Shown: one piece after another, positions 1 through 64,000 of the stretch
Numbering within the stretch: the stretch's first letter is position 1
Layout of the letters: each line of letters starts with the position of its first letter
Sequence record: MT446408.1
Strand: one strand, 5' to 3'
Length of the DNA stretch: 64,000 nt
Source: Escherichia virus TH35
The notes under the pieces: model-generated
What the model saw: only the letters and a program-made list of their open reading frames with translations
What the model was told of the DNA's origin: nothing
Databases searched by the model: none
Made by a program: the position numbers and the translations under genes

Positions 1-160
1 TAGGCCAGAAGCTGCTGTTAATCTTTTTGCCGCGCTCGTCGGTCTGCACCGTTGCTTCAGGCGCAAACACGGTCATGACGCGTTCATCTTCTGGAATGCC
101 TCTTTGGAGTTCCGTCAAAAACTCTTCGATTATTTTTGCTTCTTCTCTTAAACTAGCCAT
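1..160 (-). CDS. hypothetical protein, partial (runs off window start)
   Basis: ATG at 160-158 on reverse strand preceded by GAAGGA RBS; open to position 1 (MASLREEAKIIEEF...); divergent from gene at 321. Confidence 0.4.
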   Translation of the reverse strand, partial: MASLREEAKIIEEFLTELQRGIPEDERVMTVFAPEATVQTDERGKKINSSFWP

Positions 161-320
161 CTTTCTTTCCTTCGGTGATCAATACCTGCAGTATAATATT
201 GAGTGATACAAAGTCAACAATATTTACCATTTAGTTCACAATTTCGATTTACTTTGCTTTATACTATATCTGCAATTATACTATCAGAAAATATTTCCGC
301 ACTAACAAAGGTCGCCTGAA

Positions 321-647
321 ATGAACGAAAAAGAGACGAAGCAACGCGAACGTGCAACACACGTCGGAATCGTTGAGTCCTTCCTTAATACAAGATTGAA
401 TTCAAGCCTGACAATCATGCGATTCCTGGGTCAACCAGACAGAATCAAATTTATTTTTGCCGCAAATCCGGTATCGCTGTACATCCCTGTTGAATCCATG
501 GCGTACTTAGTGCGCGACGAGAAAGGATGGAAGATACCAAACACAACTGTTTTCTTCAGCCATGTTGATGGTGAGATGTTTGAACGAAAAGAAGATTGCC
601 ATTTTATTCCAGTATATCTGGACCTTGAAAGCGTAGTGGAGTTATAA
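321..647 (+). CDS. hypothetical protein (108 aa)
   Basis: ORF with AAAGG RBS 9 nt upstream; TAATG stop/start overlap with downstream helicase. Confidence 0.55.
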   Translation: MNEKETKQRERATHVGIVESFLNTRLNSSLTIMRFLGQPDRIKFIFAANPVSLYIPVESMAYLVRDEKGWKIPNTTVFFSHVDGEMFERKEDCHFIPVYLDLESVVEL

Positions 648-1831
648 TGAACATTCCAGAATTTAATGATGAGCCAGTGATTCAGTTTAACGCGCAACAA
701 ATCGACGCCATCGAGAAAGCCGTTGCATGGTACAAGCGATTGCAGGACGGTAAAACGACGAAGCGCGTGTTTTTCATCGCTGGCTATGCAGGGACTGGTA
801 AAACCTCTATTGCTCGCGAGATTGTGCGCCGCTGTGTCGGTGAGTACGGCGCTATCTATATTGCGCCGACCGGAAAGGCTGCAAGCCGATTAAAGCAAAA
901 AGGCTGTCGTGGCGCTAAGACCCTTCACCAGTTCATCTATAACGTGCGCGGCGTAAATGACGACAATGAGCCAATCTTTTCGAGAAAGTCAAAGCTGGAT
1001 GAAAGGCCGCACCTTGTTGTACTCGATGAAGCGTCGATGGTTGGCGAGTGGGACACAGAGCGCCTTCTTGATCACCGCATCCCTGTCCTGGCATTAGGCG
1101 ACATTGGACAAGTCCCTCCGGTAAAAGCCGCCGCCTACTTTACTGAAGATGCCGTTGACGTACTGTTAACCGAAATCATGCGGCAAGGGAAAGAGTCCAA
1201 CATAATCCGCGCCTCCTTCTTCGTGCGCCAAGGCAACCGCCTTCCTCCGCGTGAATACGATGACGTCAAAGTATTGGCAGAATCGCCGCGCGTTACTGCA
1301 TTGAAGAAATTCATGGGCGAAGATGATCAAATTATTTGCTCCTATAATAGCACCAAAGATAAATGGAATTCATTATTACGGCAAGTGAGCGGACGTATAA
1401 CGCCAATGCCAGGAATCGGCGAGAAGGTTATTTGCACCTTCAACCAACACGGGCCAGGATTCTGTAATGGCGAGCAAGGGATTGTTATTAGCTATGAGCC
1501 AGTGCCGGACTTTGAAAGGGATGAAGACGAGTCGAATGAAATAATGTATGTCAACTTACGTTCATTAACTGATGGTAAAGATATAAAGGTGAAGATCAAT
1601 CCTCTTTCCTTCTCTACTGATCAGGAAGTGCGCAAAGAAGCGCAACGCGCTGTTGGTGGGATGGACTATGGCTATGTCATCACGGTGCACAAATCGCAAG
1701 GCAGCGAGTGGGACAATGTGTGCGTGCTGGAAGAAATCTTGCGCGGCGTTCCGTACTCCAAGATGATGTACACCGCTATCACCCGTGCTAAGAAGAATCT
1801 GACCGTGTACCGTGATTTGAAAGCGCGTTAA
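647..1831 (+). CDS. SF1 DNA helicase, Dda/RecD-like
   Basis: Walker A GYAGTGKT, Walker B VVLDEASM, C-terminal VITVHKSQGSEWDNV motif typical of RecD/Dda-type helicases. Confidence 0.85.
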   Translation: MNIPEFNDEPVIQFNAQQIDAIEKAVAWYKRLQDGKTTKRVFFIAGYAGTGKTSIAREIVRRCVGEYGAIYIAPTGKAASRLKQKGCRGAKTLHQFIYNVRGVNDDNEPIFSRKSKLDERPHLVVLDEASMVGEWDTERLLDHRIPVLALGDIGQVPPVKAAAYFTEDAVDVLLTEIMRQGKESNIIRASFFVRQGNRLPPREYDDVKVLAESPRVTALKKFMGEDDQIICSYNSTKDKWNSLLRQVSGRITPMPGIGEKVICTFNQHGPGFCNGEQGIVISYEPVPDFERDEDESNEIMYVNLRSLTDGKDIKVKINPLSFSTDQEVRKEAQRAVGGMDYGYVITVHKSQGSEWDNVCVLEEILRGVPYSKMMYTAITRAKKNLTVYRDLKAR

Positions 1832-1990
1832 TGTTGACGTAAATTTACGAAAAATAAAACTGAAAATCAGTTTAATTAAAGTGGCATTGCCGCCATAGTT
1901 TTTAGTTGCTACTGGCGGCGACTGAAGGCATAATTAAGTTATCCCAAACGGGGAATATAAAATAAACTAATTTATTTAAGGACTGTGAAT

Positions 1991-2830
1991 ATGGCCGAAG
2001 CAATCAAAGTATTATCTAAAGAAGAAAAACAAGCAGCCGCAGCAGAACGTCGTCGCGTGGCTGAAGAAAAACGCCTGGCTAAAAAGAAAGAAGCCGAAGA
2101 AAAACGCCAGAAGCGTGAGCAGGAAAAACAAGCCAAGCGTGAAGAAGCTGCGCTGAAACGCAAGCAGGCTGCTGATGAGAAGGCTCAGAAGCGTGCTGAA
2201 GAAGCAGCTAAGAAAGCTAAAGAGCGTGCAGAAAAGGCTGCTGCTAAGAAAGCAGAGCGTGAAGCCGCTAAAGCAGCAAAAGAAATCGAAAAGGCAAAGG
2301 CTAAAGAAGAAGCCAAGCGCCTGAAAGCTGAGCAGGCTGCGGCCAAGAAAGCAGAGCGTGATCAAGCCCGTGCTGCAGCGAAGGCCGAAAAAGAGAAGGC
2401 CAAAGAAGAAGCTAAAGCGAAACGCAAGGCAGAGCGTGAAGCTGCTAAGATTGCGGCGAAAGAAGCTGCAGAACAGCAGAAAGAACAGCGTAAGAAAGAA
2501 GCTGAAGAACGTCGCAAAGCCATCGCAGAACGTAAGGCTGCTAAAAAGGCAAACGGTCAGCGTCGTGCAAAAGCCACTCACTTCATCTACACTGGCAATG
2601 GCCTGAGCCAGCCGCAAGAGCATTCCACCCGTGGACGCGTTCTGGCGGCGATCAAAGAAGGCGAAGTTGGCGTGGCGCAGTCTATCGATGAGCTGGGCGA
2701 AAAAGTTAAAGATCAACTGTTTGGCGCTTCCGTTCGCTCCTACCTGAGCAAGCTGGAAGAGATGGGCCACATCGAGTTTGTCGATGTTGAATCCAACGAC
2801 GATGCCGAAGACGGTGATCAAGCGGAATAA
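1991..2830 (+). CDS. Lys/Ala/Glu-rich low-complexity charged protein with small acidic C-terminal domain
   Basis: ATG 1991 with AAGGA RBS (track start 1985 is GTG); about 200 aa of KAE repeats then HFIYTGNGL...DDAEDGDQAE; promoter-like TTGCTA-17-CATAAT upstream, terminator downstream. Confidence 0.65.
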   Translation: MAEAIKVLSKEEKQAAAAERRRVAEEKRLAKKKEAEEKRQKREQEKQAKREEAALKRKQAADEKAQKRAEEAAKKAKERAEKAAAKKAEREAAKAAKEIEKAKAKEEAKRLKAEQAAAKKAERDQARAAAKAEKEKAKEEAKAKRKAEREAAKIAAKEAAEQQKEQRKKEAEERRKAIAERKAAKKANGQRRAKATHFIYTGNGLSQPQEHSTRGRVLAAIKEGEVGVAQSIDELGEKVKDQLFGASVRSYLSKLEEMGHIEFVDVESNDDAEDGDQAE

Positions 2831-2856
2831 CCTGTAGGACGGTTATAGCGGTAATT

Positions 2857-2884
2857 GACCCACACTTGTTGTGGGTCTTTTTTT
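2857..2884 (+). terminator. rho-independent terminator
   Basis: hairpin GACCCACA-cttgtt-GTGGGTC followed by T7 run. Confidence 0.6.
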
Positions 2885-2969
2885 CGTCTGTACTAAATAG
2901 AAATGACTTGTTGCTGTAAAATAATTTAGCTATTATACTTCTCATATCACCCACAAAGGACAAATGAAC

Positions 2970-3959
2970 ATGAAACAACCTGTAATGATTATCGGCGGCG
3001 GTTTGGCAGGACTTATTACCGCGTGTCACTTCCCGAACTCCATTGTGTACGAAGCAGGGGAACGAGCGCCACAGCACAAGGCGCTGCTACGCTTTCGCGG
3101 CGAAGAAGTAAGCCGTATTACCGGAATCCCTTTTAAGGCCGTGACAGTCGATAAGGCTGTGTATTTTCGTGGTAACTACTATCACGACCACTGCCCGATT
3201 AACCTTGCCAACATGTACTCTATGAAAGTCACCAACCAGTTTGGCAGCCGCTCAATCATGAAGCTTCAAACCGCTACGCGCTACATAGCGCCGGATGACT
3301 TTTATGATCAACTTGTCGATAAGCTTGGCGACCGTATATTCTTCAATACTCCGGTCGACACCCTCTGCGGCTATAGCGAGACGCCAATCATCAATACATC
3401 GCCGCTGCCCGTCATGATGAAGCTTGCTGGCATTGATCAAAAGCTCGACTTCTCGTTTGATAAGGCAAATATACGCGTTTATCGTTTTAAGATTAAGCGC
3501 AAGTGTGAACTGTATCAAACAATTTACTTCCCTGACTATTCTGTAAGGACTTACCGCGCATCAATTACTGGTGACACGCTGATTATCGAAACAATTCCAT
3601 TGGTAAGCGTCAGCGCGGCAGCAGTTGAAGCCGCTGGCGGCATTACCCGTTATCGCGACATGAAGTTGCGTGCAGAAGTGGACGAAGTTCTGACCGCTTT
3701 TGGTCTTTCATGGAATGACATCTCTTTGGAAGAAGTTGAAAAGGTTGACCAGAAGTATGGCAAGATTGTCGACATTCCTAAAGACTTGCGCCACGCCTTA
3801 CTGCTCCAGCTGACTATGGATTTGAACGTGTTTAGTGTCGGTCGATTTGCTACATGGCGCAACATCTTGCTTGATGACGTAGCTCATGACCTTGTTGAAG
3901 TTGAAAAACTCATCAAAGCAAATAACTATCAAAAATTTGCTTATATTGCTAATAAATAA
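2970..3959 (+). CDS. FAD/NAD(P)-binding Rossmann-fold oxidoreductase
   Basis: N-terminal GxGxxG dinucleotide-binding motif VMIIGGGLAGL; start taken at second ATG (2970) for RBS spacing, track start 2964. Confidence 0.6.
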   Translation: MKQPVMIIGGGLAGLITACHFPNSIVYEAGERAPQHKALLRFRGEEVSRITGIPFKAVTVDKAVYFRGNYYHDHCPINLANMYSMKVTNQFGSRSIMKLQTATRYIAPDDFYDQLVDKLGDRIFFNTPVDTLCGYSETPIINTSPLPVMMKLAGIDQKLDFSFDKANIRVYRFKIKRKCELYQTIYFPDYSVRTYRASITGDTLIIETIPLVSVSAAAVEAAGGITRYRDMKLRAEVDEVLTAFGLSWNDISLEEVEKVDQKYGKIVDIPKDLRHALLLQLTMDLNVFSVGRFATWRNILLDDVAHDLVEVEKLIKANNYQKFAYIANK

Positions 3960-4004
3960 TTTGCTTTCTGCTTCAATGAGAGTATACTTTAATCATTGAA
4001 GCAG
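3960..4004 (+). promoter_or_regulatory. sigma70-like promoter with 12-bp inverted repeat bracketing the -10
   Basis: TTTGCT(3960-3965)-17 bp-TATACT(3983-3988); palindrome CTGCTTCAATGA 3968-3979 / TCATTGAAGCAG 3993-4004. Confidence 0.4.
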
Positions 4005-4025
4005 AACTCATAAGAGGAAATGAAG

Positions 4026-4472
4026 ATGAAACGCATCACTGGAATCGCGCTTGCCGCAACTGCTATTCTCGGAACCATGTATATGGAAGCGACTGAAGCC
4101 GCTGTCCGTACTTCCGATTCAATCGCTGTTTACGATTGCGAAGCGATGGACGGCAAGACCGCAGCGACGACTGGCGCAACAATTACCACTTACATCGGTG
4201 TGAACGAGCAAGAAGGTCTGAATATTCAGATTCAGGGATTCACCGGAAAAGGTGCCAACCGGACTCCGTGGATGCAGCGTTTCACTTTCGTTCAGCCTCG
4301 TTCAACTGGCGGCTTTATCAACCTGATTGGTGAAAACCGTTCTGGTGCAGAAATCTTTACATCAATTAGTTCTAATAATGAACCAAAGAAAAGTTTTCAG
4401 TTGCTTTATAACGCACAATTCGTTTATCATTGCACCTTCTCTGGTGATCAGCAACTAGTTAACTACCGTTAA
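4026..4472 (+). CDS. secreted/periplasmic protein of unknown function
   Basis: N-terminal signal peptide MKRITGIALAATAILG...ATEAA; AAGAGGA RBS 7 nt upstream of ATG 4026 (track start 4020). Confidence 0.6.
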   Translation: MKRITGIALAATAILGTMYMEATEAAVRTSDSIAVYDCEAMDGKTAATTGATITTYIGVNEQEGLNIQIQGFTGKGANRTPWMQRFTFVQPRSTGGFINLIGENRSGAEIFTSISSNNEPKKSFQLLYNAQFVYHCTFSGDQQLVNYR

Positions 4473-4485
4473 TAGGATAATTAAA

Positions 4486-5289
4486 ATGAAAGTTGAATTA
4501 ATTCGATACACCCAAGATGCACTTGACCTTTTGCTGGAAACAAAGAATACGCGCATGACTGGTAAGCCAGTCTCTGAGATGACAGAATCAGAGAAGCAAG
4601 AGCACTGGCGCTACATGCTTGACACCATCAAGTCACCTTTCGACTTTGTTGACTATATCTTTGACATCACTGATGTATCAAAGAATATGACTCATCAGAT
4701 GGTGCGCACACGAACAGGTGCATATCAAGAACGCACAAGCCGCGCTCAGGAGTCGTCAGCATTTGATGCGATTCGTCCTGCCAAATTTACTTACCCAGAG
4801 GATGATCCAAAGGGATGGACTCGTCATGACGAGAAGGCTGCTGAACTGGCAGAGAAATGGGATGATGCAATGGCAACCATTGACGCCCTATACCAAGAAC
4901 TTCGCGCGGCTGGCGCAGAGATTCAAGATGCACGTGCCGTGTTGCCTTCTAATATGCAAACGCATATCATGGCAAAGTTTAATTTGCGCACCCTGCAGCA
5001 AATGGCCTCTAACCGCTTGTGCACACGTACTCAAGGCGAGTATCAAGAAGTATTCCGTGCAATGGTTGCGGAAGTCCTTAAGGTGCACCCGTGGGCTAAT
5101 CCTTTACTACAGCCGCAGTGCATCGGTATGGGTAAGTGCGCATTCCCTCGTCACGGTAAGGCCCATTGCCCATGGTATCGTGATTGGATGGATACCACTG
5201 CACAGCAAGAAGAATTACGCATTCAGTTTTGGAATGCAATGCCAATCACCAATAATCCAGTGGCCAAAGATGGAGTATCAAAAGGATGA
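4486..5289 (+). CDS. thyX: flavin-dependent thymidylate synthase-like protein (ThyX family), non-canonical RTR motif
   Basis: ThyX-like blocks PFDFVDYIFDI, ARAVLPSNMQTHIMAKFNLRTLQQM and C-terminal HCPW; signature reads RTR-x7-T instead of RHR-x7-S. Confidence 0.7.
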   Translation: MKVELIRYTQDALDLLLETKNTRMTGKPVSEMTESEKQEHWRYMLDTIKSPFDFVDYIFDITDVSKNMTHQMVRTRTGAYQERTSRAQESSAFDAIRPAKFTYPEDDPKGWTRHDEKAAELAEKWDDAMATIDALYQELRAAGAEIQDARAVLPSNMQTHIMAKFNLRTLQQMASNRLCTRTQGEYQEVFRAMVAEVLKVHPWANPLLQPQCIGMGKCAFPRHGKAHCPWYRDWMDTTAQQEELRIQFWNAMPITNNPVAKDGVSKG

Positions 5290-6158
5290 GTATCAAAAAT
5301 AACCAAATCTTAAACGTATTCGACCTTGACGGAACTCTGTTTGATGACCGTTGGCGCTTAGACCGCATCAAGGTGGCAGGTCCGTTGTCAGACTATGATG
5401 ATTATCACAGCGGTATTGGTTATGATCAGTTCTATCCTCACATTGCATCAGCAGTAGAGTCGGCATCTCTTCGCGGTGAGGCGGTTGAATATTGGACTGC
5501 AAGGCCAGAAAAATACAGACAAGTGACTTTTGAACGTCTGGACAATGTTTTTCCTTTTGATGAATTTACAATCAAGATGAGAGACTATGGCGACAAACGT
5601 CCATCAACTATTATGAAATCTGCATGGCTATCGCACGCTTTGCGGCACGGCGATTATCGAATCATCAATGTATTCGACGACCGACAAGACGTACTCGCGC
5701 GGATGCAAGATGAAGCATTGTGTTATAATTCCGTTGCTCAAAATAAAATCGCTTTTACATTTAATCTTTGCAAGGCAGGTGAAGTGGTGCAACAATTAGC
5801 AATTGATCCAAGCGCAACAGGGCAAGAAGAGACTAAGTCTGTGGAAGTTGAACAATCTCCGGCAACTGCCGCCGATATTCTTGATGCAATGGCAGCAACC
5901 TTCCGTGAGCGCAACGCTGTCTATGGCGATAACGCTGTGATGGTAGGTCAGGTTATGCAAGTGCTTTTCCCTAATGGCGTGACGTTGAAAACGCCGGAAG
6001 ACTACCACATGTGGCATCTGTTCGAGCTTAAGATTGTCAAGCTTACACGCTTCGCAATCAGCGGCCTGAAGCACGAAGACTCTATACACGATGATGGTGT
6101 TTACAGCGCCATGTGTGAACGTCTTGTTAACACCCATAATATTAATTTCAATAAATAG
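5286..6158 (+). CDS. HAD-superfamily phosphatase with C-terminal domain of unknown function
   Basis: HAD motif I FDLDGTLFDD near N-terminus; ATGA overlap with thyX-like gene. Confidence 0.6.
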   Translation: MSIKNNQILNVFDLDGTLFDDRWRLDRIKVAGPLSDYDDYHSGIGYDQFYPHIASAVESASLRGEAVEYWTARPEKYRQVTFERLDNVFPFDEFTIKMRDYGDKRPSTIMKSAWLSHALRHGDYRIINVFDDRQDVLARMQDEALCYNSVAQNKIAFTFNLCKAGEVVQQLAIDPSATGQEETKSVEVEQSPATAADILDAMAATFRERNAVYGDNAVMVGQVMQVLFPNGVTLKTPEDYHMWHLFELKIVKLTRFAISGLKHEDSIHDDGVYSAMCERLVNTHNINFNK

Positions 6159-6202
6159 TTTACTTGTGCGTTTCGATGAGTTATCTTTATCTCATCGAAA
6201 CG
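6159..6202 (+). promoter_or_regulatory. sigma70-like promoter with perfect 12-bp inverted repeat bracketing the -10
   Basis: TTTACT(6159-6164)-17 bp-TATCTT(6182-6187); CGTTTCGATGAG 6169-6180 / CTCATCGAAACG 6191-6202; downstream CATCGAAACGAA shared with promoter at 13088. Confidence 0.4.
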
Positions 6203-6222
6203 AAGTCCAAAAGGATAAATAA

Positions 6223-6906
6223 ATGAAAAAAGTAATTGTTGTAACTGGCTGCAATTCCGGTCTTGGTAAATCCATTTTTGACACCCTTGGCGCTTACGGT
6301 CATGAAGTTGTCGGTATTGATTTGGAGAACGGCTATGACATCCGTAACGCGAAACAGATGAAAGAGCTTCTCTCTCAATACGACGTAGAAGGCTTGATCA
6401 ACTGCGCTGGCGTCAACTCCAACAACTGGTTCGAAGATGTTAACTACGAAGAGTTCAATCGCGTTATGCACACCAACGCCTTCTCTTTCGTCAACACGAC
6501 TCAGGCCGCGCTGAAAAGTCTTATTGACAACAAAGGTTTTGTGATCAACATCGTTTCCAACGCTGCGCATATTCCTATGACGTCCAGCTTGTGTTATAAT
6601 GCTTCCAAGGCTGCTGCGCTCATGATTAGCAAGCAGATGGCTCACGAGCTTACGCCTAAATACGGGATCACGGTGTTCTCTATTAGTCCTAACAAGCTAC
6701 GTGGTACTGGCATGTCCAAACAGATTGAAGATGCTGTTTGCGCGACTCGCGACTGGACTCCTGAGTATGCTGCTGAATACCAGAAAAAGGCGTTGATGAA
6801 TGGATTGGAGACTGAGCCGCAAGTAATTGCTGACTTCATTCGACATATCTTAATTACGGGCGCATGGCGCTTTATGTCTGGTACTGATATTCCATTTGGG
6901 AAATAA
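6223..6906 (+). CDS. short-chain dehydrogenase/reductase (SDR) family oxidoreductase
   Basis: TGxxxGxG cofactor motif VTGCNSGLGK, NCAG, catalytic YxxxK (YNASK). Confidence 0.7.
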   Translation: MKKVIVVTGCNSGLGKSIFDTLGAYGHEVVGIDLENGYDIRNAKQMKELLSQYDVEGLINCAGVNSNNWFEDVNYEEFNRVMHTNAFSFVNTTQAALKSLIDNKGFVINIVSNAAHIPMTSSLCYNASKAAALMISKQMAHELTPKYGITVFSISPNKLRGTGMSKQIEDAVCATRDWTPEYAAEYQKKALMNGLETEPQVIADFIRHILITGAWRFMSGTDIPFGK

Positions 6907-6909
6907 ATC

Positions 6910-7080
6910 ATGACTATCAAAGTTGTTGTAGAAGTGATTGGCGACTTGGCAGAAGTGAAGATTGATCAAGAAGGCGTTGGATTTGAAGTAATAAGAATCG
7001 AAAACGCAAAGATTAACCACGAGCGCGTCGGTTCCATTGAGACTTATTCCATAGAAGGCAACACAGTAATTAATCAATAA
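6910..7080 (+). CDS. small hypothetical protein (56 aa)
   Basis: ORF below track threshold found by reading the 6907-7100 gap; MTIKVVVEVIGDLAEV...; weak RBS. Confidence 0.35.
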   Translation: MTIKVVVEVIGDLAEVKIDQEGVGFEVIRIENAKINHERVGSIETYSIEGNTVINQ

Positions 7081-7100
7081 TATTTAATTAAGGAAACAAA

Positions 7101-7652
7101 ATGCCACATTTTAAAATTGAACAAATCGCCCTGTCAATTCCATGTGCTCAGCGCGCACAGAATTTCCTGGCTAAAATCGGCCTGACAGAATGGTTCCATG
7201 ATCACGTTGTTGCTACTGGTCGCGTATTTGAAGCTGATGTCTTTAAGGGTCAGCGCGGCGATTGCACCAACGAAGCTGACTTGCGCTTCAACTATCAGGC
7301 TGGCAACGGCACCGATGGCGGCGCTGGTAAGCCTCTTGAGCTTGAAATTCTTGACTATACAAAAGGTTGCAACTGGATTCACGAAAACATCGAATACATC
7401 GATGCGCACGACAATCAGGTTAGCCATCTTGGTATGCACGTGACTGCCGCTGAACTTGCTGAATGGCGTAAGTTCTTTAAAGAAGAAGGTATTCAGGTTG
7501 CACAGGAAGTTGTAACTGACTCTCATACCAACCCGAACATTGCTGGTCAACGTCGTTACAACTATGTGATCTTTGATACGCGTGAAATCATCGGCGTTGA
7601 TTTGAAGTTTATCGTGCGCTTGAATCAAGACGGTACTCCGTACACTGTATAA
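7101..7652 (+). CDS. putative VOC (glyoxalase/bleomycin-resistance/dioxygenase-like) family protein
   Basis: two beta-alpha-beta-like modules starting FKIEQIALSIP and SHLGMHVTAAEL; AAGGAAA RBS; assignment by fold-pattern only. Confidence 0.4.
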   Translation: MPHFKIEQIALSIPCAQRAQNFLAKIGLTEWFHDHVVATGRVFEADVFKGQRGDCTNEADLRFNYQAGNGTDGGAGKPLELEILDYTKGCNWIHENIEYIDAHDNQVSHLGMHVTAAELAEWRKFFKEEGIQVAQEVVTDSHTNPNIAGQRRYNYVIFDTREIIGVDLKFIVRLNQDGTPYTV

Positions 7653-7668
7653 CGAATCGTGAATCTGT

Positions 7669-7693
7669 GGCCGTCCTAATGGGCGGCCTTTTT
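7669..7693 (+). terminator. rho-independent terminator
   Basis: GGCCGTCC-taat-GGGCGGCC hairpin followed by TTTTT. Confidence 0.6.
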
Positions 7694-7706
7694 GTAGGAG
7701 GCTAAT

Positions 7707-8249
7707 GTGTTATTTCTCCCTTATGACTTCGAAACAACCGGATTGACCGTGCACCCGAAAGCGCCGCTTGGGATGCAGCCGCGCCCTATTGAATTTGCAG
7801 GTCTGTTGACAGACGGCAAAGAGATTCTTGAAACGTTTGAATTCATAATTAATCCTGAAATCGTGATTGAAGAAATTATCACAAAGATTACCGGATTAAC
7901 AAATGAAGACCTTGAGTGCAATCCACCATTCATCAATTTTGTCCCGCAGCTAAAAGAAATCTTCAAGAAGACGGATGCCACTATCGCGCACAACCATGCG
8001 TTCGATAAAAACATTCTTGATTATGCACTACAGCGCGAAGGACTTACGCTTGATGGTGTTAATTTTCCAGAAATAAACATTTGTACAGTTGAGCAAACCT
8101 TGCCTATTTTTGGCCGAAGAGTTAAGCTTCAAGAGCTGTATGAATTATATTTCGGAAAATATGAACAGAAACACCGTGCATTAGACGACGTAATATTACT
8201 GCACAAAGTCTGCCAACAAATTGGCGTATATGACATCTGGAGTAAATAA
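7707..8249 (+). CDS. DnaQ-like 3'-5' exonuclease (proofreading epsilon-like)
   Basis: Exo I motif DFETTGL, Exo III motif HRALDDV; GTG start with AGGAGG RBS; stop overlaps polymerase start. Confidence 0.75.
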   Translation: MLFLPYDFETTGLTVHPKAPLGMQPRPIEFAGLLTDGKEILETFEFIINPEIVIEEIITKITGLTNEDLECNPPFINFVPQLKEIFKKTDATIAHNHAFDKNILDYALQREGLTLDGVNFPEINICTVEQTLPIFGRRVKLQELYELYFGKYEQKHRALDDVILLHKVCQQIGVYDIWSK

Positions 8250-11146
8250 TGTTTCCACAATTGAGAGTTCGCAGCGGTTACACGTTCAAAGAAGTTTATG
8301 GACGGCATCCTGAAATTATAGCACGGCTCAAAGAGTTGGGCTGCGAAGTCGCGGCATTAGTTGATAACAACACATGGGGTCACGTTCGCTGGGAAAAGGA
8401 ATGCCAGAAAAATGATATTAAGCCTATGTTTGGGATGGAGATTCCAATCATCGACCCTGATGCGGACCCGAAAAAGGGATTCAAACCGAAGGCTTGGATA
8501 TTGGCCCTTGACTTGAAATCTTTTTACAATGCTACAACACTTGCAACGCAGCGCGGTGGACTTACCCGTTCAGAGTTCGGTGCGCTCGATGGCGTCGTTA
8601 AATTCTGTGGCGGTGCCGTGGAGTTGCTGCGGCCAGAGGACTACGACTATATAGACGTCAACCCATCATCGTTCCTTTTGGCAAAGCGCCAGGCATTGGC
8701 TCATCGTAGCAGTGGAAGGCCGCTGGTTTTAACCGGATACAATCACATGCCTTCACCTGAGCACGTTGACTTTGCTTATGCGTGGGAAGTGCGCGACACG
8801 GTTAAGCCGCATTGCATCGTTGACGTTGAAGACTTGCGCAAACAGCTTAAAGGCATCTTGACTGAAGATGAACTTGATCAGGCAACGGCCAATGCTGTGG
8901 ACATCGCAAACGGCATAGTCGGGCTTGACTTGAAATTGCGTAAGGCACCGATTATTCACCTTGCTGGTGACATGGTAAAGCTTGCTCGCGAGGGTATGGA
9001 GTACCGTCTAAAAGCAGGTCACATCAAAGAATGGACTCAGGAATACGAGGACCGCTTCAACGAAGAAATTCACCAGATTCAGCTGAAAGATTTCGACTCA
9101 TACTTTCTGGTGGTAGCGGACCTTGTACGATTCGCAAAAACAAAAATGCTCGTCGGTCCTGCGCGCGGCTCATCGGCTGGTTCACTTGTTTGCTATTGCC
9201 TCGGCATCACGGAAGTGGACCCAATCCCGTATAAGCTGCTGTTTGCCCGATTCATCGACGTAAGTCGCGCCGACCTTCCTGACATCGACATCGACTTTGA
9301 AGATACCAAACGCTATATGGTGTTTGATTATCTCAAAGAGAAATACGGCGAAATGAATGTTGCAAAGCTTGGCAACATCAACACGCTTAAGGCCAACTCA
9401 GTAATGGCGCAGGTTGGTAAGAAGTTCAACATTGGATACCACGAAACGGCCAACATTAAAAACGCACTGCTTGAATACTCATCCGGTGACGCCCGTTATG
9501 GTCACGGCCTGGAGGATACCTTTGCAACAACGACCACGGGCCAAGAGTTCGTGGCGAAATATCCTGACGCCGCGCGTTGCATGGGTGACCTTGAGATTCA
9601 CCCTTCCCACACAGGGGTGCACGCAGCGGGAATCATCGTGTGTAATGACCCAATCTCTGATTACTGTACTGTAACTGCGGAAGGGATTGCGCAAATCGAT
9701 AAGCCTGACAGCGAGTACCTTAACCTTTTGAAGCTTGATGCACTGGGCCTTCGTACTCTCGGCATTATTTCTGATACAGGCGTTATTGATGCTGAAACGC
9801 TCTACGGAATCAAGCTTGATGATCAAAGCGTACTTGACATTCTTAACGAAAACAAGATGTCAGGCATCTTCCAGTTTGAAGGTGACGCTGTACGCTCAGT
9901 AACAAACTTTGTGCACGTCGACAACTTTAACAAAATCGACAACCTGACAGCTTTGGGTCGACCTGGCCCGTTGTCATCCGGTATGGCCCAGAAATACATT
10001 GAACGCGCGGCAGGGCGTGCGCCGATTGAGTACGACGTGCCGCAGCTTGAGCCGTACTTGAAAGAGACTTACGGCGTGTTTCTTTACCAAGAGCAAATCA
10101 TGGCCGTGGTTAAAGAGATTGGTTCATTTGACTGGGCGAAAACGTCAGCTGTGCGTAAGGCGATGTCAGGCCGTAAGGGTGAAGAATACTTTAACAAGCT
10201 TGGCGAGGACTTTGTTGCAGGCGCAATCAATAACGGCGTACCGGAAGCGGATGCAAGAAAGCTTTGGCAAGCGATGGCCACGTTCGGGTCATGGGGCTTT
10301 AACAAGTCACACTCCGTGTCATACGCGGTCGTGACCTACTGGACCTTGTGGCTTAAGCGACACTACCCGTTGGAATTTGCCGCTGCCTGCTTACGCGCTG
10401 CTAAGGACGAAGACCAGACGATTGCGATATTACGTGAACTAGCGAAGGAAGGCGTGGATTATGTGCCAATCGACCCTGATCACTCTTCGATGAACTGGAC
10501 CATCGCGAACGGAAAGCTAATCGGCGGCATCATGAACGCGAAAGGATACGGAATGGTGAAGGCGATGAAGTATATCGAAGCGCGTGAAGCCGGAACCTTA
10601 ACGCAAAAGCAAAAGGACGCATTGGCCAATGCTGAAGTCAAATACGGCGACCTTACAGAGATGCACACAAAGTTCGGCTGGGCGTATAATGACCCGTATC
10701 TGATTGGTGTGACGTCCGGCGCTTCAATACGCCAGATGAAGGAAGTCGGTGATGACGAGCGTGCAATAGTAATCGGCAAGTTGACAAAGAAAGTGCTTGC
10801 AGACGAGAACGAAGCGACACGCATCCGTAAACGACTTGAGCGCGGCATCTATACAAAGCACGGCAAGCTTAAAAAAGGTCTTCAAGCTGATGGCCGCTAC
10901 GCAGAGTTTGACCAGTACGGAAACAAGCTTGAGACTCAGTTCATCGACCTTATGTGCAAAGACGACTCGACCGACTCGCCAATGCGCTTCAGGATTCGTC
11001 CAGAAAAGTTCCAGAAGTACGGGAAATACATTGCTGAAAACGTCGGGAACGGCGCATTCTTCCTGATGAAAGGTCGCAAGCTTGAAGGCATTGACATGTT
11101 CATAGTCGACGTTATCAAACAGGTGTATCCAGATGGCAACAAATAA
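8249..11146 (+). CDS. dnaE: DnaE-type (Pol III alpha-like, family C) DNA polymerase
   Basis: motif GPARGSSAGSLVCYCLGITEVDPIPYKLLFARFIDVSRADLPDIDIDFE matching the Pol III alpha active-site region; 965 aa. Confidence 0.85.
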   Translation: MFPQLRVRSGYTFKEVYGRHPEIIARLKELGCEVAALVDNNTWGHVRWEKECQKNDIKPMFGMEIPIIDPDADPKKGFKPKAWILALDLKSFYNATTLATQRGGLTRSEFGALDGVVKFCGGAVELLRPEDYDYIDVNPSSFLLAKRQALAHRSSGRPLVLTGYNHMPSPEHVDFAYAWEVRDTVKPHCIVDVEDLRKQLKGILTEDELDQATANAVDIANGIVGLDLKLRKAPIIHLAGDMVKLAREGMEYRLKAGHIKEWTQEYEDRFNEEIHQIQLKDFDSYFLVVADLVRFAKTKMLVGPARGSSAGSLVCYCLGITEVDPIPYKLLFARFIDVSRADLPDIDIDFEDTKRYMVFDYLKEKYGEMNVAKLGNINTLKANSVMAQVGKKFNIGYHETANIKNALLEYSSGDARYGHGLEDTFATTTTGQEFVAKYPDAARCMGDLEIHPSHTGVHAAGIIVCNDPISDYCTVTAEGIAQIDKPDSEYLNLLKLDALGLRTLGIISDTGVIDAETLYGIKLDDQSVLDILNENKMSGIFQFEGDAVRSVTNFVHVDNFNKIDNLTALGRPGPLSSGMAQKYIERAAGRAPIEYDVPQLEPYLKETYGVFLYQEQIMAVVKEIGSFDWAKTSAVRKAMSGRKGEEYFNKLGEDFVAGAINNGVPEADARKLWQAMATFGSWGFNKSHSVSYAVVTYWTLWLKRHYPLEFAAACLRAAKDEDQTIAILRELAKEGVDYVPIDPDHSSMNWTIANGKLIGGIMNAKGYGMVKAMKYIEAREAGTLTQKQKDALANAEVKYGDLTEMHTKFGWAYNDPYLIGVTSGASIRQMKEVGDDERAIVIGKLTKKVLADENEATRIRKRLERGIYTKHGKLKKGLQADGRYAEFDQYGNKLETQFIDLMCKDDSTDSPMRFRIRPEKFQKYGKYIAENVGNGAFFLMKGRKLEGIDMFIVDVIKQVYPDGNK

Positions 11147-11555
11147 CCGTGAGCAGAAATACATATTCGTGCCTTTAAAGAAGCATTCAGAGTCAGTATT
11201 GAAGCTTCAACGAATCGAGTCGATGACTGGTGATGGCGTGCCGGACGTAATCGGCACCAACCGGAAAGGGCGCGGCTTTTGGCTTGAAATGAAGTTCTTT
11301 GAATCGTGGCCTGCAAGGGCCACCACTGCACCTTTCAGAAATGCATTTGAGAAAGGTCAATGCAGCTTTCTTTCTTCGTGGAATGATTGGAAATACCCAT
11401 CATTTGTTCTGCTTAAGGTTGATTCTGAGAAGATGTTTTATTTAGTCCACCCTTCTATTGAATTAAAGCGTTATAATACTGCAGACGTTCAACGTGAGAT
11501 AATCGTGAAGGGAACTATTCATCACATCATCAAGTATTTAGAGGAATTGTCGTGA
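11133..11555 (+). CDS. VRR-NUC domain nuclease (PD-(D/E)xK)
   Basis: GDGVPDVIG...GRGFWLEMK matches VRR-NUC D...E-x-K core; overlaps polymerase end and SNF2 start. Confidence 0.6.
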   Translation: MATNNREQKYIFVPLKKHSESVLKLQRIESMTGDGVPDVIGTNRKGRGFWLEMKFFESWPARATTAPFRNAFEKGQCSFLSSWNDWKYPSFVLLKVDSEKMFYLVHPSIELKRYNTADVQREIIVKGTIHHIIKYLEELS

Positions 11556-13075
11556 AAACACAAGGAATGCGCCACCAATTATTGGCGCTTGATAAAGCAG
11601 GCCGCAGAAAATACTTTGCTTATTTCATGGAGCAGGGTCTTGGCAAAACCTGGACCGCTTTGGCAGAGTTTGAAAAGCATTTTACCGCTGGCGCATTTGA
11701 TGCCATGGTTGTAATCGCTCCTAACGGTGTACACTCAAACTGGATTCGTCGTGAAGCACCAGAGCACCTTTCCATTAAATGGATTGGTCATTACTGGCGC
11801 GGCAATGACAAAATGAAAACTAAAAAGGGCAAGGCGCTTTGGGAGAAGATGTTTGCTGATCACTATCCTGAAGGCGAAGTGCCTGCACGAATCTTCTCAT
11901 TCAACATTGACACGGTGAACACGCCAGTCGGTTATCAACACATTGAGTCCGTACTGAAGAAGTACCGCTGTTTGATGATCATTGATGAATCGACGCGTAT
12001 CAAAAATAACACAGCCAAACGCTCCATCAAGGTTGTGGAATTGGGACGGCTGGCAAAGGCCCGTCGAATCCTTTCCGGTACGCCGCTGCCGCGCTCGCCT
12101 GCTGATATTTACATGCAGTATCACTTCCTTGAAGCTGGCTTGCTTGGCACAAAATCGTTCCGTGCATTCAACTCTGAATTTACAGTCCTGCTTGAAGCGC
12201 ACGACCCAGAGATGCAGGCCATTCTCAAGAAAATCGGCGGCAACGGTTATGGCATTCCGCAAGTGCCGCGCAAAGACCATTTTGGCCGACCGATGTACAA
12301 AAACCTTGACAAGCTTATCCGGCTGATGGAACCGCACTATTTTCGTGCGACAAAAGCGGAATACTTGCCGGACCTTCCAGAGAAGGTGTACAAGTTTATT
12401 GACTTCGAGTTGTCGCCTAAACAACGCGATGTTTACGATGAACTCAAGAATGAGTACAACTATCTGATGGAGTACAAAGGCGAAGAAGAAAACGTTAAGT
12501 TTGAGATGATCGCATCTCGCACTAAGATGAAGCAGGTGACATCAGGCTTTGTTAAGGTGTATGATGAGATGGTCTACATGGAAGACAACCCACGATTCAC
12601 GGCCTTTAAGGACTATGTGGAAGGGGTGCTGGAAGACGACCCAGAGCGCAAATTCATTGTTTGGGCCATCTTTAAGGAAGAGATGAACCAGATTAAGGAC
12701 TGGCTTGAGTCTGAAGGCGTGGTCACTGGTGTATATAACGGTGAAACATCAAAAGAGCAGCGCGAGTTCTTGATTGATGACTTCCAGAAGAACACAGTTG
12801 AGAACGGTGGAACGCAAGTCTTAGTTTGTCACGCTGCAGCGGCAGGCATCGGAATCACGCTTACCGCCGCCGACTTGGCAATCTATTATTCTTGCAACTA
12901 TGACAACGAGTTGCGCAAGCAATCCGAAGACCGAAATCACCGCATCGGCACCAAATCAAGCGTGTTGTATGTTGATTTTATTGGGGTTGATACCATCGAC
13001 GAAGAAATTCAGCGTTCATTGAGTATGAAGTCTATGCTTGCTGATCACATCCTCGACGGCAAAAAGATGAATTAA
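11552..13075 (+). CDS. SNF2-family DNA helicase/translocase
   Basis: Walker A QGLGKT, DExx box IIDESTRIK, LSGTP motif, C-terminal helicase domain; GTG start with GAGGA RBS. Confidence 0.8.
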   Translation: MKTQGMRHQLLALDKAGRRKYFAYFMEQGLGKTWTALAEFEKHFTAGAFDAMVVIAPNGVHSNWIRREAPEHLSIKWIGHYWRGNDKMKTKKGKALWEKMFADHYPEGEVPARIFSFNIDTVNTPVGYQHIESVLKKYRCLMIIDESTRIKNNTAKRSIKVVELGRLAKARRILSGTPLPRSPADIYMQYHFLEAGLLGTKSFRAFNSEFTVLLEAHDPEMQAILKKIGGNGYGIPQVPRKDHFGRPMYKNLDKLIRLMEPHYFRATKAEYLPDLPEKVYKFIDFELSPKQRDVYDELKNEYNYLMEYKGEEENVKFEMIASRTKMKQVTSGFVKVYDEMVYMEDNPRFTAFKDYVEGVLEDDPERKFIVWAIFKEEMNQIKDWLESEGVVTGVYNGETSKEQREFLIDDFQKNTVENGGTQVLVCHAAAAGIGITLTAADLAIYYSCNYDNELRKQSEDRNHRIGTKSSVLYVDFIGVDTIDEEIQRSLSMKSMLADHILDGKKMN

Positions 13076-13087
13076 TATCAAAAATAA

Positions 13088-13133
13088 TTTGACTTGTCAC
13101 GGAAGATGAGTCATAATTACTTCATCGAAACGA
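13088..13133 (+). promoter_or_regulatory. sigma70-like promoter plus conserved leader
   Basis: TTGACT(13088-13093)-17 bp-CATAAT(13111-13116) then CATCGAAACGAA (13122-13133) as at 6191. Confidence 0.45.
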
Positions 13134-13149
13134 AACAGAGGAATACAAA

Positions 13150-13413
13150 ATGGTACGCATCCTTGAACGTTACAAAAATGAAGCTACTGGCGCAATCGCT
13201 TTCAAACGTCTTTTGGTCAAAGAAATTGACGGAATGTTTCGCATTGTTAAAGAGTTTGATTATGGCAACGGTGCTGGGGTGAATACCGTTATCATGCCTG
13301 GCATCAAGGCGTATAAAACCTTAAAAGGCGCTGAGAAGGCTTTGTCGGCTTGGAAACCTGAACGTTATCAAATGACCCGTGTTGAAGGGCTAATGCAAGA
13401 AGGTAAAATATGA
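13150..13413 (+). CDS. hypothetical protein (87 aa)
   Basis: ORF after promoter at 13088; ATGA overlap with next gene. Confidence 0.5.
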   Translation: MVRILERYKNEATGAIAFKRLLVKEIDGMFRIVKEFDYGNGAGVNTVIMPGIKAYKTLKGAEKALSAWKPERYQMTRVEGLMQEGKI

Positions 13414-13967
13414 GCAATATTAATTGGGAAGATGATTTGCCGCAGGTCGCTCCTGAGAGCATTCAAGAGCGCCTTGCGCGCTTAGTATCTGAATTGGCAG
13501 AACGCCAAGAAGCTTTGACAGAGCTTGAAGATGAAGCTGATATGCAAAAGCAGCGCATCAGTGAAATCAAGACTGTTTTACTTCCTGGCGTCATGGATGA
13601 GCTTGGCGTGTCTGAAATCAAGCTTGAAGACAAGACCAAAATCAAGGTCGAGTCGAAAGTGAATGCTTCAATCAAGAAAGAAAACGAATTAAAAGTTTTC
13701 GATTGGCTTGTCAACAACGGTTACGGCGGCCTGATCAAGTCCAGCGTCACGGCTGAGTTCGGTCGCGAAGAAATCGAACAGGCGCAAGAGATTGTTGCCG
13801 CGCTGCGTGAAGATGGTGTTGAAGCAACGTTGAAACAAGGCGTTCATTCTGCTACACTGAAGTCATTTGTAAAAGAACAACTGGAAGCGGGCAATCCAGT
13901 TAGTGAAGATATTAGCGTTTTTGAATACAAAGAAGCTAAAATAACCTTGCCTAAAAGCAAAAAGTAA
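13410..13967 (+). CDS. hypothetical protein with N-terminal coiled coil
   Basis: 185-aa acidic protein in the replication/recombination module; no motif recognised. Confidence 0.5.
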   Translation: MSNINWEDDLPQVAPESIQERLARLVSELAERQEALTELEDEADMQKQRISEIKTVLLPGVMDELGVSEIKLEDKTKIKVESKVNASIKKENELKVFDWLVNNGYGGLIKSSVTAEFGREEIEQAQEIVAALREDGVEATLKQGVHSATLKSFVKEQLEAGNPVSEDISVFEYKEAKITLPKSKK

Positions 13968-14026
13968 TTTAACCTTTATCTTGAAATCAGGTTGCCACGA
14001 AACTTGATACTATAGGAAAATATCAA

Positions 14027-14887
14027 ATGTCTAAGAAAGAAACTACCGAAGTTGCAGTGAAAAACACCCAGATGTCCGCTATGGCTGATTTTGTCGACAT
14101 GACCGATTTTGGCGCTGGTTTTGAAGGTGCCGATGCCGATGCGTATGCCATTCCTTTTATCGTCGTACTGCAGAAGATGTCTCCTATGGTCGACGAAGAT
14201 GATCCAAAACACGTTCCTGGCGCAAAAGCTGGCATGCTTTACAACACCGTTACTGGTGAGTTGTATGACGGCAAGAAAGGCGTGCAGATCATCCCTTGCG
14301 CATTCAAACGCACCTTCATCCTTTGGGGCGGTCGCGAGTCCGACGATAAAGGCTTTAAAGGTGAATTCACCAAAGAGCACGTTGATGCAGAAGTAGCGGC
14401 AGGCCGCGCTGTTGAGATCAACGGTAAAGTGTTTGTGCCGGACGAAAACGGCAAAGTGCACGAGAAGAAATCGCCTTACTACGCAGATACACGTAACCAC
14501 TTCGTAATTCTGTTGAACGAAGAAACTGGTGAATTTGGTAGCGCAATGTTGTCTTTGACTTCTTCGATGATCAAGCCGTCTCGCATGCTGATGACCGCGC
14601 TGCAGCAGAAGAAAGTTCAGACTCCGCAAGGTCTGAAAACGCCGCCGACCTTTATGAACATCGTTCGCATGGGTACTGCATCCCAGTCCAAAGACGGGAA
14701 CACCTGGTCTGTTCTGAAGTTTGAGTTGGAAGGTCTGGTGCAGGACAAAGGTCTGTATGAAGTCGCCAAAGCATTCCACAACGATGTAGTTGGCGGCAAC
14801 GTTAACATTGACCGCAGCAAGCAGGAAGAAGCAAGCGGTGCCGCTGGCCCTGTTAATGAAACTCCGACCGACGCAGAAGAGTTTTAA
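14027..14887 (+). CDS. hypothetical protein; possible ssDNA-binding/annealing protein
   Basis: 286 aa ending in acidic tail ...ETPTDAEEF (terminal Phe) reminiscent of phage SSB C-termini; function inferred only. Confidence 0.45.
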   Translation: MSKKETTEVAVKNTQMSAMADFVDMTDFGAGFEGADADAYAIPFIVVLQKMSPMVDEDDPKHVPGAKAGMLYNTVTGELYDGKKGVQIIPCAFKRTFILWGGRESDDKGFKGEFTKEHVDAEVAAGRAVEINGKVFVPDENGKVHEKKSPYYADTRNHFVILLNEETGEFGSAMLSLTSSMIKPSRMLMTALQQKKVQTPQGLKTPPTFMNIVRMGTASQSKDGNTWSVLKFELEGLVQDKGLYEVAKAFHNDVVGGNVNIDRSKQEEASGAAGPVNETPTDAEEF

Positions 14888-14905
14888 TCGACAATCAAAT
14901 CAACA

Positions 14906-14930
14906 AGGCTGCCGATTGGCGGCCTTTTAT
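14906..14930 (+). terminator. rho-independent terminator
   Basis: AGGCTGCC-gatt-GGCGGCCT stem (one G-U pair) followed by TTTT. Confidence 0.5.
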
Positions 14931-14944
14931 TTATCTGGTGCATC

Positions 14945-15463
14945 ATGATAGAAAGAATTGTACCACTCCTGAAGATTATGGCCCTTGTTGGCGCGTTTGC
15001 CGCTGGATCATACGTTGAAGACCTGCAGCAAACCAACGCATCACTGGCCAAGGATAACCAATATCTGACATCGCTTAATGAGCGTAAGGACAAGATAAAT
15101 GCACTCGAAGAGCAAATTGCATCTTTACAGGTTGAATCGGCATCGGCATATGAGAAAGGTCGCCAGGAAGCGCAACTGGTTGCTGATGACACTATTGCTC
15201 GTTACAAGTCTGGGAATATCAAGTTGCGCGAGCAACTCAGCTGCTCCCGTGAGTTACTCAGGAGTGTGCCCGACTCTGCGACCACTGGACGCCTCTCTAT
15301 CCCAGAAGGAAACTGTGGACTATCAGAAGAAGATGTCAGATTTCTTGTTCAGTTCGCCGCAGAAACAAACCGATTAAAAGATAAAGTTAATAGCTTGATT
15401 GATACTTATAATCAGGCTAAAATAAAAATCGATCAATTCAATGCATCAAAGGAAAATAAATGA
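14945..15463 (+). CDS. i-spanin (Rz-like)
   Basis: N-terminal TMD IVPLLKIMALVGAFAAGSYV, periplasmic coiled coil, conserved Cys; carries embedded +1-frame lipoprotein ORF. Confidence 0.6.
   Translation: MIERIVPLLKIMALVGAFAAGSYVEDLQQTNASLAKDNQYLTSLNERKDKINALEEQIASLQVESASAYEKGRQEAQLVADDTIARYKSGNIKLREQLSCSRELLRSVPDSATTGRLSIPEGNCGLSEEDVRFLVQFAAETNRLKDKVNSLIDTYNQAKIKIDQFNASKENK
15150..15377 (+). CDS. o-spanin (Rz1-like) lipoprotein, embedded in i-spanin gene
   Basis: ATG 15150; signal MRKVARKRNWLLMTLLLVTSLGISS-C with lipobox ISSC; short Pro-containing mature part; wholly inside 14945-15463 in another frame. Confidence 0.55.
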   Translation: MRKVARKRNWLLMTLLLVTSLGISSCASNSAAPVSYSGVCPTLRPLDASLSQKETVDYQKKMSDFLFSSPQKQTD

Positions 15464-16053
15464 AACAGATTTATGCAAACATTCGCCAGTGGGCTTCTGA
15501 CCGTAACATCATCCAAGGTTGCGACCTTAAGGACCAATACCCGAAGCTTATCAGCGAGTTTGGGGAGTTAACCGACCACGTTGATCAACTCCATGACCTT
15601 GTGTTCTTTGACCATGAAATTGAATATACAGAGCAGGCCATCTGTGACCTGCAGGCCGCAATCAAGGACGACATTGGTGATTGTCTTGTTGTATTGACTA
15701 TCCTTGCCGCGCAAAATGGTGCAAAAATCGAAGACATCAACGGCGGCGGTTGCGCTGACAAAGGTGCCCACCCTCACTCGTTTATCCTTCGCTTGGCAAA
15801 GACTCTCGGACGGCTTGGTGACGCCATTGCTAAAAATCAGAGCATGGATATTGATGTCACCATCATGGTCGCAGTCGATTACCTTTCCGGCGTAGCTCAT
15901 GATTATGGCCTTCGCTTATCCGACTGTGCGCAAGCGGCCTACGAAGACATCAAGGACCGCAAAGGTGTCATGTACAACGGCACGTTTATCAAATCGACTG
16001 ATCAGGCTTACGCCTATGCGCTGGAACAAGTAATGAATGAGGGGAAAGAGTGA
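15460..16053 (+). CDS. MazG-like nucleotide pyrophosphohydrolase (putative)
   Basis: all-alpha NTP-PPase-like motifs KLISEFGELTDHV and DIGDCLVVLTILA. Confidence 0.5.
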   Translation: MKQIYANIRQWASDRNIIQGCDLKDQYPKLISEFGELTDHVDQLHDLVFFDHEIEYTEQAICDLQAAIKDDIGDCLVVLTILAAQNGAKIEDINGGGCADKGAHPHSFILRLAKTLGRLGDAIAKNQSMDIDVTIMVAVDYLSGVAHDYGLRLSDCAQAAYEDIKDRKGVMYNGTFIKSTDQAYAYALEQVMNEGKE

Positions 16054-17027
16054 TGGCAGGAGAGATCAAAGCGCTTAAGCCAATGAAAGGCTGTCAACGT
16101 AAGCAAATCATCGAACGCGGTGAAGACGTTCCGTTACCTTGCGGATTGTCATTTAAGGTTGATGGCATACGTGCTATGGCTTATGACAAGCTTCCTATGG
16201 GTACGTCTGGAATGCCGCTGCGAAACGTTCAAATCAAGAAAGAGTTCCTTTTCTTGGGCGATTTGATTTACGGCCTTGATGGTGAACTCATCGACGGCAA
16301 TCCTAATGACAAGAACGTCATGCAGCAGGCATATACTGCGTGCATGAATACTGATGCAATAACTAACTTTACATGGTGGGTGTTTGATGACTTCAGCGAC
16401 CCCGATTTACCTTTTGAAAAGCGTTATGCGAACTATCGGGCTAGAGTTGCTGAGGTCAATCAGTATCTCTTGGACCATGGCCACAGACCATTCCTTCGCG
16501 CCCTTGAATACCGAAACATTGAGAATATGGATCAATACGCGGCAATGCAAGTCGAAGCGGACCAGCTTGGATATGAAGGCTTATACGGCAAATCGTGGAC
16601 GGGCAAATACAAGCATGGTCGCGCAACGCCGAAGTCGCGTGATGTATGGAAAGACAAGCCGTGGACCGACGAAGAAGGACAGATCATAGATTTCGTCGAG
16701 ATGATGGAGAATAACAACGAAGCGTTCATTGATGAGCTTGGTCGCACAAAACGATCAAAGGAAGCTGAAGGACTCGTTGCCAAGGGTTATCTCGGATCAT
16801 TTGTCGTAGTCAATCCAAAGTATGTAGATGAGAAGGGTGAGATGATTCCTTTCCGTGTGTCCGCAGGTTCAATGCCTATGGCAGAGCGGAAGATGCTTTG
16901 GGATAATCGCGAAAATTATCGCCACAAATACTTGACGTATAAATTCTTTAACTTTGGCATCGTTGACGTGCCGCGCTCTGCGCTTTATAAATGCTTCCGT
17001 GATATTACCGATATGGAGTATTTTTAA
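16050..17027 (+). CDS. ATP-dependent DNA ligase
   Basis: motif I KVDGIR (adenylation Lys), motif III GLDGEL, motif IV EGLYGK, motif V K-x-K. Confidence 0.85.
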   Translation: MMAGEIKALKPMKGCQRKQIIERGEDVPLPCGLSFKVDGIRAMAYDKLPMGTSGMPLRNVQIKKEFLFLGDLIYGLDGELIDGNPNDKNVMQQAYTACMNTDAITNFTWWVFDDFSDPDLPFEKRYANYRARVAEVNQYLLDHGHRPFLRALEYRNIENMDQYAAMQVEADQLGYEGLYGKSWTGKYKHGRATPKSRDVWKDKPWTDEEGQIIDFVEMMENNNEAFIDELGRTKRSKEAEGLVAKGYLGSFVVVNPKYVDEKGEMIPFRVSAGSMPMAERKMLWDNRENYRHKYLTYKFFNFGIVDVPRSALYKCFRDITDMEYF

Positions 17028-17100
17028 CACACTGGATAAATAATTGTTGCGTATAATCTATCGCGCCGTTTTATAGAATTTAATATACAGTGTATACATA

Positions 17101-17131
17101 AAGCCGGAAATTTCCGGCTTTTCTTTTATTT
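17101..17131 (+). terminator. rho-independent terminator
   Basis: AGCCGGAAA/TTTCCGGCT perfect hairpin followed by T-rich run. Confidence 0.65.
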
Positions 17132-17202
17132 ACTTTCGGCGTATTTACTTTCAAAACCTTAAGCCTATACTATTAATATTCATAATCAAAAGGTGAATTA
17201 TA

Positions 17203-17745
17203 ATGAAAGCGAACAAATTAAAGATTGTTTTGATCATCATCATGGCTATGCTGACAGTTATATTCTTCACCAAGACTGCATCGGCTGAAAATATGTTCAC
17301 GCCGCCGAATGGAAGTGCAAAAGTTTTGACAAGATATTTCAACAATGGGCAGTCATTTGAGTTTTGCTGGAATAAATACGACGTAATAAAAGAAAGATTT
17401 GACAAAGAAAAGATGTGCGTAATGAATGATCGCGGTCGGCAGGTCGTGTCGTTTGTGTTCGGAATGTCGATGGCAAAAGTTGATGCCCCTGAAATCGTTG
17501 TCAGGTATAATACATTGGACAGCGGCCTTGTCGACAAGACATACCCTGTTGCAGTAGACAGCAGGACAGGCGGCGCACTAATACTCACTCCAGAAGATAA
17601 ATCAGATGTCGTTAACATGCTCATCAACAGCAAAGACGTAATCGTGTTTTATCACATTGAAGGCGTATCAGACTACCAAATGGCCTACTATCCACTGCCC
17701 TTGAGAGATGCTTCAGGTAATGTTAAGACACAGGAAGTGCGTTGA
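17203..17745 (+). CDS. secreted/periplasmic protein of unknown function
   Basis: signal peptide MKANKLKIVLIIIMAMLTVIFFTKTASA; own transcription unit between two terminators. Confidence 0.55.
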   Translation: MKANKLKIVLIIIMAMLTVIFFTKTASAENMFTPPNGSAKVLTRYFNNGQSFEFCWNKYDVIKERFDKEKMCVMNDRGRQVVSFVFGMSMAKVDAPEIVVRYNTLDSGLVDKTYPVAVDSRTGGALILTPEDKSDVVNMLINSKDVIVFYHIEGVSDYQMAYYPLPLRDASGNVKTQEVR

Positions 17746-17759
17746 CATGGGTGGTAGTT

Positions 17760-17972
17760 ATGCAGAAAGATTTGGAAGAAAACAAAAGGCTGAAAAAGGC
17801 TTTGACGTCTCAAATCTTGTCCCTGTTGGTAAAGCTTATTGGGGAGTCAATTAGCAACAAGGTGGCACGGGCCGCGATTGTAGGTGTGATTGGTATGGCG
17901 GGGTATTACTTCGACTTGCCAGACATTGATACAAGTTCCGCTCCGCCCGTCCAAGTTGAAGCCGTAAAATAA
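17760..17972 (+). CDS. small single-TMD membrane protein (holin candidate)
   Basis: ATG 17760 (track start 17742 is TTG); hydrophobic segment ARAAIVGVIGMAGYYF; convergent with endolysin. Confidence 0.4.
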   Translation: MQKDLEENKRLKKALTSQILSLLVKLIGESISNKVARAAIVGVIGMAGYYFDLPDIDTSSAPPVQVEAVK

Positions 17973-17974
17973 AC

Positions 17975-17996
17975 AAAGGCCCATATGGGCCTTTTT
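17975..17996. terminator. bidirectional rho-independent terminator between convergent genes
   Basis: AGGCCCA-tat-TGGGCCT hairpin flanked by A-run and T-run. Confidence 0.65.
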
Positions 17997-17997
17997 C

Positions 17998-18642
17998 TTA
18001 CATGACTGCTAGTGCATCCTTGTAACGCTTTCTTCGCAACTCACCGTGGTTCGCTGCGTTCGGCGCGGCCCCATTAATCCGCTTAACGGTTGAATCAAAA
18101 TTCCCTGCATCCGCAAGAGGAATACAACCACTATTCTTAAAGAACCATGCCGCGCTGTCGGCAATGTATTTTGGTTCAGTCAGAATATCAGGATTGTTCA
18201 ATGCATCATAGCCTGATTGACGCGTATATTCAGCATAGTTCGCTTTGCCAGTCAGCTGAATGGCACCACGGCCACGGTACTTCCAACCGTCGCCAGATGC
18301 TACCGAACCGTTGCCCATGCGGTTTGCGTATGTATTATTGGCGATTTCCATAGGTTTACGTGCAATCGACAGGGCCAATGAGTTCGGGGCGCTTCCAGCA
18401 CGACCGTTGACGCTGTAACGACTAGGCCATGTATTGGCAAGGCCCTGTGCAGAGTAGTTGAGATTTTCCACAAAGGTCTTCAAGCCGCCCGTCTCTACTC
18501 CTACGTTTGCAAGGAATGCTGCAATGGCATTCTTGCTTTTTATTCCGTAGTGCTCACAAGCCTGCTTGAAAGGATCCACCCAATTTTCTGCAACATCCGT
18601 GCTGCATCCTGTCCCTTTAGATATTACGTTTGCATTAATCAT
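17998..18642 (-). CDS. endolysin, glycoside hydrolase family 19 (chitinase-like)
   Basis: AAFLANVGVETGG and KYRGRGAIQLTGKANY match GH19 catalytic-region motifs; AAGGTG RBS. Confidence 0.8.
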   Translation of the reverse strand: MINANVISKGTGCSTDVAENWVDPFKQACEHYGIKSKNAIAAFLANVGVETGGLKTFVENLNYSAQGLANTWPSRYSVNGRAGSAPNSLALSIARKPMEIANNTYANRMGNGSVASGDGWKYRGRGAIQLTGKANYAEYTRQSGYDALNNPDILTEPKYIADSAAWFFKNSGCIPLADAGNFDSTVKRINGAAPNAANHGELRRKRYKDALAVM

Positions 18643-18650
18643 AAATCACC

Positions 18651-20438
18651 TTATGCGCTTCTGTACCAGCCATTCAAAACAACGTATCGCGGCAAAGTCG
18701 CAACAGCCGTTGGCACCGACTGCCCTGCATTGCCAGTGTTACCGACCACATCGTGAGTGTGAGCGGGAAGGGTATAGCTGTGGCTGTGATTGCCAGCGTA
18801 ATTTATATTCAACCCATGGGTGTGTGATCCAGAAGATTGAATATTATGAACGTGGTTGCCATTAGTTGACGTATTGTATTTGTAGTTATCCCAGTCGCCG
18901 CCTTTGCGACTTCCGAAGTTGTTGTGTGTCCCATCATAAACGCCGTACCGCGCATCGCTAGTATTGGCTTCACCCCAGCTACTGTCATGGTGGTGGTTGC
19001 CTGCCGTGTCCATTCCGTGCACGTGAGCGCCGTTTTGACTGGTATCGCCTGTGTGGTTGTGGTTGCCTGCGTCTCCAGTGGTATTGGACCATGGACCACT
19101 TTGTCGCGTGGTAATGTTCACGCTGTGATTGTGGAGAGGAAGCATGGCGGCGGTAAGGGTAACAGAGTCTGCTCCGCCTGTATCAAGACCGTTTCGTGCA
19201 GCGCCGGACGTGCGAATCACCATGTTATCAGGCAGTCGTGTCCATACCTGGCCGTAAGCGCCCAGTTTAGTATTCGGGTTGGTCCCGTTGGTGAGGAATC
19301 GAGTCTCACCGACTTCGAACACATCACCCATAGTGATCAACTTCGCAGCCAAAGCATCGAGTTGGCGCTTTGTAACAAACTGTTGCGGCTCAGTAGCATC
19401 AACGCCGATTTGCGCCGCGCCAAACGCCTGAAGGAGACGCCAAACAGTTCCGTCATAAATGATGGTGAATGGCAGCAATCCTACGATAGCGCCAGCTGGC
19501 AACTCGCCGCCGTCGAATCCAAGAACGGCAACTTTGTTTACACCAATGGTCACGGTGACAGGTCCGGTAGTCGTTACATCATTGACGATTGTCAGGCGAC
19601 TACCTGCTGACGGAGGCCATGAATACCCTGCTGGAACGGTGAGAATTATATCTTGCGCGCCTTTACCTGATGCAAGATTCGGCGTTCCAATTTGCACATC
19701 TTGAACAGTGGCATTTTGAATCCAAGCACTCCAAGCACCAGAAGTATAAGAGCGAGTAAACAAATAGCCATTCATTGATGTATATTGCTGCAAGGCAAAG
19801 GTTTGCGCATCGACCTGCCAAGCGCAGACCTGCAGTCGACCTGCAACCTTCGTTGCGCCAACCGCATTCGGGATGTTAGAGCACAGAGCGGCGACGGCAT
19901 CGGATTGAATGACGATAGTTGTGGATGTCGTGATGTTATCGAAGTCCACAAAACTTGAAATCAATCCGCGAACAAAGTACGGGTTTTGCGCATCGCCGCC
20001 AGCAGGCATCGGAATGTATTTTCGCGCTTCGCTGGGCAGTGTTAATTCCTGCCAAGATTCCGTTTCTCCGTTAGCTGGGACGGCGCTTGTGTTGCCGTCG
20101 ACCACGCTCTGAAAGATGCGCCACTCAGGTGCTGAAGGCGTTCCAGAGTTGCTGACAACGATGGCATTTTTCGGGTATCCATCAGGCTTCAAGTCAGAAG
20201 AGAAATATTGTTGAGCGCCATGATCTTGAATAAACATAAGGTTGTCTGTGATCAAATTCAGCAACCAGTTCATCGATTCGCGCTCAACAGCTTTCGCGGC
20301 GACGTTTCCAGCCTCCAGAGCAAGCGCATAGTCAGGGGTGTAGCCGCGCTGGAAGTTTACATAACCGCTTGGGCTTGCATCCGGCACCACGGATACATCA
20401 CCGCTTTGCGCGAAAGGTCTGTTAATAAGTGTTGGCAT
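18651..20438 (-). CDS. tail fiber protein with His-rich HxH repeat C-terminal region
   Basis: start set at ATG 20438 (GAGGAA RBS, clears upstream stop at 20449); C-terminal NHNH/GNHSH/HTH repeats as in T4 gp37/gp12-type fiber tips. Confidence 0.7.
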   Translation of the reverse strand: MPTLINRPFAQSGDVSVVPDASPSGYVNFQRGYTPDYALALEAGNVAAKAVERESMNWLLNLITDNLMFIQDHGAQQYFSSDLKPDGYPKNAIVVSNSGTPSAPEWRIFQSVVDGNTSAVPANGETESWQELTLPSEARKYIPMPAGGDAQNPYFVRGLISSFVDFDNITTSTTIVIQSDAVAALCSNIPNAVGATKVAGRLQVCAWQVDAQTFALQQYTSMNGYLFTRSYTSGAWSAWIQNATVQDVQIGTPNLASGKGAQDIILTVPAGYSWPPSAGSRLTIVNDVTTTGPVTVTIGVNKVAVLGFDGGELPAGAIVGLLPFTIIYDGTVWRLLQAFGAAQIGVDATEPQQFVTKRQLDALAAKLITMGDVFEVGETRFLTNGTNPNTKLGAYGQVWTRLPDNMVIRTSGAARNGLDTGGADSVTLTAAMLPLHNHSVNITTRQSGPWSNTTGDAGNHNHTGDTSQNGAHVHGMDTAGNHHHDSSWGEANTSDARYGVYDGTHNNFGSRKGGDWDNYKYNTSTNGNHVHNIQSSGSHTHGLNINYAGNHSHSYTLPAHTHDVVGNTGNAGQSVPTAVATLPRYVVLNGWYRSA

Positions 20439-20448
20439 TGCCGTTCCT

Positions 20449-23187
20449 CTACACGATGTATTTAATTTTTGATAAAAGGGTCGATGCCCAATCACCAGTC
20501 AAGTCAGTTATATTCATGCTTGAAACATAACCGCCAGCAGCACTTCTTGGAAAGTTTACTGTCGCTACAACATCACCATTCGAAGCTATCAATTGAACTC
20601 CAGTCGCCAGTGACCCTGGGTTTTTGATGTATATAGAAGTTGCAGTTTTCTTTGCAAAATCTTCGCTTGTTGAAATCGCAAGCGCATTCATCGTATTACC
20701 AGAAACAAGCATCAAGCTTAAAATATCAAGTTCAAGAGTCGTACCAACTTCGGTCGGCAAGTCTTTCCCTGATATCAAACCAATGCTGATTCCACCTGTC
20801 GAACCATCCCAAGTCGTTCCTGCAACAATCTCAGCGGCAAGGTCAATTTCGATACGTTGCAAATCACCTGCGCCTATGCTGTAGAATTTAGGGATATAGC
20901 CGCCCATACCATCCGGTACGGTTACGAAAAGTTTTTGACCGTTTACCGTGTTGTTTTTAACTATTGCGATAAATGACAAAGGACCAGTCAGGTTGCCAGT
21001 GTATTTAGTAGCAAGTACAGCGCGTGCATAACCGGACGCTGGCACAGTCCCTATTGTAGCGGAAAGCTTGAATGATGGGAACTGGTTGGGCACACCGCTG
21101 ATTGGCGTCGCCGTTACCGTGTTATCTCCGTCCTTGATGATATTGCCAAAAGATGTGCCGTCATTGGGCTGTGTGTATCGCCAGTAGTTTGTGATCGCGG
21201 CACGTGGGATTTCACGACCAAAGTCATCTCTTGATGCTTTTGAGATTGAATAGTCGTTGACAAGCGCGCCATCGATAACTTGGTTAACACCTTTCAGAGA
21301 CTCAAGCTGTCGTATTACGCCTTTAAAGTTGTTCAGCGGCCACTCGTTTATGCCGCCAACTCTGATGATCCCGTCAGTGTTAATCCATGCGACACCTTCC
21401 GTTTCGAATCCAACTCGCGTGTCTGTTATGTTGCTGACAGTCAAATCAATATCAGATAAGTCTGCGACTTCTTGGTAAAGTTGCCAACGTATTCCGGCAT
21501 TTGCTGGCAAGAATCCTTCATTCCTGTCGCCAACTAGCGTCTTAAAGTTATCAGACAAGTTGTTGGCGAAATAAGGTCCGATAACATATTCCATGTAATA
21601 GTCAGCGGTCGGCGGCGGCGGTACTCCGTCCAATCGGCTAACGTTCCATGAGCGTCTGATTCCGTCTGTTTCTGCGATTAGAGTGGCGTTTCCTGGGTAC
21701 GGGTAGCCGCCGATTGAACCAGAGTACGCAAGTGATGACCCAGGCTGCATAAATGACTCGCCCACCACGCCATTTCTTGTCGTCAACGGACCGTTTGCGC
21801 AAGAAATGTTGTTGAGCGTTCCTGCCGTAACAGACAAAATTGCTGTGCCATCTGCAGGCGGATTTTGAGTCCCATAGAAATAAGGCTCAGGCCCATTAGG
21901 ATTCTGAACAGGGTCGCAAACACAAATTGAGTATCCAAAAAGAAGCGCATCAGACCCTTCAGGCAATTCGCGAGTCTGAGTTGATCCAGCGGCAGTCGCT
22001 TTCAACTCAATTGAAAAGCTTGTGTTTACCCCAGCTGTCGCGTTCGCAGTTTGTTCTACAATCCAGATTCTGTACCAATCGCCGCCGATTGCCTTGATGC
22101 CACCACGGTTTGATTCCCTTCTCACACCGTCGAACTTGCCTGTGATGAAATAACTCAAAGAAGAGTCAAGGTTGAACTGCCCAGTCACTGGGTCGAAAAG
22201 TTTTCCATTACTCGATGCATCACTATTCTCTGTTACGGAAACAGAAGCCACGTTTTCAGAAAGCACTTTTATGTAGAAGCTATAGCAAACGTTGACACCA
22301 GCCTGAGAAGGAAGCGCAATAGATTGGGCGCTTGGATTGCTGGCCAAAGAATACACAGGCTCGCCGCTGGAAGCGGTTTTGATGACCCGTACTGCGTTGG
22401 CGAAATTCTCTATGGCTTCTCCTGGGTAATCACCACACAGCTGGCCGTAATAGTCAGGGCCGCCATATTGGCGTGTATCACCGCCGACAATACCAGTGCC
22501 GGACCCGTTACCCCATGAATACCAGTCTGGGTGTGCCATTCGCGAAACGGTCCCTGCCACCCCACTTATGGTAAGTCCTGCGTTGTTGCCGTGACTCAAA
22601 AGAACTTGTTTATAATCGTGCTGAATCTCAGTTGACCCCTGCCAGTCGTACAGAAGGAATGAACCGTTTGTTGATTCAGAAGAAGACACCGCGCCTTGAG
22701 TATTGTCTGTCACGTATGCATAGCGCGATGAAGAGTAATCCCAATCTTCTCCACGGTTAAAAATCCACTTAAGCATACGGTTGATGCTTTCGATGCGGCC
22801 ATCACTTGTAAGCGTCAGATAACGAAGCTTCAGAAGGATGCGCGCTTCTTCAATGTTTTTCACAACCTTTCCGCCAGCACCAAAGAAGTTGCCGCCGATA
22901 TTGTCCGGCCCTTCAAAGTTGTCGCGTGTTGGCCCGAATGCCCAGTTGTGCTCATAGTTACTTAAGTCAACAAAGTCTCTTGGGATGCATAGGATGTCGC
23001 ACCAAATATAAATGCCCATTGCGTCACAAGTATCAATGTTGAATATGTTCTTGTACCAGTCAATCCAAAACTGATCTTGATATCGCTCATACCAGTCACT
23101 TTTCTTCTGAACCAAAGATGTGATGTTTGGCGCGTTGTTTTGCATCCACTTAAGGTTTTGCAACAGGTTTGTGTCAAACTTTTGCAT
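20449..23187 (-). CDS. large tail/baseplate protein (912 aa)
   Basis: position between baseplate genes and fiber; Gly/Ser/Thr-rich; GAGGA RBS. Confidence 0.55.
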   Translation of the reverse strand: MQKFDTNLLQNLKWMQNNAPNITSLVQKKSDWYERYQDQFWIDWYKNIFNIDTCDAMGIYIWCDILCIPRDFVDLSNYEHNWAFGPTRDNFEGPDNIGGNFFGAGGKVVKNIEEARILLKLRYLTLTSDGRIESINRMLKWIFNRGEDWDYSSSRYAYVTDNTQGAVSSSESTNGSFLLYDWQGSTEIQHDYKQVLLSHGNNAGLTISGVAGTVSRMAHPDWYSWGNGSGTGIVGGDTRQYGGPDYYGQLCGDYPGEAIENFANAVRVIKTASSGEPVYSLASNPSAQSIALPSQAGVNVCYSFYIKVLSENVASVSVTENSDASSNGKLFDPVTGQFNLDSSLSYFITGKFDGVRRESNRGGIKAIGGDWYRIWIVEQTANATAGVNTSFSIELKATAAGSTQTRELPEGSDALLFGYSICVCDPVQNPNGPEPYFYGTQNPPADGTAILSVTAGTLNNISCANGPLTTRNGVVGESFMQPGSSLAYSGSIGGYPYPGNATLIAETDGIRRSWNVSRLDGVPPPPTADYYMEYVIGPYFANNLSDNFKTLVGDRNEGFLPANAGIRWQLYQEVADLSDIDLTVSNITDTRVGFETEGVAWINTDGIIRVGGINEWPLNNFKGVIRQLESLKGVNQVIDGALVNDYSISKASRDDFGREIPRAAITNYWRYTQPNDGTSFGNIIKDGDNTVTATPISGVPNQFPSFKLSATIGTVPASGYARAVLATKYTGNLTGPLSFIAIVKNNTVNGQKLFVTVPDGMGGYIPKFYSIGAGDLQRIEIDLAAEIVAGTTWDGSTGGISIGLISGKDLPTEVGTTLELDILSLMLVSGNTMNALAISTSEDFAKKTATSIYIKNPGSLATGVQLIASNGDVVATVNFPRSAAGGYVSSMNITDLTGDWASTLLSKIKYIV

Positions 23188-23193
23188 AGTTCC

Positions 23194-24465
23194 TCACACA
23201 AATTTAACGTTGATGAAGCCGCGCATAGTATTGGCCTTATCCCAAGGATTGGCAATCCACTCGCTGCCATAATCGGAAGGGTAAGTTGGCGCTGCCTGTC
23301 CGCTTTTAACTGCTGCAATTTTGCAATCTTTGATATAAAGTCCTGGATATTCGCAGGATACTGCTGAAGCAATTTCAAAAGAAGATTGAGATTGACCTAC
23401 TGTATATCCCTGCTCACCGTTAAAATTGCCATTGCCGTAATTCAGCACAGCGGCAATGATAGACTCAGCATCAGCGGTCGCCGTTCCTCTTGAAACGGTT
23501 ATATCAACATACAAATCATATATCACTGCAGTGTTAAATTTGACGAAATAAGACAACTGTGATTCTGCATCGACCACTTCGATTCCATCAGGCGAGTTTA
23601 CCGGATTGCCTTGATTAGTGGCACCAAAGTCCCAAGGTTGACCGCCCATCTTCGCCTTGAATATCGTCTCCGCAAACACTTGCTTGTCAAATGTTCCGCT
23701 TGCGCACACCCAAACACCGTTAGGCGTTGAGAAGGTAATGCCGCGCACCGTTCCAGGCACTCCTGTGTCATTCTCCACGACCATCACAGACTCTACACCG
23801 TCGACCGACATGGCGCGAGCGCGGATGGCACCAAGCGATGCAATGCCCTGCTGGTAAAGACGCTTAACGCGAGCGGCCTTTAATGCTCCGTCGCCCATGT
23901 ATTGTGTTCCTGGCACGGTCGTCGTTTCCGACGTTGAATAAGTTCTTGACCATCCGATGACGTCATAACCTTGCACCACTGTGAACTCTTCATCAGGTGC
24001 AACAGTGAATGATCCATAGTCTTTTGACGCAAGAGTCATATTGCTTGTCTTGCCAGTCGAAGCGATTTGAACGTCTTCCAGCACATACCAGTATGTACCA
24101 TTTGAATCAGTAAGAAGACTTCCAGCAGGAATTTCCAGCAGCGGCGTTCCCTCTGCAGTCACACCTTTCAGCATCGTGCTTACGTTTTTTGTGCGCTCGA
24201 TACCAAGAAGCGCCGCGATTGCATCAAGATATACTCCATATGAGTAGTTAGGGTTGATGAGACTTCCCAATTCGGCATTGTTCTTCATCACTGAAGTTCT
24301 TGCCAACGTCTCTGTTGCGATTAGCGTGCCTTGCGGCGTCGAAGCATCAACATCAAGCCCGACCCCTAAAGACTCAATCCATTCACCTTGAACATCAGCC
24401 AATAAATCTGCCGTGTCAATGGTGATCACACCAGTGCTTACTATGTAAGAATATTGTGCACTCAT
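23194..24465 (-). CDS. putative baseplate protein (J-like)
   Basis: 423 aa, synteny in baseplate module; no motif confirmed. Confidence 0.45.
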   Translation of the reverse strand: MSAQYSYIVSTGVITIDTADLLADVQGEWIESLGVGLDVDASTPQGTLIATETLARTSVMKNNAELGSLINPNYSYGVYLDAIAALLGIERTKNVSTMLKGVTAEGTPLLEIPAGSLLTDSNGTYWYVLEDVQIASTGKTSNMTLASKDYGSFTVAPDEEFTVVQGYDVIGWSRTYSTSETTTVPGTQYMGDGALKAARVKRLYQQGIASLGAIRARAMSVDGVESVMVVENDTGVPGTVRGITFSTPNGVWVCASGTFDKQVFAETIFKAKMGGQPWDFGATNQGNPVNSPDGIEVVDAESQLSYFVKFNTAVIYDLYVDITVSRGTATADAESIIAAVLNYGNGNFNGEQGYTVGQSQSSFEIASAVSCEYPGLYIKDCKIAAVKSGQAAPTYPSDYGSEWIANPWDKANTMRGFINVKFV

Positions 24466-25190
24466 TCTATCATATTCCCAGTTCTGTTTCCAGGCCCGTT
24501 ACCGATATGCCCGTGAGTGGATACATCAATGCCGCCGACCGTTGTGCCAGTCGGAAGCGTTGCCGTCGTTCCTTCTTTGCCTTCTATCCCGCCATTGAAT
24601 GTTGCCTTTCCATTTACTATCAATTGTTGATCGATAGTGGTTATCGGGGTCTTGACGTTTACTCCAGCAGACGCAGTTATGTTTATTGAGTCATCGCTTA
24701 GTGCAATTCTCACAGCGCCGCTGAGGGATTGAATTACCATTGACCCCGCATCCTCTCCGCTTATGGTGTATTTTCGGAATACATCCGGTATGAACAGTCC
24801 ATCAGCGAAAGTTTTTACACGGCCATTGGTAGGCGCGGTCGGCTTCAATTCTTCAAGGAATGTCGACAACTCGCGGTCGCCAGCGAATATCCAGCCCAAG
24901 TCGCCTTCCTTCAAAGGGAAGTTGATCACGAATCCGCCGCCGCCGATTGCCAGTACCGGAATTGACACCAAAGGTTGACGCTCCACTGGCTTATCATCAA
25001 GACTTACGAAATGAATAACAGGTTTTATGACTGCTAAATTTTTCTTGCGGTCATAAGATATTACTTGCGCAGGAATCATGCCATCAGTGGTATACTTGCC
25101 ACGGTCCAGCATTCCCTGAAGCGCGGCAAACATACTTGATTTGTCAGTTTGGTTGGGGCTTGTAAGTTGGGTTAACTTTTCTGCCATCAT
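24462..25190 (-). CDS. putative baseplate central spike/hub protein
   Basis: start at ATG 25190 after AAGGAG RBS; C-terminal Gly-rich tip with STHGHIGNG (HxH). Confidence 0.4.
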   Translation of the reverse strand: MMAEKLTQLTSPNQTDKSSMFAALQGMLDRGKYTTDGMIPAQVISYDRKKNLAVIKPVIHFVSLDDKPVERQPLVSIPVLAIGGGGFVINFPLKEGDLGWIFAGDRELSTFLEELKPTAPTNGRVKTFADGLFIPDVFRKYTISGEDAGSMVIQSLSGAVRIALSDDSINITASAGVNVKTPITTIDQQLIVNGKATFNGGIEGKEGTTATLPTGTTVGGIDVSTHGHIGNGPGNRTGNMIE

Positions 25191-25247
25191 AGACTCCTTA
25201 TATCTGATCAACAAATTATAATCTATAAGGAGTCTATAAGCAATATT

Positions 25248-25769
25248 TTAGCGATTTGACTTTGATTCTTTAATGGCAGCTTCGTTTGAGTAGGCTTCAT
25301 TAAGTGATTTTGCTATTAAACCATCAAACATGGCAAATGCATCACGCAGTGAATAGTATTCTTCCAACTCCTTTAAAGATGCAAGGCCGTTATTTATTAG
25401 ACTTGCAACCATTGGCTCAAGATAATTAGGCTCTACTGTCGGTGCATCAGCCAAGAATCTATTTGGAATTTTGGTGCTTTTCCAATCGCTAAGGAATCCA
25501 AAGTTGTGCTTTTTAACGGCTTCCATCAATACTTTCAACACAAGATTAGGCGGCAAGTGATTAGGAATACTTTTCACTTCCTCACTAATTACTTTTTCAG
25601 AATTAAGCCTTACTTTGGACCCGTCATATTTGATCACATAACATTCACTCAATAATTCAAGTGGAGTTAATATACTTATGTCATCCACCATTTCAAATGC
25701 ATCTATTGCGCTAAATTGATGAATTTCATAAGTCACGCCAAACAAGTCGATTATTTTATTCTTTCTCAT
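25248..25769 (-). CDS. hypothetical tail protein (173 aa)
   Basis: ORF in tail module. Confidence 0.45.
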   Translation of the reverse strand: MRKNKIIDLFGVTYEIHQFSAIDAFEMVDDISILTPLELLSECYVIKYDGSKVRLNSEKVISEEVKSIPNHLPPNLVLKVLMEAVKKHNFGFLSDWKSTKIPNRFLADAPTVEPNYLEPMVASLINNGLASLKELEEYYSLRDAFAMFDGLIAKSLNEAYSNEAAIKESKSNR

Positions 25770-25771
25770 AT

Positions 25772-26644
25772 TTATGCCGATGGTGCAACGCCGCCCGTCA
25801 CCGTAAATATATCATCACGACTCGCTAAATCATATTCAAGTTGCATGATGACAAATGTGGTGTCGTTCAAGCTTGGGTTTAAGACTGATTTGAATTTAAC
25901 ACCTTGTGCAAGCTTCAAATCTGCGTTATACATACAAGTGAAGTCTGCACCCCACTCGTTCCACATCGGTATTCCGACAAATTCCTCAATGACCGTAATC
26001 TGGTCTGGATTTAGAATTTTGTCTTTATCCTTGACAATTAACGTATCGTCATCAATGTATGCCGCGATGGAGTTGCGTTGATAGTTCTGGATCTCAAGCA
26101 GCAGCGCAGCAGCAACATATGTCGTTCTTCCTGGATTCACAAGTCGCTGATTGTTAATCGACGTATCACAAATAACAGTATCGATGTCCATTTGTTTTGC
26201 AGACCATTCCACAAACTCTTTGAAAGTCGGGTTGGATGGCGCAGCTTGAGTGATGAACTTAGTTCTGTTTATTTGGTTGGTGTAGCAAGTGATTCTGATG
26301 ACAATATTCGGCGGCGGCGCTGTTATCTCAACTGTCGTCACCTGTCCCTTGTATACCAAGTTGCTGCTGATGACACTCCCTTCTCTGTATCCAGCTTCAA
26401 TAGTCACGTTGACGTAGTTCGCCGCCAGCTGGCCTTGATCACGCAGACGTTTGTTGAATGCCGTGAAGTTGGAAAGCAGGTACTCTCTCAAGTACCCTGT
26501 TAATCCTGCGACTTCAATCGTTGCCTTATTCTGAACGGAAAGTGCTGCCTTTTTGATTCGGCATCTAAGCATCAATCCTTCGTCAAGCACTTGACTTGTG
26601 CCATCCGGCATGGATAAGGTGACTTTAAGGATTCTCTTTTTCAA
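25772..26644 (-). CDS. hypothetical tail/baseplate protein (290 aa)
   Basis: ORF immediately downstream of tape measure gene. Confidence 0.45.
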   Translation of the reverse strand: MKKRILKVTLSMPDGTSQVLDEGLMLRCRIKKAALSVQNKATIEVAGLTGYLREYLLSNFTAFNKRLRDQGQLAANYVNVTIEAGYREGSVISSNLVYKGQVTTVEITAPPPNIVIRITCYTNQINRTKFITQAAPSNPTFKEFVEWSAKQMDIDTVICDTSINNQRLVNPGRTTYVAAALLLEIQNYQRNSIAAYIDDDTLIVKDKDKILNPDQITVIEEFVGIPMWNEWGADFTCMYNADLKLAQGVKFKSVLNPSLNDTTFVIMQLEYDLASRDDIFTVTGGVAPSA

Positions 26645-26648
26645 ATGA

Positions 26649-28829
26649 TCACCACTTCAAAGGTGTAGCAGTAAGGTTGTTTATGTCGTTGATATCATCT
26701 TGTTCAAGCACGCGCTTAGTCTCAATAGCCGTGCTTCGTGGGTCTTGAGCGCCGTTGACGTTGATGACAACGTTTTTCTGACCCATAGTAATATCACGCC
26801 CACCAGGTCGACTATTCGCGGAGAGGTCGCTGCCGTATTTCTGGAACGCCTCAAGCTGGAATGCGGCAAGACGAGCATTCTTCATCGCTTCGGCCTGAAT
26901 GTTCGGTCTTACGCCTGGAGTTGAAGCCAACTGCATGTTTTTAATATAATCCCTTTGCGTTCCAAGTTTAAGGTAAGTTTGAGCAAAGTCAATATCGCCT
27001 TTGTTAACTTGCCCTTGCATCAACTGCTCAACTGGCACGTTTAGGTATCCTGCAATGGCTTCTTGCAACTGTCTGTATTGCACCGTTTGGCGGGATTGGC
27101 CTTGTACTGGTGCATAGCTTCCTTTCGGCGCTTCTGCTCCGCTACCGCTAAGCACTGGAGTAACTGGTGCACCTTGCGGCGCTCCTGTGGCGTATTCTCC
27201 ATTCGCCTGTCGGTCGAGAGCGGCCATCACCTTGCCAGGATATGCACGGGTGTTCTTTCCCCATCCGCTTCGGTCATATCCACCGTGATACATAGTCAGC
27301 GCAAGATTCCAATCGCCATTGGCAGCTGTTAAATATTCCTTGAGAAGTTGAGCGCCGCCCATAATGTTTTGTCTTGGGTCGTTACCGTCAGTGATTCCAA
27401 GACCCTTGAAGTTGGAAGGCATTATTTGCATCAATCCGGTCGCGCCTGCTCCGCTCACAGCATTAGGGTTGAATCCAGATTCGACTTCTGTGACGGCCTT
27501 CATCATCGCAACAGGGATTCCATAACGCTTGGAGGCTTCCTCATAGATTGAGTCATATGCAGTCGGATTTCCTGACCCCAAGTTGTTGCCTACGGTCGCA
27601 CCAGTGCTTAGTGCTGGCGTGCCAGGCATTGCGGATTGGCCTGCGCTTCGTCCTATCTCACCAGCCCATGCAGCCCACGCTTGTCGCTCATCAATAACAC
27701 CAGCAAAGGTTGAAACGGCGCTTGAAAACAGGTTTATATCGCGAGTGAAAAGTGCTTGCGCAGAACGTTGTTCAGCCGCGTTTTGCTCCTGGTTCCTCTG
27801 GCGCTTCACATCGCCGTCAGCCATCTGAGTTATCCATCTATCAACTGCACGCTCGTGACGCTCGTTAACAGCCGCCTGTTTATCGAACGGGTGTTTCAAA
27901 TCAGCAATGAAATTGTCGACAAATTCAGACCATCCATCAGACATCCTTTGGAACATCATCTGGAATCCTTCGACTGTATCGGCGGTCTTGCTGACAAGCG
28001 TCGAGAATGCAGGCATCACGTTCTCACCGATTACCAGTCCAATGCGTCGCCAGTCTTCTTGAATTTGGCCCATGCTGTTTCGTATCGTTTCAAGCGCAGC
28101 CTGCTGTCTTTGCAGCTTCGCCGTTTCTTCGTCGCTTATACGGGTGCTTTCTTTGACTGATTGATTTCGCTCACGAAGCGCACGGACTTCATCGGCGGTA
28201 AAACCTGCCAGAGCACCAATAGCACGAGCGGTTTGCTCATTCACACTTCTCAGCTTTGTGCCAATTTCATCAAGAAGCTGGTTTGTGTCTTTGATGCCGC
28301 CGTTACTATTGAAAGGACTGGTCCCCATCTTGTTCAGCAACAAGTTGTCCTTGTTCATCACATCTGGGTTGGTGTATGCGTTAAATGCGAGATTAGAAGC
28401 CTTGCTGATTAAATCCCTTGACCCTTGCGCACCAAGAACTCCGCCTGAACTCTCATTCAATTGTCGCTGTAATTGCTCCACGCCAATTGGTGAAAGTCCT
28501 GCTTCAAATCCAAGCTTCCTTTGCGCTTCATATTCTTTTCGAACATCAACGATTGATTTAACGACAACAGCCAATCCTGCGACAACAGGAACGAGCGCGG
28601 CAAAGCGGTAAGTAAGCCGCGCAAGGATTCCGTCAATGGACCCCAGTTCAGCTGTGAGAGGCTTCAGCTCACCAAACACATCTTTGAATGCTCCGGTGAA
28701 GTCCTTGCCAGCGGCCTTTGCCTTTTTGTTTGTCTGATCAACCTTATCTTGCAATTGCTCAAGACGATTGATGGACTCTTTCAAGTCCACCGTGTATTGA
28801 AGAACAAATTTTTCTAATGAGTCAGACAC
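26649..28829 (-). CDS. tail tape measure protein with lytic transglycosylase (SLT) domain
   Basis: N-terminal coiled coil; SLT motif EVESGFNPNAVSGAGATGLMQIMP; 726 aa between tube/chaperone genes and baseplate. Confidence 0.7.
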   Translation of the reverse strand: MSDSLEKFVLQYTVDLKESINRLEQLQDKVDQTNKKAKAAGKDFTGAFKDVFGELKPLTAELGSIDGILARLTYRFAALVPVVAGLAVVVKSIVDVRKEYEAQRKLGFEAGLSPIGVEQLQRQLNESSGGVLGAQGSRDLISKASNLAFNAYTNPDVMNKDNLLLNKMGTSPFNSNGGIKDTNQLLDEIGTKLRSVNEQTARAIGALAGFTADEVRALRERNQSVKESTRISDEETAKLQRQQAALETIRNSMGQIQEDWRRIGLVIGENVMPAFSTLVSKTADTVEGFQMMFQRMSDGWSEFVDNFIADLKHPFDKQAAVNERHERAVDRWITQMADGDVKRQRNQEQNAAEQRSAQALFTRDINLFSSAVSTFAGVIDERQAWAAWAGEIGRSAGQSAMPGTPALSTGATVGNNLGSGNPTAYDSIYEEASKRYGIPVAMMKAVTEVESGFNPNAVSGAGATGLMQIMPSNFKGLGITDGNDPRQNIMGGAQLLKEYLTAANGDWNLALTMYHGGYDRSGWGKNTRAYPGKVMAALDRQANGEYATGAPQGAPVTPVLSGSGAEAPKGSYAPVQGQSRQTVQYRQLQEAIAGYLNVPVEQLMQGQVNKGDIDFAQTYLKLGTQRDYIKNMQLASTPGVRPNIQAEAMKNARLAAFQLEAFQKYGSDLSANSRPGGRDITMGQKNVVINVNGAQDPRSTAIETKRVLEQDDINDINNLTATPLKW

Positions 28830-28832
28830 AGT

Positions 28833-29249
28833 TTACCCCTTGTTTGGAGTCTCGCCGCTGAGGAATGGCGCGATTAATCGCATCGATTCGCCAATAAATG
28901 CTGCAGCCATTTCGCCGCCAGCTTGCTCCCAGTATCCTTCACGTTCAGCGTGAGTCTCTGGGTTGATTCCGTTTTCCATCAACACTGCTTCGAAAACCAA
29001 TTTCAAGTTTTCCCAGTCGCCAAGATGGTTGTCAATAAGTGCGCCAGTGCTCAGAGGAATTTCTTGCCCGACATCAAGTTCAACCTTCGCAAAGCTTAAT
29101 ACTTCCATTGTGTATTCTGAACGAAAGGCAGGGTCTTTTGACATCGCAAATTCGATGAATCGGCGCTGTATGTTCCAACCTTCCATCGCAGTCATTTTGC
29201 TGATTTTAATTTCTACTTTGCGACCAGTTTGTTTATTGGTGATCTTCAT
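28833..29249 (-). CDS. hypothetical tail assembly protein (138 aa)
   Basis: ORF upstream of tape measure. Confidence 0.45.
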   Translation of the reverse strand: MKITNKQTGRKVEIKISKMTAMEGWNIQRRFIEFAMSKDPAFRSEYTMEVLSFAKVELDVGQEIPLSTGALIDNHLGDWENLKLVFEAVLMENGINPETHAEREGYWEQAGGEMAAAFIGESMRLIAPFLSGETPNKG

Positions 29250-29250
29250 T

Positions 29251-29811
29251 TTATATTCCTACTGTTGATTTTATTTTATTATATAACGAACTCACAGTTG
29301 TAGTCAAACTGACTGGCTCTTTAATAGCCACGCCATTTGACGATTCATCTGCGGACTGTTTAGGGTCAAAGCTTCCTTGAATACTAAATGACGTCTGTTC
29401 AAATGTTATTACAATTGAGACTCCATTCAGGTTTTCTTCTGACTGAGTTATTTCGACATCAGACATCGACATTTTGCTTGCAATTATGCTTCGAGAAGTT
29501 ATCGAAAATGTGACTTCATCATTGTCGAATGTATTAATTATGTTTTCAATAGTCGATTGGTCGTTGCAAATTACGTTTAGCGCCATGTGCGCTGGCATTA
29601 TTACTTTTGCCGCCTGTAAATTGCTTACTGAGGATGTGCTTGATACTTCCACCACCTGCATCGCCGTTCCAGCAAGGGGAAATTGAGTAGTTTCTGCTGG
29701 TGATGTTATTTCTGCAGACACTGGAGAAAGCCTTGTCCAGACAGGAAGCCCTGTCGACTCGTTCGTTATGGTCAGAGATTGACCAGAAAGCAGAATCGAA
29801 ACAAAGTCCAT
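29251..29811 (-). CDS. hypothetical tail protein (186 aa)
   Basis: ORF; TGATG overlap with upstream gene. Confidence 0.45.
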   Translation of the reverse strand: MDFVSILLSGQSLTITNESTGLPVWTRLSPVSAEITSPAETTQFPLAGTAMQVVEVSSTSSVSNLQAAKVIMPAHMALNVICNDQSTIENIINTFDNDEVTFSITSRSIIASKMSMSDVEITQSEENLNGVSIVITFEQTSFSIQGSFDPKQSADESSNGVAIKEPVSLTTTVSSLYNKIKSTVGI

Positions 29812-30344
29812 CAGAACATCCCCTTGATGCCATTCATCACCTTTGTTGCAACGCCAGTGACGCTGGCAGTAGTCTCTTTTATATAAGCGATGCCGCGCTC
29901 AATGACAGTGGAGTCGGCTGCTTGCGCTGTTTGAATAGACACATCCTGCTGTGTTAATATCTCATGGAAGACCAGTTGTATGGGTTGTGAAGTTATATTG
30001 TCAGCATCTTGGCTGAAATTGTTATTTTGCAGCACCATACGTTCAAATATTAGCCCACGAGAATTTATTGTGTATATCGTGGACCTGTTCTGCAACATCT
30101 TTGCGATTGCGTCGGATGCGCTTTTTGTCTGTGCTATTACAGTCACAGTCAATATTCTAGGCATTTTGACTCTGCCATCGACAATATAGCTTCCATCTTC
30201 CCTTTGGTTCTTGAATATCTTTGCTTGGAGTCTTATTTTAACGTTAACAATTGCCCAACCAAGCGTTGACACTTCCCCAAGGTTGAAGCTTCTTATTGTG
30301 AAGCTTCTGTTGGAAAGACTATATGACAATAAATCGATAGCCAT
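29811..30344 (-). CDS. hypothetical tail protein (177 aa)
   Basis: ORF in tail module. Confidence 0.45.
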   Translation of the reverse strand: MAIDLLSYSLSNRSFTIRSFNLGEVSTLGWAIVNVKIRLQAKIFKNQREDGSYIVDGRVKMPRILTVTVIAQTKSASDAIAKMLQNRSTIYTINSRGLIFERMVLQNNNFSQDADNITSQPIQLVFHEILTQQDVSIQTAQAADSTVIERGIAYIKETTASVTGVATKVMNGIKGMF

Positions 30345-30841
30345 TAAATTGACCCCAATATGCTCTGCACCACGCCTTTTGCAATTTGCGATGTGCTCTG
30401 TGCGCCGCCGTAGCTGGCAAACACGAATGTGTATCTGTTTGTCTTACGACGACCGGATTGCTCAATGGAGTCGCCAAGCGGACCGCTGATGATGGTTCCG
30501 TTTGAAAATGCCACTCTGCCGCCATCAGGATATGTAATAAGCATTGACGTGACATCCTGTATAGGAAGCCACTTGAATCCGCCTTTACGAGCGGAAAGCA
30601 AAAGCTTTAGGTTTATATCGTCTTCAGTGTTTGGGATCACCGCAATGGATACGCGAACGACGGCGGCCTTGTCATAAATACAAATGCCACCGTCATAAGT
30701 AAGTTGATAGCCTACTGATTCAACTTCCTCAATAATTAGCGAATCCTGGTCATCAGACAAAGAACTGATATTCAGCCCAACAGGGAAAGATTGGAGAGCG
30801 ACAATTCTAATGCTTGTGCCAAATCCACTAATATTGACCAT
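30344..30841 (-). CDS. tail tube protein paralog
   Basis: N-terminus MVNISGFGTSIRIVA closely matches MINVSGFGASIRLVA of 31792-32259. Confidence 0.5.
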   Translation of the reverse strand: MVNISGFGTSIRIVALQSFPVGLNISSLSDDQDSLIIEEVESVGYQLTYDGGICIYDKAAVVRVSIAVIPNTEDDINLKLLLSARKGGFKWLPIQDVTSMLITYPDGGRVAFSNGTIISGPLGDSIEQSGRRKTNRYTFVFASYGGAQSTSQIAKGVVQSILGSI

Positions 30842-30843
30842 GT

Positions 30844-31110
30844 TTACTCCGCAGATGCAGATTTAACTGCCGCAAGAATTTCATCCTTATAAGAAAGACC
30901 TTTGATGTCAATCTCATGTTCCTTTGCATAAGCCTTCAATTCAGAGACGCTCATTGAATCAAAATCAACTTTCGACTCTACTGGCTTCTCTTCTACCTGT
31001 TCTTTCTTTTCCGCAACAGGCTTTGAAGTCTTGTTGAATAATTCCGATGCGTCTTCAAATTTTTCGCCAAATTTCATGACGCCATTAGCAAAATGAATTA
31101 CTTGTGCCAT
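30844..31110 (-). CDS. small protein with HeH/Rho-N-like motif
   Basis: SVSELKAYAKEHEIDIKGLSYKDEILAAV resembles helix-extended-loop-helix (Rho N-terminal/SAP-like) motif. Confidence 0.45.
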   Translation of the reverse strand: MAQVIHFANGVMKFGEKFEDASELFNKTSKPVAEKKEQVEEKPVESKVDFDSMSVSELKAYAKEHEIDIKGLSYKDEILAAVKSASAE

Positions 31111-31466
31111 TATTGATTACTCACCTTTATACGTTCGCCATAAATAGTCACCACTTCAGCGGTAAATCCAAGAATACCGTTTTGGATGGTGACAGTCAAT
31201 GAGTCGATTCCGGCAACGTCTGCTTTCTTCAGAATAGCATCTGCAATCGACTTTCTCGCACCGTCTTCATCAACGGGCGATTTGAAAACAGTGCCCAAAT
31301 AATCGACTCCGTTTTCAACATCGTACAAGTCTTCACCAAGTCGCATTTGATGCGCCGCCTTGATAACTTGTACCATGGCCTTTTCTCCTGACAGAATATT
31401 CAAATTTCTTCCATCAGGCAGAAACAGGTCATTGTTATCATTAACTTCAATCGTTAGAGTTGTCAA
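31110..31466 (-). CDS. hypothetical protein (118 aa)
   Basis: ORF in tail module. Confidence 0.45.
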   Translation of the reverse strand: MTTLTIEVNDNNDLFLPDGRNLNILSGEKAMVQVIKAAHQMRLGEDLYDVENGVDYLGTVFKSPVDEDGARKSIADAILKKADVAGIDSLTVTIQNGILGFTAEVVTIYGERIKVSNQ

Positions 31467-31792
31467 ATTGCAAACTCCGCTTCAGCAGTTTTCTGGAATT
31501 CAGCCAACTCAGATTCTGACATGTAATATAAATTACAGCCGCCAGAGTTAAAATGCTCATAATCGGGCAAGCTGTCAAAAATAAAGTTGCCGTACCCAAT
31601 CATGAGATATTTATAAGGCACCATTGGTATACCACCAAAACAGCGCACCCCTTGAATCAACAATTCGCCATTGCGGTAAACATCTGCGCACATGTGCTCA
31701 ATTGCGGCGAATATGTGCAGTTGCCAATAAGCACCGTCAACGTTAAAGCTGATATTCTGGTTAGGTACGCTGTCAAGTGGTATTTGATACAT
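31463..31792 (-). CDS. hypothetical protein (109 aa)
   Basis: ORF in tail module. Confidence 0.45.
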   Translation of the reverse strand: MYQIPLDSVPNQNISFNVDGAYWQLHIFAAIEHMCADVYRNGELLIQGVRCFGGIPMVPYKYLMIGYGNFIFDSLPDYEHFNSGGCNLYYMSESELAEFQKTAEAEFAI

Positions 31793-32259
31793 TATAAAAT
31801 CTCTTGGTTGCTCACGCCAGTTTTGACTACGTTCTCAAACTTAAAGCGATATTGACGTGTTTTTACACGACCCTGAGACTGGATGCCAGGAATCACTGAA
31901 CCAGTCGTCAAAGTACCCTTGTTCAGTGTGATGACCATGCCAGAAGGATAGGTCAGAATAAGGGTGATCACGTCTTTCGCAGAGTTCTTGCGCTTGCCTA
32001 CACGGTTAGCCGCTGCCAGAACATCTAAGTTTACATCGCTTTCAGAAGTAGGGATGATGTTGACGCCTACTTCAAGAGGGTTGGCACGGTTCCAGACTAC
32101 CAAGTCACCGTTCAATCCCATTGCCGCTTCAGAGATTTGAAGATCAGGCGCGTCAATCGGATCAGCATCGTCTGCGAAATCAGAAAGAGTTACACCATTT
32201 GGAAAAGTGTTTGATGCCACTAAACGAATCGAAGCGCCAAAACCGGAAACGTTAATCAT
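31792..32259 (-). CDS. tail tube protein
   Basis: 155 aa directly downstream of sheath gene; paralog of 30344-30841. Confidence 0.55.
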   Translation of the reverse strand: MINVSGFGASIRLVASNTFPNGVTLSDFADDADPIDAPDLQISEAAMGLNGDLVVWNRANPLEVGVNIIPTSESDVNLDVLAAANRVGKRKNSAKDVITLILTYPSGMVITLNKGTLTTGSVIPGIQSQGRVKTRQYRFKFENVVKTGVSNQEIL

Positions 32260-32306
32260 TACAGATTCCTCTCAGAGAGATGGCCGCCAGTTACGGCGGC
32301 AATTAT

Positions 32307-33845
32307 TTAGATAAGAACGTCACGACCTTCAACGCGACGCACAGCATCATCTTTAGAGTAGATTAGCGTGTATGTTGCATAGTATTCGGTGCGTCCATCG
32401 GAAGTGGTTTCAGTATCAAAATCTACAGTCAGCCAGTAACCGATAGTTTCAACCTGTCGCCAAGCAGTGTTGTCACCGGAAGTTTGCGTGATGTATTGTT
32501 TCTGAATCTCAGTCAGCGCCTTGCCAACAGAGATGGTGCCGTTTACTTTTGCGTTATCCACAGCAACCTGAATCATGGCTTGTACAGTCGCTTTCCCTTC
32601 TTCGTTAGCAGGCACGCGACCCAGATTCAAGAACATGCTAAACAGCTGAGATGTAATAGCAGACTTTAGCCACATTTCGTTGGCATAAGTGTTCATATCA
32701 ACTGCTGCAGTTGAACCGCCCATCAATACGCCGCGCTGGAAGAATGCCAAGGTTTGTCCGGCCTGCTGAGTAGCACCGATGTAGTTCGCACGGTTTTGAT
32801 CAGCAGTATCTGCGCGAGAGTCAGTTGAAACAGTCACGTTGCGAGTATCAAACTGATAATACATGTAGTTTTGAGTCGCATTTACAGTATTATAGTTTGT
32901 TGCCGCGAGGATTTCAGCAGGTGCTTGGTCGATGTAATCGTTGGCAAGGTTAGTTGCACGAATCATCATGCCAACGCCTGAGTACCCTTTCAGAGCGGTG
33001 TAGTATGACCCGATATTGGCGAACGAAGTCGAGAATAAATACATGTACATATTATTCTGCGAATGAGTCCACGCTGCCACAGCGGTAATTTCTTCCAGAG
33101 TTCGGTCAGCCCCAGCAAAAAGGAATGAGCCGAAGTTGTTGGAGATTTCCACAGATGCTGCGATTGCTTCTACCGGACTTGAAACGCCCTGGCCTGCAAC
33201 GGTTACAGTGCCAGTGGTGGTCCAACCTAATGCTTGAGACGGGTCGGTCGGTTGGCCTGTGACATTGATAGACAGATTGCCTGCACCAGCGGTCGACGGC
33301 GCTGCTTCCAGCGTGAACTGCTGAGTATTAGCGTTCCAATACACTTCTGCATCAGCAAGTGCAGGCACCGACATGCCACCTTCTGCTGCAAATTTAGTAT
33401 TGATTGCCGTTTCCAGAAGTTCAGCCACATTTGCCAGACTTGTTGCCGCTGAAAGGTTAATTGCGTCAGTCAGGTAGTCTGTGCCGTCATAAGTGATGCT
33501 TAAAATAGCGCCAGTAAACGCTTGAAACGTAGCAAGCACTTTAGGCTCAGTATCACCGATTACCATCGCTGGAATCGCAGTTGAAACAATACGCGAGAAG
33601 CTGATTGAATCAGGCGAGTTAATTTGCTTGCTGATGAATCCAAAATATAATGCTGCGCGCTTATATTCTTCGGAAGAATAACCGAAATATGATCCAACAG
33701 CATCAGCCGTTGAAAATTCTGCTACAATGCCTGGCGGCAGAACTGTATTAGAAGTCATGACGCGAAGCGACAGTTTGCGAACTGCAACAGCCGCGCCTGC
33801 TCCGACCCCTGATACAATTTTAATATAACGAGATTGACTGATCAC
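32307..33845 (-). CDS. tail sheath protein
   Basis: 512 aa upstream of tube gene; GTG start with AAGAGGA RBS; contractile-tail arrangement. Confidence 0.65.
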   Translation of the reverse strand: MISQSRYIKIVSGVGAGAAVAVRKLSLRVMTSNTVLPPGIVAEFSTADAVGSYFGYSSEEYKRAALYFGFISKQINSPDSISFSRIVSTAIPAMVIGDTEPKVLATFQAFTGAILSITYDGTDYLTDAINLSAATSLANVAELLETAINTKFAAEGGMSVPALADAEVYWNANTQQFTLEAAPSTAGAGNLSINVTGQPTDPSQALGWTTTGTVTVAGQGVSSPVEAIAASVEISNNFGSFLFAGADRTLEEITAVAAWTHSQNNMYMYLFSTSFANIGSYYTALKGYSGVGMMIRATNLANDYIDQAPAEILAATNYNTVNATQNYMYYQFDTRNVTVSTDSRADTADQNRANYIGATQQAGQTLAFFQRGVLMGGSTAAVDMNTYANEMWLKSAITSQLFSMFLNLGRVPANEEGKATVQAMIQVAVDNAKVNGTISVGKALTEIQKQYITQTSGDNTAWRQVETIGYWLTVDFDTETTSDGRTEYYATYTLIYSKDDAVRRVEGRDVLI

Positions 33846-33857
33846 GTCGGTGTCCTC

Positions 33858-34343
33858 TTATTTAATGACTTGGCTGCTGACAGATTGCCACATGAGGCTA
33901 GTGTGAATCAAAGGCTTGTCGAATCCCTTCACACGTACAGTATATCTGGCGTTTGGTTGCCACGGTCCGTTTTTAATTGATTCGACAATCTTTGCTTCCA
34001 TCGCAAGCCCAATTTGACCTAATGCCTGTCTAGCGTCTATTTTACCGGAAAAAATCTTTTTAGCAATTTTATTCTCTATTTCACTGCGCTCACTAACGAA
34101 TAATTCATAGGCATATCTCATGAATGGTCTGGGTGGAACTTCTACCCTGACTGGCCCTTGTCCAAAGTTCAAAACGGCTATGTGACCAAACTCGTTAAGC
34201 CGCGCGACTTCTGACACCAGTATTCCTTCTCCACCAGTTTCTGAAGGGTATCTGGTAGAATCAAACCATCCTGCCTCAACAGTAAGACCCTTCATAGACT
34301 GAAGCGCCTTAATCTGTTTCTCTATCATTTTTGATTTTGTCAT
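33858..34343 (-). CDS. hypothetical head-tail joining protein
   Basis: start set at ATG 34343 (MTKSK...) to clear upstream stop. Confidence 0.45.
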   Translation of the reverse strand: MTKSKMIEKQIKALQSMKGLTVEAGWFDSTRYPSETGGEGILVSEVARLNEFGHIAVLNFGQGPVRVEVPPRPFMRYAYELFVSERSEIENKIAKKIFSGKIDARQALGQIGLAMEAKIVESIKNGPWQPNARYTVRVKGFDKPLIHTSLMWQSVSSQVIK

Positions 34344-34344
34344 A

Positions 34345-34926
34345 TTACACCGGAATATCACCCAAATCATTATTAACAGCTCTTGCAACAGCAGGAGTAT
34401 CAATTGAAATTGCGTTTCTGTGAAGTATTACCAAATCAAAAGAAGGGAATGATTCAAATTGCGACATGTCATCATAAAACTTTTCATTATTATTCATGTC
34501 GATTCGATATACTGATGCCTGATGCTTTTTGAACCAATCCCTCAAATTCGCTTTATGAGTTATGAATCTTGCCAAATAAGTCAATACGTCATTAGCAGTA
34601 GGCTTTTCTGGATTGCCAGGAACTTCTGGAAATAAGCCGCTGATTTGAAAACGTGTAGCGTATATTTGATCTTCAACATCTTTGAATTTTCCGTTTACAA
34701 ATTGAGACTCATCATTGACAAATTCACTTTTCCTCATGGACCATCCAAACGGAACTGAGAATAAAAGGTTAAACCAAATTTGGTCACCAGTCGGAAGACC
34801 CTGTTGAGTCGGTTGATACTTTTTCTGGACCGGAACAGCAGAAAGGTCTGCACGACTATACGCCGCCAGACCTTCTTCAATTCGCGTTGCCAGCATGTCA
34901 ATCAGGTCGACATCTGTCATATACAC
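34345..34926 (-). CDS. hypothetical head-tail joining protein (193 aa)
   Basis: ORF between capsid and sheath genes. Confidence 0.45.
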   Translation of the reverse strand: MYMTDVDLIDMLATRIEEGLAAYSRADLSAVPVQKKYQPTQQGLPTGDQIWFNLLFSVPFGWSMRKSEFVNDESQFVNGKFKDVEDQIYATRFQISGLFPEVPGNPEKPTANDVLTYLARFITHKANLRDWFKKHQASVYRIDMNNNEKFYDDMSQFESFPSFDLVILHRNAISIDTPAVARAVNNDLGDIPV

Positions 34927-34927
34927 C

Positions 34928-35314
34928 TCAAGTAGACACTGGAAAGCTTTGTTTTATTTCCACGGCAAGGCAAGTCGTCCAACCATCTTGGTCAAACCAT
35001 GTCGTTTCATCTTCCATTTTATACGTTTTCCCACCAAACACAAAATAGTCGCCGGAAGCGTCGCGGTCAAGGTCAACAATGTCTTTGTCTACCCAGATTT
35101 TGACATAGTTCTTTTGAAGCTCCAATCCAAGCTCGACGTATTGATTTCGAAGAACAGCCTGCACCGAAGCAAGTAGCGTGATTGGTTCTTCATAAGTGGT
35201 AACGTAGTTGCGCATTTTATCAAGGGTGCGCCCCTTGTACATGTAATATTGAATCGGTTGGCGACCGATGACCTTTGTCGCAACTCGATATAAGTTTACG
35301 CCAGGAATCCTCAC
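34928..35314 (-). CDS. hypothetical protein (128 aa)
   Basis: ORF between capsid and sheath genes. Confidence 0.45.
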   Translation of the reverse strand: MRIPGVNLYRVATKVIGRQPIQYYMYKGRTLDKMRNYVTTYEEPITLLASVQAVLRNQYVELGLELQKNYVKIWVDKDIVDLDRDASGDYFVFGGKTYKMEDETTWFDQDGWTTCLAVEIKQSFPVST

Positions 35315-35775
35315 CAGAATACCCCACCAATTTTACGAAATCCTTCGCGCTCTGGAAGACCGCCAAACGACAAGCCGCCGACAGCCAGTGCTTGCAGAAG
35401 CGCCCAAAGCGCCATGCCATAAGGAGTGCTTGAAAGCCAGTATTCCCAACCATCACTTGCAGGCGGCGCTACCTTATTCACGGTGATGTCACCGATTGTT
35501 GCACCAGTCACGAAGCCGCCTTGTTCAACTCCGTCACCAGAAGACACAGACACCTGTTGGTCTGTGGCTATGCATAAAAGATGAGCCGTCATATATTCCA
35601 ATGCCAGCTCCAATTTACTGCCATTTAAAACACGACAAGGACTGTCTTGTGATTCAATAAATTCACATGCCATGTCATAGAATACTTGAAGCGTTGTGTC
35701 AGGGAATTTTACCTGATCAGCAAACTGTGGAAATTTTATTCTGAACTTTTCGTAATCTAATGACATGGCATTCAC
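35311..35775 (-). CDS. hypothetical protein (154 aa)
   Basis: ORF between capsid and sheath genes. Confidence 0.45.
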   Translation of the reverse strand: MNAMSLDYEKFRIKFPQFADQVKFPDTTLQVFYDMACEFIESQDSPCRVLNGSKLELALEYMTAHLLCIATDQQVSVSSGDGVEQGGFVTGATIGDITVNKVAPPASDGWEYWLSSTPYGMALWALLQALAVGGLSFGGLPEREGFRKIGGVFW

Positions 35776-35780
35776 CTTAT

Positions 35781-36245
35781 TTAAACGCGGAACAAATCAT
35801 CTTCTTGTTCGCCGCTCAATTTAACCTTGATGCGCTTGTCAGCCGTCTCACGCGTCATAGGTGCGAACGGGTCATCTGACATGCCGCGCACTTCTTTAGC
35901 GACAGCTTTATGATTGCCAACGATGTCGTGGTTAACCACTTTAACCAGACCTTTTTCAAGGTGCTGCTTGAATACGTGATGATCTTTTAAATGTTCAAAA
36001 TCAGCATCGCTTACAACGGTGACGATTCCTTCAGGAGTCCACAAAGGTGCACCATCAGCGCCTTTTGCCATTTCACCAAAGCCGGAAGTTGCCGAAGTAA
36101 GACCAGCACCGCCCTTGATCAGAATCTGTTTGCGAATATTTGGAAGAGCGCCTGAACCAGCTTTTGCATTCGGGTTTTCTTTCACTTCCGTATAGAAAGT
36201 GTAGTTGACTGACATAGACATAGTTGAAACGATGTATTTTGGCAT
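35781..36245 (-). CDS. hypothetical head protein (154 aa)
   Basis: ORF immediately downstream of capsid gene. Confidence 0.45.
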   Translation of the reverse strand: MPKYIVSTMSMSVNYTFYTEVKENPNAKAGSGALPNIRKQILIKGGAGLTSATSGFGEMAKGADGAPLWTPEGIVTVVSDADFEHLKDHHVFKQHLEKGLVKVVNHDIVGNHKAVAKEVRGMSDDPFAPMTRETADKRIKVKLSGEQEDDLFRV

Positions 36246-36360
36246 TTTGTAGTCCTATTTATATAAGCCTCAGATAAGCCCCTACAGCCCTTGAGGTCTA
36301 TTGATATGGGGCGAAGCCTTTCGACCACGCCCCATGTGTTTTACTGTGTAATCACAGCAA

Positions 36361-37500
36361 TTAGATACCAGTCATACGGACGACTGCGAAAGGACGCTTG
36401 AGCAGAACGCCTGCTGTTGCGTTTGCGTAGTCTTCAACGTAGCTCTTAGCGCGTTTCTCAACGCCCAGAGTCATAAACTTAGTCTGGACCAGCTGACTGA
36501 ATACGGAACCATCATCGCTTGAGCCATCAATTGAGGAATCGATGTGATCAGCGTACAGATATGCCACGTTCAGGAAAGTCGGGTCACTGCCAAGTGCACC
36601 GTTGAGTTCCGGTGCAGATTTGATCTTCATCTTCGGATAAGTCTGGGTGATCCAGTCACGTACAGAAATACCGAAGTCGGTGGTGTTTGACAGCCAATCA
36701 ATAGAGTTGGTCGGCAGCGCCAGAGTCATATCAACCTTCTCTGGATCAATCTGGTCCTGAGAGTTGACACGGATTTGACGAACCATCAAACGGATGTCTG
36801 CAGTCACCTGTTGGAAGGTCGCAGTAGCCCAGCCGGAAGTGGTGTTTGAAGTCATTGCCGCTGGCAGGTTTGGATCATTCAGGAAGCCGAACGTGCGGTT
36901 GTTCCCGTTATACCAACCATAGAAGCCGATTGCGTTACGCATGATTTCCAGAGATACAGCAGCCTGCTGGCGCTTGGTCTCTGCAGAGTTCAGACGCATC
37001 GCAGACGCGCGGCCTTCTTCCAGCATGCCGACTGCCATGCCCATTTCACCGCGAACGATGGAACGGCGTTCAAAGTTCACGTTCCAGCTTGCCAGAGGAA
37101 TAGAGGTGAAATCACCATATTCAACTGCGGTGCCAGCTGGTTCAACGATGCCCTGAACGATTTCTGCATCTTCCCACTGACCAACGGTGTCAATACCAAC
37201 CAGCTCGTCAATTTTACGGGCAGCGGTCATGATTTTGACGAAGCCAGGCAGCCACTGTTGCAGGAACTGCAGCGGGGTCGGGATTGATGGCGTGGTTTGC
37301 GGCGCAGTAAATGCGGCGTCACCTACGCGGAAAGCGCCTGCACGGTTTAAGTGCTCAATCTGATCACGCACAATCGCGGAATCAAACACAATACCGATAC
37401 GCGCAAGCTGGGAAACAGCCGCGTCGGTCACGGATTGCATATCAAAAGGGCGCACCTTGCTCGCTGGGAGGCGAGAGTGTGTTTGGCTAATGCGAGTCAT
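36361..37500 (-). CDS. major capsid protein (putative)
   Basis: 379 aa, AGGTG RBS, downstream of scaffold/protease gene in a portal-MuF-scaffold-capsid order. Confidence 0.6.
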
Positions 37501-37514
37501 TATTCACCTGCCTA

Positions 37515-38132
37515 TTAACGAGTCAATTGTACAATGGTATAAGTGGAAGACTGGACGCTTGGGCCGGAAAGGGCAATAGTCGTCGGGTCAATCACAATAC
37601 CGCCTGGGATGGCAACCATGCCAGTTGGCAATGAGCCAGTATAGGCGATAATTGCACCAATAGGCAAGTTGTTCGGGTTGTTACCGCTGGAAATGCCTTT
37701 AGGTACATAAGCAAGCAGGTCGCCATAGTTAAGCGTCTGCGGACTGGTGCTTGGGTTGAATACTTCAACTACGAGGCCCGTGCACATATCATAGAACTCG
37801 CCTTCGCTATATTGAGGCAGAACCATGCTGGCACCCAAAGGACCAGTAGAGTTGCCATACAGCGCGTAACGCTTGCTATTGCCGAGGATGCCGTAGTAGT
37901 TAGTGCCGCCCAGCTCAACTTCAAAGTCCTGCGCGCCCAAAGTTTTGGTTTGACCAGTACCCATTAAGGATACGTCAGTCTTAAAACCGAACACACGGCT
38001 GATGGCGTTTACGTTTGCGCCTTCGTTAGCGTTGGCAATTCGGCCTGGCTTCCCACGCTGTGGGCCGTCGCGAACGATGTCGCCAGGAAAGCCAGTTGTA
38101 TATTGACGGCCTACACTAGTTTGGAAAGTCAT
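37515..38132 (-). CDS. hypothetical capsid-associated protein (205 aa)
   Basis: start set at ATG 38132 with AAGGGGA RBS; lies between scaffold and capsid genes. Confidence 0.45.
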   Translation of the reverse strand: MTFQTSVGRQYTTGFPGDIVRDGPQRGKPGRIANANEGANVNAISRVFGFKTDVSLMGTGQTKTLGAQDFEVELGGTNYYGILGNSKRYALYGNSTGPLGASMVLPQYSEGEFYDMCTGLVVEVFNPSTSPQTLNYGDLLAYVPKGISSGNNPNNLPIGAIIAYTGSLPTGMVAIPGGIVIDPTTIALSGPSVQSSTYTIVQLTR

Positions 38133-38134
38133 GT

Positions 38135-39553
38135 TTATTCCCCTTTCAACCAAGCTTCAAACGCTTCGTCAGTTGCTGCAGAATCCGCAGCGGCCTTTTG
38201 TTTTGCGACTACACGCTGTTTTTGACCGTGTTCAACGCCGCGCAGATAATTATCCACCACGTCAAACTCAGCACCATCAACGCACTTCAAGCCTAACTTT
38301 TTAGCGCCATATTTCGCTACGGACTTGGAGTCCATAGTTGCATGATCAAAGGCACCAACAACTTTAGACAGGCGCTGGTAGAGGCTATTCTTACGAGCAG
38401 AATCAGCGTAGAAAGCAGCAACTGCTGAATCAGATGCCATTGAGTGTTCCCCTTTTGCTGGACCTGGCGACGCTTTCGCCGCTTTTGTCGGTTTGTCATC
38501 TTTTTCGACCGAAGCCCCCTTTACGTTGCTGTTTTGCAGGCCGCTAACCACATCTTCAGCTTTGTCGCAAGGTGATACATCTTCAGCCTTGACTTCAACT
38601 TCTTCGTCTTTGACTTCGGCTTCAACTTCTTCTTCATCACCTACCGCGCCACCTTTCAGTTTTGCAATAAGTGCTTCGATTTGGCTGATCAGTTGCGGAA
38701 GCTCGCCGCCAGCGTGAGATTCAGTTTCAACTTCAAACTTCTCTTCACCTTCTGGAGTCTCTTCAGCTTCTGCTTTGACTTCTGGATCAACCATCACTTC
38801 TTCACGTTCTTCGGTTGAATCCTTCTCTTCTGCTTTCACTTCAACTTCGTCCTGATGAGCAGCTTCGGTGCTCTCTTCATTCAGAAATTGTTCGAGCGCA
38901 GGGATCAGTGATTTCAGCTGTTCAACAGCATTATCACGCGCTTTACCTTTTAACGGTTTTGGCATGTCTAAATCCTCGTTGGATGGTGTTACAGTCGTCA
39001 AACAAAGATGGTCAAAGCAACGACCATCCAGCACCCGTGCACCTGGTACTCGACCAACGTCCACGAGAGCAATGTGGTTGCCGCGAAGAGTTGTCTGTAC
39101 CACTTCATACGGCTGCCCGTCAAACTCTCCAGACTGTATGATGAATTCACAGTCATAGCCCAAAGACAAGTCAACCTTTCCAGAATCGATGGCCTTCTTC
39201 AGACGACGGCTAAAAACTTTAAGGTCGCCGCGCATCCATGGCTTGTCATAATAAACATTGCCAGTTAGAACGCCATCAACGCCATACTCTTCGGGTGCTG
39301 TGTTATCCTCATCACCTTCGAATCCAGAAAGCATTTCGTGATTGTCGATGAAAGGGATATTTTTGAATGAATCTATCGCTTCGGGGTCTTTCACCGCTGA
39401 CTCTGGGCGATAAACTTTTACGATGCGATTCGGATCACCATCAAGTCCAACCTGACCTGCAGAATAATCAAAAATGCCAAATGACGAAATGGGACAACCC
39501 ACAATCGTCAAGAATCCATTTTTGTCAATTTCGCGTGCCGTTTGCATTCGCAT
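38135..39553 (-). CDS. putative prohead protease/scaffolding fusion protein
   Basis: globular N-terminal domain followed by Glu-rich low-complexity region (EVEVKAEEKD...EEKFEVETE). Confidence 0.5.
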   Translation of the reverse strand: MRMQTAREIDKNGFLTIVGCPISSFGIFDYSAGQVGLDGDPNRIVKVYRPESAVKDPEAIDSFKNIPFIDNHEMLSGFEGDEDNTAPEEYGVDGVLTGNVYYDKPWMRGDLKVFSRRLKKAIDSGKVDLSLGYDCEFIIQSGEFDGQPYEVVQTTLRGNHIALVDVGRVPGARVLDGRCFDHLCLTTVTPSNEDLDMPKPLKGKARDNAVEQLKSLIPALEQFLNEESTEAAHQDEVEVKAEEKDSTEEREEVMVDPEVKAEAEETPEGEEKFEVETESHAGGELPQLISQIEALIAKLKGGAVGDEEEVEAEVKDEEVEVKAEDVSPCDKAEDVVSGLQNSNVKGASVEKDDKPTKAAKASPGPAKGEHSMASDSAVAAFYADSARKNSLYQRLSKVVGAFDHATMDSKSVAKYGAKKLGLKCVDGAEFDVVDNYLRGVEHGQKQRVVAKQKAAADSAATDEAFEAWLKGE

Positions 39554-39659
39554 CCACCCTCAAATAAGTATTGTGTATTATATCTAATGAAAAAAACTTA
39601 GGCAAACAATAATTATGGTTTGAATATGTATAACAACCGATATAGCCGCGCCTTAATTA

Positions 39660-39930
39660 GTGTGATACGGATGATACGGATAAAATGAGGCGTATTTTTA
39701 TCCGTATCGGTGTATAAGCCGCGCTATCACTGGTGTGCTACGGATGATACGGATGATACGGATACTTTTCATATATAAGAGTTTATAAAAAAAAATAAAA
39801 TTAAATTAGATATATAATTTTAAATTAATTTATTTGAATTCCTATAAAGTATCGCGGCAACGCGTATCATCCGTATCATCCGTAAGATTCTTTTGAAAAC
39901 AACTACTTACTTGATACGGATGATACGTCA
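39660..39930. repeat. iteron-like region: TACGGATGA/GATACGGAT 9-bp repeats in inverted clusters around an AT-rich core
   Basis: GATACGGATGATACGGAT 39664-39681; ATCCGTATC 39700-39708; (TACGGATGA)x3 39739-39766; AT-rich 39770-39850; GTATCATCCGTATCATCCGTA 39864-39884; GATACGGATGATACG 39913-39927. Confidence 0.6.
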
Positions 39931-39971
39931 TTATACGCGTAAAATCCTGCGGCAATCCATTGCCAGGCGAT

Positions 39972-40109
39972 TCAGTGAATATTAAAAAGCACTCCAGCAA
40001 CTAAAACGCCAATCAGCATCGAGTCGTAAACAGCCCATTTCCAAGAAAGCAAAGAGTTGCAATTAATATTTCGCACTTTAACGTAACGTGACTGAATAAT
40101 CTTTTGCAT
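39972..40109 (-). CDS. small putative membrane peptide (45 aa)
   Basis: ATG 40109 with AAGAGGA RBS; hydrophobic C-terminus SMLIGVLVAGVLF; below track threshold. Confidence 0.35.
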   Translation of the reverse strand: MQKIIQSRYVKVRNINCNSLLSWKWAVYDSMLIGVLVAGVLFNIH

Positions 40110-40119
40110 AACTTCCTCT

Positions 40120-41040
40120 TTAGTTCAACTTAATTGCGGTGATCTGTCCGTAAACGGTAGATGTCAATGCGTCTGTGCATTGATAGTTTAGATACACGTT
40201 GCCAGGCGCGGCAAGAGTAATTATCTTTGTTGGAATATTGCCGCCGAAACGACCTGCAGCCCGAATGCCAGCAGACATCGTGAATGCATCATCCGTAATA
40301 TCTGAATTACTTGTTGACAATTTTACTGTAATTCCGGTATTCGCTTGAACTCCTTCTGTTGCTACAGTCAACTGACTTGCTGTCACAAGCCATTTCCCTG
40401 CAGGCAGGTTTAATGTTGCCAGATTCACCAGAGTTGTCGGAGGATTGCTTACACTATTGCTTGTGTTTTGCACATTGCTTGCAGCAGCATTAAGAACTCC
40501 AGAACCATCAATTGATAGTGTCGTTCCTACTTTTACGCCACCCAAGGTTGATGCTGATGCAATCGGTAACGAGTATTGAGTAACACTAATTGTACCGTCA
40601 CCTGCAACACTTATGCCACTTCCTATCTTGACGCCGCCGAGAATAGAAGCCGTTGCCGCTGGTAACGTGTATTGGTTGCCGCTGGATTTGACTACCTTAA
40701 CGGCGACAGCATTCTTGGAACCTCCAGACTCCATGCCTATAATCACTGCTTCTCCAAAAGCGATGGTGATTGTAGATGCAGTTAAACCAGTCTGCACGTC
40801 TGTTATGTTCATTTTGGGAACTGAAAGTGTCAGATTCGGCTTGCTGGTAGAATCGCCATCATTACCGATCATAAAGAATTGACCAACTGAATTGTATCCA
40901 GACGCCAATGGCGGACTCAATGGAACAATCAGGTTTTTATCGGATGTAAATTCTGAAACAATCGCCAAACCGTTAGCATATACAGCAGGCAATACTGGCG
41001 TTTGTCCAGATAGAGGAAACGTGCTGATTGGTATCGTCAT
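40120..41040 (-). CDS. fiber-like protein with tandem LGGVK repeats
   Basis: repeats YTLPAATASILGGVKIGSGISV / YSLPIASASTLGGVKVGTTLSI; start set at ATG 41040. Confidence 0.55.
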   Translation of the reverse strand: MTIPISTFPLSGQTPVLPAVYANGLAIVSEFTSDKNLIVPLSPPLASGYNSVGQFFMIGNDGDSTSKPNLTLSVPKMNITDVQTGLTASTITIAFGEAVIIGMESGGSKNAVAVKVVKSSGNQYTLPAATASILGGVKIGSGISVAGDGTISVTQYSLPIASASTLGGVKVGTTLSIDGSGVLNAAASNVQNTSNSVSNPPTTLVNLATLNLPAGKWLVTASQLTVATEGVQANTGITVKLSTSNSDITDDAFTMSAGIRAAGRFGGNIPTKIITLAAPGNVYLNYQCTDALTSTVYGQITAIKLN

Positions 41041-41047
41041 AATGACC

Positions 41048-41899
41048 TCAAATGATTGGTATTTTTCTGCACTTGCAGTGTATTGCCCATCCAGGAGGAC
41101 CGATGTCACCCTTTTTGAACTTCAATTCGCCGCCAACTTCCCATAGGCGCTTGTCATCAAGTTTGAATCTCATTCCGTCGACGTGTTCATGAGAGATTCG
41201 CGGCTCCTTTCCTGCTCCTGAGTGCGCCCACTCAAATTCTTCGACTCCATTCTGGCGCATCCTTTCATCGCTTAGAACGCAATACAATTTGCTTGTCTGG
41301 TCTTTAGCGATCAAGTCGACTCTCTTTGCAGAGAAGTGTTTTACGTTTCGCAATGCCGCCTGAATGCCTGACGTGCCTTGCTGGGCTGGGTCGGGAGAAG
41401 TCAGCGAAAGCATGACTGCTTCGTACACTCTGTTGTGAATATCCTCGCCGACCTTAGTCACTAGAGTCGTGTTAAACTTCTCGCTTGTTCTAAGAGTGTT
41501 CTCAACGAATTTGTTATATGTGGCCTTTGGCGCTTCTATGCCTGCGGACTTAAGGCTTGCGAATGTAGCAGAAGTGGCACCCTTTTCGACCGATTTGATA
41601 AAATCAGCGGCAATCTTCGACCCAACACGTGCAAACGCCTTTGCCCATTTCAGTTGCAGCCGTTTCATAAGGGTCTGGAATGTCGAATCAGCAGAGTCCT
41701 GCGCAAAAAACTTCTGCACCTGCTTCTTGTCAAGCCATTCTGAAATGCCTGCCTGATAGTCATCAATCATCGCATAGCAAAGACCTTTCATCTCACGACG
41801 GTAGGCCATCGCAATAGCGTTTGATGGGATTATCGGACTGCCGCGCCCGATTCTATCGGGTGAGCGGCGTTCACGTTTTTTCGAAGCTTTAAAAGCCAT
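41048..41899 (-). CDS. Mu F-like / SPP1 gp7-like minor head morphogenesis protein
   Basis: C-terminal ...WAIHCKCRKIPII (H-x-C-x-C) typical of Mu F family; directly follows portal; start at ATG 41899. Confidence 0.65.
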   Translation of the reverse strand: MAFKASKKRERRSPDRIGRGSPIIPSNAIAMAYRREMKGLCYAMIDDYQAGISEWLDKKQVQKFFAQDSADSTFQTLMKRLQLKWAKAFARVGSKIAADFIKSVEKGATSATFASLKSAGIEAPKATYNKFVENTLRTSEKFNTTLVTKVGEDIHNRVYEAVMLSLTSPDPAQQGTSGIQAALRNVKHFSAKRVDLIAKDQTSKLYCVLSDERMRQNGVEEFEWAHSGAGKEPRISHEHVDGMRFKLDDKRLWEVGGELKFKKGDIGPPGWAIHCKCRKIPII

Positions 41900-41900
41900 A

Positions 41901-44276
41901 TCAACCTTGCTTCGGTGAATTAGTAGGATTATTGAGTGCTCCGTATGCTTGAGAGCAATCACCCTTCAACCACTCCTTGAATGAGTTCACATCTAATTCG
42001 TGGATTGAGTCGAATCCGTTCCAACCGTTACCAAATGATGCTTGATAAGCTTCTTTCGCTTCTTCTGCTGAATCGAATCCAAGCATACACTTGTGTTCAT
42101 CAAACTCGCCAGAGTAGTTATCGTTTTGGTTCACGATAAAGACTTTCGGCGACTTCAGATTTGGACCCACAAAGCAGTCGACTTCATCACCGTCTGCGCC
42201 CTTGGTGCCCTTGATGAATCCGTAGTGGTGCGGCATCTTCACGGCCCATTCACCGTCAAGGCTGTTTCCTCTACGAATGCTGTTTCGCGGATTCTCAATG
42301 CCAAGAATCATTCCGTGCAACTTCATCTTAGGTAATGATGCTGCGTCCATTTTACCCACGTTGTGGCGTAAGTTGACGACGTGTCCTTTAACGCTTGGAA
42401 GGGTAGACGGTTGCACCGACCGTGAATCTTTTTGAGGGTCAAAATCCACATCCTGACCTTCTTTCAGGTAGTAATCCGCAATACCCTCCAGCCCTTCTTT
42501 CAACTGCGTTAGGACATCAACCTTATGGCTTGATTCATCATCGGTATCGTCCATGTTGATTTCGACAGGCGCTTTGTCAGGGTTTTCCGCCAACTCACCA
42601 CGCGCGGCACCCTCTGGCATAATACCTGTTTCGCTATAGAACTGGCCGCCCATCTTAACGACATCAGCTTTCGCCTGTTCAATATCGGCCTTACCTTGCA
42701 GGACTTCACCAGCAGACTTGCCAAGCAATGCCATATTCTCTGGAGACATCCCTGGGGTTTCTTCTGCCGCGTCTTCCGGCAGACGGTTGTAGCCGCTGTT
42801 TTTGTCGTCTTTGATGCGGTCGCGCTCTTCATCAGGAGAAATGACGCCAGCATCAATAAGAGTTTTGCCAGTGTTGGCTCGCTTATCATTGATTTCTGCA
42901 AGTTGAGTAGCAGTAAGTGAGCCAACTGGTTCCCATGCAACCTTAACATCGACATCCACCCCTTCTGATTTGAGAAGGATTTTGTAATGGCGGTCGAGAA
43001 TTTTTGTCAGGTCATGCTGCTGGCACGTTTCCAACTCTTCGTGATAGCTGACCATCTCGAATTCACCAGTGGCGTTAAAGCCTTTTGGCGAAGTCCCAAG
43101 CAGTTTGGTCGACGGAACTTTTGCGATTGCGGCCACAAGCTGGTACTGGTTCATGATGATGCTGTCGAAGTCTGACAAGTTGATGTCAAACTGGTCCATC
43201 TCTTCTTTTTGGCCAAGCACTTTGACTGCATAGTTGTCGCGGTACTTGATCCACATCATCAGACGTTCTGCAAAAGACCGCTCATTGGCAATAGCCTTGT
43301 CAACGTCGGTCCGCAGCGTCGTTGTACGCTTGGACATCGCCAGCAATGGCGCTTCGTTGGCGGTACGTTCAGCGGCATAGATGCGTTCATAAATCTGCTG
43401 AGTCAGAGGAATGCCGCCGTAAATATAAGTCGGCTTGAGAATATCAGCTGGCTCATCGTTGCGCAAGATTATGAGGTGGCTGCGATGATAACGTTGTCCG
43501 CTGATTACCCAATATTCTGGGTCATAGAAGTGCTGTGATGCAGGGTCTGCTGTGTTTTCAGACGTCAGAAACGGCATCATCCAATAAGGGTCAACCTGAA
43601 TGATTCCCTTATAAGACCCCTTTGTCACACCATCAATGTTAAAAGGCTTGCTGTAATATTCTGGGTCATCGCTACGCACATCAAATATGATGACGCGGAT
43701 ACCAAAAATATTTTTGAATCGTTCGGCTTCAACTAAGTGCTCTTTGATATTAAATTCTTTATCAATTTGCTTTAGGCGTTCGCTTGCCTGTACTGACAAT
43801 TCTGACTCAGAACTGGATTTGACTTCCCAGCCTTTACGGACTGCATCGCGGCCTACCATGGAACACGCTTTGTTCACCAGCCAGTGCTGCGCGATGATTG
43901 CGCAAGCTTGATAGCCGATGAATGACTGTGACAAATACCAGTTTTGAAGTTGAATAGGTACTGTGTATGGGTTGACCTGCCCTTCTGAACTGATGTTCTT
44001 CAAGGCATTATCCATAACTTTTTTGGATACTGTTGCGGAATCGACTGAACGACCTTTTATGATAGCAACACCGTCGCCATTAATATCAGGCTCATACAAA
44101 GGGAAGTCATCAACCGTTTTAAAGGTAGGTCGATTGCTTTCAGTCTTTTCCCAGCGTTGACCGCTGCCGCGCCTTTCAAGGCGTTCAAACGGTGCCAATG
44201 GGTCGCCTGGCGGCATCTCCGCTGGTTCGGCTTCTGGTTGCGTCTTCTCCCAGAGTTTTATGCCAAGAATTTTCAT
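41901..44276 (-). CDS. portal protein with C-terminal inorganic-pyrophosphatase-like domain
   Basis: 791 aa from ATG 44276 (AGGTGG RBS; track start 44309 is TTG); position between terminase and Mu F; C-terminal HHYGFIKGTKGADGDEVDCFV and DEHKCMLGF match family I PPase motifs. Confidence 0.6.
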   Translation of the reverse strand: MKILGIKLWEKTQPEAEPAEMPPGDPLAPFERLERRGSGQRWEKTESNRPTFKTVDDFPLYEPDINGDGVAIIKGRSVDSATVSKKVMDNALKNISSEGQVNPYTVPIQLQNWYLSQSFIGYQACAIIAQHWLVNKACSMVGRDAVRKGWEVKSSSESELSVQASERLKQIDKEFNIKEHLVEAERFKNIFGIRVIIFDVRSDDPEYYSKPFNIDGVTKGSYKGIIQVDPYWMMPFLTSENTADPASQHFYDPEYWVISGQRYHRSHLIILRNDEPADILKPTYIYGGIPLTQQIYERIYAAERTANEAPLLAMSKRTTTLRTDVDKAIANERSFAERLMMWIKYRDNYAVKVLGQKEEMDQFDINLSDFDSIIMNQYQLVAAIAKVPSTKLLGTSPKGFNATGEFEMVSYHEELETCQQHDLTKILDRHYKILLKSEGVDVDVKVAWEPVGSLTATQLAEINDKRANTGKTLIDAGVISPDEERDRIKDDKNSGYNRLPEDAAEETPGMSPENMALLGKSAGEVLQGKADIEQAKADVVKMGGQFYSETGIMPEGAARGELAENPDKAPVEINMDDTDDESSHKVDVLTQLKEGLEGIADYYLKEGQDVDFDPQKDSRSVQPSTLPSVKGHVVNLRHNVGKMDAASLPKMKLHGMILGIENPRNSIRRGNSLDGEWAVKMPHHYGFIKGTKGADGDEVDCFVGPNLKSPKVFIVNQNDNYSGEFDEHKCMLGFDSAEEAKEAYQASFGNGWNGFDSIHELDVNSFKEWLKGDCSQAYGALNNPTNSPKQG

Positions 44277-44438
44277 TGTTAACGCCACCTGACAGTGAAA
44301 GGGAATCAATCTATATTATAAATATTCATGTGTTTGTAAGCAAATGATATGTATGGTGATCATAAATAGTTCATAAAATATTTTGCTTTTGTATCATTTT
44401 GAGTTATATTTTAGTTAACCAAACGAAAGGAGATTGAA

Positions 44439-44855
44439 ATGAGCACAACAATTGTATTTGTCGTCTTGAATAAAGGCGAAGTCGTTAACGTATGTGAATA
44501 TGAAGAACTGGCAAAGGCCACTGCTGCGCGATACGAAGGTGCTATTATTGACCCGTGGATTTTAGATGCGCGCAACGTCTTGCAGGCGACTTTGGATGAG
44601 TGGTTGTTGGGCCGCAAGGTCTATCCAGTAGACAACATCGACTCAATTCAAGGTGAAACAGTATACTTTGAAGATGAATGCGTTCGCGGAATCGGCAAAT
44701 TTATGGGATTGTGCCCATCTTCATCCAAAAATAAATTCTATCGTATTCAAGTTGAAGAAAACGATATGTTTGATAAAGTCACGCGCTCGATTGTTCCTGG
44801 CGGCGGAACTCCAATCTTTATGGCAGAATCAGACATCAAGGGGATTATCAAATGA
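44439..44855 (+). CDS. hypothetical protein (138 aa), opposite-strand cassette
   Basis: AAAGGAG RBS; own promoter-like TTGCTT-16-TATATT upstream; no motif recognised. Confidence 0.5.
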   Translation: MSTTIVFVVLNKGEVVNVCEYEELAKATAARYEGAIIDPWILDARNVLQATLDEWLLGRKVYPVDNIDSIQGETVYFEDECVRGIGKFMGLCPSSSKNKFYRIQVEENDMFDKVTRSIVPGGGTPIFMAESDIKGIIK

Positions 44856-45091
44856 GAACTTTAACCGAACTCGATGTTTTGAAAGACGTTGCAGCCGCGC
44901 TGGGCGTTGAAGTCTCTGAAAAGTCGACACTGGGTGCTCTGCGTCGTGATTTACTCGAAGCCGTCGACCGCAACGATTTTGATCGTAAGTGTTTGCAAAA
45001 GAAGATTCGACAGGCAGTAAGGGCGGGTAAGCGATTCCGTGCCAGGTCGTTTGCCGCAAGAAAACTCGACCTTCAGCACGGAATGCTTTAA
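44852..45091 (+). CDS. hypothetical basic protein (79 aa)
   Basis: ATGA-coupled to 44439-44855; ends 3 nt before convergent terminase stop. Confidence 0.45.
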   Translation: MRTLTELDVLKDVAAALGVEVSEKSTLGALRRDLLEAVDRNDFDRKCLQKKIRQAVRAGKRFRARSFAARKLDLQHGML

Positions 45092-45094
45092 TTG

Positions 45095-46555
45095 TTAAAG
45101 GTTAGAGAAGAAGCCGGATGCTGCAACAATTGGTTTCATCAACGCCATGATTGCTGCGTCCGCTTTGTTAGGCGATTTGACTCCACGCTTTGCCATATCC
45201 TTTTTCGATTCAACTTTAAACTTACCAAGCACAGACGTGTCTTTGCGCGGCGCTGACATCTCAAAAAGAAATGTCTCAATTTCTTCCGCAGACCAAGCAG
45301 GAATCCCAAGTTCTGGAATGCCGTCTGTGTCGATGGAAATCAGCTCATCAGTCGGGTATACAGCCTGCCCTGTTGCATACTCATATGTCTTCCTGAATCG
45401 TTCGGCAATCTCAGTCCATTTTTGCGCTTTTATGTTTGCGAAATGGTCTTTATTGAGTATTTCAACGTGTGGTAACTCAAGGAAGACGTCATCAGGATCA
45501 TCAACAGCACCTTGCGCGTTGAACGCATTAAATTCGATTCTTGGGAATGTTGGATTTTCATGGATTGCATACTCATTAAGCTCATCAAATTTTGAACCAG
45601 CAAATGCACCAACACCGATGGCGTCATAGGTAATTGATGCGCCGAATGTTAATGCATCTTTCCAAACTCCGCTTGCGGACTTAAGCAATTCATCTTCCAG
45701 ACCTTCCCATGTCTTGATGCCGCGCAATACGTTGCCCGTGACAAATGCTGTGGCGTTTAAGTCGTCGCCGTCGTCTGCCACGTCAAAGCCTATACGGTTA
45801 GACCCTGACAAGCTCCATCCCAACGTAGGGTGTTTGTGGAGGTTTAGCGCGGCCTTGACGAATGCACGGTTGATGACCGACTTGTCGCCGCCTGTCTTCG
45901 GTACTCCGCCATAAACGTGTTCTGCCTTTTTCGGGTCGCGCTCATACATGCCAGCGATAACGTCCAGCATTGTTTGCGACAAGAATGGATTGTCCTGCCA
46001 GTTAATCTTCTTAACAATGGCATTTTTAGGCGGTCGCATAACAAAGTTCTGGTAGACGAAATCAGCCTCTTCATCAGGGTTAAATATGATCCATATTTCG
46101 GACCCTTCCTTACGAATTGTCGGCTCAATAATATCCCACTGCTCTTCAGTCAGCGCGTGCGCTTCTTCAAGCCAAAGAACGTCAACACCTTCTGTTGATT
46201 TGATTTCGTCAACGTTGCGTGCGATACCGTAAAATAAGAATTCAGATTTTGTTCTTTTGTGTTCAATGGAGTTCTTTAATAAGTTGAACTCATCTTTGAA
46301 ATCAGAAATTTCTATTTTGTCTTTTAATAGCGTATATACTGATTCAGAAATCTTGTTCTGGAATTGTCGAACGCAAAGGAATTTTAATTTAAAATTTGCC
46401 GCCAAATAAATAGCAAAACCAGCGGCATCATGCGATTTGGAAGATGCACGACCGCCGTATATAACTTTGTATCGCGCTTTCGTCTTCCAGACTTCTCTTA
46501 AAGCAGGATTCAACTGGTACATGACTTTCCAATTATGTGTTAATATTTTATTCAT
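45095..46555 (-). CDS. terL: terminase large subunit
   Basis: N-terminal ATPase with P-loop-like YGGRASSKS and Walker B VLWLEEAH; C-terminal nuclease-like domain; 486 aa. Confidence 0.8.
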   Translation of the reverse strand: MNKILTHNWKVMYQLNPALREVWKTKARYKVIYGGRASSKSHDAAGFAIYLAANFKLKFLCVRQFQNKISESVYTLLKDKIEISDFKDEFNLLKNSIEHKRTKSEFLFYGIARNVDEIKSTEGVDVLWLEEAHALTEEQWDIIEPTIRKEGSEIWIIFNPDEEADFVYQNFVMRPPKNAIVKKINWQDNPFLSQTMLDVIAGMYERDPKKAEHVYGGVPKTGGDKSVINRAFVKAALNLHKHPTLGWSLSGSNRIGFDVADDGDDLNATAFVTGNVLRGIKTWEGLEDELLKSASGVWKDALTFGASITYDAIGVGAFAGSKFDELNEYAIHENPTFPRIEFNAFNAQGAVDDPDDVFLELPHVEILNKDHFANIKAQKWTEIAERFRKTYEYATGQAVYPTDELISIDTDGIPELGIPAWSAEEIETFLFEMSAPRKDTSVLGKFKVESKKDMAKRGVKSPNKADAAIMALMKPIVAASGFFSNL

Positions 46556-46674
46556 ATTATAGTTTGCTTGCGACAGCTATATCAAGTAAAATTATGATTC
46601 CAGCTTAGTAGTGGATAAAGGATGATCTTTTCGGCCAGATTCTTTCTGGCCATTTTTTTTATCAGGAGTAAATC

Positions 46675-46905
46675 ATGGCCCTAGTAAATATTCAACTCAC
46701 TCCATCTTACACTTCCGTTCTTTCTGTTGCTGAAAACGTATCAGGCGCACTTATTCAAGTTCGCGGCGGTGCCGCAGAGATCTGTTTCGAAGAAAAAGCC
46801 GATGACAAGTTGATCGGCATCGCAGTTGTTGGCACGGTCACAATCCCGCCAGGCGTTGAGATTTTCGCGAAAGGAAGCGGCACATTAGTCGTGTCTTCTC
46901 ACTAA
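46675..46905 (+). CDS. hypothetical protein (76 aa)
   Basis: ORF with AGGAG RBS. Confidence 0.45.
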   Translation: MALVNIQLTPSYTSVLSVAENVSGALIQVRGGAAEICFEEKADDKLIGIAVVGTVTIPPGVEIFAKGSGTLVVSSH

Positions 46906-46994
46906 TCATTTGCCATGGACGGCATAAATTCACAAAAAGTTTGCCTTTCTGAAACTCTGCGTTATAATCATATTAACTCAAAACCGGAGGTAAT

Positions 46995-47210
46995 ATGAAA
47001 CTCATCGACCGTGCCATCAAAGCCATTGATAACCACTCCACCGCGCTTGCTTTCGTGATGGGATTTTGTTTCACTGCTGCGTTTGGCGACGTTCACACAT
47101 TCAAGTCTGTCATCTTGTGCTGGTCCATCTGGTCCCTTATTTCTCTGGTTTTGATTCTTCCGATGACGTGGCTTGTTCTTACTTGTCTTGAATCTCAAGG
47201 TGAAGACTGA
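46995..47210 (+). CDS. small two-TMD membrane protein (holin candidate)
   Basis: hydrophobic segments ALAFVMGFCFTAAFG and VILCWSIWSLISLVLILPMTWLVLT; GGAGG RBS. Confidence 0.4.
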   Translation: MKLIDRAIKAIDNHSTALAFVMGFCFTAAFGDVHTFKSVILCWSIWSLISLVLILPMTWLVLTCLESQGED

Positions 47211-47431
47211 TGAGACTATCAATCAAAGAGCGGGCAAAGCGACCCAAAAGGAGTGAGCCAAAGGCCAAATACATATGCGTTGGCGGACCGTTCGACGGTC
47301 AAGCGATGTGGCTTTCAAAATCTAATCCATCGACGGTTGAGTTCAGCCTTCATGGAATGCGCGGCAGGTATCTGCTAAACAGAGAAACAAGCGGCAGCAC
47401 ATTTGTGGAGTGGAAAGAAAATGGCAAGTGA
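47210..47431 (+). CDS. hypothetical protein (73 aa)
   Basis: ORF coupled (TGATG) to upstream membrane protein gene. Confidence 0.4.
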   Translation: MRLSIKERAKRPKRSEPKAKYICVGGPFDGQAMWLSKSNPSTVEFSLHGMRGRYLLNRETSGSTFVEWKENGK

Positions 47432-47654
47432 ATTATCAATCGAAGTACCGAAAGAATGGCTGGATAAGGCATACGCAGATTCTGTAAAAGAACTTGCTGT
47501 TGTGCTTGGAATCGAAAATGAGTTTAACGTTCAACTTCAATTCCTAAAAGATACTCTTCAAATCAAAGAGAATAGAGAAGCTGGCGGCGGTGCGCCTTTG
47601 GCTCTGGCAATAATCTATGCGGGATTAATTTTGAAGTCTGGAGGCGAACTGTGA
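47421..47654 (+). CDS. hypothetical protein (77 aa)
   Basis: start at ATG 47421 (MASELSIEV...); short overlap with upstream gene. Confidence 0.4.
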   Translation: MASELSIEVPKEWLDKAYADSVKELAVVLGIENEFNVQLQFLKDTLQIKENREAGGGAPLALAIIYAGLILKSGGEL

Positions 47655-47850
47655 ATCGTTGGTGCAGTTGGAAGTTGAAACGTCTCGCCTGGGCCAATGC
47701 CGCCAATTCTGCTGGCCCAATCACCGCTGGTGTTGGGTCGATATGGGACGGCGAAGGACGTTGGGACTCTCTGTGTGGCACGCGCCTATTCTTTCGCTTA
47801 AAATAACATTCGCCCTTCCCGATATGGGAAGGGAATTTAAAGAGGTTATC

Positions 47851-48192
47851 ATGAACAATACTTTATCACAACTGCTAATCTGGACAATTGCTGCTATCAT
47901 CGGCACCGTTATTATGATGTCGAGTGCAAAGGCCGATACGGATATTTGCGGCAGACTTATTTCTGAGAATGGCGAGATTTATTATGGCAACTCAAAAGGC
48001 GATTATATATCGCCTGAGGTTTGCGCTCAGAAGAAAGCAGAAATGCAAAAGCAGTATCATGAAGATCAATCTATATCTCAAGCCGCGCTGATTGAATTAA
48101 GTATATCAGCCATCATCTTTCTAATCGTTTTTATGCTCATTATTAAACCAGATAATGGCAGCCACCGTCATATTCCTCTCAAAAGAAATTAA
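47851..48192 (+). CDS. membrane protein with N-terminal signal/anchor and C-terminal TMD
   Basis: start at ATG 47851 after AGAGG RBS (track ORF begins 47659); LLIWTIAAIIGTVIMM and SISAIIFLIVFMLII. Confidence 0.45.
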   Translation: MNNTLSQLLIWTIAAIIGTVIMMSSAKADTDICGRLISENGEIYYGNSKGDYISPEVCAQKKAEMQKQYHEDQSISQAALIELSISAIIFLIVFMLIIKPDNGSHRHIPLKRN

Positions 48193-48230
48193 GGTTATAA
48201 TACGGTTGTCGACAAAACGAGGACCGTAAA

Positions 48231-50573
48231 ATGCCAAGGCTAATATTCAAAAACAACTTTGAGGTCGCGCTGGCTCAACCAACGACGACTTCAGACACCA
48301 CAATCACAATTCGCTCAGGGTCGGGCTTTCCGACTTTGGGCGCAAACGAGCGTGTAGTGGCGACAATCGTCGACGCTGCAACAGGCCTCCAATTCGAAAT
48401 CGTCACAGTAACAGCCGTGGTTGGAAACGTCCTGACCGTGCAGCGTGCTCAAGAAGGAACTGCAGCGCGTGCATGGGCTGCTGGTGACATGCTTTCCATT
48501 CGAACTACTGCCGCGACTTTGACGGGTACTGTCCGAAACTTTGGCGCTGTTCCATCCGGTATGAATTTGAACGCTCTTACTGGCAGCTGGTTTGGGCAAT
48601 ATTATCAGAACTCTGACGGCGCAGCCTCTTCTGGGTTGAACTATCCTGTTGAGCAGGCAGGAGTCCTAGAGGTGTTGCAAACAGGAGTATCGACCGAAAG
48701 TTGCATCCAAAAATACACATCATATTCCATCAACAACACTTACCAAAGAAGATTCAATGCGCAAAATAGCACATGGTCTCCTTGGGTGATGATTTATTCA
48801 GAATCAAGCGTCATACCTGTGTCCAACGGCGGCACGGGTCAAACAACCATTCAGGGGATGAAGTCCGCGTTTGGATTCGGTACAGTTGCTGATCAGAATG
48901 TCGTCCCTACTTCCATGGGCGGTACGGGCTCAGCAGACAATGCACAAGCATGGCTGAATATTCGTCCACAAGGGTCAACGCCGCTCGCTGGTGACCCAGT
49001 TAACGATTATGATGCCGCGACCAAGCGTTGGGTTGAAAACTTAGTTAACACAGGCACCATTGGTCCAAGCATGAACGGTGTCATGAACTATGGCGTTGGT
49101 GATTTTCACTTACGCGACAGTCGTGCATATATTCAACCGTATGAAGTCGTTGCTGATGGGCAGTTATTAAACCGCGCTGACTGGCCTGAACTTTGGTCAT
49201 ATGCGCAAATGCTGTCGCCTATTGCAGATGCTGACTGGCTGGCGGACCCGCAAAAGCGCGGAAGATATTCCTTGGGGAATGGCACCACCACATTCCGAGT
49301 GCCAGACCGCAACGGCGTCCAGACAGGGTCAATAAAAGAGCTTTTCTGCAGAGGTGATGGCGGCAACCCGACAAACGATGGAATGGTGTATAATGCTGCT
49401 GCGCCTAACATACTTGCCTATACGCCTCACACAGTGCTCACCGCTGCCAGTGCAAAAGGCCAAGTGGCCACTGATGGGTCTTTCACATCAACGACATCCA
49501 CTAGTGGTGTTTGGCCTACGTCCGGTGGCGAAGGCCTGTATGCGAATATCCGTTTCGACGCTTCCCAATCATCTCCATTGTATGGTCGATACGGAATCGT
49601 GGACAACCTGATACCAAAGAACTTTATTGGCGTTTGGGTGATTCGTGCATCGGGTGGATTTGTTGCCGCGAATACGTCTTGGAGTGTTATAAATGGTGAT
49701 GGCACAAGACCGCCTGGCGGGACGAGAGTTGAATCAGGGAAAGTAAGCGTTGAATACAAGATTGGAACTTCCATTGAAGCGCAAGGAACGGTTTACACAT
49801 CAGCAACGATGGGTGGTTCATACTCCACCCAGTTGTCCGTAAAAAACGTCACTGCAGGTAAAGAAAAAGACATCAGCTTGACTGATGACGGTCTATTGTG
49901 GTCTGACCGATTTGCGGCACGTTACGGAACATTGATGTCATGGGCTGAAACAGGTTCAAAGTCAGGCACCTTCTCGATGACGAGACAGGCACTTGGTCAA
50001 AACTATGGCTTTAACAGCCTTATCAGCGGTAGTCAATCTGTTAATACAGGATACGCAACTACTGTTCACCATGGCATGATTCACAACAACAATGGAAGTT
50101 TTGCGCAAGCTACGTGGATTGCTTCTGGTGATGATGATGCAAAGTATCAAACAAAGATGCAAATCCAGCCTAACGTAGAGGATGTATTTTTTTCAGTATC
50201 CGTTCCAGGCTCTGACAGCTTCTTTACTCTTCAAAAGAATGCCATCTCTGATGAGAATTTGAAGCATGACATACGACCAGGAACGGTTGAAAAAGCATGG
50301 AGCAACCTTTCATCGCTGGAGTATGTAACGTTCATATACAACAATGATGAAAAGGAAAGGATAAGAAGGGGTATTATCGCTCAACAGGCAGAGATTATTG
50401 ACCCTTTGTATGTTAAGACGATTAAATTCTATCCGAGTGAAGGTGTCGAAGTTGAACAAAAACAACTTGACACGACACCTATGCTTTTGGATACGATGCA
50501 CGTGGTGCAGGAGTTGATGAAAAAAGTTGAATCCCTAGAGGCAGAGATAGCCGCGCTGAAAGCAGCAAAATAA
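48231..50573 (+). CDS. tail fiber/spike protein with C-terminal intramolecular chaperone (peptidase S74-like) domain
   Basis: C-terminal SDENLKHDIRP...GIIAQQAEIIDPLYV...LLDTMHVVQELMKKVESLEAEIAALK matches the auto-cleaving chaperone domain of endosialidase/L-shaped fibers. Confidence 0.7.
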   Translation: MPRLIFKNNFEVALAQPTTTSDTTITIRSGSGFPTLGANERVVATIVDAATGLQFEIVTVTAVVGNVLTVQRAQEGTAARAWAAGDMLSIRTTAATLTGTVRNFGAVPSGMNLNALTGSWFGQYYQNSDGAASSGLNYPVEQAGVLEVLQTGVSTESCIQKYTSYSINNTYQRRFNAQNSTWSPWVMIYSESSVIPVSNGGTGQTTIQGMKSAFGFGTVADQNVVPTSMGGTGSADNAQAWLNIRPQGSTPLAGDPVNDYDAATKRWVENLVNTGTIGPSMNGVMNYGVGDFHLRDSRAYIQPYEVVADGQLLNRADWPELWSYAQMLSPIADADWLADPQKRGRYSLGNGTTTFRVPDRNGVQTGSIKELFCRGDGGNPTNDGMVYNAAAPNILAYTPHTVLTAASAKGQVATDGSFTSTTSTSGVWPTSGGEGLYANIRFDASQSSPLYGRYGIVDNLIPKNFIGVWVIRASGGFVAANTSWSVINGDGTRPPGGTRVESGKVSVEYKIGTSIEAQGTVYTSATMGGSYSTQLSVKNVTAGKEKDISLTDDGLLWSDRFAARYGTLMSWAETGSKSGTFSMTRQALGQNYGFNSLISGSQSVNTGYATTVHHGMIHNNNGSFAQATWIASGDDDAKYQTKMQIQPNVEDVFFSVSVPGSDSFFTLQKNAISDENLKHDIRPGTVEKAWSNLSSLEYVTFIYNNDEKERIRRGIIAQQAEIIDPLYVKTIKFYPSEGVEVEQKQLDTTPMLLDTMHVVQELMKKVESLEAEIAALKAAK

Positions 50574-50654
50574 TTCACTCAAGGCGCTGAAAAGCGCCTT
50601 TACTTTATGCGCAATTAAGTTATACTCATTATACGTTAACAAGTGAGGTGATTT

Positions 50655-50942
50655 ATGAAATTTGAAGATATTGATAAGGCTCAGAAAGCAAAGACTCTTC
50701 CAAAATACTTAATTTGCGGCATCGACCCTGCGGACAAGCGCCTTGTCTTTTTGAAAGCCGTCAAGGGTGATGAACATGGCAACGCAGTTGATTGGTGCAT
50801 CCCGCTCTTTGAGACAAAGGGAGAAGCCGAACAGGCATTGTTAGAAAGCAAGATGCCTTCGCATTACAAAGTCAGGACTCAAGATGAAATTCCAACCTTG
50901 ATTTTGGACAACATTAACAGCGGAGAAGGCTCTAATGGATAA
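50655..50942 (+). CDS. hypothetical protein (95 aa)
   Basis: ORF with GAGG RBS. Confidence 0.45.
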   Translation: MKFEDIDKAQKAKTLPKYLICGIDPADKRLVFLKAVKGDEHGNAVDWCIPLFETKGEAEQALLESKMPSHYKVRTQDEIPTLILDNINSGEGSNG

Positions 50943-51036
50943 AGAGGCACGACGCTTTGCATTTTGGGGCACGGTTTGTGTTGTCGCCCTGTTAGGAATT
51001 GTTTACGCAATAATTCATGCTGCTGCGGCATAAATC

Positions 51037-51432
51037 ATGATCATTGATATTGAAAAGGCGCTTAAGCGCGAACTGACGCCAGGTGCAACTCCTGGTGAAG
51101 AGGCTTATTACCGGCCCAAGCCGCAACGCACTAATGATATTCCGGTCTTCAAGCGTACAGTGAATAAAAACGGTCAGCGGTCGCGACCGCGCTCTATCCG
51201 GTCCGGTGAGAAGCTGAAAACGATTCGCCAGTGTCTACAACGACTCGAAATCATGGGTTGTCGCGCTTATATCGACCCTGATGGAAAGGTTCTGGTGAGA
51301 ATTGGCAATAGTACACATCTACAGGACGGATTGCCCTGCGGCGAATCCAGACCCATAGCCAAGACCGACCGTGTGGCTACTGGCCGCGAGATTGAGGAAA
51401 GTTGGTTGGGTGCTTTCTTATTAAAATATTGA
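51037..51432 (+). CDS. hypothetical basic protein (131 aa)
   Basis: ORF; Arg/Lys-rich. Confidence 0.45.
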   Translation: MIIDIEKALKRELTPGATPGEEAYYRPKPQRTNDIPVFKRTVNKNGQRSRPRSIRSGEKLKTIRQCLQRLEIMGCRAYIDPDGKVLVRIGNSTHLQDGLPCGESRPIAKTDRVATGREIEESWLGAFLLKY

Positions 51433-51439
51433 GGATTAT

Positions 51440-51688
51440 ATGAATCAAAATGAATCAGTAGCATTCTTACAATGGCTGGAAGGTGTGGTGGAGTATAACG
51501 CAGCAAACGACCGCTTCATCTTTCAAGGTAAAAGTTACAAGCGCAAAGGTCAAGCCCAGAAAGCTGCGCGCAAGTACTGGAAAGAAGTTTATTCAGAATT
51601 TTTCTCTCAGATGGGTATCGTCGGCGCTACTGTTCACGGCGACCCAGCACAATTGGTATCGATTGATGAATCCAATCGTCACAATTAA
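51440..51688 (+). CDS. hypothetical protein (82 aa)
   Basis: ORF with GAGGA RBS. Confidence 0.45.
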   Translation: MNQNESVAFLQWLEGVVEYNAANDRFIFQGKSYKRKGQAQKAARKYWKEVYSEFFSQMGIVGATVHGDPAQLVSIDESNRHN

Positions 51689-51761
51689 CAAACCGATTTG
51701 AATGCCGCGCCATGCGACTTTATTATAGTTATTGTTAATCACCCTCATGAAAGGTAATGAT

Positions 51762-52142
51762 ATGTCAAATAAGAATGATTCTATTCACAATACATATACT
51801 AAAGGCAGCGGAATGGCCTTTGGTGGCAGTATCAAAATTGACGTTCCATCTTGCGATTCTGATGGATTGGAAGTCGGCAACCGCGACTTAACATGGGTTT
51901 TACGTCGCCAATCTGATTTAGAAGAGAAGCTGGAAAATATTGAGCGTTCTCTCGAAAGTTTGCGCGATCAGCTTTTTGGTTGTTCTGAAGATGATTCACA
52001 ACCTGGACCATATGCAGCCAATCATGGTTTGATTGATAATATGCTTGCTATTACCGCTCGATCAATTGGTAAAACTGTGTCCATTGAATCATTGATCAGC
52101 CAGATTGCGGATGGCTTTGGTGATGCCCATAAGAGCGAATAG
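51762..52142 (+). CDS. hypothetical protein (126 aa)
   Basis: start at ATG 51762 after AAAGG RBS (track start 51732). Confidence 0.45.
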   Translation: MSNKNDSIHNTYTKGSGMAFGGSIKIDVPSCDSDGLEVGNRDLTWVLRRQSDLEEKLENIERSLESLRDQLFGCSEDDSQPGPYAANHGLIDNMLAITARSIGKTVSIESLISQIADGFGDAHKSE

Positions 52143-52212
52143 TGGGTGGATGTTGCTTTAACCGTGAATCGTGGGTCGCTGTGGCGGCCCTTTATTTTGC
52201 CTGCCGCGCAGG

Positions 52213-52325
52213 AGTGTACTGCAAATTTACTGTGGGCACAAAATAGTACGGTACTGTCTAGGACTTTTTCTTTGAAAAGTTAGTGGACCAAATGTGTCGT
52301 ATTTTGATTAGTGTACTGCAAATTT
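52213..52325. repeat. two copies of AGTGTACTGCAAATTT, variant of the ATAGTGCAAAT family
   Basis: identical 16-mers at 52213-52228 and 52310-52325. Confidence 0.6.
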
Positions 52326-52414
52326 CATCAAGTACCAAAACGCACCAAAAGACCCATGCCCTAAAAACCACACGAACGCAATAATCAATCGCCGTTACAG
52401 TTTCCAGCGTTACA

Positions 52415-52674
52415 ATTCGAAAGCGAATGATTCGATACACAATAATATGAAGCATAATGATTCGAAAGCGAATGATTGCGTGTAGTATAATATCGGTGGG
52501 GATTATTCTAGATGCATGTAATTTCGCATGCGTACTATTTTCGGACGAAGGGTCGGCATATTCCTCGTTTTAGTTCGGAACGAAGGGAAAGTTTTGCGCC
52601 TTTATAAAACAACGACTTACGCAACCCGCCCTAACGGTCCGATATAGGTGTCTATATAAAACAAGGACTTACGC
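52415..52674. repeat. short direct repeats in a non-coding stretch
   Basis: ATTCGAAAGCGAATGATT at 52415-52432 and 52460-52477; TATAAAACAA[C/G]GACTTACGC at 52603-52622 and 52655-52674; recurring CGAAGGG words. Confidence 0.5.
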
Positions 52675-52840
52675 GATGTTCTCCATTTAACGTAATACCC
52701 GTTATGCGAACTAAGGAGCATCTCGAAGAAGATTATGAGGCGACGAAGGGAAGGATAAAGGAGTTTTCGCGGAGAAGCGCATCGAGATAGGGACGAAGAA
52801 AAGCCGCGACTAAGCGCGGCCTATTAGTAACGGAAGGATA

Positions 52841-53131
52841 TTATAAGGAGACAATTTTAAAATAAGTTACTTCGCCGCCGAGTTGCGGTACAGCGATATA
52901 TTCGCCGCCGATTTCGGTAATCGTATAAACGAAGCCGTTAATCGTTACGCGATAGGATACGATGTCCTCGTCGCGATACTTGTAAAGGTCGAGGAAGTTG
53001 ATCGGCTCATAAATAGACTCGATAATCGCGTCGACGTTAGAGAGATAAACGCTCTCTAAGGTTTCGCCAAATACGTTAGAGTTTTCGGAAGTTTCGACGC
53101 GAGCGGAACGGATAGCGGCTAAAGTAATCAT
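52841..53131 (-). CDS. small protein, paralog family member A (96 aa)
   Basis: MITLAAIRS... similar in N-terminus and overall pattern to 53767-54051 and 53239-53541; AGGAG RBS. Confidence 0.5.
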   Translation of the reverse strand: MITLAAIRSARVETSENSNVFGETLESVYLSNVDAIIESIYEPINFLDLYKYRDEDIVSYRVTINGFVYTITEIGGEYIAVPQLGGEVTYFKIVSL

Positions 53132-53155
53132 AATAATCTCCTAGTTGGTCGGGCG

Positions 53156-53176
53156 GGTAGCGACCTATTCGCTACC
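53156..53176 (-). promoter_or_regulatory. conserved 5' UTR stem-loop (copy 1)
   Basis: on coding strand GGTAGCG-AATAGGT-CGCTACC preceded by GGGATGAG; same loop and architecture as copy at 53721-53741 with compensatory stem changes. Confidence 0.5.
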
Positions 53177-53198
53177 TCATCCCCTCTCGATATAAAAC

Positions 53199-53227
53199 AT
53201 TATAGTATTAGTGTACGAAGAAGTAAA
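53199..53227 (-). promoter_or_regulatory. sigma70-like promoter for 52841-53131
   Basis: reverse strand TTTACT (53227-53222) - 17 bp - TATAAT (53204-53199). Confidence 0.55.
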
Positions 53228-53238
53228 GCACTTTTTCG

Positions 53239-53541
53239 TTATTTTGCGATAAAATGTTTATAAGCTTTATCGCCTTCTACGTCGATATACTCGACGATAA
53301 TTAACGCTTCGTCGCGAGGCGTAACCGTCTCGATAAGGGTAACGGCTTCGTCGTCGGTCTTCGCGAAGCGGATGGCGCTACGTTCGGCGTATTTCATATC
53401 GTCGAAGGAAAGGCCGACGAAGGCGAACGCGCGGACCTTAATAGCGGTCCCGTCTAGTTCCGCGTTAACGGCTTTAAGAAGAGAAGCGACGGTTAAGCGG
53501 TCTTCGTCGTAAGTAAGGATAGAAGAGATTAAAGTGGTCAT
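53239..53541 (-). CDS. small protein, paralog family member B (100 aa)
   Basis: start set at ATG 53541 after GGGAG RBS (track start 53598 is TTG and overlaps the promoter); MTTLISSILTYDED... Confidence 0.45.
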   Translation of the reverse strand: MTTLISSILTYDEDRLTVASLLKAVNAELDGTAIKVRAFAFVGLSFDDMKYAERSAIRFAKTDDEAVTLIETVTPRDEALIIVEYIDVEGDKAYKHFIAK

Positions 53542-53597
53542 AATAAAACTCCCGATGCTAGTAGAAGGAAGGGCCATCGCCCGTCTCGATATAAACA

Positions 53598-53625
53598 AGT
53601 ATACGCGAGTGTACGAAGAAGTAAA
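53598..53625 (-). promoter_or_regulatory. sigma70-like promoter for 53239-53541
   Basis: reverse strand TTTACT (53625-53620) - 16 bp - TATACT (53603-53598); near-identical to promoter at 53199-53227. Confidence 0.5.
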
Positions 53626-53679
53626 GAAAAAAGATAAAATAATTTATCTCATTTTTATCGAAAAAGTGCTTTACTTTTT

Positions 53680-53707
53680 TCTACACTATATTATAATGTA
53701 CTCATAT
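53680..53707 (+). promoter_or_regulatory. sigma70-like promoter for 53767-54051
   Basis: TTTACT (53680-53685) - 16 bp - TATAAT (53702-53707); shares CTTTACTT...TACAC core with the two reverse promoters. Confidence 0.55.
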
Positions 53708-53710
53708 CGG

Positions 53711-53748
53711 GACGGGATGAGTTAACGAATAGGTCGTTAACGCCCGTC
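53711..53748 (+). promoter_or_regulatory. conserved 5' UTR stem-loop (copy 2)
   Basis: GACGGGATGAG-GTTAACG-AATAGGT-CGTTAAC-GCCCGTC immediately upstream of AGGAG RBS. Confidence 0.5.
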
Positions 53749-53766
53749 GAGAACTAGGAGTTTAAA

Positions 53767-54051
53767 ATGGCTATTCTTAACGTTTCTTCCATCCGTAACG
53801 CTATCGTCGAGAACTACGGCGTAAAACAAATTTTATCCGAAGTCTACGCCGCGAACGTAGACCAAACTATCGAGGCAGGTGGGGTAACGGTCGCCGAGGC
53901 TTTTAAACTTTACGCGGCGCTACCGGAATCGGACCGCGAAGCCTTCGAAGTAAACGTTAACGGATACTTCTTCGAAGCGGTCGAAATCGGTAACACCTTA
54001 CTCGTTATGGGCGAAGAAGAATTTGAGACCTTCTCCCTCGTCGAAGCGTAA
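53767..54051 (+). CDS. small protein, paralog family member C (94 aa)
   Basis: MAILNVSSIRNAIVE...; paralogous to 52841-53131 (shared NVD..IE, VNG.F, EIG, E.E.TF positions). Confidence 0.5.
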   Translation: MAILNVSSIRNAIVENYGVKQILSEVYAANVDQTIEAGGVTVAEAFKLYAALPESDREAFEVNVNGYFFEAVEIGNTLLVMGEEEFETFSLVEA

Positions 54052-54131
54052 GAGAGGATTTTTAGAGCGTCGTGCGCGACGCTTTAATAAAATTCTTTCG
54101 CGCCTAGCGCCCTAACAAATAGGAGTTTATT

Positions 54132-54758
54132 ATGGTTAGCTTAAATCGTTTCTCGACTAGCGGCGACGTTATCGCAACTAAGACCGCCGACCTCGTTGCA
54201 TTTTATAATGCAAATTCCGGTTCGAAGCCGATTAAGAAATTTTCGGACCGCCGGACCGCCGAGGCTCGCGTAATAGCGTTAATCGAGTCCTTAAACGCGC
54301 TCGATGAGCCGTCCAACGAATCGCCCATCCCAGACGCGAAGTCGCGCGAGGAAGTGCCCAGCGATGTAAAAACGCATAAGGCGCGTGCGGTCGTTAAAAA
54401 GTCCGAGCCGACCCAGGAAGAACTCGACGCGATGACCGACGAAGAGTATGAAGCCTTCGTTAAGAGCGGTTTAAACGATAGTGCAAATTGCGTAGTGCAA
54501 AATGGAACTCCTTCCCATCGCCGTTCAAATAGCGAAGGTATTGCGAAAAGTTGGGATAACAAGGAAGTGGCGCAAAAGCGTCTCACGCGTAACGGCGTTA
54601 TGGTCGAGGGTGTAGGCGAGTTCAAATCGGTCCGCGTAGCGTTTGCTGCGCTGGGCTTACCGGATAGCAAGCACATTCGCTTCCGCATGAAGCTTAAAGA
54701 AGCTGGACGATTGAACTTTGAGTTCGGCAACAAGTCCTACACCTTCCAGATCATCTAA
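54132..54758 (+). CDS. hypothetical protein (208 aa)
   Basis: ORF with AGGAG RBS; hairpin at 54064-54081 upstream; contains first ATAGTGCAAAT copies. Confidence 0.5.
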   Translation: MVSLNRFSTSGDVIATKTADLVAFYNANSGSKPIKKFSDRRTAEARVIALIESLNALDEPSNESPIPDAKSREEVPSDVKTHKARAVVKKSEPTQEELDAMTDEEYEAFVKSGLNDSANCVVQNGTPSHRRSNSEGIAKSWDNKEVAQKRLTRNGVMVEGVGEFKSVRVAFAALGLPDSKHIRFRMKLKEAGRLNFEFGNKSYTFQII

Positions 54759-54808
54759 TCGAATGGCGGCCCTTCGGGGTCGCTTTTCATAGTGCAAATT
54801 GGTGGCTT

Positions 54809-55072
54809 ATGAATACGCTTATTCTTATCGCTACGTTGTCCATCGGAAGTGGTCGCACCTTATCCCTTTATGATCATAGTGCAAATTGCGCTTACCCAAC
54901 GCGCGTTGCGGTGATAGTTAATAGTGCAAATCGAATGCTATTCGAGACTTGTTGGCGGGTCGATAACGAGAAAGGTCGGGTAGTCTTAGGTTATAGTGCA
55001 AATCTGCTGGTGGAGTCGTTCGATTGGACGGTTGAAGGCCGTAAATTGTTACGGAAAGTGACTAAAAGATGA
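54809..55072 (+). CDS. doubtful ORF spanning three in-phase repeat copies
   Basis: 87-aa ORF whose HSANCA, NSANRM and YSANLL segments are each encoded by an ATAGTGCAAAT copy; may be non-coding. Confidence 0.3.
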   Translation: MNTLILIATLSIGSGRTLSLYDHSANCAYPTRVAVIVNSANRMLFETCWRVDNEKGRVVLGYSANLLVESFDWTVEGRKLLRKVTKR

Positions 55073-55133
55073 CTTATAATAATACACTTTCTAACGCGTT
55101 TATGGTTGTAACCTTCCCCGTCGTATTACCGAT

Positions 55134-55173
55134 GGCCCTAGAAGTGGAGAAAATGTGTTCTAGGGCCGTTTTA
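55134..55173 (+). terminator. rho-independent terminator for the forward unit
   Basis: GGCCCTAGA (55134-55142) / TCTAGGGCC (55159-55167) 9-bp stem followed by GTTTTA. Confidence 0.5.
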
Positions 55174-55186
55174 TAGTGCAAATTGG

Positions 55187-55675
55187 CTAGTGGCGGGAGA
55201 ATTGCTCACCTTCTTTGGCCGCCTCTCCAAAATCCTTGTAGAAATCGTCCATAGAACGGCCCATTTTACTATTGCCGTTTTCATCAATCATCGTGATGCC
55301 GTAGATGATATTCAGTTCACGAATAGCATTAAGCTTGGCTGATGCCGCGACTTCTGGATCACGCACAAGCTTGACCAAATTGTGAATTGCACCTTTTACG
55401 CTCCACAAATCCTTTAGCGGCATTTCTTCCATACGCTTTTTGAAGCGCATTTTGTAGTACGGATTGCGTTGTGCGCAAAGGATTCGCTGGCCAGTGTAGT
55501 TATCCGTTGCAACTTCCATTCCAAATACTAGTGCAAAAGCTGCGCGCATGTCATGGCCCTGAATAACAAGGTCAATGAACTCATCGAATAAGGCCTGATT
55601 GTGCTCTGCAAATCGCGGGTCTTCAAAGTCTTCAGGCATCGCTACATAGTCTTGACTCATAGTGCAAAATCCCAT
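55187..55675 (-). CDS. hypothetical protein (162 aa)
   Basis: ORF; start codon region itself formed by two ATAGTGCAAA copies (reverse strand ATGGGATTTTGCACTATG). Confidence 0.5.
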   Translation of the reverse strand: MGFCTMSQDYVAMPEDFEDPRFAEHNQALFDEFIDLVIQGHDMRAAFALVFGMEVATDNYTGQRILCAQRNPYYKMRFKKRMEEMPLKDLWSVKGAIHNLVKLVRDPEVAASAKLNAIRELNIIYGITMIDENGNSKMGRSMDDFYKDFGEAAKEGEQFSRH

Positions 55676-55889
55676 AGTGCAAATTAATAGTGTGAATTAT
55701 ACAATGGATGAACATTATATTCAAGTGCAGATTGATGTTCATTATGGCTATAAACGTACACAAATCATATTGCGGAATGAATAGCGGACCGTGGTGCGTG
55801 GTGTACTGTTTGATACGTATAAAAGAAATCCATCCCTTTCGCCGCTTGTTATGCAAATCAATGACTTAGCCGCTGCTGGCTGGTTTAAG

Positions 55890-56230
55890 CGTATCATGAC
55901 GTATCATCCGTATTGCCGCAAGTCTTTGTTTTTACTTATATCTTACGGATAATACGTATAAATATAAGTTTAGTATAAGTATGAGGATATGAAAAAAATT
56001 AATTTAAATGTTTTTAAAATGGAGTTTATTTATTTTTGGAGTTTTATATATAACGATGCCCAGTTTTATCCGTATCATCCGTAAGATTAATGTACAAGCC
56101 AGGCGCGGCAAGGGCTGTACACTGATACGGATAAAAAAACATGACGTATCATGACGTAAGGGTGTACCACTTTGGAAAAGAGGAATCCAGGAACGGTGCG
56201 GCCTGCAGCCATGATACGCTTAAATTTTAG
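55890..56230. repeat. second iteron-like region, related to 39660-39930
   Basis: GTATCATGACGTATCATCCGTAT 55891-55913; AT-rich core 55960-56060; TTTTATCCGTATCATCCGTAAGATT 56064-56088 shares 21-mer ATCCGTATCATCCGTAAGATT with 39864-39890; GATACGGAT 56124-56132. Confidence 0.6.
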
Positions 56231-56490
56231 CCGTATTTTAGGCGTATCAAATGTGTGCAAACAACACGTTTCACGACACTAAAATTTCAATCCATAGATA
56301 ATTCCTAACAAACACCACGGACCAATAGACACGATCTATGAAATATATTTCTAAATATTTCCGCACAATTAATAAATAAAACACAACCTCATAATTATTC
56401 CATCGCAAAACACGACCCAAACGACAAAAGGCCGCATAAAGCGACCCATTGCACACATTCCATTCTTCAAAACACACAAATCAATGTTCT

Positions 56491-57027
56491 TTATCCGCTG
56501 ACCTTCCAGTCACCATTCCTTTTATCACGCTTCTTTAACTCCGTTTTAATGACATTATTATCCACAATAACTCCTAAACGGCGCAATTCACACATGACCT
56601 TGTGGCGATATTGTCGAAGCTTTTTGACGTCCATTGTGCTCCTTGAATAAGATAGTACCATAAAAATAATATCATCATTCATTTTGTAACGCATACAAGT
56701 TTTATAATGCCTTTTGAAAATTGCATTTACGGCATCTGTTTTCAGCAATTCATCCATTAATTCTGGATTCCCTTCACAGACGTTAATGACCCATTCATCC
56801 CTTGATTTTGCCGCTTTCAATCCCCTTAGAGTTAATAACTCATATAATGCCTTTCTGCACTTAGAGCAATCACCAATTGTCAAACTTGATTCCATTTCTT
56901 GAGCATCGGTCAACTCTGTATTGCCTTTGTTGAATTTACCGCACAAGCTGATTTGCTCGCCGTTGTCAAAGTAGTGGGCAAGTTTTGAGTATCGCGGCTT
57001 GCCCCATCCTGCAACGTTACCCATCAC
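56491..57027 (-). CDS. hypothetical Cys-rich protein (178 aa)
   Basis: ORF with paired-Cys motifs CGKFNKG...CSKCRK. Confidence 0.5.
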   Translation of the reverse strand: MMGNVAGWGKPRYSKLAHYFDNGEQISLCGKFNKGNTELTDAQEMESSLTIGDCSKCRKALYELLTLRGLKAAKSRDEWVINVCEGNPELMDELLKTDAVNAIFKRHYKTCMRYKMNDDIIFMVLSYSRSTMDVKKLRQYRHKVMCELRRLGVIVDNNVIKTELKKRDKRNGDWKVSG

Positions 57028-57449
57028 CCCTCCTTAACGACCCGATAAGCAACAATCTTTGCACCAGTCGGGCTTGTGACTTTATCCCATGTCAAACTAT
57101 CCGAAGGAACGGCCTCTTTTGATTTATAACCGTTGAGTAATTCAAACTCAACCATCTTCCCAGGCACCGGATTCGCGCCACCAAACCACACGATCCACAT
57201 TTCCTCCTTCGGCGCATCATCATCCACGCCTATAGTAGCAACAACGTCATGCAACTGCTTAACAAGCGCTGACGCATCACGGACCTGTGAGCGTAATGCG
57301 ACCAACTCGCGTTGCGCTTCACTATATTTCGCTTCCAGCGCGGCATAGTCCTCATATGCAACAAAACGTCCTTCGTGACTTTCTGGAACAGGAGTGATGT
57401 CGAAATCTTCTGTCGCCACATCGTATGTCAGGTCATAACGTTGTATCAT
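57024..57449 (-). CDS. hypothetical protein with shared NPVPGK C-terminal domain (141 aa)
   Basis: C-terminus MWIVWFGGANPVPGKMVEF...AYRVVKEG paralogous to C-terminus of 58333-58842. Confidence 0.5.
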   Translation of the reverse strand: MIQRYDLTYDVATEDFDITPVPESHEGRFVAYEDYAALEAKYSEAQRELVALRSQVRDASALVKQLHDVVATIGVDDDAPKEEMWIVWFGGANPVPGKMVEFELLNGYKSKEAVPSDSLTWDKVTSPTGAKIVAYRVVKEG

Positions 57450-57666
57450 TTAACTTCTCCAAAATTTCAATAGCGATTTGCGTTTTCTTCTCAAGAGCTA
57501 GACGCAGCATATCAATTTGCAAGTCACGATGGGCCAGTTCAGCGGCAATGTCCGACTTGCTGTAAAGACCTTCATGCGTCATGGCATAGATGTGGCGCGT
57601 ATAATAGCCGCCCTCGTCGAGTTGCTCGATGTCACGCTGCCCGACTGCGTATTGTTTATCGGTCAT
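57433..57666 (-). CDS. hypothetical protein (77 aa)
   Basis: ORF in tightly packed early-type operon. Confidence 0.45.
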   Translation of the reverse strand: MTDKQYAVGQRDIEQLDEGGYYTRHIYAMTHEGLYSKSDIAAELAHRDLQIDMLRLALEKKTQIAIEILEKLNDTTL

Positions 57667-57995
57667 GATGCATCCTTAGTTGGATAGAATTTAGGGTTGT
57701 TCTTATAGAACGCCTTGAGCCATGCCTTTGCTTCAGCAATGCTGCTGAACTCTTCTTTGGAGAGTCCGGTGCGGTCCTCACCTGCGACCTTGAAATGGAT
57801 GCGCACCTTGAGCCGAAGGTTGGTTGCTCTCGCGTAGTGGCCTTCATAGCCGTCATGATTAAGACTTACTATCGCGGCGAGCATCTCGCAGTCTTCTTTA
57901 TCGGGATTGCCGCTGTAACAAATCGGCCAGCCACGACGTTGGAATGACCTGTATTGGCCTGTCGGCTCAGGGTCCACATACCATTTCAATTTCAT
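57663..57995 (-). CDS. hypothetical protein (110 aa)
   Basis: ORF, ATGA-coupled. Confidence 0.45.
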   Translation of the reverse strand: MKLKWYVDPEPTGQYRSFQRRGWPICYSGNPDKEDCEMLAAIVSLNHDGYEGHYARATNLRLKVRIHFKVAGEDRTGLSKEEFSSIAEAKAWLKAFYKNNPKFYPTKDAS

Positions 57996-58333
57996 TCAAC
58001 CTTCTCCAATTGGAATCTTGTTTCTGGAAAACCTGCGACAAACATGTCACGGCCCTCGACATCACGCTTCACAAACCAACGCATTCCGCTGACTACCGTG
58101 AAGACAATTTGCCTTCCATCAATAATAAGTCCTTTTGCCTCATAAAGCAAATAGGTTTGACCGACCTTGAAGCTTGAAAGCTCTTTGCTTGCGCTGGTGC
58201 ACTTGAGCCGCCACTGGGTGAGATTGGATTCGCTTGCCTCGATGTCAACAACCTTACCGCGCAGCGGCGATGTGCGCTGAAGCTCTTGCATCTGCTCGTC
58301 GAAAGTTAGCTCACGACCTTCTTGCTCTTCCAT
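57992..58333 (-). CDS. hypothetical protein (113 aa)
   Basis: ORF, ATGA-coupled. Confidence 0.45.
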   Translation of the reverse strand: MEEQEGRELTFDEQMQELQRTSPLRGKVVDIEASESNLTQWRLKCTSASKELSSFKVGQTYLLYEAKGLIIDGRQIVFTVVSGMRWFVKRDVEGRDMFVAGFPETRFQLEKVE

Positions 58334-58842
58334 TATTCCTCCACGACTTTGTATTTGATGACATCGCCGTCGCGGTGGCGCTCAATCTTCTCCCAGCGCA
58401 ATTCATTTGATGCAATCGGCTTTGTCGCTGTAGCACCGTCGCGCAGCATGTAAAGCACCTTCTTTCCTGGTACTGGATTCAAGTCGCCGCCGTCCCAATC
58501 AATCCAGCCGTCATCTGTCGTTGACTTCTCCTTTAAGTGGTCGTACTTCTCACCGATGTGGGCGATTGGCTGGTTGCTTTTGTAAAAGAATCCAAGTGCA
58601 ACGTCGTAGCACGGGTGACTATGAGAAAGGCAAATGTCATCACACCAAAGCTCCATGGTGCGCGACTTAAGAGTCATCATATTAGTATACCACTCGATGG
58701 TGTAGTGGTCATTAAGGTTGCCGACAATATAGAAGTTGCGACAAAAGTGCGCGGCATCATCCGACTTCTCGCGGCTATAGCTTCTGATTGCGCCTGCCTT
58801 TACAGCCATTTCCAATACTGCTTCGAGTTGTTCGATTTTCAT
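58333..58842 (-). CDS. hypothetical protein with shared NPVPGK C-terminal domain (169 aa)
   Basis: C-terminus GWIDWDGGDLNPVPGKKVLY...KYKVVEE. Confidence 0.5.
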   Translation of the reverse strand: MKIEQLEAVLEMAVKAGAIRSYSREKSDDAAHFCRNFYIVGNLNDHYTIEWYTNMMTLKSRTMELWCDDICLSHSHPCYDVALGFFYKSNQPIAHIGEKYDHLKEKSTTDDGWIDWDGGDLNPVPGKKVLYMLRDGATATKPIASNELRWEKIERHRDGDVIKYKVVEE

Positions 58843-59006
58843 TGTTGTCTTCTCCTATTTATTTGATGGATGTTGTGTAAGAATATACCTTCTTGCGACG
58901 CTTTGCCTTGTAAAGACAACGGTCGCCGCTGCGGTTGTAGATGTTAAGCCAGGTACGCTTGCTAATCTTGTACGGCACATGCGGCTTTATGAATAGTAAA
59001 CGGGCT

Positions 59007-59303
59007 TTAAGGTTGGATGTCATAATAGTATTTTCCTTCTCTCATATTCTTTTTAATTCCTTGTAATGCCTCGCGCCCCTTCTTTGTCATCACCACAAAT
59101 GAATATAGTCTTGGGTCTTTTTCTCCTTGAACCGCCCAATCAACAAGCCCAAGGCGAAACAAAACAGGGATTGATGGTGCATTGACGTCATAAAACGGCG
59201 ATGGGCGCTTCTCATGAGCCTTCTTGCAATCGCCACGCAACATATATCGCGTCCCGTCTTCCATACGGTATAATGTTTGGACTTGTGCTAAACTTAGTTT
59301 CAT
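59007..59303 (-). CDS. hypothetical protein (98 aa)
   Basis: start set at ATG 59303 (ATGA overlap with upstream stop); track start 59318. Confidence 0.45.
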   Translation of the reverse strand: MKLSLAQVQTLYRMEDGTRYMLRGDCKKAHEKRPSPFYDVNAPSIPVLFRLGLVDWAVQGEKDPRLYSFVVMTKKGREALQGIKKNMREGKYYYDIQP

Positions 59304-59485
59304 TGCTGTCTTCTCCAAACTGCATGTAATGTTTTCTGGTCAAACTTGGACAGCGTTTCACGCTCCGAAGCCTTAAGGAAGCGCGTGCCAAAGAACAGCA
59401 TGCCTTGCGGCGTTTTAACGAGAGACACGCCTTTGTTACGGTAAAAGCTTACCATTGCTGAAGCGTTATGGACTTCGGTACTCAT
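59300..59485 (-). CDS. hypothetical protein (61 aa)
   Basis: ORF, ATGA-coupled. Confidence 0.4.
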   Translation of the reverse strand: MSTEVHNASAMVSFYRNKGVSLVKTPQGMLFFGTRFLKASERETLSKFDQKTLHAVWRRQQ

Positions 59486-59787
59486 AAATTCCCTCCAAAC
59501 GTTGCAACACGGATGGCGCGACGCTCAAATGCCAACATAGGATTAAGGCCGTCGGCACAAGTGATGAATGCATCATCAGCGACAAGGTCGTAACCGCCGA
59601 CGCAAAGAATAAATGTATCATCACTATTCTTTAATAGCATGATTGCCGCTACACCGTCCTTTTTATTCTTAAAGAAGAATACTGGCTCACCGCCTTCTTG
59701 AGTCTCCTTGAACTCTTTAATGGCACCACAGTTCACGGCTTCTTGCAAAGTGTTCAAAATCTTTTTCTTCATTGCTTCGGTACTCAT
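59482..59787 (-). CDS. hypothetical protein (101 aa)
   Basis: ORF, ATGA-coupled. Confidence 0.45.
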   Translation of the reverse strand: MSTEAMKKKILNTLQEAVNCGAIKEFKETQEGGEPVFFFKNKKDGVAAIMLLKNSDDTFILCVGGYDLVADDAFITCADGLNPMLAFERRAIRVATFGGNL

Positions 59788-60086
59788 AGCTCACCCTCTT
59801 TAAAAACAAATCCGCTGATAACAGATTGATAGTAGTTCACGCCGCGCACCTCTACAACCTTGCACCGATGAGCCTGACCCTTGTATTCTATCCACCAGAC
59901 TTCCATGTCAGGCAAGTTGTTGCGACGCGTCAACCAGCCGTGAAACAGCTTGTATGTTTCGCCGACCTTAAAAGGTTTCAGCGTACCGTAAGAATCAACC
60001 TTGAATGCGCAGACAACATCTTTGCTGTCTTTGTGTACAGCGTCATGAAATAATCCGCTTCTGCCAAACCTTTCGTCGTAACTCAT
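59784..60086 (-). CDS. hypothetical protein (100 aa)
   Basis: start set at ATG 60086 (MSYDERF...) 8 nt after AAGGAG; track start 60146. Confidence 0.45.
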   Translation of the reverse strand: MSYDERFGRSGLFHDAVHKDSKDVVCAFKVDSYGTLKPFKVGETYKLFHGWLTRRNNLPDMEVWWIEYKGQAHRCKVVEVRGVNYYQSVISGFVFKEGEL

Positions 60087-60133
60087 AATCATTTCTCCTT
60101 TGCTTGATGAACTAAGTATAATGCAGGCAAATA

Positions 60134-60163
60134 AAAAGGCAAGCATTTAGCTCACCTTTTTGA
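60134..60163 (-). terminator. rho-independent terminator (reverse strand), copy 1 of a duplicated element
   Basis: reverse transcript AGGUGAGC-UAAAU-GCUUGCCU (two G-U pairs) followed by UUUUU; identical 30-mer at 61663-61692. Confidence 0.5.
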
Positions 60164-60164
60164 A

Positions 60165-60425
60165 TTAAATATTCTTCGCCTCTTCGTGAAGGCCGACCGA
60201 CCTTAGTTTGCGCCGCAAGTAAGCTTTCTTTTCGCTCTCCCGCCCTTTCGGAGTAACGCGCCAGCGTAATGTGTTCTCCAGATTCTTGCGTCGGTTGTGC
60301 TCGTCGAGTAGCTCTACCAGTGCCTTTGCGTCGTCGAGTGTTAACACCACGGGCCGCGACCCATTAACGGCTTGTCGAAGCTTCCGCGCGGCAACGGCTA
60401 ACTTAGTCATCGGACCCTTGTTCAC
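60165..60425 (-). CDS. hypothetical basic protein (86 aa)
   Basis: ORF, ATGA-coupled. Confidence 0.45.
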   Translation of the reverse strand: MNKGPMTKLAVAARKLRQAVNGSRPVVLTLDDAKALVELLDEHNRRKNLENTLRWRVTPKGRESEKKAYLRRKLRSVGLHEEAKNI

Positions 60426-60805
60426 GGCAACTCCTTATTCATCGGTGTGATAGACAACACCTTCACTTCAGTGATGTCACGGTTGTATTCGCGCTTGATT
60501 TGTAGAATCTGAGATTGGATGCGCGCAATAAAGTGCGGCGTGATTCCTTCCTTAACGTTAATCCAAGCCGCAAGCTGAATTGAGTCGATGTCGCTTCTCA
60601 ATGTTGTTGGACAGTAAATCGTACTTGGTGCGCCGTAAGAACGTTGCACTTCATAAGCAGAAGCTTTGAATGACACCAAGAACATTCTTTCTTCAAGTTG
60701 GCTTTCGCTATTAGGATTCTTATCACAGTTAGTCATGTGCTGCACAAACTCTTCGTGTGGAAGGTGCATCACATCGTGGCAGTAAGGGCAACGCTTCATT
60801 CTCAT
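60422..60805 (-). CDS. putative zinc-finger protein, tandem paralog 1 (127 aa)
   Basis: N-terminus MKRCPYCHDVMHLPHEEFVQHMTNCDKNP (C-x2-C...H...C). Confidence 0.5.
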   Translation of the reverse strand: MRMKRCPYCHDVMHLPHEEFVQHMTNCDKNPNSESQLEERMFLVSFKASAYEVQRSYGAPSTIYCPTTLRSDIDSIQLAAWINVKEGITPHFIARIQSQILQIKREYNRDITEVKVLSITPMNKELP

Positions 60806-60806
60806 T

Positions 60807-61091
60807 TCACACCTCGTGCAAGAAAGATAAAGATTTAATGCAGACTATTTCTTTGCCAGACACTTCCTTGATTGTATCCAGCAGGCTTTCATACGCCTTT
60901 TTGGTGATCACCATTTCTTTCGTAGTGACGATGCCTGTTGCGCCTGAGCCGTCTTCTGCTTCCGCATGATAATGATAATAGTAACGTGTCGAGTTTTCAG
61001 GATTAGCATCACAAACGTTAACGTGATGTAAATATTCTTCAGCAGTAAGCCGCATCGTGGACAAGCAATGGGGACATCTTTGCATCTTCAT
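60807..61091 (-). CDS. putative zinc-finger protein, tandem paralog 2 (94 aa)
   Basis: N-terminus MQRCPHCLSTMRLTAEEYLHHVNVCDANP, same pattern as 60422-60805. Confidence 0.5.
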   Translation of the reverse strand: MKMQRCPHCLSTMRLTAEEYLHHVNVCDANPENSTRYYYHYHAEAEDGSGATGIVTTKEMVITKKAYESLLDTIKEVSGKEIVCIKSLSFLHEV

Positions 61092-61306
61092 TTTGCATAC
61101 TCCATAGCATATTGCTGCAGCTTGAATGCAGCATGTTGTAATTGTTTACGACGCTCATTCAATTCTTTCCATTCTTCTTCAGGACAATTTAGAGAGTATG
61201 CCTTGTTTGCAATCTTGATTAGTGATAAATGCGTTTGTTGAAAGCGCGATACCATGCGCAACTCATTACGCTTATTGAATGGCAACTTACCCAGCGCGGC
61301 GTTCAT
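61088..61306 (-). CDS. hypothetical protein (72 aa)
   Basis: start set at ATG 61306 (GAGGTG RBS, ATGA overlap); track start 61324. Confidence 0.45.
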   Translation of the reverse strand: MNAALGKLPFNKRNELRMVSRFQQTHLSLIKIANKAYSLNCPEEEWKELNERRKQLQHAAFKLQQYAMEYAK

Positions 61307-61620
61307 AATTGCACCTCGACACACGATTCACTAGCCTCGAAGCTCCAGCCTTCCAGACCGACTTCGCCGCAGTAACGCGCCATTGCACGCTCGTCCAAAA
61401 ACCAACCGTGATATTGCTCTATATACTTTGGTTTTTCCGAATAACAGTGAATGACTCCGTCGTCATCAATGGCCACGTAACGCGTGCCAGGAGCGACTGG
61501 GACAACAACGTCTGGGTGGGCGATTGGCCAAGGCTTGATGTGTACAGCTGTGTCCAACTTAACGTTTGGCACCCTTGAAAGGTCTTTGTAAGCACCCTCG
61601 TCCATTCCTAAGTAAATCAT
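61303..61620 (-). CDS. hypothetical protein (105 aa)
   Basis: ORF. Confidence 0.45.
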   Translation of the reverse strand: MIYLGMDEGAYKDLSRVPNVKLDTAVHIKPWPIAHPDVVVPVAPGTRYVAIDDDGVIHCYSEKPKYIEQYHGWFLDERAMARYCGEVGLEGWSFEASESCVEVQL

Positions 61621-61662
61621 GATTCACCTCACTTGTTAGTCTTGATGAAAAGAGTATAAGTA

Positions 61663-61692
61663 TTGATAAAAGAAAAGGCAAGCATTTAGCTC
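61663..61692 (-). terminator. rho-independent terminator (reverse strand), copy 2
   Basis: same 30-mer AAAAGGCAAGCATTTAGCTCACCTTTTTGA as 60134-60163. Confidence 0.5.
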
Positions 61693-61705
61693 ACCTTTTT
61701 GATAT

Positions 61706-62038
61706 TCATTTTACATAGTGGAGTAGGTCAATCTCTATCTGGTCACGCGTCCTTGTTATCTTTGTATCACCCGTCCGGTGAGAGAATCGATAGATGGTCA
61801 ACTCTCCGTCATTTCCTCTATCGAACTTCATGCTGGCTAGTCGACAAGCATATATTGCATTAAGCTTTTCGCCATAAGACAGAAGATTAAAAGTCAATAC
61901 TGTGTTGCCCATTCTTGCATTTTCTTTTATGCACTTCTTTAAGAAGTAATAAGAATCAGCAAAAGCATTGGCCTTCTTCCACACTTCTTTTATTAATCCA
62001 CGCTCATGCGCGACGAGTATCTGATCACGGGTCATCAC
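61706..62038 (-). CDS. hypothetical protein (110 aa)
   Basis: ORF. Confidence 0.45.
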   Translation of the reverse strand: MMTRDQILVAHERGLIKEVWKKANAFADSYYFLKKCIKENARMGNTVLTFNLLSYGEKLNAIYACRLASMKFDRGNDGELTIYRFSHRTGDTKITRTRDQIEIDLLHYVK

Positions 62039-62274
62039 TGCACCTCTGTTATTCCGGTAATTCGAACGATGACGGTGTCATCCAAATTGAACTGCTGCCG
62101 CGCGACGCGTTTGATGTCGTCCTTAAGGTCAGAAATCAACTCCCTTGTTAACACTGTACGCTCTGAAACGTCATATTGAACGTCAAAGGTATACTCGCCA
62201 TAGAATACCGCGCCATTCGGAAGTTGCACGACATAGAATGCCATATACATAGCGTTGATATAATCTTCCATCAT
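62035..62274 (-). CDS. hypothetical protein (79 aa)
   Basis: start set at ATG 62274 (ATGA overlap with upstream stop); track ORF extends to 62385 into the upstream gene. Confidence 0.4.
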   Translation of the reverse strand: MMEDYINAMYMAFYVVQLPNGAVFYGEYTFDVQYDVSERTVLTRELISDLKDDIKRVARQQFNLDDTVIVRITGITEVQ

Positions 62275-62618
62275 ACATTCTCCACGGGTCGACGGATGAG
62301 TTTGCGTAATCCTTCGGGCCATACCTTCTTGATCACGGCTTTCGCTGGGCTGGATGAAAGTTTCTTCAGCTTCAATAGGACACATCCTTCATCATCGTTC
62401 GGTTGTACCTGGATAACGACGCGCGCTTGTCGGTCGATGACCATGACATCGCCAATGCGAATGTCTTTTACCAACACGCCCATCTCCTTCGTGCCGGATA
62501 CGCCGTTGATGTGATCAAAACCTTTTCGCAGCGACTTCACTCTTTCTTCTCCTGCCATTTCTCTGACACGTTTCTTAATCTCTGCGCCAAACAACACTTC
62601 GTCTTTAACATGAGCCAT
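62271..62618 (-). CDS. hypothetical protein (115 aa)
   Basis: ORF. Confidence 0.45.
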   Translation of the reverse strand: MAHVKDEVLFGAEIKKRVREMAGEERVKSLRKGFDHINGVSGTKEMGVLVKDIRIGDVMVIDRQARVVIQVQPNDDEGCVLLKLKKLSSSPAKAVIKKVWPEGLRKLIRRPVENV

Positions 62619-63099
62619 GGTCGAGTACCTTATAAAGAGTGCAAGAAGGACTGTTGAATTCCCTTAATGCGTAAGCCACGTTCAAGCTGCCAGGTTCTTT
62701 CTTTGCGTTTGTCACTTCCATGTGTTGGCAGCCGTTTATACTGTATCGTCTTACTACAACAGCATTGAAAATCTGACTGCCGTAATAGACGCAGACGATA
62801 ACATCACCGACTTCTATTTTATCAGCCGGAACAGGCTTAAGGCGCGGCTTTTTATCAACATAAGTCTTGATAGGAGCTTGTACGCAACGAGATTGATGGT
62901 AAATAGGTCTTGTTGCACCCTTGACGTTGCGCTTCAGCAATTCATCAATGGCATAGTCAACATCATCACTTTCGAACTGCTTCATAATGAAGCCTCTTAC
63001 CTTTACGCGAAGTTTAACATCTGCTTCTGCACGTCTCAATGCGTGTAAAATTTCTTTAGCTTCTTCTTTCTTTAACATTAAAGGGCGATGGATGATCAT
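62605..63099 (-). CDS. hypothetical protein (164 aa)
   Basis: ORF with GAGG RBS. Confidence 0.5.
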   Translation of the reverse strand: MIIHRPLMLKKEEAKEILHALRRAEADVKLRVKVRGFIMKQFESDDVDYAIDELLKRNVKGATRPIYHQSRCVQAPIKTYVDKKPRLKPVPADKIEVGDVIVCVYYGSQIFNAVVVRRYSINGCQHMEVTNAKKEPGSLNVAYALREFNSPSCTLYKVLDHGSC

Positions 63100-63101
63100 A
63101 A

Positions 63102-63257
63102 TTAACCTCTGATTTGTGACACAAAACGTTTATAATGTTCTTTGGCTAGGACGCGTGCACGCTCTTTCGTATGGCCGCTGGCTTCAAGTACGCGACGAAG
63201 CTGCTTGATTGCATCCGCCTTACTGATTTTATTATCGCTAAATTGATATTTATTCAT
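63102..63257 (-). CDS. small hypothetical basic protein (51 aa)
   Basis: found in 63100-63253 gap; ATG 63257 overlaps upstream stop (ATGA); MNKYQFSDNKISKADAIKQLRR... Confidence 0.35.
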   Translation of the reverse strand: MNKYQFSDNKISKADAIKQLRRVLEASGHTKERARVLAKEHYKRFVSQIRG

Positions 63258-63475
63258 GCTTCACAAGCCGCCTTAATTTGACGTGGAGTAACGATGACCA
63301 CTTCACCAACCATTGACTTGTCATCTTCTTTTACTGTATCGATTCTTACACGGTAATGATTGCGACCGCGAGAATCGGTAAGGTATTCATCCAGCTCAAG
63401 GATGGTGCCCGCACGCATGTGCTGTCCTGACACCCAACGGATACGGTCGCCAGCCTTAAGGGTTTTCTTGCTCAT
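63254..63475 (-). CDS. hypothetical protein (73 aa)
   Basis: start set at ATG 63475 (MSKKTLKAGDRIRW...); track ORF to 63640 overlaps the upstream gene. Confidence 0.4.
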   Translation of the reverse strand: MSKKTLKAGDRIRWVSGQHMRAGTILELDEYLTDSRGRNHYRVRIDTVKEDDKSMVGEVVIVTPRQIKAACEA

Positions 63476-63482
63476 CTTCAAC

Positions 63483-63761
63483 TCACTTATAATATTTAAA
63501 CATTGCCGCGCAGAAGTCTTGCATGGCATTCTTAATGTGCTTCTTAAACAACGGGTCGTGCATATTTTCGACATTGGTCTTGAGTCGCACATGACCGACG
63601 ACCTCAAACGCAGTCGCTGGCATAGGTTCATAGATGTCATAATCGTTCAAGATTATATCGATATTTGGATTGGAAATCACGCAATAGTTTTTACCAGCAG
63701 TAAATTGGTCATCAATGGATGATGTGCACTTGACAAAGAACACTTTGTATGTAGTAATCAT
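63483..63761 (-). CDS. hypothetical protein (92 aa)
   Basis: ORF, ATGA-coupled with 63758-63967. Confidence 0.45.
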   Translation of the reverse strand: MITTYKVFFVKCTSSIDDQFTAGKNYCVISNPNIDIILNDYDIYEPMPATAFEVVGHVRLKTNVENMHDPLFKKHIKNAMQDFCAAMFKYYK

Positions 63762-63967
63762 AGCGAGTCCTTCGGGCCGCAGTAGCGCCCGTCCAGGTAG
63801 CGGTCGTATTGGATTAAAGCGAATGTCTTCAATGAAAGGTTACGGCGCTTAAACAGGTGACCCGTTGATGGATTCTGCTCGTGCGCCGTTGGATAAAGGC
63901 GTGACAGGTAGTGGATGAGGACTTGTAAAGCCCTACGTTGCTTTGTTATTCTCCCTTGTGTATTCAT
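63758..63967 (-). CDS. hypothetical basic protein (69 aa)
   Basis: ORF near window end. Confidence 0.4.
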   Translation of the reverse strand: MNTQGRITKQRRALQVLIHYLSRLYPTAHEQNPSTGHLFKRRNLSLKTFALIQYDRYLDGRYCGPKDSL

Positions 63968-64000
63968 GGCTGAATCTACCCTCTGTCAATATCCGGTCGT

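Follow-up and report, generated by a model that had tools for sequence, protein, structure and literature searches.

Candidate early promoter and leader-hairpin cassettes in a TG/CA-depleted island of the terminal repeat of a Wifcevirus

The host-takeover module of phage SPO1 is a long terminal repeat in which small early genes are combined with strong, divergently oriented promoters of the host type. In the first-step-transfer region of T5, the same elements are accompanied by repeats close to the inner boundary of the terminal repeat, known as an "injection stop signal." In T4-type phages, promoter-early stem-loops (PeSLs) are mobile regulatory cassettes (PMC2839356, PMC4122927), and a role in DNA or recombination has been speculated for their GGGG...CCCC stems (PMC2839356). 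A PeSL is a conserved unit of ~100 bp that combines an AT-rich stretch and a strong sigma70 promoter with a stem-loop of the polyG...polyC type, plus a Shine-Dalgarno sequence and the ATG. Such units flank orphan genes and, when close relatives are compared, mark the junctions of insertions, deletions and replacements. Wifceviruses, for which a terminal repeat of ~3.7 kb has been reported (PMC6563267), are reported to replicate very fast and to resist every restriction system tested except EcoP1I, by a mechanism that is not known (PMC11990801). In-vitro assembly and rebooting have been published for phage vB_Eco4M-7 (PMC11074155).

We analyzed a window of 64,000 nucleotides from Escherichia virus TH35 (record MT446408.1), a Wifcevirus, that is, an E. 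coli myophage with a genome of ~68 kb. The features discussed in this report are listed in Table 1. The direct terminal repeat (DTR) was located from the ends of the WFC record, which match each other over 3784 bp without a single mismatch; blastn placed each of its boundaries on the window. In the Mansfield annotation, the DTR is predicted by PhageTerm. Genes A, B and C each stand behind a promoter and leader, and all three of these cassettes are inside the DTR. On balance, we think it somewhat more likely than not that each of these genes is the first one behind an immediate-early cassette of its own and that a hairpin at the 5' end protects the early mRNAs.

Table 1. Features of the cassette locus, in positions of the 64,000-nucleotide window
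Feature	Position	Strand	Description
TAGTGCAAATT repeats	52217..55685	+	n = 12 (at most 1 mismatch), all on the same strand; none in island core
Direct terminal repeat (DTR)	52267..56020	.	3.75 kb; left virion end = 56020, right = 52267
TG/CA-depleted island	52450..54350	.	~2 kb; starts ~180 bp from right virion end
Intrinsic-terminator-like hairpin 3' of gene A	52801..52822	-	Terminator annotation in Mansfield, WFC and WFH
Gene A	52841..53131	-	96 aa, acidic, pI 4.2; orphan; paralogue of C
Shine-Dalgarno AGGAG, gene A	53138..53142	-	6 nt from ATG; RBS annotated in Mansfield
Leader A stem-loop	53150..53184	-	Upper stem GGTAGCGA/TCGCTACC (53176-53169/53163-53156), loop AUAGG
Promoter P_A	53199..53227	-	-35 TTTACT (53227-53222), 17-nt spacer, -10 TATAAT (53204-53199); predicted start ~53191
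Gene B	53239..53541	-	100 aa, acidic, pI 4.7; orphan; own family
Leader B hairpin GGGC-GAUG-GCCC	53571..53582	-	Position as the A/C hairpins, other sequence
Promoter P_B	53598..53625	-	-35 TTTACT, 16-nt spacer, -10 TATACT; predicted start ~53590 (ATCGAGACGG)
Promoter P_C	53670..53697	+	-35 TTTACT, 16-nt spacer, -10 TATAAT; predicted start ~53704-53706
Leader C stem-loop	53711..53748	+	Upper stem GTTAACGA/TCGTTAAC (53721-53728/53734-53741), loop AUAGG
Gene C	53767..54051	+	94 aa, acidic, pI 4.05; paralogue of A; missing or replaced in relatives
Terminator-like hairpin AGCGTCG-TGCG-CGACGCT then TTTAATAAAATT	54066..54095	+	After gene C
Gene D	54132..54758	+	208 aa, basic; PHROG 4730, without assigned function

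The original prediction proposed three near-identical TTTACT-16/17-TATA(A/C)T promoters. These promoters are indeed present and are duplicated copies: their core CTTTACTTNTTNNTACAC occurs exactly three times in 64 kb, as compared with 0.11 expected occurrences, and also exactly three times in one complete 68-kb relative. Nine or ten of 12 positions match the sigma70 hexamers. Downstream of the -10, P_A has a 7-nt discriminator and then ATCGAGAGGG (53191-53182), in the same register as the T7 A1 promoter (annotated start, position 498), with which it is identical at all ten positions from +1 to +10. The corresponding match is 9/10 in P_B and 8/10 in P_C (ATCGGGACGG). We infer start sites at ~53191, ~53590 and ~53704-53706, the first of them in this T7 A1-like register. 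A search for a transcriptome of the genus found none. Each ATG lies 6 to 8 nt downstream of what reads as a strong Shine-Dalgarno sequence.

The promoter and leader stand before four different first genes in relatives. Depending on the genome, the gene behind the same promoter and leader is gene C, an unrelated-looking 104-aa gene or, as in ECML-117-type genomes, gene D directly after the P_C leader; TAGGAGTTTA is common to leader C and the region upstream of D. The idea that the structured leader belongs to a gene family is not supported: it is the promoter that the leader accompanies, whichever protein is encoded behind it. Cassettes coincide with insertion, deletion and replacement junctions, which fall within the leader or Shine-Dalgarno region. 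For example, one relative (F13) has a duplicated cassette with a shortened copy, and in another (L144) the -10 is followed by a foreign gene. The natural variant L142 is missing these cassettes altogether. Relatives also have extra ORFs at the locus, and gene C is kept, lost or replaced by the 104-aa gene. These insertions, losses and replacements support the earlier suggestion of a phage plastic region of small orphan genes, which are probably expressed early. The conserved cassettes would also serve as homology patches for the gain, loss and exchange of first genes.

The ORFs of genes A, B and C, as originally called, are annotated as genes with RBSs in relatives. Their products had been proposed to be three paralogues. 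This relationship is significant for A and C (BLASTP E=1e-5; hhalign 91%, E=1e-6; score reached by 0/2000 shuffles), whereas comparisons of B with A and C are at chance level (BLASTP E=19 and 22; hhalign probability 0.1-0.2%; scores reached by 1517/2000 and 1458/2000 shuffles). A homologue of gene B is present in the L154 lineage (score reached by 0/2000 shuffles). Searching a profile of A and C against 1.8 billion representatives recovered Wifcevirus proteins and one true distant relative, P0040; matches to Big_13 Ig-like repeat proteins are summed over repeats, and we regard them as spurious. Sequence searches of Pfam, PHROGs, NCBIfam and PDB with A, B, C, D and neighboring cassette genes gave nothing informative, and gene A had no match in Pfam, PHROG or PDB.

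We consider it very unlikely that the locus is a three-member paralogous family for host takeover or anti-defense, with the shared leader as the family's own regulation. The kinship of A and C, the small size and acidity of all three proteins and the Wifcevirus restriction resistance that lacks a known mechanism (PMC11990801) agree with such a family. However, the sequence of B shows no relationship to A or C, the leader is linked to the promoter and not to the protein, and the searches matched A, B and C to no known anti-defense proteins or families. The proteins have pI values of 4.0 to 4.7, but net charges of only about -6 to -12, and no family or PDB match to Ocr- or ArdA-like DNA mimics was found, the available models being of low confidence. 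AlphaFold models of A and B (pLDDT ~53) are too poor for a comparison of folds, and Foldseek searches against viral structures were likewise uninformative, with A retrieving its own family only and B nothing significant.

A hairpin of one type is found in two of the three leaders by covariance model, with matches of 40.4 bits in leader A and 42.1 bits in leader C. The upper stems have perfect 8-bp arms and a 5-nt loop and are, terminators aside, the only such pair in the island. A lower stem is predicted in leader A between a G-run and a C-run, and in leader C as GACGGG/CCCGUC (53711-53716 with 53743-53748), for a predicted total of 12 to 14 bp in the A/C helix. Covariation in the upper stem, as originally proposed, is borne out. 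Two double substitutions between A and C preserve pairing, and among ~70 copies from ~40 genomes are a third fully paired version, GCTAACG/CGTTAGC, and three different single changes that lead to G.U intermediates. Changes that break pairs are of two kinds, C.A and A.A, and occur in two natural haplotypes. Pairing holds in 96.6% of cells over 11 haplotypes, and the observed covariation score is reached by 0/500 shuffles; the genus is shallow, so that compensatory events are few. Fold z-scores of the leaders are modest (-1.5 to -2.4). Because compensatory changes maintain pairing, the alignments favor an upper stem that is under selection for pairing and acts as folded RNA. The leader also contains a mini-ORF of two codons (AUG-AGG-UAG or AUG-AGU-UAA), which is unlikely to be the selected element, since 4 of 25 haplotypes have lost its AUG.

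The first interpretation of this element was either a selected RNA hairpin or a symmetric operator. Of the two, RNA pairing is supported, and the operator is disfavored because a single genome contains both stem versions, intermediate forms have G.U pairs and the loop lacks symmetry. More generally, it is quite unlikely that the inverted repeat acts in DNA, whether as the operator of a dimeric regulator downstream of the promoter, as a cruciform, or as a signal for the recombination that shuffles cassettes. Such a role would suit the perfect 8-bp palindrome with its 5-bp spacing at about +16 to +36, the position of cassettes at recombination junctions, and an imperfect 10-bp inverted repeat that overlaps the -35 of P_A and P_C. 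However, an operator for one protein does not require two half-site sequences in one genome that have changed symmetrically, the three independent G.T intermediates are pairs in RNA but mismatches in a DNA hairpin, and the spacer is both asymmetric and conserved. As for a regulator, some relatives have an annotated 69-aa "transcriptional regulator" beside gene A; the window lacks it, and it has no family match.

The loop also invites the hypothesis that a phage or host RNA-binding protein reads AAUAGGU and co-regulates the A and C units through translational repression, shut-off or antitermination, as opposed to generic 5' stabilization. We judge this hypothesis to be rather unlikely. In its favor, the loop has one change in 7 positions versus ~10 substitutions in 14 stem positions, AAUAG or GAAUA is at the hairpin tip in T7 A1, one Asteriusvirus cassette and one leader of Kylevirus PA1, and the presence of this hairpin in only two of three leaders suggests a specific use. 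However, the shallowness of the genus makes loop invariance weak evidence, family searches gave no candidate RNA-binding protein, and Rfam 15 covariance models (nut/boxB, put, leaders and others) had 0 matches at E<=1 in positions 52000-56500 of either strand. Moreover, the B leader and relatives manage with unrelated hairpins or with none. Other hairpins follow the same start region in the B leader, in L154 leaders and in at least one PA1 leader, and two PA1 cassettes have short, hairpin-free leaders. B leaders of relatives have the paired versions GAGAGGC/GCCUCUC, AGGGGC/GCCUCU and GGGAG/CUCCC, and two variants weaken the pairing.

Each cassette is a unit of ~110 bp with an A/T-rich upstream stretch, a host sigma70-type promoter, a conserved start region (A)TATCGAGAGGG, a G/C-rich stem-loop only a few bases from the predicted RNA 5' end, and a strong RBS. 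Under the immediate-early reading that we prefer, host RNA polymerase would fire the promoters once the repeat enters the cell. A putative hairpin of the Asteriusvirus type joins the start-region G-run to a C-run further downstream; leaders A and C would form this hairpin with an additional 8-bp upper stem tipped by the AAUAG motif. A hairpin at this position could shield early mRNAs from 5'-end-dependent decay and may also insulate the ribosome-binding site, and small acidic proteins, probably directed at the host, would as a result be made in a rapid burst. With a T7-like start, leader A has 6 to 10 nt unpaired 5' of the lower stem, which is more than ideal for a 5' stabilizer. Also counting against this reading are the A/C haplotypes with broken pairs, the weakened B variants, the hairpin-free PA1 leaders and the cassette-free L142.

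Early RNA of T7 is processed upstream of gene 0.3, and the two-tier Wifcevirus hairpin, with its upper stem, internal loop and lower stem, might similarly be an RNase III site like T7 R0.3 that frees the 5' leader and activates translation of the first gene. This explanation is highly improbable, given that the 12 to 14 bp predicted fall well short of the approximately two helical turns typical of RNase III substrates, and that the jumbo-phage and T7 A1 hairpins are even shorter.

The region had further been described as a compositionally atypical island, which is correct for dinucleotides, in that TG/CA is nearly excluded, but not for GC content. Observed/expected ratios in the island are 2.0-2.3 for CpG, 1.0-1.4 for TpA and 0.2-0.6 for TpG/CpA, versus 1.0-1.3, 0.5-0.8 and 0.9-1.3, respectively, in the rest of the window; CA/TG is the only step affected and is compensated by CG and TA. 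Besides the three cassettes, the island takes in the whole of genes A, B and C, and it extends into the 5' end of D, inside which its edge lies. Genes A, B and C have 2 to 3 TG/CA per 100 nt, versus 15 in the neighboring gene for a 162-aa TerS-like protein. Depletion spans coding and noncoding DNA on both strands, the proteins of the island are nearly without His, Gln, Cys, Trp and internal Met, and the promoters have TTTACT as the -35 in place of TTGACT. Three Lindbergviridae lineages share the depletion, namely Wifcevirus, Kylevirus PA1 and the L154 lineage, and it persists between lineages with proteins only 36% identical. In the L154 lineage, the five TG/CA in 1.1 kb are three start ATGs and two promoter sites.

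Next to the island is an array of TAGTGCAAATT repeats, which start at 52217, 52314, 54206, 54479, 54493, 54790, 54877, 54922, 54994, 55174, 55660 and 55675. In a complete Bas99 genome, 10 same-strand copies were found, all at 59157-62517, that is, within or at the edge of the region equivalent to the DTR, and a same-strand array adjoins the island in L154 and Pantoea phage PA1 as well.

Several explanations for the depletion were considered. DNA hypermodification is unsupported, because the thymidylate synthase is an ordinary ThyX and no hydroxymethylase, DNA-kinase or DpdA-type genes were recognized. Avoidance of start codons or another RNA-level effect does not account for the equal depletion of TG and CA whatever the gene strand, including in noncoding DNA. 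As to a mutational bias that destroys TG/CA, variants of this kind are not in excess within the genus, and TG/CA-creating variants are as common as chance predicts and have the same frequency spectrum. Ongoing selection on TG/CA was likewise not detectable within Wifcevirus, so the depletion there may be partly inherited. Nor is the depletion a property of the proteins, because homologues of D in other phage lineages have normal composition and L142 has a B homologue with 11 TG/CA per 100 nt; its promoters are the canonical TTGACT. First-step-transfer DNA of T5 shows a mild CpG excess only, and we found no known rule of restriction, modification or expression that predicts TG/CA depletion.

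We tentatively entertain, as a possibility that is less than even, that the island is written so as to avoid the TG/CA step, that an agent at the DNA level recognizes this step, and that the agent acts while only this terminal segment is exposed or has to be transcribed, in a T5-like staged entry. The agent might be a nuclease that cuts very frequently, a DNA modification that depends on sequence context, or a protein that binds the step. If so, the first-expressed DNA would be immune by its sequence alone. The island is the more surprising result of this work, as one step is almost erased over 1 to 2 kb and amino acid usage is reshaped. The terminal-repeat module is an obvious place to seek the traits of restriction resistance and fast replication.

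Among described systems, PeSLs resemble the Wifcevirus units in all of the components listed above, as well as in flanking orphan genes and in coinciding with indel and replacement junctions. PeSLs occur in another phage family, and the Wifcevirus units are present in three copies only, all in the DTR. Also unlike PeSLs, the Wifcevirus stem-loop is in the predicted transcribed leader and is not a terminator, since a U-tract 3' of the A, B and C leader hairpins is found on neither strand; separate terminators follow A and C. The Wifcevirus repeat is like the T5 first-step-transfer region in being a long direct terminal repeat with divergent promoters and small candidate early genes, although it is three times shorter, and no homologues of A1, A2 or dmp were found. 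It contains repeat arrays, and Wifcevirus is not known to enter the cell in two steps.

Asteriusvirus jumbo phages (for example, vB_Ec-M-J, PBECO4 and 121Q) have multicopy promoter and leader cassettes, many in the annotated DTR, of which we found no description in the searched literature. Many Asteriusvirus records share a 25-nt core, TATAATGTTTTATATCGAGAGGGGA, with Wifcevirus at 100% identity, and a single record can have it in as many as 17 places. In vB_Ec-M-J, six cassettes with the -10/start-region pattern lie within 27.6 kb, all in the annotated 21.5-kb DTR, and four of these six are predicted to fold as GAGGGG(AA)-loop-(UU)CCCCUC from about +6, one with the loop AAUAG. As in Wifcevirus, AAAAAGT is upstream, and the hairpin is followed by CCTAAC, a Shine-Dalgarno sequence, ATG and a small orphan gene; the GAGGGG...CCCCTC 5' hairpin matches the Wifcevirus lower stem. 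In contrast with Wifcevirus, the -35 is CTTGCA or TTGACA, the hairpin is simple and without an upper stem, the copies all have one direction, and TG/CA is not depleted (10-14 per 100 nt). Two collection scans with 14-base patterns gave mostly chance matches, which were filtered by script.

T7 A1, like the Wifcevirus promoters, is a host sigma70 promoter near a genome end, with a -35 of TTGACT as opposed to TTTACT, a similar upstream block TTTATC(G)AAAAAG and, downstream, CGAATAG. Its leader has a predicted GGGA/UCCC outer stem, and in T3-like contigs the inner stem GGC/GCC is changed to GGT/ACC, which is compensatory. The spacer and -10 differ, and the Wifcevirus hairpin has the extra 8-bp stem. 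Each Wifcevirus cassette is one short unit with its own Shine-Dalgarno sequence, whereas T7 A1 serves a long polycistron processed by RNase III. Furthermore, Wifcevirus has three divergent copies in a 3.75-kb repeat, and their -35 and surroundings are without TG/CA. Similarity over the whole cassette is patchy, with a nonsignificant local alignment score (reached by 145/3000 shuffles), so that the resemblance of T7 A1 itself could reflect homology or convergence. A 5'-proximal hairpin in which the start-region G-run pairs with a C-run 3' of it is predicted in leaders A and C, T7 A1 and Asteriusvirus. The promoter and hairpin unit appears to be one form of a widespread cassette found in T7 (A1), Asteriusvirus, Kylevirus and Wifcevirus. 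These comparisons suggest that unrelated coliphages acquire strong early promoters from one another as ready-made units, complete with start region and 5' hairpin. Such transferred units would express orphan genes, and the role of the start region and hairpin can be tested in the well-studied T7 A1.

On the evidence of sequence comparison, genes A, B and C of Escherichia virus TH35 appear to be driven by three mobile early cassettes of the T7 A1 type, which serve two or more unrelated orphan families within the terminal repeat of the phage. Each cassette is a unit of ~110 bp comprising a promoter, a start region, a leader hairpin and a ribosome-binding site. This reading should replace the original one of three paralogues with a leader of their own: B is unrelated by sequence, and the leader is tied to the promoter.

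The three ORFs are as first proposed, and careful annotations of relatives add ribosome-binding sites and terminators. Their promoters (P_A, P_B and P_C) are genuine consensus matches (TTTACT-16/17-TATAAT or TATACT), and the window has three copies of their core, CTTTACTTNTTNNTACAC, versus 0.11 expected; the complete Bas99 genome likewise has three. The regions upstream of A and C can be aligned over ~110 nt; that of B has the promoter and first transcript bases in common with them and then diverges. The -35 of P_A is enclosed by an imperfect 10-bp inverted repeat (ACGAAAAAGT-GCTTT-ACTTCTTCGT), of which P_C has a less good version and P_B none, and the space separating the divergent promoters P_B and P_C holds AGATAAA-ATAA-TTTATCT.

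A and C are indeed distant paralogues (27% identity, E=1e-5 by BLASTP; hhalign probability 91%, E=1e-6, almost full length; alignment score reached in 0 of 2000 shuffles), but B showed no similarity to either by BLASTP, hhalign or shuffles. Because B is unlike A and C and has its own homologue, which a distant relative carries beside an A-like gene, the three genes represent two families or more. The 104-aa protein that takes the place of C in WFC-type genomes has at best weak N-terminal similarity to C (8 of 2000 shuffles). All homologues of A, B and C are on Wifcevirus-sized contigs. An exhaustive profile search brought in one further relative, P0040 (36% identity); the search's hits to Ig-like repeat proteins were considered spurious. 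No relatives were found in Pfam, PHROG or PDB, AlphaFold models were unreliable (pLDDT 53) and fold searches were uninformative. The three proteins are acidic (pI 4.0-4.7).

About 110 cassette copies were compared across 39 loci drawn from phage records, IMG/VR, ENA and Logan contigs; they indicate that the leader goes with the promoter, not with the gene. Depending on the genome, the P_C cassette stands before gene C, before the 104-aa gene or directly before gene D, and the deletion or insertion junction falls in a short TAGGAGTTTA common to leader C and the region upstream of D. The P_A cassette is duplicated and truncated in F13, P_A is retained to the -10 and followed by a foreign gene in locus L144, and additional small ORFs are present in RCIP0363 and ECML-117. 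One natural Wifcevirus variant (L142; Logan ERR11172834, 68 kb contig, 1600-3200) has neither cassettes nor genes A and C; it carries canonical TTGACT-17-TATAAT promoters and a 193-aa gene whose composition is normal, and its B homologue has normal TG/CA content. This variant would make a useful natural control.

Features of the terminal-repeat region (window positions; o/e, observed/expected)
Feature	Position	Strand	Remarks
Gene A	52841-53131	-	
Gene B	53239-53541	-	
Gene C	53767-54051	+	
Gene D	54132-54758	+	208 aa
Direct terminal repeat (DTR)	52267-56020		left virion end 56020, right virion end 52267; mapped from WFC ends
TG/CA island	~52450-54350	both	CpG o/e 2.0-2.3, TpA 1.0-1.4, TpG/CpA 0.2-0.6
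Leader A hairpin	53156-53176		
Leader C hairpin	53721-53741		
Leader A mini-ORF	53170-53178	-	AUG-AGG-UAG
Leader C mini-ORF	53717-53725	+	AUG-AGU-UAA
Leader B ATG	53575-53577	-	in frame with gene B
P_A inverted repeat	53215-53239		
P_C inverted repeat	53661-53679		
TAGTGCAAATT array	52217-55685	+	12 copies (<=1 mismatch)
AGTGTACTGCAAATTT copies	52213-52228, 52310-52325		exact; 97 bp apart
Non-coding repeats	52400-52840		43-nt unit x2, each with promoter-like TCGAAA-18-TATAAT/AATAAT
Further direct repeats	52400-52840		GACGAAGGG x4; CTTTATAAAACAACGACTTACGC x2
162-aa gene	55187-55675	-	in DTR, within TAGTGCAAATT array, convergent with P_C operon

The hairpins predicted in leaders A and C are present, with perfect 8-bp arms and 5-nt loops. 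A covariance model built from them matched only those two copies in the window and nothing in distant relatives, and the hairpins had no match in Rfam. The proposed covariation is real. Among 11 haplotypes, 96.6% of upper-stem cells are paired, and two pairs are changed on both sides, one of them with three pair types; the observed covariation was reached in 0 of 500 column shuffles, although the sample is shallow and independent events are few. When the register was slid as a control, pairing fell to 12-55%. Three versions are fully paired (GGTAGCG/CGCTACC, GTTAACG/CGTTAAC and GCTAACG/CGTTAGC); of the single substitutions, three different ones lead to G.U and two to mismatches (C.A, A.A). An inverted repeat might instead be a DNA operator or a recombination signal. 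However, the occurrence of two stem versions in one genome, the G.U intermediates and the asymmetric, nearly invariant loop disfavour an operator, and favour RNA pairing in the upper stem.

RNA folding adds a predicted lower stem that joins a G-run to a C-run (GGGA/UCCC, or GACGGG/CCCGUC in the window); its sequence varies by cassette type and pairing stays possible. At the matching place, leader B carries a G/C-rich hairpin of its own, with several paired versions among relatives. Two-codon mini-ORFs overlap the 5' arm of the hairpin in leaders A and C. Their ATG is among the few TGs that survive in the island, and leader B keeps GATG at equal distance; 4 of 25 haplotypes nevertheless lack the ATG. 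The leader B ATG would add 12 residues (MALPSTSIGSFI) to gene B; one database cluster has a length of 112 aa, and of the two starts the annotated one has the better ribosome-binding site.

Twenty-eight sequenced phages match the window at 92-96% identity (for example, Mansfield, WFC/WFH, ECML-117, FEC19 and Bas98-101), nearly all of them Wifcevirus where the record states taxonomy. Wifcevirus comprises E. coli and Shigella myoviruses of ~68 kb, distant kin of Pbunavirus (PMC11990801). WFC and WFH reportedly have a terminal repeat of ~3.7 kb (PMC6563267), and the Mansfield record annotates a PhageTerm-predicted DTR. In the WFC record, the two ends match exactly over 3784 bp, and both boundaries were mapped onto the window; the promoters, the hairpins and genes A, B and C are all inside the repeat. 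The two AGTGTACTGCAAATTT copies bracket the inner DTR boundary and may be a site that defines the terminal repeat. Direct repeats crowd the 570-bp non-coding stretch between the gene A terminator and the right genome end. For the 162-aa protein, the Mansfield record gives an annotation as small terminase subunit (by an HHpred match to Sf6); no match was found in Pfam.

We propose that host RNA polymerase would start at the cassette promoters as soon as the DTR is inside the cell. The conserved start region would allow fast promoter escape; strong T5 and T7 early promoters have start regions that favour such escape. The 5'-proximal hairpin would shield transcripts from 5'-end-dependent decay, and the strong ribosome-binding site would yield a burst of small proteins. 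Counting against hairpin protection are the 6-10 unpaired 5' nucleotides predicted in leader A and the natural stem-breaking variants; the hairpin might instead be a loop-specific site for an RNA-binding regulator, or an RNase III site.

The region was originally described as compositionally atypical; its GC content is unremarkable, but its dinucleotide content is extreme. Elsewhere in the window, o/e values are 1.0-1.3 for CpG, 0.5-0.8 for TpA and 0.9-1.3 for TpG/CpA. CA/TG is the only step affected, with CG and TA compensating, and TG and CA are equally depleted regardless of gene strand, non-coding DNA included. The exclusion is strong enough to leave proteins A, B and C nearly without His, Gln, Cys, Trp and internal Met, and the -35 TTTACT is the TTGACT of T7 minus its TG. 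The island edge lies within gene D; D homologues of other lineages have no such island. In a distant relative (L154, island 4200-6100), 1.1 kb (4927-6053) contains five TG/CA in total, three in start codons and two within promoters; the core of the promoter is identical there, and the proteins are only 36% identical. Pantoea phage PA1 (Kylevirus, of the same family as Wifcevirus, Lindbergviridae) has the same island (~2700-4950), cassettes and gene order. Depletion has persisted across deep divergence. New variants within the genus create TG/CA at the chance rate and with an unaltered frequency spectrum, so current selection against TG/CA in E. coli phages is, as judged from these variants, weak or absent. 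No DNA-modification genes were recognised, and no description of TG/CA-free islands was found in the literature searched.

In every locus examined, the island adjoins a one-strand array of 6-12 copies of the 11-mer TAGTGCAAATT (Bas99 59157-62517; L154 3167-4157; PA1 5100-5799). At <=1 mismatch, the 64-kb window has no copy beyond the array, and the complete Bas99 genome has none outside the DTR region. Some copies fall within coding sequence. The array may serve as a signal for packaging, for stopping entry or for regulator binding. This same-strand array and the TG/CA-free recoding around the cassettes are worth follow-up. First-step-transfer DNA of phage T5 (L173, 1-10219) offers a faint echo of the island, with only a mild CpG excess (o/e 1.0-1.8, versus 0.5-0.9 just outside) and slightly low TG/CA.

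Sequence likenesses to T7 A1, to Asteriusvirus and to a 99 kb viral contig indicate that an early promoter and leader unit is widespread and that the cassette is its Wifcevirus variant. Positions +1 to +10 of T7 A1 are identical to the P_A start region ATCGAGAGGG, a single occurrence in the window, and follow the same 7-nt discriminator. The -35 hexamers are related (TTGACT in T7, TTTACT in P_A), both promoters have a similar upstream block (TTTATC-AAAAAG), and each is followed downstream by CGAATAG. Folding of the T7 leader gives GGGA..GGC-GAAUA-GCC..UCCC, with compensatory GGT...ACC in T3-like contigs. The local alignment score alone is not significant, so convergence could still account for the T7 likeness. 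Sensitive BLAST also detected a 25-nt core, TATAATGTTTTATATCGAGAGGGGA, that many Asteriusvirus jumbo phages carry with 100% identity, in up to 17 places in a single record; so exact a match speaks for common descent or transfer between these and the jumbo-phage cassettes. In vB_Ec-M-J, the DTR annotated at 21.5 kb (1-21525; ~53 small genes, gaps ~80-100 bp) has six cassettes that fit the -10/start-region pattern (AAAAAGT-ACTTGCA-...-TATAAT-GTTTTAY-ATCGAGAGGGG), for which no published description was found. Four of the six have a GAGGGG(AA)-loop-(UU)CCCCUC hairpin from about +6, and one hairpin has an AAUAG loop followed by CCTAAC, a Shine-Dalgarno and ATG. Leader A resembles that unit with an extra upper stem placed between the G-run and AAUAG. 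The start region and hairpin recur in the 99 kb contig (L209, IMG/VR; 150-500), within a tandem cluster of strong early promoters close to one end of the contig. In the first of them, TTATATCGAGAGGG stands at the start and is followed by a long GAGAGGGCGG...CCGCCTCTC hairpin, which includes GATGAG, as do the Wifcevirus leaders.

The promoter-early stem-loop of T4-type phages, an element of ~100 bp, joins a strong sigma70 promoter to a polyG...polyC stem-loop and mediates orphan-gene shuffling (PMC2839356), a behaviour that the Wifcevirus cassettes match. Unlike that element, the Wifcevirus cassette has its stem-loop in the predicted transcribed leader, and no U-tract follows the stem-loop, which is therefore not a terminator.

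Follow-up and report, generated by a model that had tools for sequence, protein, structure and literature searches.

Which function is served by a short word that is repeated in one orientation around the gene of a small terminase? The question arises from the 64,000-nt stretch of DNA analysed here (the window), which belongs to a Wifcevirus, an E. coli myovirus, and which carries such an array in a form that is previously undescribed. DNA reading by small terminases is acknowledged as an open problem, with neither the wrapping nor the threading model explaining specificity (PMC9611059). For the E217-type small terminase (TerS) a decameric structure has been solved and no DNA target is known; the array represents a concrete and conserved candidate target, unique within the 64 kb, in a close structural relative of the E217 TerS. 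The question furthermore bears on how kilobase-long exact terminal repeats obtain both of their boundaries, a process which is poorly understood outside T7. The reading favoured here is that the array constitutes a cosB- or pac-like terminase recognition signal for fixed-end packaging with a direct terminal repeat (DTR), and it is put forward tentatively, its probability being judged somewhat short of an even chance.

The repeat array

The array reported in the preliminary description was confirmed, with ATAGTGCAAAT and its close variants being present in 10-11 copies at 54478-55697, all on the + strand (Table 1). Exact copies of ATAGTGCAAAT number seven (54478, 54789, 54876, 54921, 54993, 55173 and 55674), copies with one mismatch locate to 55659 and 54205, the latter being weak and poorly conserved, and more divergent variants were identified at 54492, 55528 and 55687. 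At one mismatch or less nine matches compare with 1.94 expected, and none of 100 shuffles reached nine. The 9-mer TAGTGCAAA occurs ten times on the + strand and not once on the - strand, all copies lying inside 54479-55675; an exhaustive search of both strands of the 64-kb window, beyond which about 4 kb of the genome lie, retrieved none outside this interval and hence no similar density elsewhere, which had been named as the finding that would speak against the array. Successive copies are spaced by 14, 297, 87, 45, 72, 180, 355, 131, 15 and 13 bp, and their distance from the left physical end ranges from 323 to 1532 bp. A search of 52000-56600 against Rfam gave no match at E<=0.1.

It had further been described that copies are spaced by multiples of three. 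The arithmetic is correct, as seven copies share one phase, three of them being held to it by the S-A-N frame of a single ORF, but a phase lock as a feature in itself could not be upheld: one frame of the word contains TAG, which is forbidden inside any + strand ORF, and the last pair of copies is 14 bp apart in most relatives versus 15 bp in the window, so that the property is not conserved. The phase lock is hence attributed mostly to coding constraint and for the other part to coincidence.

Table 1. Coordinates of the array copies and of the associated features in the window
Feature	Position	Strand	Remarks
Direct terminal repeat (DTR), one collapsed copy	52267..56020	.	3.75 kb; left physical end 56020/56021
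Boundary variants	52213..52325	+	AGTGTACTGCAAATTT at 52213 and 52310; degenerate ATAGTACGG at 52243; oriented like the array
208-aa gene	54132..54758	+	uncharacterised two-domain phage family, widespread; candidate alternative motif reader
Two adjacent copies	54478..54502	+	ATAGTGCAAAT (54478) and GTAGTGCAAAA (54492), 14 bp apart
Exact copy	54789..54799	+	intergenic, between 208-aa gene terminator and 87-aa gene start
87-aa gene	54809..55072	+	convergent with terS; hosts three copies; hydrophobic N-terminus
Exact copy	54876..54886	+	in 87-aa gene, H-S-A-N; orthologous copy retained in L019
Exact copy	54921..54931	+	in 87-aa gene, N-S-A-N
Exact copy	54993..55003	+	in 87-aa gene, Y-S-A-N; Chi site begins 2 nt after
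Chi site GCTGGTGG	55006..55013	+	only E. coli Chi in the 64-kb window
Exact copy	55173..55183	+	4 nt past terS stop codon; adjoins bidirectional terminator hairpin
terS, small terminase subunit, 157 aa	55187..55660	-	PDB 7uxe, E=7.3e-34, residues 3-147
Variant CTAGTGCAAAA	55528..55538	+	within terS; minus-strand codons A-F-A-L-V; also in L019
Three tandem copies	55659..55697	+	at 55659, 55674 and 55687; period 13-15 bp
Sigma-70-like terS promoter candidates	55696..55741	-	TTGAAT-17-TATAAT; TGAACA-16-TATAAT

Conservation and turnover in relatives

A co-oriented array with turnover of its sites was found in four metagenomic lineages, L019, L020, L021 and L022, with TerS identities of 68, 51, 47 and 54%, respectively. 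Around terS of these lineages the core G(C/T)ACTA(T/C), which usually stands within ATTTGCACTAT, occurs 8-12 times in sense and 0-1 times in antisense orientation, 0.04-0.17 being expected. L019 possesses orthologues of six of the nine window copies together with a triple tandem like that of the window (period 12-13 bp), while in L020 and L022 the copies are found at other places, non-coding DNA included; in L019, L020 and L022 one copy stands immediately behind TATAAT. More distant relatives lack the array, namely Pbunavirus 14-1, Xylella MATE2, Serratia Hera and Aeromonas Gekk3-15, although terS, synteny and replication genes are common to them. Chance matches dominated a scan of the entire collection for pairs of the 9-mer, in which no Wifcevirus-type array came to light on a satellite or hijacker; one of its matches, L066 (Xanthomonas pisi), is plain Wifcevirus DNA.

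Within the genus, 4 of 72 motif columns are variable versus 105 of 869 in the flanks (p=0.06), a comparison of little statistical power given the 92-95% identity of the genomes, and some genomes have lost individual copies. The copy at 54789 is unchanged in 11 genomes and has an orthologue in L019. That at 54921 is the same as in L019 at 11 of 11 positions, synonymous ones included, and shows single substitutions in Mansfield and RCIP0319, and that at 54993 carries an A-to-G substitution in four genomes and is missing from L019. As for the protein side, the putative recognition helix of the TerS helix-turn-helix (HTH) reads RAAFALVF in the window and ADCMRLTF in P0004, though the DNA word is the same. 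A motif that stays constant while the helix varies says nothing about TerS as the direct reader, or speaks mildly against it.

terS and the neighbouring genes

The minus-strand gene that is bracketed by the array is firmly identified as terS by its match to PDB 7uxe, the E217 small terminase; the Mansfield annotation likewise names it terminase small subunit, and it belongs to phrog_4783. Adjacent copies do lie at its start region, as had been described for a gene at 55187-55675, but the start itself was placed too far upstream: most likely the gene begins at the second ATG (55660), since relatives are annotated in this way and since the upstream ATG is out of frame where the spacing equals 14 bp. 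Copies thus locate to the promoter and the start of terS, to the inside of the gene and to the position just past its stop. The triple tandem reaches from the terS start codon, which falls inside its first copy, to the -10 hexamer of the promoter-like site, and this first copy (55659) is a perfect 11-mer in most relatives. Conservation of the copy at 55528 may partly be owed to the protein sequence.

The ORF at 54809-55072 had been regarded as doubtful, but it turned out to be a real conserved gene with 56% (L019) and 34% (L021) identity and with invariant Cys and Trp residues. Three copies lie in frame as S-A-N within it, as had been reported, and N-S-A is invariant across this 87-aa protein family; L020 has no equivalent ORF, and the copies there are in non-coding DNA. 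From these in-frame peptides it might be assumed that the repeats are devoid of a DNA-level function and represent a by-product of peptide motifs or of duplication history, all the more as S-A-N recurs in the translation of several copies and the copy within terS coincides with conserved codons. However, copies match at synonymous positions too, they are also found in non-coding DNA (54789, 55173 and most of those in L020 and L022), antisense to terS and in two frames, their flanks are without similarity, and the shuffled sequences never reached the observed count. This explanation was already disfavoured and is considered extremely improbable. A protein-repeat origin of the DNA repeats was rejected.

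The pair at 54478/54492 sits in a variable linker of the 208-aa gene, where it is read in two frames (D-S-A-N-C-V-V-Q-N). It is dispensable or lineage-specific, as it is absent from the linker alleles of ECML-117, Eco4M-7 and RCIP0319. The 208-aa protein belongs to a family with 833 cluster representatives, Pbunavirus included, and has no Pfam or PDB family, the DTR proteins overall being without a Pfam family. Its single-sequence model was useless (pLDDT 39), whereas the alignment-based model was confident (pLDDT 85.7) and ends in a helix-helix-hairpin; fold searches against PDB and viral structures returned non-significant matches, mostly to winged-helix and SAP-like nucleic-acid binders. 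The C-terminal domain is near-invariant in the motif-bearing lineages, and several of its basic and polar residues differ in Pbunavirus.

These properties make the conserved protein of about 200 aa encoded in the DTR a candidate for a phage regulator other than TerS, for which the array would serve as an operator array that times terS and switches the early genes of the DTR. In the window as in L019, L020 and L022 a copy stands immediately downstream of the -10 hexamer, where transcription of terS is predicted to start, other copies lie in or between convergent early genes, and the near-invariance of the C-terminal domain goes along with the presence of the motif, its basic and polar residues being altered in Pbunavirus; the confident model with its terminal helix-helix-hairpin and the mostly winged-helix or SAP-like character of its matches point in the same direction. 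On the other hand, these fold matches remain under significance and come with no Pfam or PDB family, and the protein is widespread, also among the motif-less Pbunavirus. Operators moreover normally cluster at promoters and do not usually extend over 1.2 kb of coding DNA, and such a role would leave the inner-boundary variants unexplained. Taken together, an operator function is regarded as unlikely.

The terminal repeat, its ends and the boundary variants

The window holds the DTR in one collapsed copy, while the record of WFC has both copies, which comprise 3784 bp and are 100% identical. For Mansfield, PhageTerm yielded a DTR of 3673 bp (PMC6753283), and the repeat of WFC and WFH was given as ~3.7 kb (PMC6563267). 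The inner boundary is accordingly placed at 52266/52267 (WFC record) or at 52347/52348 (PhageTerm call for Mansfield). The main array falls inside the DTR, 0.32-1.5 kb from its left end. The AGTGTACTGCAAATTT variants that had been noticed at 52213 and 52310 do exist and are conserved; they agree with the array word AATTTGCACTAT in 10 of 12 positions and flank the inner DTR boundary, each within 60 bp. As a DTR terminase must also act at the inner boundary, these variants count for the packaging reading.

An 80-bp stretch of 14% GC lies ~280 bp from the nearest array copy. The AT-rich element which holds the cut, together with its flanking repeats, has a twin at 39.66-39.93 kb that is without an array, and comparable AT-rich elements are present in 14-1 and Hera, which lack the array. 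The AT-rich element is hence not unique, so that something else must single out the copy at 56 kb, and beside that copy no unique feature other than the array is present.

An AT-rich region at a genome end with repeats beside it might also represent a replication origin, the copies being iterons bound by an initiator. Like iterons, the copies are direct repeats of one orientation, partly in coding DNA and 280 bp away from a spacer of 14% GC. A further parallel comes from five unrelated contigs (L183, L168, L221, L108 and L197), in which genuine iterons of 22-23 bp with the core TTTGCACTACC lie inside DnaD-like replisome-organiser genes (HTH_36 and Phg_2220_C) that adjoin a loader of the IstB/DnaC type, and in which the iterons translate as the same peptides, GVVQN / GSAN. 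The likeness extends to the core, TTTGCACTACC being nearly the same as ATTTGCACTAT/C, to the direct orientation, to the location in coding DNA and to VVQN / GSAN, but this resemblance is strongly selection-biased, because the contigs were found by searching for the same word. The organiser iterons moreover follow a regular period of 22-23 bp inside the initiator gene by the helicase loader, whereas the spacing in the window is irregular, with 13-355 bp in place of the ~22 bp, or more generally the ~17-23 bp, of iterons, and no organiser homologue or other such initiator was detectable in the window. The array is also missing from Pbunavirus and other relatives that possess the replication genes and the AT-rich element, and the boundary variants find no explanation. 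An origin is thus held to be unlikely too.

The sole Chi site of the window stands 2 nt from an array copy on the same strand, is oriented such that it is active for RecBCD entering from the left physical end, and is kept in all 8 Wifcevirus loci that were examined. L020 and L022 carry five Chi sites each, co-oriented and interleaved with the array over ~1-2 kb (~0.1 expected); Hera has four Chi sites around terS and no array, and L019 a full array and zero Chi. The array could therefore be conceived as a strand-specific recombination or end-protection element of the terminal repeat that acts with Chi, e.g., in concatemer formation via the DTR, and its strict single-strand orientation, which is like that of Chi, the adjacent RecBCD-active site in the window and the interleaved sites of L020 and L022, with those around terS in Hera, are in line with it. 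The word is, however, read by no known enzyme, array and Chi occur without each other in L019 and Hera, and their co-location may just reflect that end-proximal functions share limited space; such an element is considered very improbable.

Promoters, host factors and gene shuffling

Promoters of single-subunit RNA polymerases, of which the reverse complement of the word had seemed loosely reminiscent, were dismissed: no RNA polymerase was identified among the ORFs of at least 450 aa, and the motif is limited to one 1.2-kb stretch. Sigma-70 promoters were likewise rejected, since ATAGT could be a -10 element but the copies are without a properly spaced -35 and a promoter scan picked none of them; the early promoters of the DTR form a separate repeat family, TTTACT-N16/17-TATAAT. 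Sigma-54 sites and T4 MotA boxes were rejected after inspection of the flanks by eye, which showed neither a GG at -24 nor a correctly spaced -10. We know of no host-factor site (DnaA, IHF, Fis, OxyR, marbox, H-NS, Ter and dif being considered) that fits the conserved 11-mer. Repeats that shuffle genes in the manner of the T4 PeSL had also been proposed, but the mosaic breakpoints among ten Wifcevirus genomes do not coincide with array copies: the divergent blocks span 52.40-52.50, 52.82-53.04, 53.33-53.49, 53.72-54.15 and 54.45-54.52 kb, and the core-array stretch (54.53-56.02 kb) is collinear in all ten.

A proposed model for fixed-end packaging

Among the roles listed in the preliminary description, packaging-type protein-binding sites are thus favoured, with terS, the DTR, uniqueness, orientation and turnover speaking for them, whereas promoters and gene shuffling did not stand. 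The sequences show the position, uniqueness and orientation of the array, its conservation in spite of site turnover, which gene is terS and where the DTR boundaries lie; from these we infer both the binder of the sites and that its binding directs packaging. Recognition sites of pac and cos type are typically located in or beside terS, as in P22, SPP1 and lambda (PMC9611059). The array is unique in the 64-kb window, lies next to and overlaps the small-terminase gene and adjoins a physical end, its distance to the left cut exceeding that of model systems. The suggested mechanism assumes that a ring-shaped TerS, alone or with a partner, would bind the co-oriented ATTTGCACTAT sites from its own promoter and start codon on over ~1.2 kb, by which a directional nucleoprotein complex would be built at one place of the genome only. 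This complex would then place the large terminase to cut the AT-rich spacer ~320-340 bp upstream, thereby generating the left end, while the weaker copies near the inner DTR boundary, two or three in number, may mark where the terminal-repeat cycle makes its second cut. Occupation of the triple tandem over the transcription and translation start of terS would in addition render terS self-limiting.

Pbunaviruses were reported as headful packagers with permuted genomes and without defined termini, the reports on their termini being in conflict (PMC12390725). Wifcevirus has both the array and a DTR, whereas Pbunavirus, reported as headful, lacks the array; given that the relatives without it share the replication genes, its presence seems to track fixed-end packaging and not the replication module, as far as can be judged from genome comparison. 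Several points count against the packaging reading. The putative HTH helix of TerS differs markedly among lineages with the same word, and for the E217 TerS, the closest solved homologue, no detectable or specific DNA binding was found in vitro (PMC9611059), which likewise counts against it. With ~320 bp to the cut, a span of 1.2 kb and irregular spacings of 13-355 bp, the array far exceeds lambda cosB and SPP1 pac in size and is much less compact, its motif columns vary only modestly less than the flanks within the genus, and copies are lost in places.

A more far-reaching version of the packaging reading, which is regarded as somewhat unlikely, assumes that the array converted an ancestral, sequence-indifferent headful packager of Pbunavirus type into a fixed-end packager with long repeats, whereby dispersed sites in one orientation, some ten in number and one for each subunit of the decameric TerS ring, would load the terminase directionally and, with the weaker copies at the far boundary, would define both edges of the 3.75-kb repeat. 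If true, this would constitute a new packaging-signal architecture and the first specific DNA substrate for an E217-type small terminase. Isolates that infect K-12 are on hand (BASEL Bas98-101; PMC11990801), and a synthetic rebooting system exists for vB_Eco4M-7 (PMC11074155). A packaging signal would be useful for the engineering of fast-replicating therapeutic and diagnostic phages and for judging the risk of transduction.

Comparison with known packaging systems

In lambda, the cosB sites are bound by the small terminase and give specificity and direction to the cut. Like the array, cosB (gpNu1 sites R1-R3, with cosN and the Nu1 gene) consists of short repeated sites on the side that is packaged first, ahead of and extending into the small-terminase gene (PMC9611059). 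The lambda sites are three within ~120 bp and begin ~50 bp from the nick, whereas here 10-11 copies extend over 1.2 kb at ~320 bp from the end; the lambda ends are cohesive with 12 nt, in contrast to the 3.75-kb direct repeat, and the array copies are putative binding sites. SPP1 pacL and pacR, together with the pac sites inside terS of P22 and Sf6, resemble the array in that they flank or overlap the terS promoter and 5' part with several contact points on either side (PMC9611059). Unlike the array, however, these sites do not consist of ten repeats of an 11-bp word, SPP1, P22 and Sf6 initiate their headful series imprecisely, and SPP1 is cut between pacL and pacR, a layout different from that found here. 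In P1, seven hexamers (TGATCA/G) jointly serve as the pac signal; they form two clusters within pacA, occupy 162 bp flanking the cut and are regulated by Dam methylation. The P1 site shares with the array the many copies of a short oriented word in the region of a terminase gene, but differs from it in that the array motif is without GATC sites. For T7, the SRL and SRR repeats of Dunn and Studier are irregular arrays of a short oriented word beside the boundaries of the terminal repeat, for which a part in concatemer processing has long been suspected. The role of these T7 repeats is unproven too, and they lie outside the 160-bp terminal repeat, whereas the main array described here resides inside the 3.75-kb repeat and wraps terS.

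An oriented array inside the terminal repeat

The DNA was identified as that of a Wifcevirus, an E. coli/Shigella myovirus with 28 related records, of which HansTraber_Bas100 is the nearest (94.7% identity), and the Mansfield and WFC records revealed that the entire island of the preliminary description is the direct terminal repeat (DTR). For Mansfield a DTR of 3,673 bp was predicted by PhageTerm (PMC6753283), and the WFC record holds both DTR copies, which comprise 3,784 bp and are 100% identical to each other (PMC6563267). The two agree on 56020/56021 as the left physical end, but the inner boundary locates to 52266/52267 by WFC and to 52347/52348 by Mansfield; as these boundaries, 81 bp apart, straddle the motif variant at 52310, the right-hand cut can be given only approximately. 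In ECML-117 and one IMG/VR genome, divergence starts a few bases outside the left end (56026-56076), hence the DTR end coincides with a mosaic boundary. Bas100 diverges at the tandem units just within the inner boundary, and in the metagenomic lineage L021 a related GAATCATT repeat cluster (3398-3590) occupies the corresponding end.

The array lies 323-1532 bp from the left end and consists of copies of the 11-mer ATAGTGCAAAT, which reads ATTTGCACTAT in terS-sense orientation. At up to one mismatch nine copies, seven of them exact, were observed against 1.94 expected, a number reached by none of 100 dinucleotide-preserving shuffles. The 9-mer TAGTGCAAA occurs ten times within 54479-55675, exclusively on the + strand, and is absent elsewhere from both strands of the 64-kb window, while 10 of the 14 + strand copies of the core [AG]TAGT[AG]C fall into 54400-55700, where 0.28 are expected. 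The single orientation reported initially was thereby upheld, and the coordinates, including those of two AGTGTACTGCAAATTT variants at 52213 and 52310, were found to be right. These variants agree with the extended word AATTTGCACTAT at 10 of 12 positions and, together with a third degenerate copy at 52243, lie no more than 60 bp from the inner DTR boundary, oriented like the array, where these weaker relatives would mark the other edge of the repeat.

The gene bracketed by the array encodes the small terminase, as nearly the full length of its product matches the TerS decamer of Pseudomonas phage E217 (PDB 7uxe, E=7.3e-34) and the same gene is annotated TerS in Mansfield; most Wifcevirus records list merely a hypothetical protein. 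Translation almost certainly begins at the second ATG (55660), given that 157 aa are annotated in relatives, in most of which a 14-bp last spacing puts the upstream ATG out of frame. Lying within the terminal repeat and surrounded by early-type genes, terS is present in two copies per virion DNA; ~9 kb and the genome end separate it from terL.

Features of the array and its surroundings (window positions)
Feature	Position	Strand or order	Remark
Near-twin of the cut element	39660-39930		TGATACGGAT repeats, AT-rich spacer, CGTATCATCCGTATCATCCGTAAGAT
terL	45095-46555	-	
Mosaic blocks, ten genomes	52.4, 52.8-53.0, 53.3-53.5, 53.7-54.15, 54.45-54.52 kb		
Tandem TTCGAAAGCGAATGATT(C/G) units	52410-52500		with promoter-like hexamers, just within inner DTR boundary
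TTTACT-N16/17-TATAAT repeat	53199-53227, 53598-53625, 53670-53697	-, -, +	strong, sigma-70-like; shared flanks
Motif copy	54205	+	one mismatch
Two copies in 208-aa gene linker	54478, 54492	+	exact; weaker variant
Copy between 208-aa gene terminator and 87-aa gene start	54789	+	exact
Three copies within convergent 87-aa gene	54876, 54921, 54993	+	exact
Chi, GCTGGTGG	55006-55013	+	2 nt after copy 54993
Copy 4 nt past terS stop	55173	+	exact; adjoins bidirectional terminator
terS	55187-55660	-	
Variant within terS	55538-55528	terS-sense order	weaker variant
Three tandem copies, period 13-15 bp	55697-55659	terS-sense order	55687 weaker, 55674 exact, 55659 one mismatch; last one holds terS start codon
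Sigma-70-like promoter TTGAAT-17-TATAAT	55724..55696	terS sense	directly before triple tandem
TGATACG(G/T/C)(A/T)TAAA-type sites	55811-56250	both	seven sites
33-nt inverted repeat	55930-55962 / 56065-56097		flanks spacer at 56020/56021

Spacing, coding context and promoters

The codon-phase-locked spacing noted at first holds true insofar as seven copies share one phase, but it is not a property of its own. One motif frame contains TAG and is hence barred within a + strand ORF. Within the 87-aa gene all three copies are read as S-A-N, which by itself makes the distances between them divisible by 3. The 208-aa gene reads its two neighbouring copies in different frames, the only two that are allowed (D-S-A-N-C-V-V-Q-N), and at terS the spacing of 15 bp becomes 14 bp in Mansfield, Bas100, ECML-117, RCIP0319, CWP003 and two IMG/VR genomes. 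What phase agreement is left, that of 54789 and 55173, amounts to coincidence (roughly 1 in 9, judged post hoc). A by-product of repeated peptides was rejected, as some copies lie in non-coding DNA, others are read in either of two frames or run antisense to terS, and copies are the same at synonymous sites. The 87-aa ORF (54809-55072, + strand), previously considered doubtful, is a genuine gene with homologues in L019 (56% identical) and L021 (34%); the family possesses invariant Cys, Trp and Gly residues (among them Cys27, Cys48 and Trp49) and a hydrophobic N-terminus, and the 87-aa product is probably a small early protein that is secreted or sits in a membrane.

Promoter function was considered in two forms. 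Sigma-70 promoters were rejected, since the early promoters of the DTR are the distinct TTTACT-N16/17-TATAAT repeat, which presumably drives divergent small genes in mid-DTR as immediate-early promoters. Promoters for a single-subunit RNA polymerase, loosely considered in the preliminary description, were rejected as well: no such polymerase is among the ORFs of at least 450 aa (Pol III alpha, SNF2 helicase, portal, TerL and structural proteins), and confinement of the motif to 1.2 kb is unlike a general promoter. No match to a known RNA was found for the array region. The proposal of gene-shuffling repeats was likewise abandoned, as the mosaic blocks among ten genomes lie outside the core array region, which is collinear.

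Conservation of the array

Within Wifcevirus the copies are conserved in position, yet those at 54921 and 54993 are substituted in some genomes and the two linker copies are missing where the linker allele differs. Variable columns in the core region amount to 4 of 72 in the motif versus 105 of 869 elsewhere (about half the rate, p=0.06), a weak test as the genomes are very similar. The strong evidence for conservation comes from deeper relatives, which were reached via TerS and their contigs then inspected. At up to one mismatch L019 (TerS 68% identical) carries 7 copies versus 0.17 expected, L020 (51%) 8 versus 0.08 and L021 (47%) 2, next to ~11 of the degenerate core G(C/T)ACTA(T/C), of which L022 (54%) has 9. 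All four arrays follow the terS-sense strand (8-12 sense versus 0-1 antisense copies) and are limited to a zone from ~150 bp upstream to ~1 kb downstream of terS, with de novo motif enrichment in relatives reaching p=1e-13 to 1e-17. Of nine window copies, L019 retains six in orthologous positions, among them the triple tandem where terS begins, against a background identity of ~60%. In L020 and L022, which have no counterpart of the 87-aa gene at this position, most copies lie in non-coding DNA, so the array has outlasted the turnover of its individual sites.

Pbunavirus 14-1, Xylella MATE2, Serratia Hera and Aeromonas Gekk3-15 share terS, the 208-aa homologue and the order primase/helicase, gap, terS, convergent small genes; they hold 0-1 copies and no alternative array. 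Directly 3' of terS, Hera carries three AAAAAATAAGCATGCTTTGTA copies (4523-4646; 62 and 41 bp apart) with Chi sites between, which may be a lineage-specific counterpart. An 811-bp contig assigned to Xanthomonas pisi DSM 18956 (NZ_JPLE01000260.1) is Wifcevirus DNA that spans the array and the start of terS, suggesting that the Xanthomonas assembly is contaminated.

Functional readings

As best fit, the array was tentatively read as cis-acting sites recognised by the terminase for DTR packaging with fixed ends, an assignment derived from sequence and held at somewhat short of even confidence. It is suggested by the position beside the genome end and overlapping terS, as is common for cos and pac recognition sites (PMC9611059), by uniqueness in the genome and directionality, and by the copies at the second DTR boundary. 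A further argument is the contrast between Wifceviruses, with array and fixed ends, and Pbunaviruses, which have homologous TerS and replication genes, no array, and were reported as headful packagers whose permuted genomes lack termini (PMC12390725); for E217 TerS, specific binding to DNA was not observed (PMC9611059). Among array bearers, the pairing of fixed ends and array is known from Wifcevirus. As caveats, the TerS HTH helix varies among lineages having the same word, and classical terminase sites are far smaller and tighter than this array.

The cut lies in an AT-rich spacer of ~100 bp (14% GC) with inverted TGATACG(G/T)ATAAA-type repeats on either side. A near-twin, possibly an origin or regulatory element, lies between two minus-strand structural genes, and analogous elements precede terS in L019-L022, 14-1 and Hera, the AT-rich minimum lying 312-337 bp upstream of terS in all array-bearing lineages. 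As the cut element is not unique, another feature must mark the 56-kb copy as terminus; the array is the only unique feature adjoining it and would single it out.

Alternatively, the array may comprise operators for a protein other than TerS, consistent with the motif copy that four lineages carry where terS transcription is predicted to start. The 208-aa protein is a candidate: its alignment-based AlphaFold model is confident (pLDDT 85.7) and includes a C-terminal helix-helix-hairpin that is invariant among motif-bearing lineages, but searches of PDB and viral folds gave no significant match. Encoded at 54132-54758 on the + strand, it is a member of a large family of uncharacterised phage proteins (833 representatives at 50% clustering; 35% identity to Pbunavirus 14-1 ORF77) in which a variable linker joins conserved N- and C-terminal domains.

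Origin iterons were considered because five contigs (L183 7456-7546, L168 3457-3524, L221, L108 and L197; unrelated, viral and genomic), found by scanning for 9-mer pairs with mostly chance hits, contain true 22-23-bp iterons with the core TTTGCACTACC that translate to the same VVQN/GSAN peptides. They reside in DnaD-like replisome-organiser genes (HTH_36 + Phg_2220_C) upstream of an IstB/DnaC-like loader, and as their period is not a multiple of 3, GVVQN and GSAN(K) peptides alternate. The window, however, yielded no organiser homologue, the array spacing is irregular, and across relatives the array does not track the replication module.

A Chi-linked role in recombination or in protecting the DNA ends was also weighed, as the sole Chi of the window, 2 nt from a motif copy and kept in 8 of 8 Wifcevirus loci checked, has the orientation that would stop RecBCD coming in from the left physical end, and L020 (323-1294) and L022 (411-1836) each interleave five co-oriented Chi with the array over 1-2 kb around terS (~0.1 expected). 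Against this, L019 has the array and no Chi, whereas Hera has four Chi (3737-4833) and no array.

Searchable literature makes no mention of word or array, and Wifcevirus papers do not discuss packaging signals. If the putative function as a terminase-recognition-type repeat array is assumed, its dispersed architecture inside a long terminal repeat would be unusual.

Follow-up and report, generated by a model that had tools for sequence, protein, structure and literature searches.

A Wifcevirus, i.e., an Escherichia coli myophage with a genome of ~68 kb to which a direct terminal repeat (DTR) is added, contains two paralogous copies of a complex intergenic element, 16 kb apart; each copy measures ~300-450 bp and is built on the 9-bp unit GATACGGAT/ATGATACG. 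Element 1 is located upstream of a head maturation protease gene and element 2 upstream of the gene for the small terminase (TerS), and the AT-rich core of the latter contains the position that corresponds to a physical end of virion DNA in related phages. We consider it reasonably probable that element 2 is the packaging-initiation site, recognized and cleaved by terminase, in which the flanking repeat arrays dock a phage protein, and that element 1 offers this protein a second, conserved site.

Anatomy and kinship of the two elements

The window, i.e., the complete stretch of 64,000 nucleotides that was analyzed, has an A+T content of 54%. Between positions 55000 and 57500 it displays 90-96% identity to 28 phage records, nearly all named Escherichia phages of the genus Wifcevirus, and the region around 39.7 kb reaches up to 99.8% identity with the same 28-record set. 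Wifceviruses are myophages of E. coli and Shigella with genomes of 66-72 kb, and they are distantly related to the Pbunavirus phages of Pseudomonas. The window runs antiparallel to the usual Wifcevirus map, for which the curated HansTraber_Bas100 record served as reference; by this record, the replication genes occupy 0.3-18 kb on the plus strand, and the minus strand carries the structural genes between ~46.5 and 18 kb and a long series of small reverse genes between 64 and 56.5 kb. Two neighboring ORFs of the replication module (13410-14887, plus strand) matched Pfam families named for cyanophage Pam3 gp33 (E = 2.6e-37) and gp34 (E = 4.2e-86). No known RNA families were found in the window.

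Element 2 is encountered in an 815-bp gap between the reverse ORFs 55187-55675 and 56491-57027, which is present as had been predicted. The original prediction confined the element to 55890-56230, where it does exist, but the element is larger, spanning ~55809-56252 as a whole with units that reach from 55811 to 56250 in arrays of both orientations around an AT-rich core (55959-56064; 80% A+T), which separates the inner inverted arms 55930-55962 and 56065-56097 by 102 nt. The arm on the DTR side (55884-55959) holds three units in minus orientation (55887-55914), including the degenerate GATACGTCA, two in plus orientation (55942-55959), and a GCGGCAA box on the minus strand (55913-55919). In the arm outside the DTR (56065-56250), units are located at 56068-56085 (-), 56124-56132 (+), 56142-56160 (-), 56213-56221 (+), and 56229-56248 (-), next to a CGCGGCAA box at 56104-56111 (+). 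Folding of the core as single-stranded DNA yielded z = -2 only, which is due to the inverted arms. Small ORFs have been annotated over the element, the terminus or equivalent regions in several records (Bas100_0088-0091, CPT_Mansfield_001, SP13_001, and TROPICALSUN_87/14), and an ORF of the window at 56271-56477 overlaps a terminator-like hairpin (56429-56447); the small ORFs annotated across 55809-56477 and its equivalents are probably not genes.

Element 1 (39663-39945) is the paralogue of element 2 and contains ten units, seven of which are perfect copies of GATACGGAT. Its inverted arms form a perfect match of 22 nt (39739-39760 and 39863-39884), its AT core (39764-39862) has an A+T content of 83%, and its sequence is 93-99.7% identical across the 28 Wifcevirus records. 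Both elements have a common syntax, in which units on each side of the AT core point inward and exactly 102 nt lie between the inner inverted arms, with further units and GC boxes (GCCGCG / GCGGCAA) outside these arms. The GCGGCAA heptamer is itself abundant in the window, with 48 copies on both strands vs 12.7 ± 3.7 in dinucleotide-preserving shuffles (maximum 26); the copies are mostly intragenic and have no obvious strand preference, and examples are found at 39854, 39949, 55913 (minus strand), and 56105.

The original prediction that the 56-kb locus is a second copy of the 39.7-kb element is borne out by a shared oligonucleotide, by unit enrichment, and by alignment. The 21-mer ATCCGTATCATCCGTAAGATT that had been proposed to occur in both copies is indeed identical at 39869-39889 and 56068-56088, on the plus strand in each case, and 100 shuffles produced no such match. 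Exact ATGATACG is confined to the two elements (11 of the 11 copies in the 64-kb window), and nine of the ten copies of GATACGGAT in the window, vs 0.24 expected, are located inside them. When up to two mismatches are allowed and the TACG core is kept fixed, element 1 has 10 units, element 2 has 13, and the other 63 kb together have 38, which gives the region around the core of element 2 a unit density ~40 times that of the rest of the window, with repeat words flanking the cut position. Moreover, local alignment of element 1 (plus strand) with element 2 (minus strand) extends over ~255 nt with a score of 101, vs 58 in direct orientation, whereas the shuffle controls scored 20.6-22.3 ± 2.5 with a maximum of 31; the similarity of the two regions is far above chance, i.e., ~30 standard deviations over shuffles. 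A chance or low-complexity likeness of two AT-rich intergenic regions could be proposed on the ground that their AT-richness inflates short matches, but its probability is reduced to practically nil by the identical 21-mer, of which none is expected, by the alignment score, by the restriction of ATGATACG to these two places, and by the conservation of the element pair in five genera.

The genome end and the neighboring genes

The homologue of the left physical terminus of virion DNA (56020-56021, minus strand) was deduced from the deposited starts of five end-opened Wifcevirus records that come from at least three laboratories (WFC and WFH; Ro157lw; SP13; Mansfield), four of which include both copies of the DTR. 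All five begin at the complement of position 56020 (5' ATTTTAAAA...) and run leftwards into the DTR; these termini are those of deposited records and published statements, and the starts of WFH, Ro157lw, and SP13 were possibly copied from earlier records. The end at 56020 falls in the middle of the AT core of element 2, ~7 nt off its dyad center. The earlier placement of element 2 inside a block of early genes is not tenable: the element straddles the left DTR boundary, with the virion-DNA end in its core and the small terminase gene as its left neighbor.

A terminal repeat of ~3.7 kb was described for WFC and WFH by Korf et al., and the Mansfield record notes a DTR of 3673 bp as a PhageTerm prediction. 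The linear WFC record (72,472 bp) contains its first gene twice (361-834 and 69049-69522), from which it follows that positions 1-3784 are repeated as 68689-72472, and in Kyle, a Pantoea phage, position 1 corresponds to position 69566, so that the same sequence is present at both ends of virion DNA. With the right boundary taken from the WFC record, the equivalent stretch of the window is 52267-56020 (3754 bp), and the half of element 2 to the left of 56020 is therefore found at each terminus of virion DNA; the other half, to its right, occurs once only, at the junction before the right-hand DTR copy. The right boundary of the DTR-equivalent stretch does not carry a copy of the repeat element.

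Some variation is found at this right boundary, which in the Mansfield record (PhageTerm) lies ~80 nt further in than in the WFC record (~52267-52350), whereas the left boundary is shared by all five records; the right end may be formed with lower precision or may be less well determined. An exact 16-nt direct repeat, AGTGTACTGCAAATTT, is present at 52213-52228 and 52310-52325, nearly symmetrical around the WFC-type right end (52266/52267), and a 43-nt imperfect tandem that holds CGAAAGCGAATGATT is located at 52406-52493, ~140 nt inside the DTR. The right end of Kyle is also close to AATGATT/AATCATT words. The repeats around 52267 may represent a right-end signal. A scan of IMG/VR with a shared 18-mer returned the known isolates and one metagenome genome of 68.5 kb only, and provided no new end information.

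The first gene inside the DTR (55187-55675, minus strand) is transcribed away from element 2 and encodes a TerS protein of 162 amino acids. Residues 7-152 of this product match PDB entry 7UXE, 'Small terminase', with E = 6.1e-34, the product matches phrog_4783, and its orthologue in the Mansfield record is annotated as terminase small subunit; the Pfam scan of this protein gave no match. According to a review, 7UXE is the decameric TerS of Pbunavirus E217 (PMC9611059). Between element 2 and terS, a sigma-70-like promoter, TTGAAT-17-TATAAT (55696-55724, minus strand), agrees with the consensus at 10 of 12 positions and is a consensus match only. On the other side, just outside element 2, the terminator-like hairpin at 56429-56447 (minus strand) ends the upstream block of small reverse genes.

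Element 1 has a comparable position relative to the gene for a DUF2213-type head maturation protease (38135-39553, minus strand), which lies downstream and is preceded by a near-consensus match to a sigma-70-like promoter, TTGCCT-17-TATAAT (39577-39605, minus strand). Just upstream of element 1, a 45-aa ORF (39972-40109, minus strand) has counterparts in the phages Kyle, 14-1, and TropicalSun. Common to the predicted peptides are a basic N-terminus, a W(K/R)W-like motif, and a C-terminal helix of hydrophobic character, which suggests a small membrane or virion peptide as the probable product. The 3' end of this ORF is overlapped by a terminator-like hairpin (39988-40010).

Conservation across genera and covariation of the repeat words

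Homologues of both TerS and the head protease are present in ~350 phage records, and the regions upstream of the two genes were compared in five genera. The two-site layout, with one element upstream of terS and one upstream of the head-protease gene, was found in Wifcevirus, Kylevirus, Pbunavirus, Myosmarvirus, and an unclassified Salmonella phage. The alignment score of the terS-upstream against the protease-upstream region was 101 in the Wifcevirus window (shuffle maximum 31), 125 in Kylevirus Kyle (36), 80 in Pbunavirus 14-1 (31), 100 in the unclassified Salmonella phage PCSE1 (26), and 62 in Myosmarvirus TropicalSun (32), where an annotated ORF covers the left arm. In Kyle, 14-1, TropicalSun, and PCSE1 an element likewise adjoins terS, which is the only conserved gene among those flanking the terS-proximal element in Wifcevirus, Kylevirus, and Pbunavirus; the TerS of Kyle is 43% identical. 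The genome end recurs at this place as well: the Kyle record (73,168 bp, with base 1 repeated at 69566) starts in the AT core of the terS-proximal element, and the record of Pbunavirus Ab27 has its start at the margin of the homologous element's AT core.

Despite this common layout, the repeat words differ between genera, namely CGTATCA / ATCCGTA in Wifcevirus, AATAACC / AATATCC in Kyle, AATTACC in 14-1, and CGTTATA / ATATCGG in PCSE1. A cross-table of these words in the four genomes gave diagonal counts of 51/37/29/43 and off-diagonal counts of 0-10, which indicates that the words are genus-specific and are common to both elements of a genome. The GCGGCA(A) box is present in both element arms of all genera examined. 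Because both loci of a genome carry the same binding word, a common sequence-specific binder is suggested for the two elements, and since phages of E. coli, Salmonella, and Pantoea differ in their words, this binder would most simply be a protein encoded by the phage and evolving together with its sites, instead of a conserved factor of the host. The shared regulator that was originally predicted can thus be retained as a common sequence-specific protein, deduced from the shared word and strengthened by the covariation in four further genera.

With respect to the gene downstream of each, the two elements of a genome point the same way in Kyle, 14-1, PCSE1, and TropicalSun. Element 1 of Wifcevirus is inverted relative to the protease gene, yet it is nearly invariant within the genus. 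From the sequence comparison, it is an in-place inversion of ~300 bp whose sequence is still strongly conserved.

Proposed packaging initiation, rival explanations, and known systems

Element 2 is most likely the packaging start site because it holds the physical left end and adjoins the small-terminase gene. The left genome end would be made on replicated concatemeric DNA, inside the AT core at the homologue of 56020 as judged from the deposited ends of the relatives, and packaging would proceed from there toward lower window coordinates, across terS and the terminal repeat of 3.75 kb, a direction that is suggested by the end positions. The flanking arrays of the 9-bp unit may serve as sequence-specific docking sites for a phage-encoded protein, as the covariation suggests, and the likeliest binder would be the decameric TerS that is encoded directly beside element 2, because terS alone is conserved among the flanking genes and its product is the DNA-recognition subunit. 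The bendable AT core of 102 nt would then be the segment that is distorted and cut; speculatively, units in tandem at 9-bp spacing and a core of 102 nt would allow the DNA to wrap around a decameric ring. Element 1, which precedes the head-protease operon, may be a second, conserved docking site for this protein, and in the role that we favor it would pair with element 2 or titrate the binder, comparable to the two-site pac synapsis of T4. Alternatively, element 1 may tune the adjacent near-consensus promoter of the protease-capsid operon or act as an origin.

Several findings stand against this assignment. To our knowledge, genomes have a single pac or cos site of the classical kind; here, a second full copy is located at 39663-39945 and is kept in five genera. 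Moreover, the core of element 1 in Kyle is almost identical to the cut region of element 2, so that a reason would be needed for the sparing of element 1. Finally, E217 TerS displayed no appreciable DNA binding in vitro according to the same review (PMC9611059), which counts against TerS as the binder. A stronger proposal, possible if rather doubtful, is that packaging in the lineage from Pbunavirus to Wifcevirus needs two separate terminase-binding elements, so that cleavage of the terS-proximal site requires synapsis with its protease-proximal twin or licensing by it, or that this twin acts as an origin that depends on terminase and links replication with end formation.

The proposal that both elements are replication origins, composed of iterons and an AT-rich unwinding region and served by an unrecognized phage initiator, would place the DTR end there since end formation and DTR duplication are replication-coupled. 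Inverted repeat arrays around a core of 80-83% A+T do represent an origin-like architecture, in which the unwinding region is recognized by composition only, and the copies are located at ~22% of the genome (15954-16256 of 72472 in WFC) and at the repeat boundary. The full conservation of element 1 despite its inversion versus the flanking gene fits an orientation-independent function, and the phage has its own polymerase, helicases, and primases. Nevertheless, origins at these loci are unlikely. No initiator- or regulator-like match was found in Pfam or PHROG for the ORFs flanking the elements, including TerS, the 45-aa putative membrane peptide, and a head-fiber-like protein, and no initiator family was found in Pfam for the 10 unassigned replication-module ORFs, although such missing matches are weak evidence. 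Element 1 is not accompanied by a GC-skew switch, a test that is uninformative because the skew only follows transcription. In addition, the only conserved neighbor of the terS-proximal element is a packaging protein, and an origin alone leaves the precise double-strand end in the core of three genera unexplained. The two origins that had been offered as a possibility thus gained nothing positive: no initiator was recognized, element 1 lacks a skew switch, and the repeat word is not of the host DnaA type. With respect to the last point, TTATCCGTA matches TTATCCACA at just 7 of 9 positions, and the word varies between phages of related enterobacterial hosts. A plasmid iteron origin was also rejected, as no similar DNA was found in plasmids, and so were satellites that mimic the site, as E. 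coli genomes contain no similar DNA.

A purely regulatory function, in which a phage regulator times the morphogenesis genes via the elements and the genome end is there only as a gene-free, AT-rich spot, draws on the location of each element between the terminator of the upstream unit and the near-consensus promoter of terS or the protease gene, both of which have functions in morphogenesis. Visual inspection revealed similar -10 boxes before both genes in Kyle, TropicalSun, and PCSE1 and, in 14-1, before the protease gene. Promoter matches are no commoner in the regions concerned than in shuffles, however. The repeats precede the promoters by 100-500 nt, element 1 has the inverted orientation in Wifcevirus, and a coincidental end in the core is unlikely across Wifcevirus, Kylevirus, and Pbunavirus; together, these points make regulation as the sole function improbable.

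The DTRs and the TerS assignment were already known from records and papers. Our literature search returned no account of a terminus element flanked by repeats, of the conserved twin that precedes the head protease gene, or of repeat words that covary with the genus, and no paper that links Pbunavirus or Wifcevirus with a pac site or origin. How ring-shaped TerS gains sequence specificity is an open question (PMC9611059), and the TerS structure of this lineage was solved (E217, 7UXE) without a known DNA target, for which the elements are a concrete candidate. The genus-specific words provide a built-in specificity test, as they can be swapped together with terS, and, owing to the conserved second copy, the two-site synapsis model that has until now been restricted to T4 becomes testable in phages that can be rebuilt: vB_Eco4M-7 (PMC11074155) and Pbunavirus phiR26 (PMC12345254) have both been rebuilt from PCR fragments. 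If the two-element reading is true, this lineage of more than 350 sequenced phages, therapy phages included, would provide a second, sequence-defined example of 'twin-ring pac synapsis'. The exact end and its signals are useful for the annotation, synthetic rebooting, and engineering of Wifcevirus and Pbunavirus therapy phages.

Among known systems, origins of the iteron type, including lambda ori, plasmid oriV, and HSV oriS, combine inverted or direct arrays of initiator sites with an adjacent AT-rich region, and HSV has several origin copies, some of which are located in terminal repeats. The elements described here differ from these in that no cognate initiator gene was recognized, a double-strand genome end lies in the core, and the neighbor is a terminase subunit. 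Phage T7 has its primary origin at ~15% of the genome, and the processing of its concatemers requires secondary origins next to the terminal repeat. It resembles the present case as a DTR genome in which repeat-boundary sequences are tied to end formation and an origin-like AT-rich element lies in the left fifth, whereas T7 origins are promoter-driven and without iterons, the T7 repeat is 160 bp, and no phage RNA polymerase is annotated in the relative Bas100.

Closer parallels are provided by packaging sites. The pac site of P1 is a stretch of ~160 bp inside the small-terminase gene pacA, with clusters of repeated hexamers on both sides of the cleavage region. Like this site, element 2 has clusters of a short repeated word to the left and right of a central cut region and is located at the small-terminase gene; it differs in its 9-bp unit, which occurs in both orientations and is not a Dam site, in its core, which is a 102-nt AT stretch, in the exact end of a 3.75-kb DTR instead of a headful series, and in the second copy. 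The pac sites of SPP1 and SF6 (pacL-pacC-pacR) are bound by a ring-shaped TerS. Bipartite repeats, which bind TerS there and putatively do so here, flank the cut site in both cases, and the TerS ring has outward HTH domains; nucleosome-like wrapping is discussed as a model for ring-shaped TerS (PMC9611059). In SPP1, pac is located at the terS-terL operon, whereas terS is here far from terL, on the other side of the genome, and the same review gives a terS-terL distance of ~58 kb for E217 (PMC9611059). The site is moreover duplicated here, upstream of the head protease gene, which is not the case in SPP1 and SF6.

Phage T4 has pac sites in genes 16 and 19, and the presence of two homologous terminase-site sequences in one genome is a feature in common with the present elements. 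In the 'twin ring pac synapsis' of Black's model, two stacked TerS rings recognize two apposed pac sites (PMC9611059), and for E217 TerS this review describes a C-terminal helix that is proposed to stack rings or promote higher-order oligomers, and likens its behavior to that of T4. The T4 sites are short, intragenic, and without fixed ends, whereas those of the Wifcevirus are large intergenic elements, one of which has an exact end.
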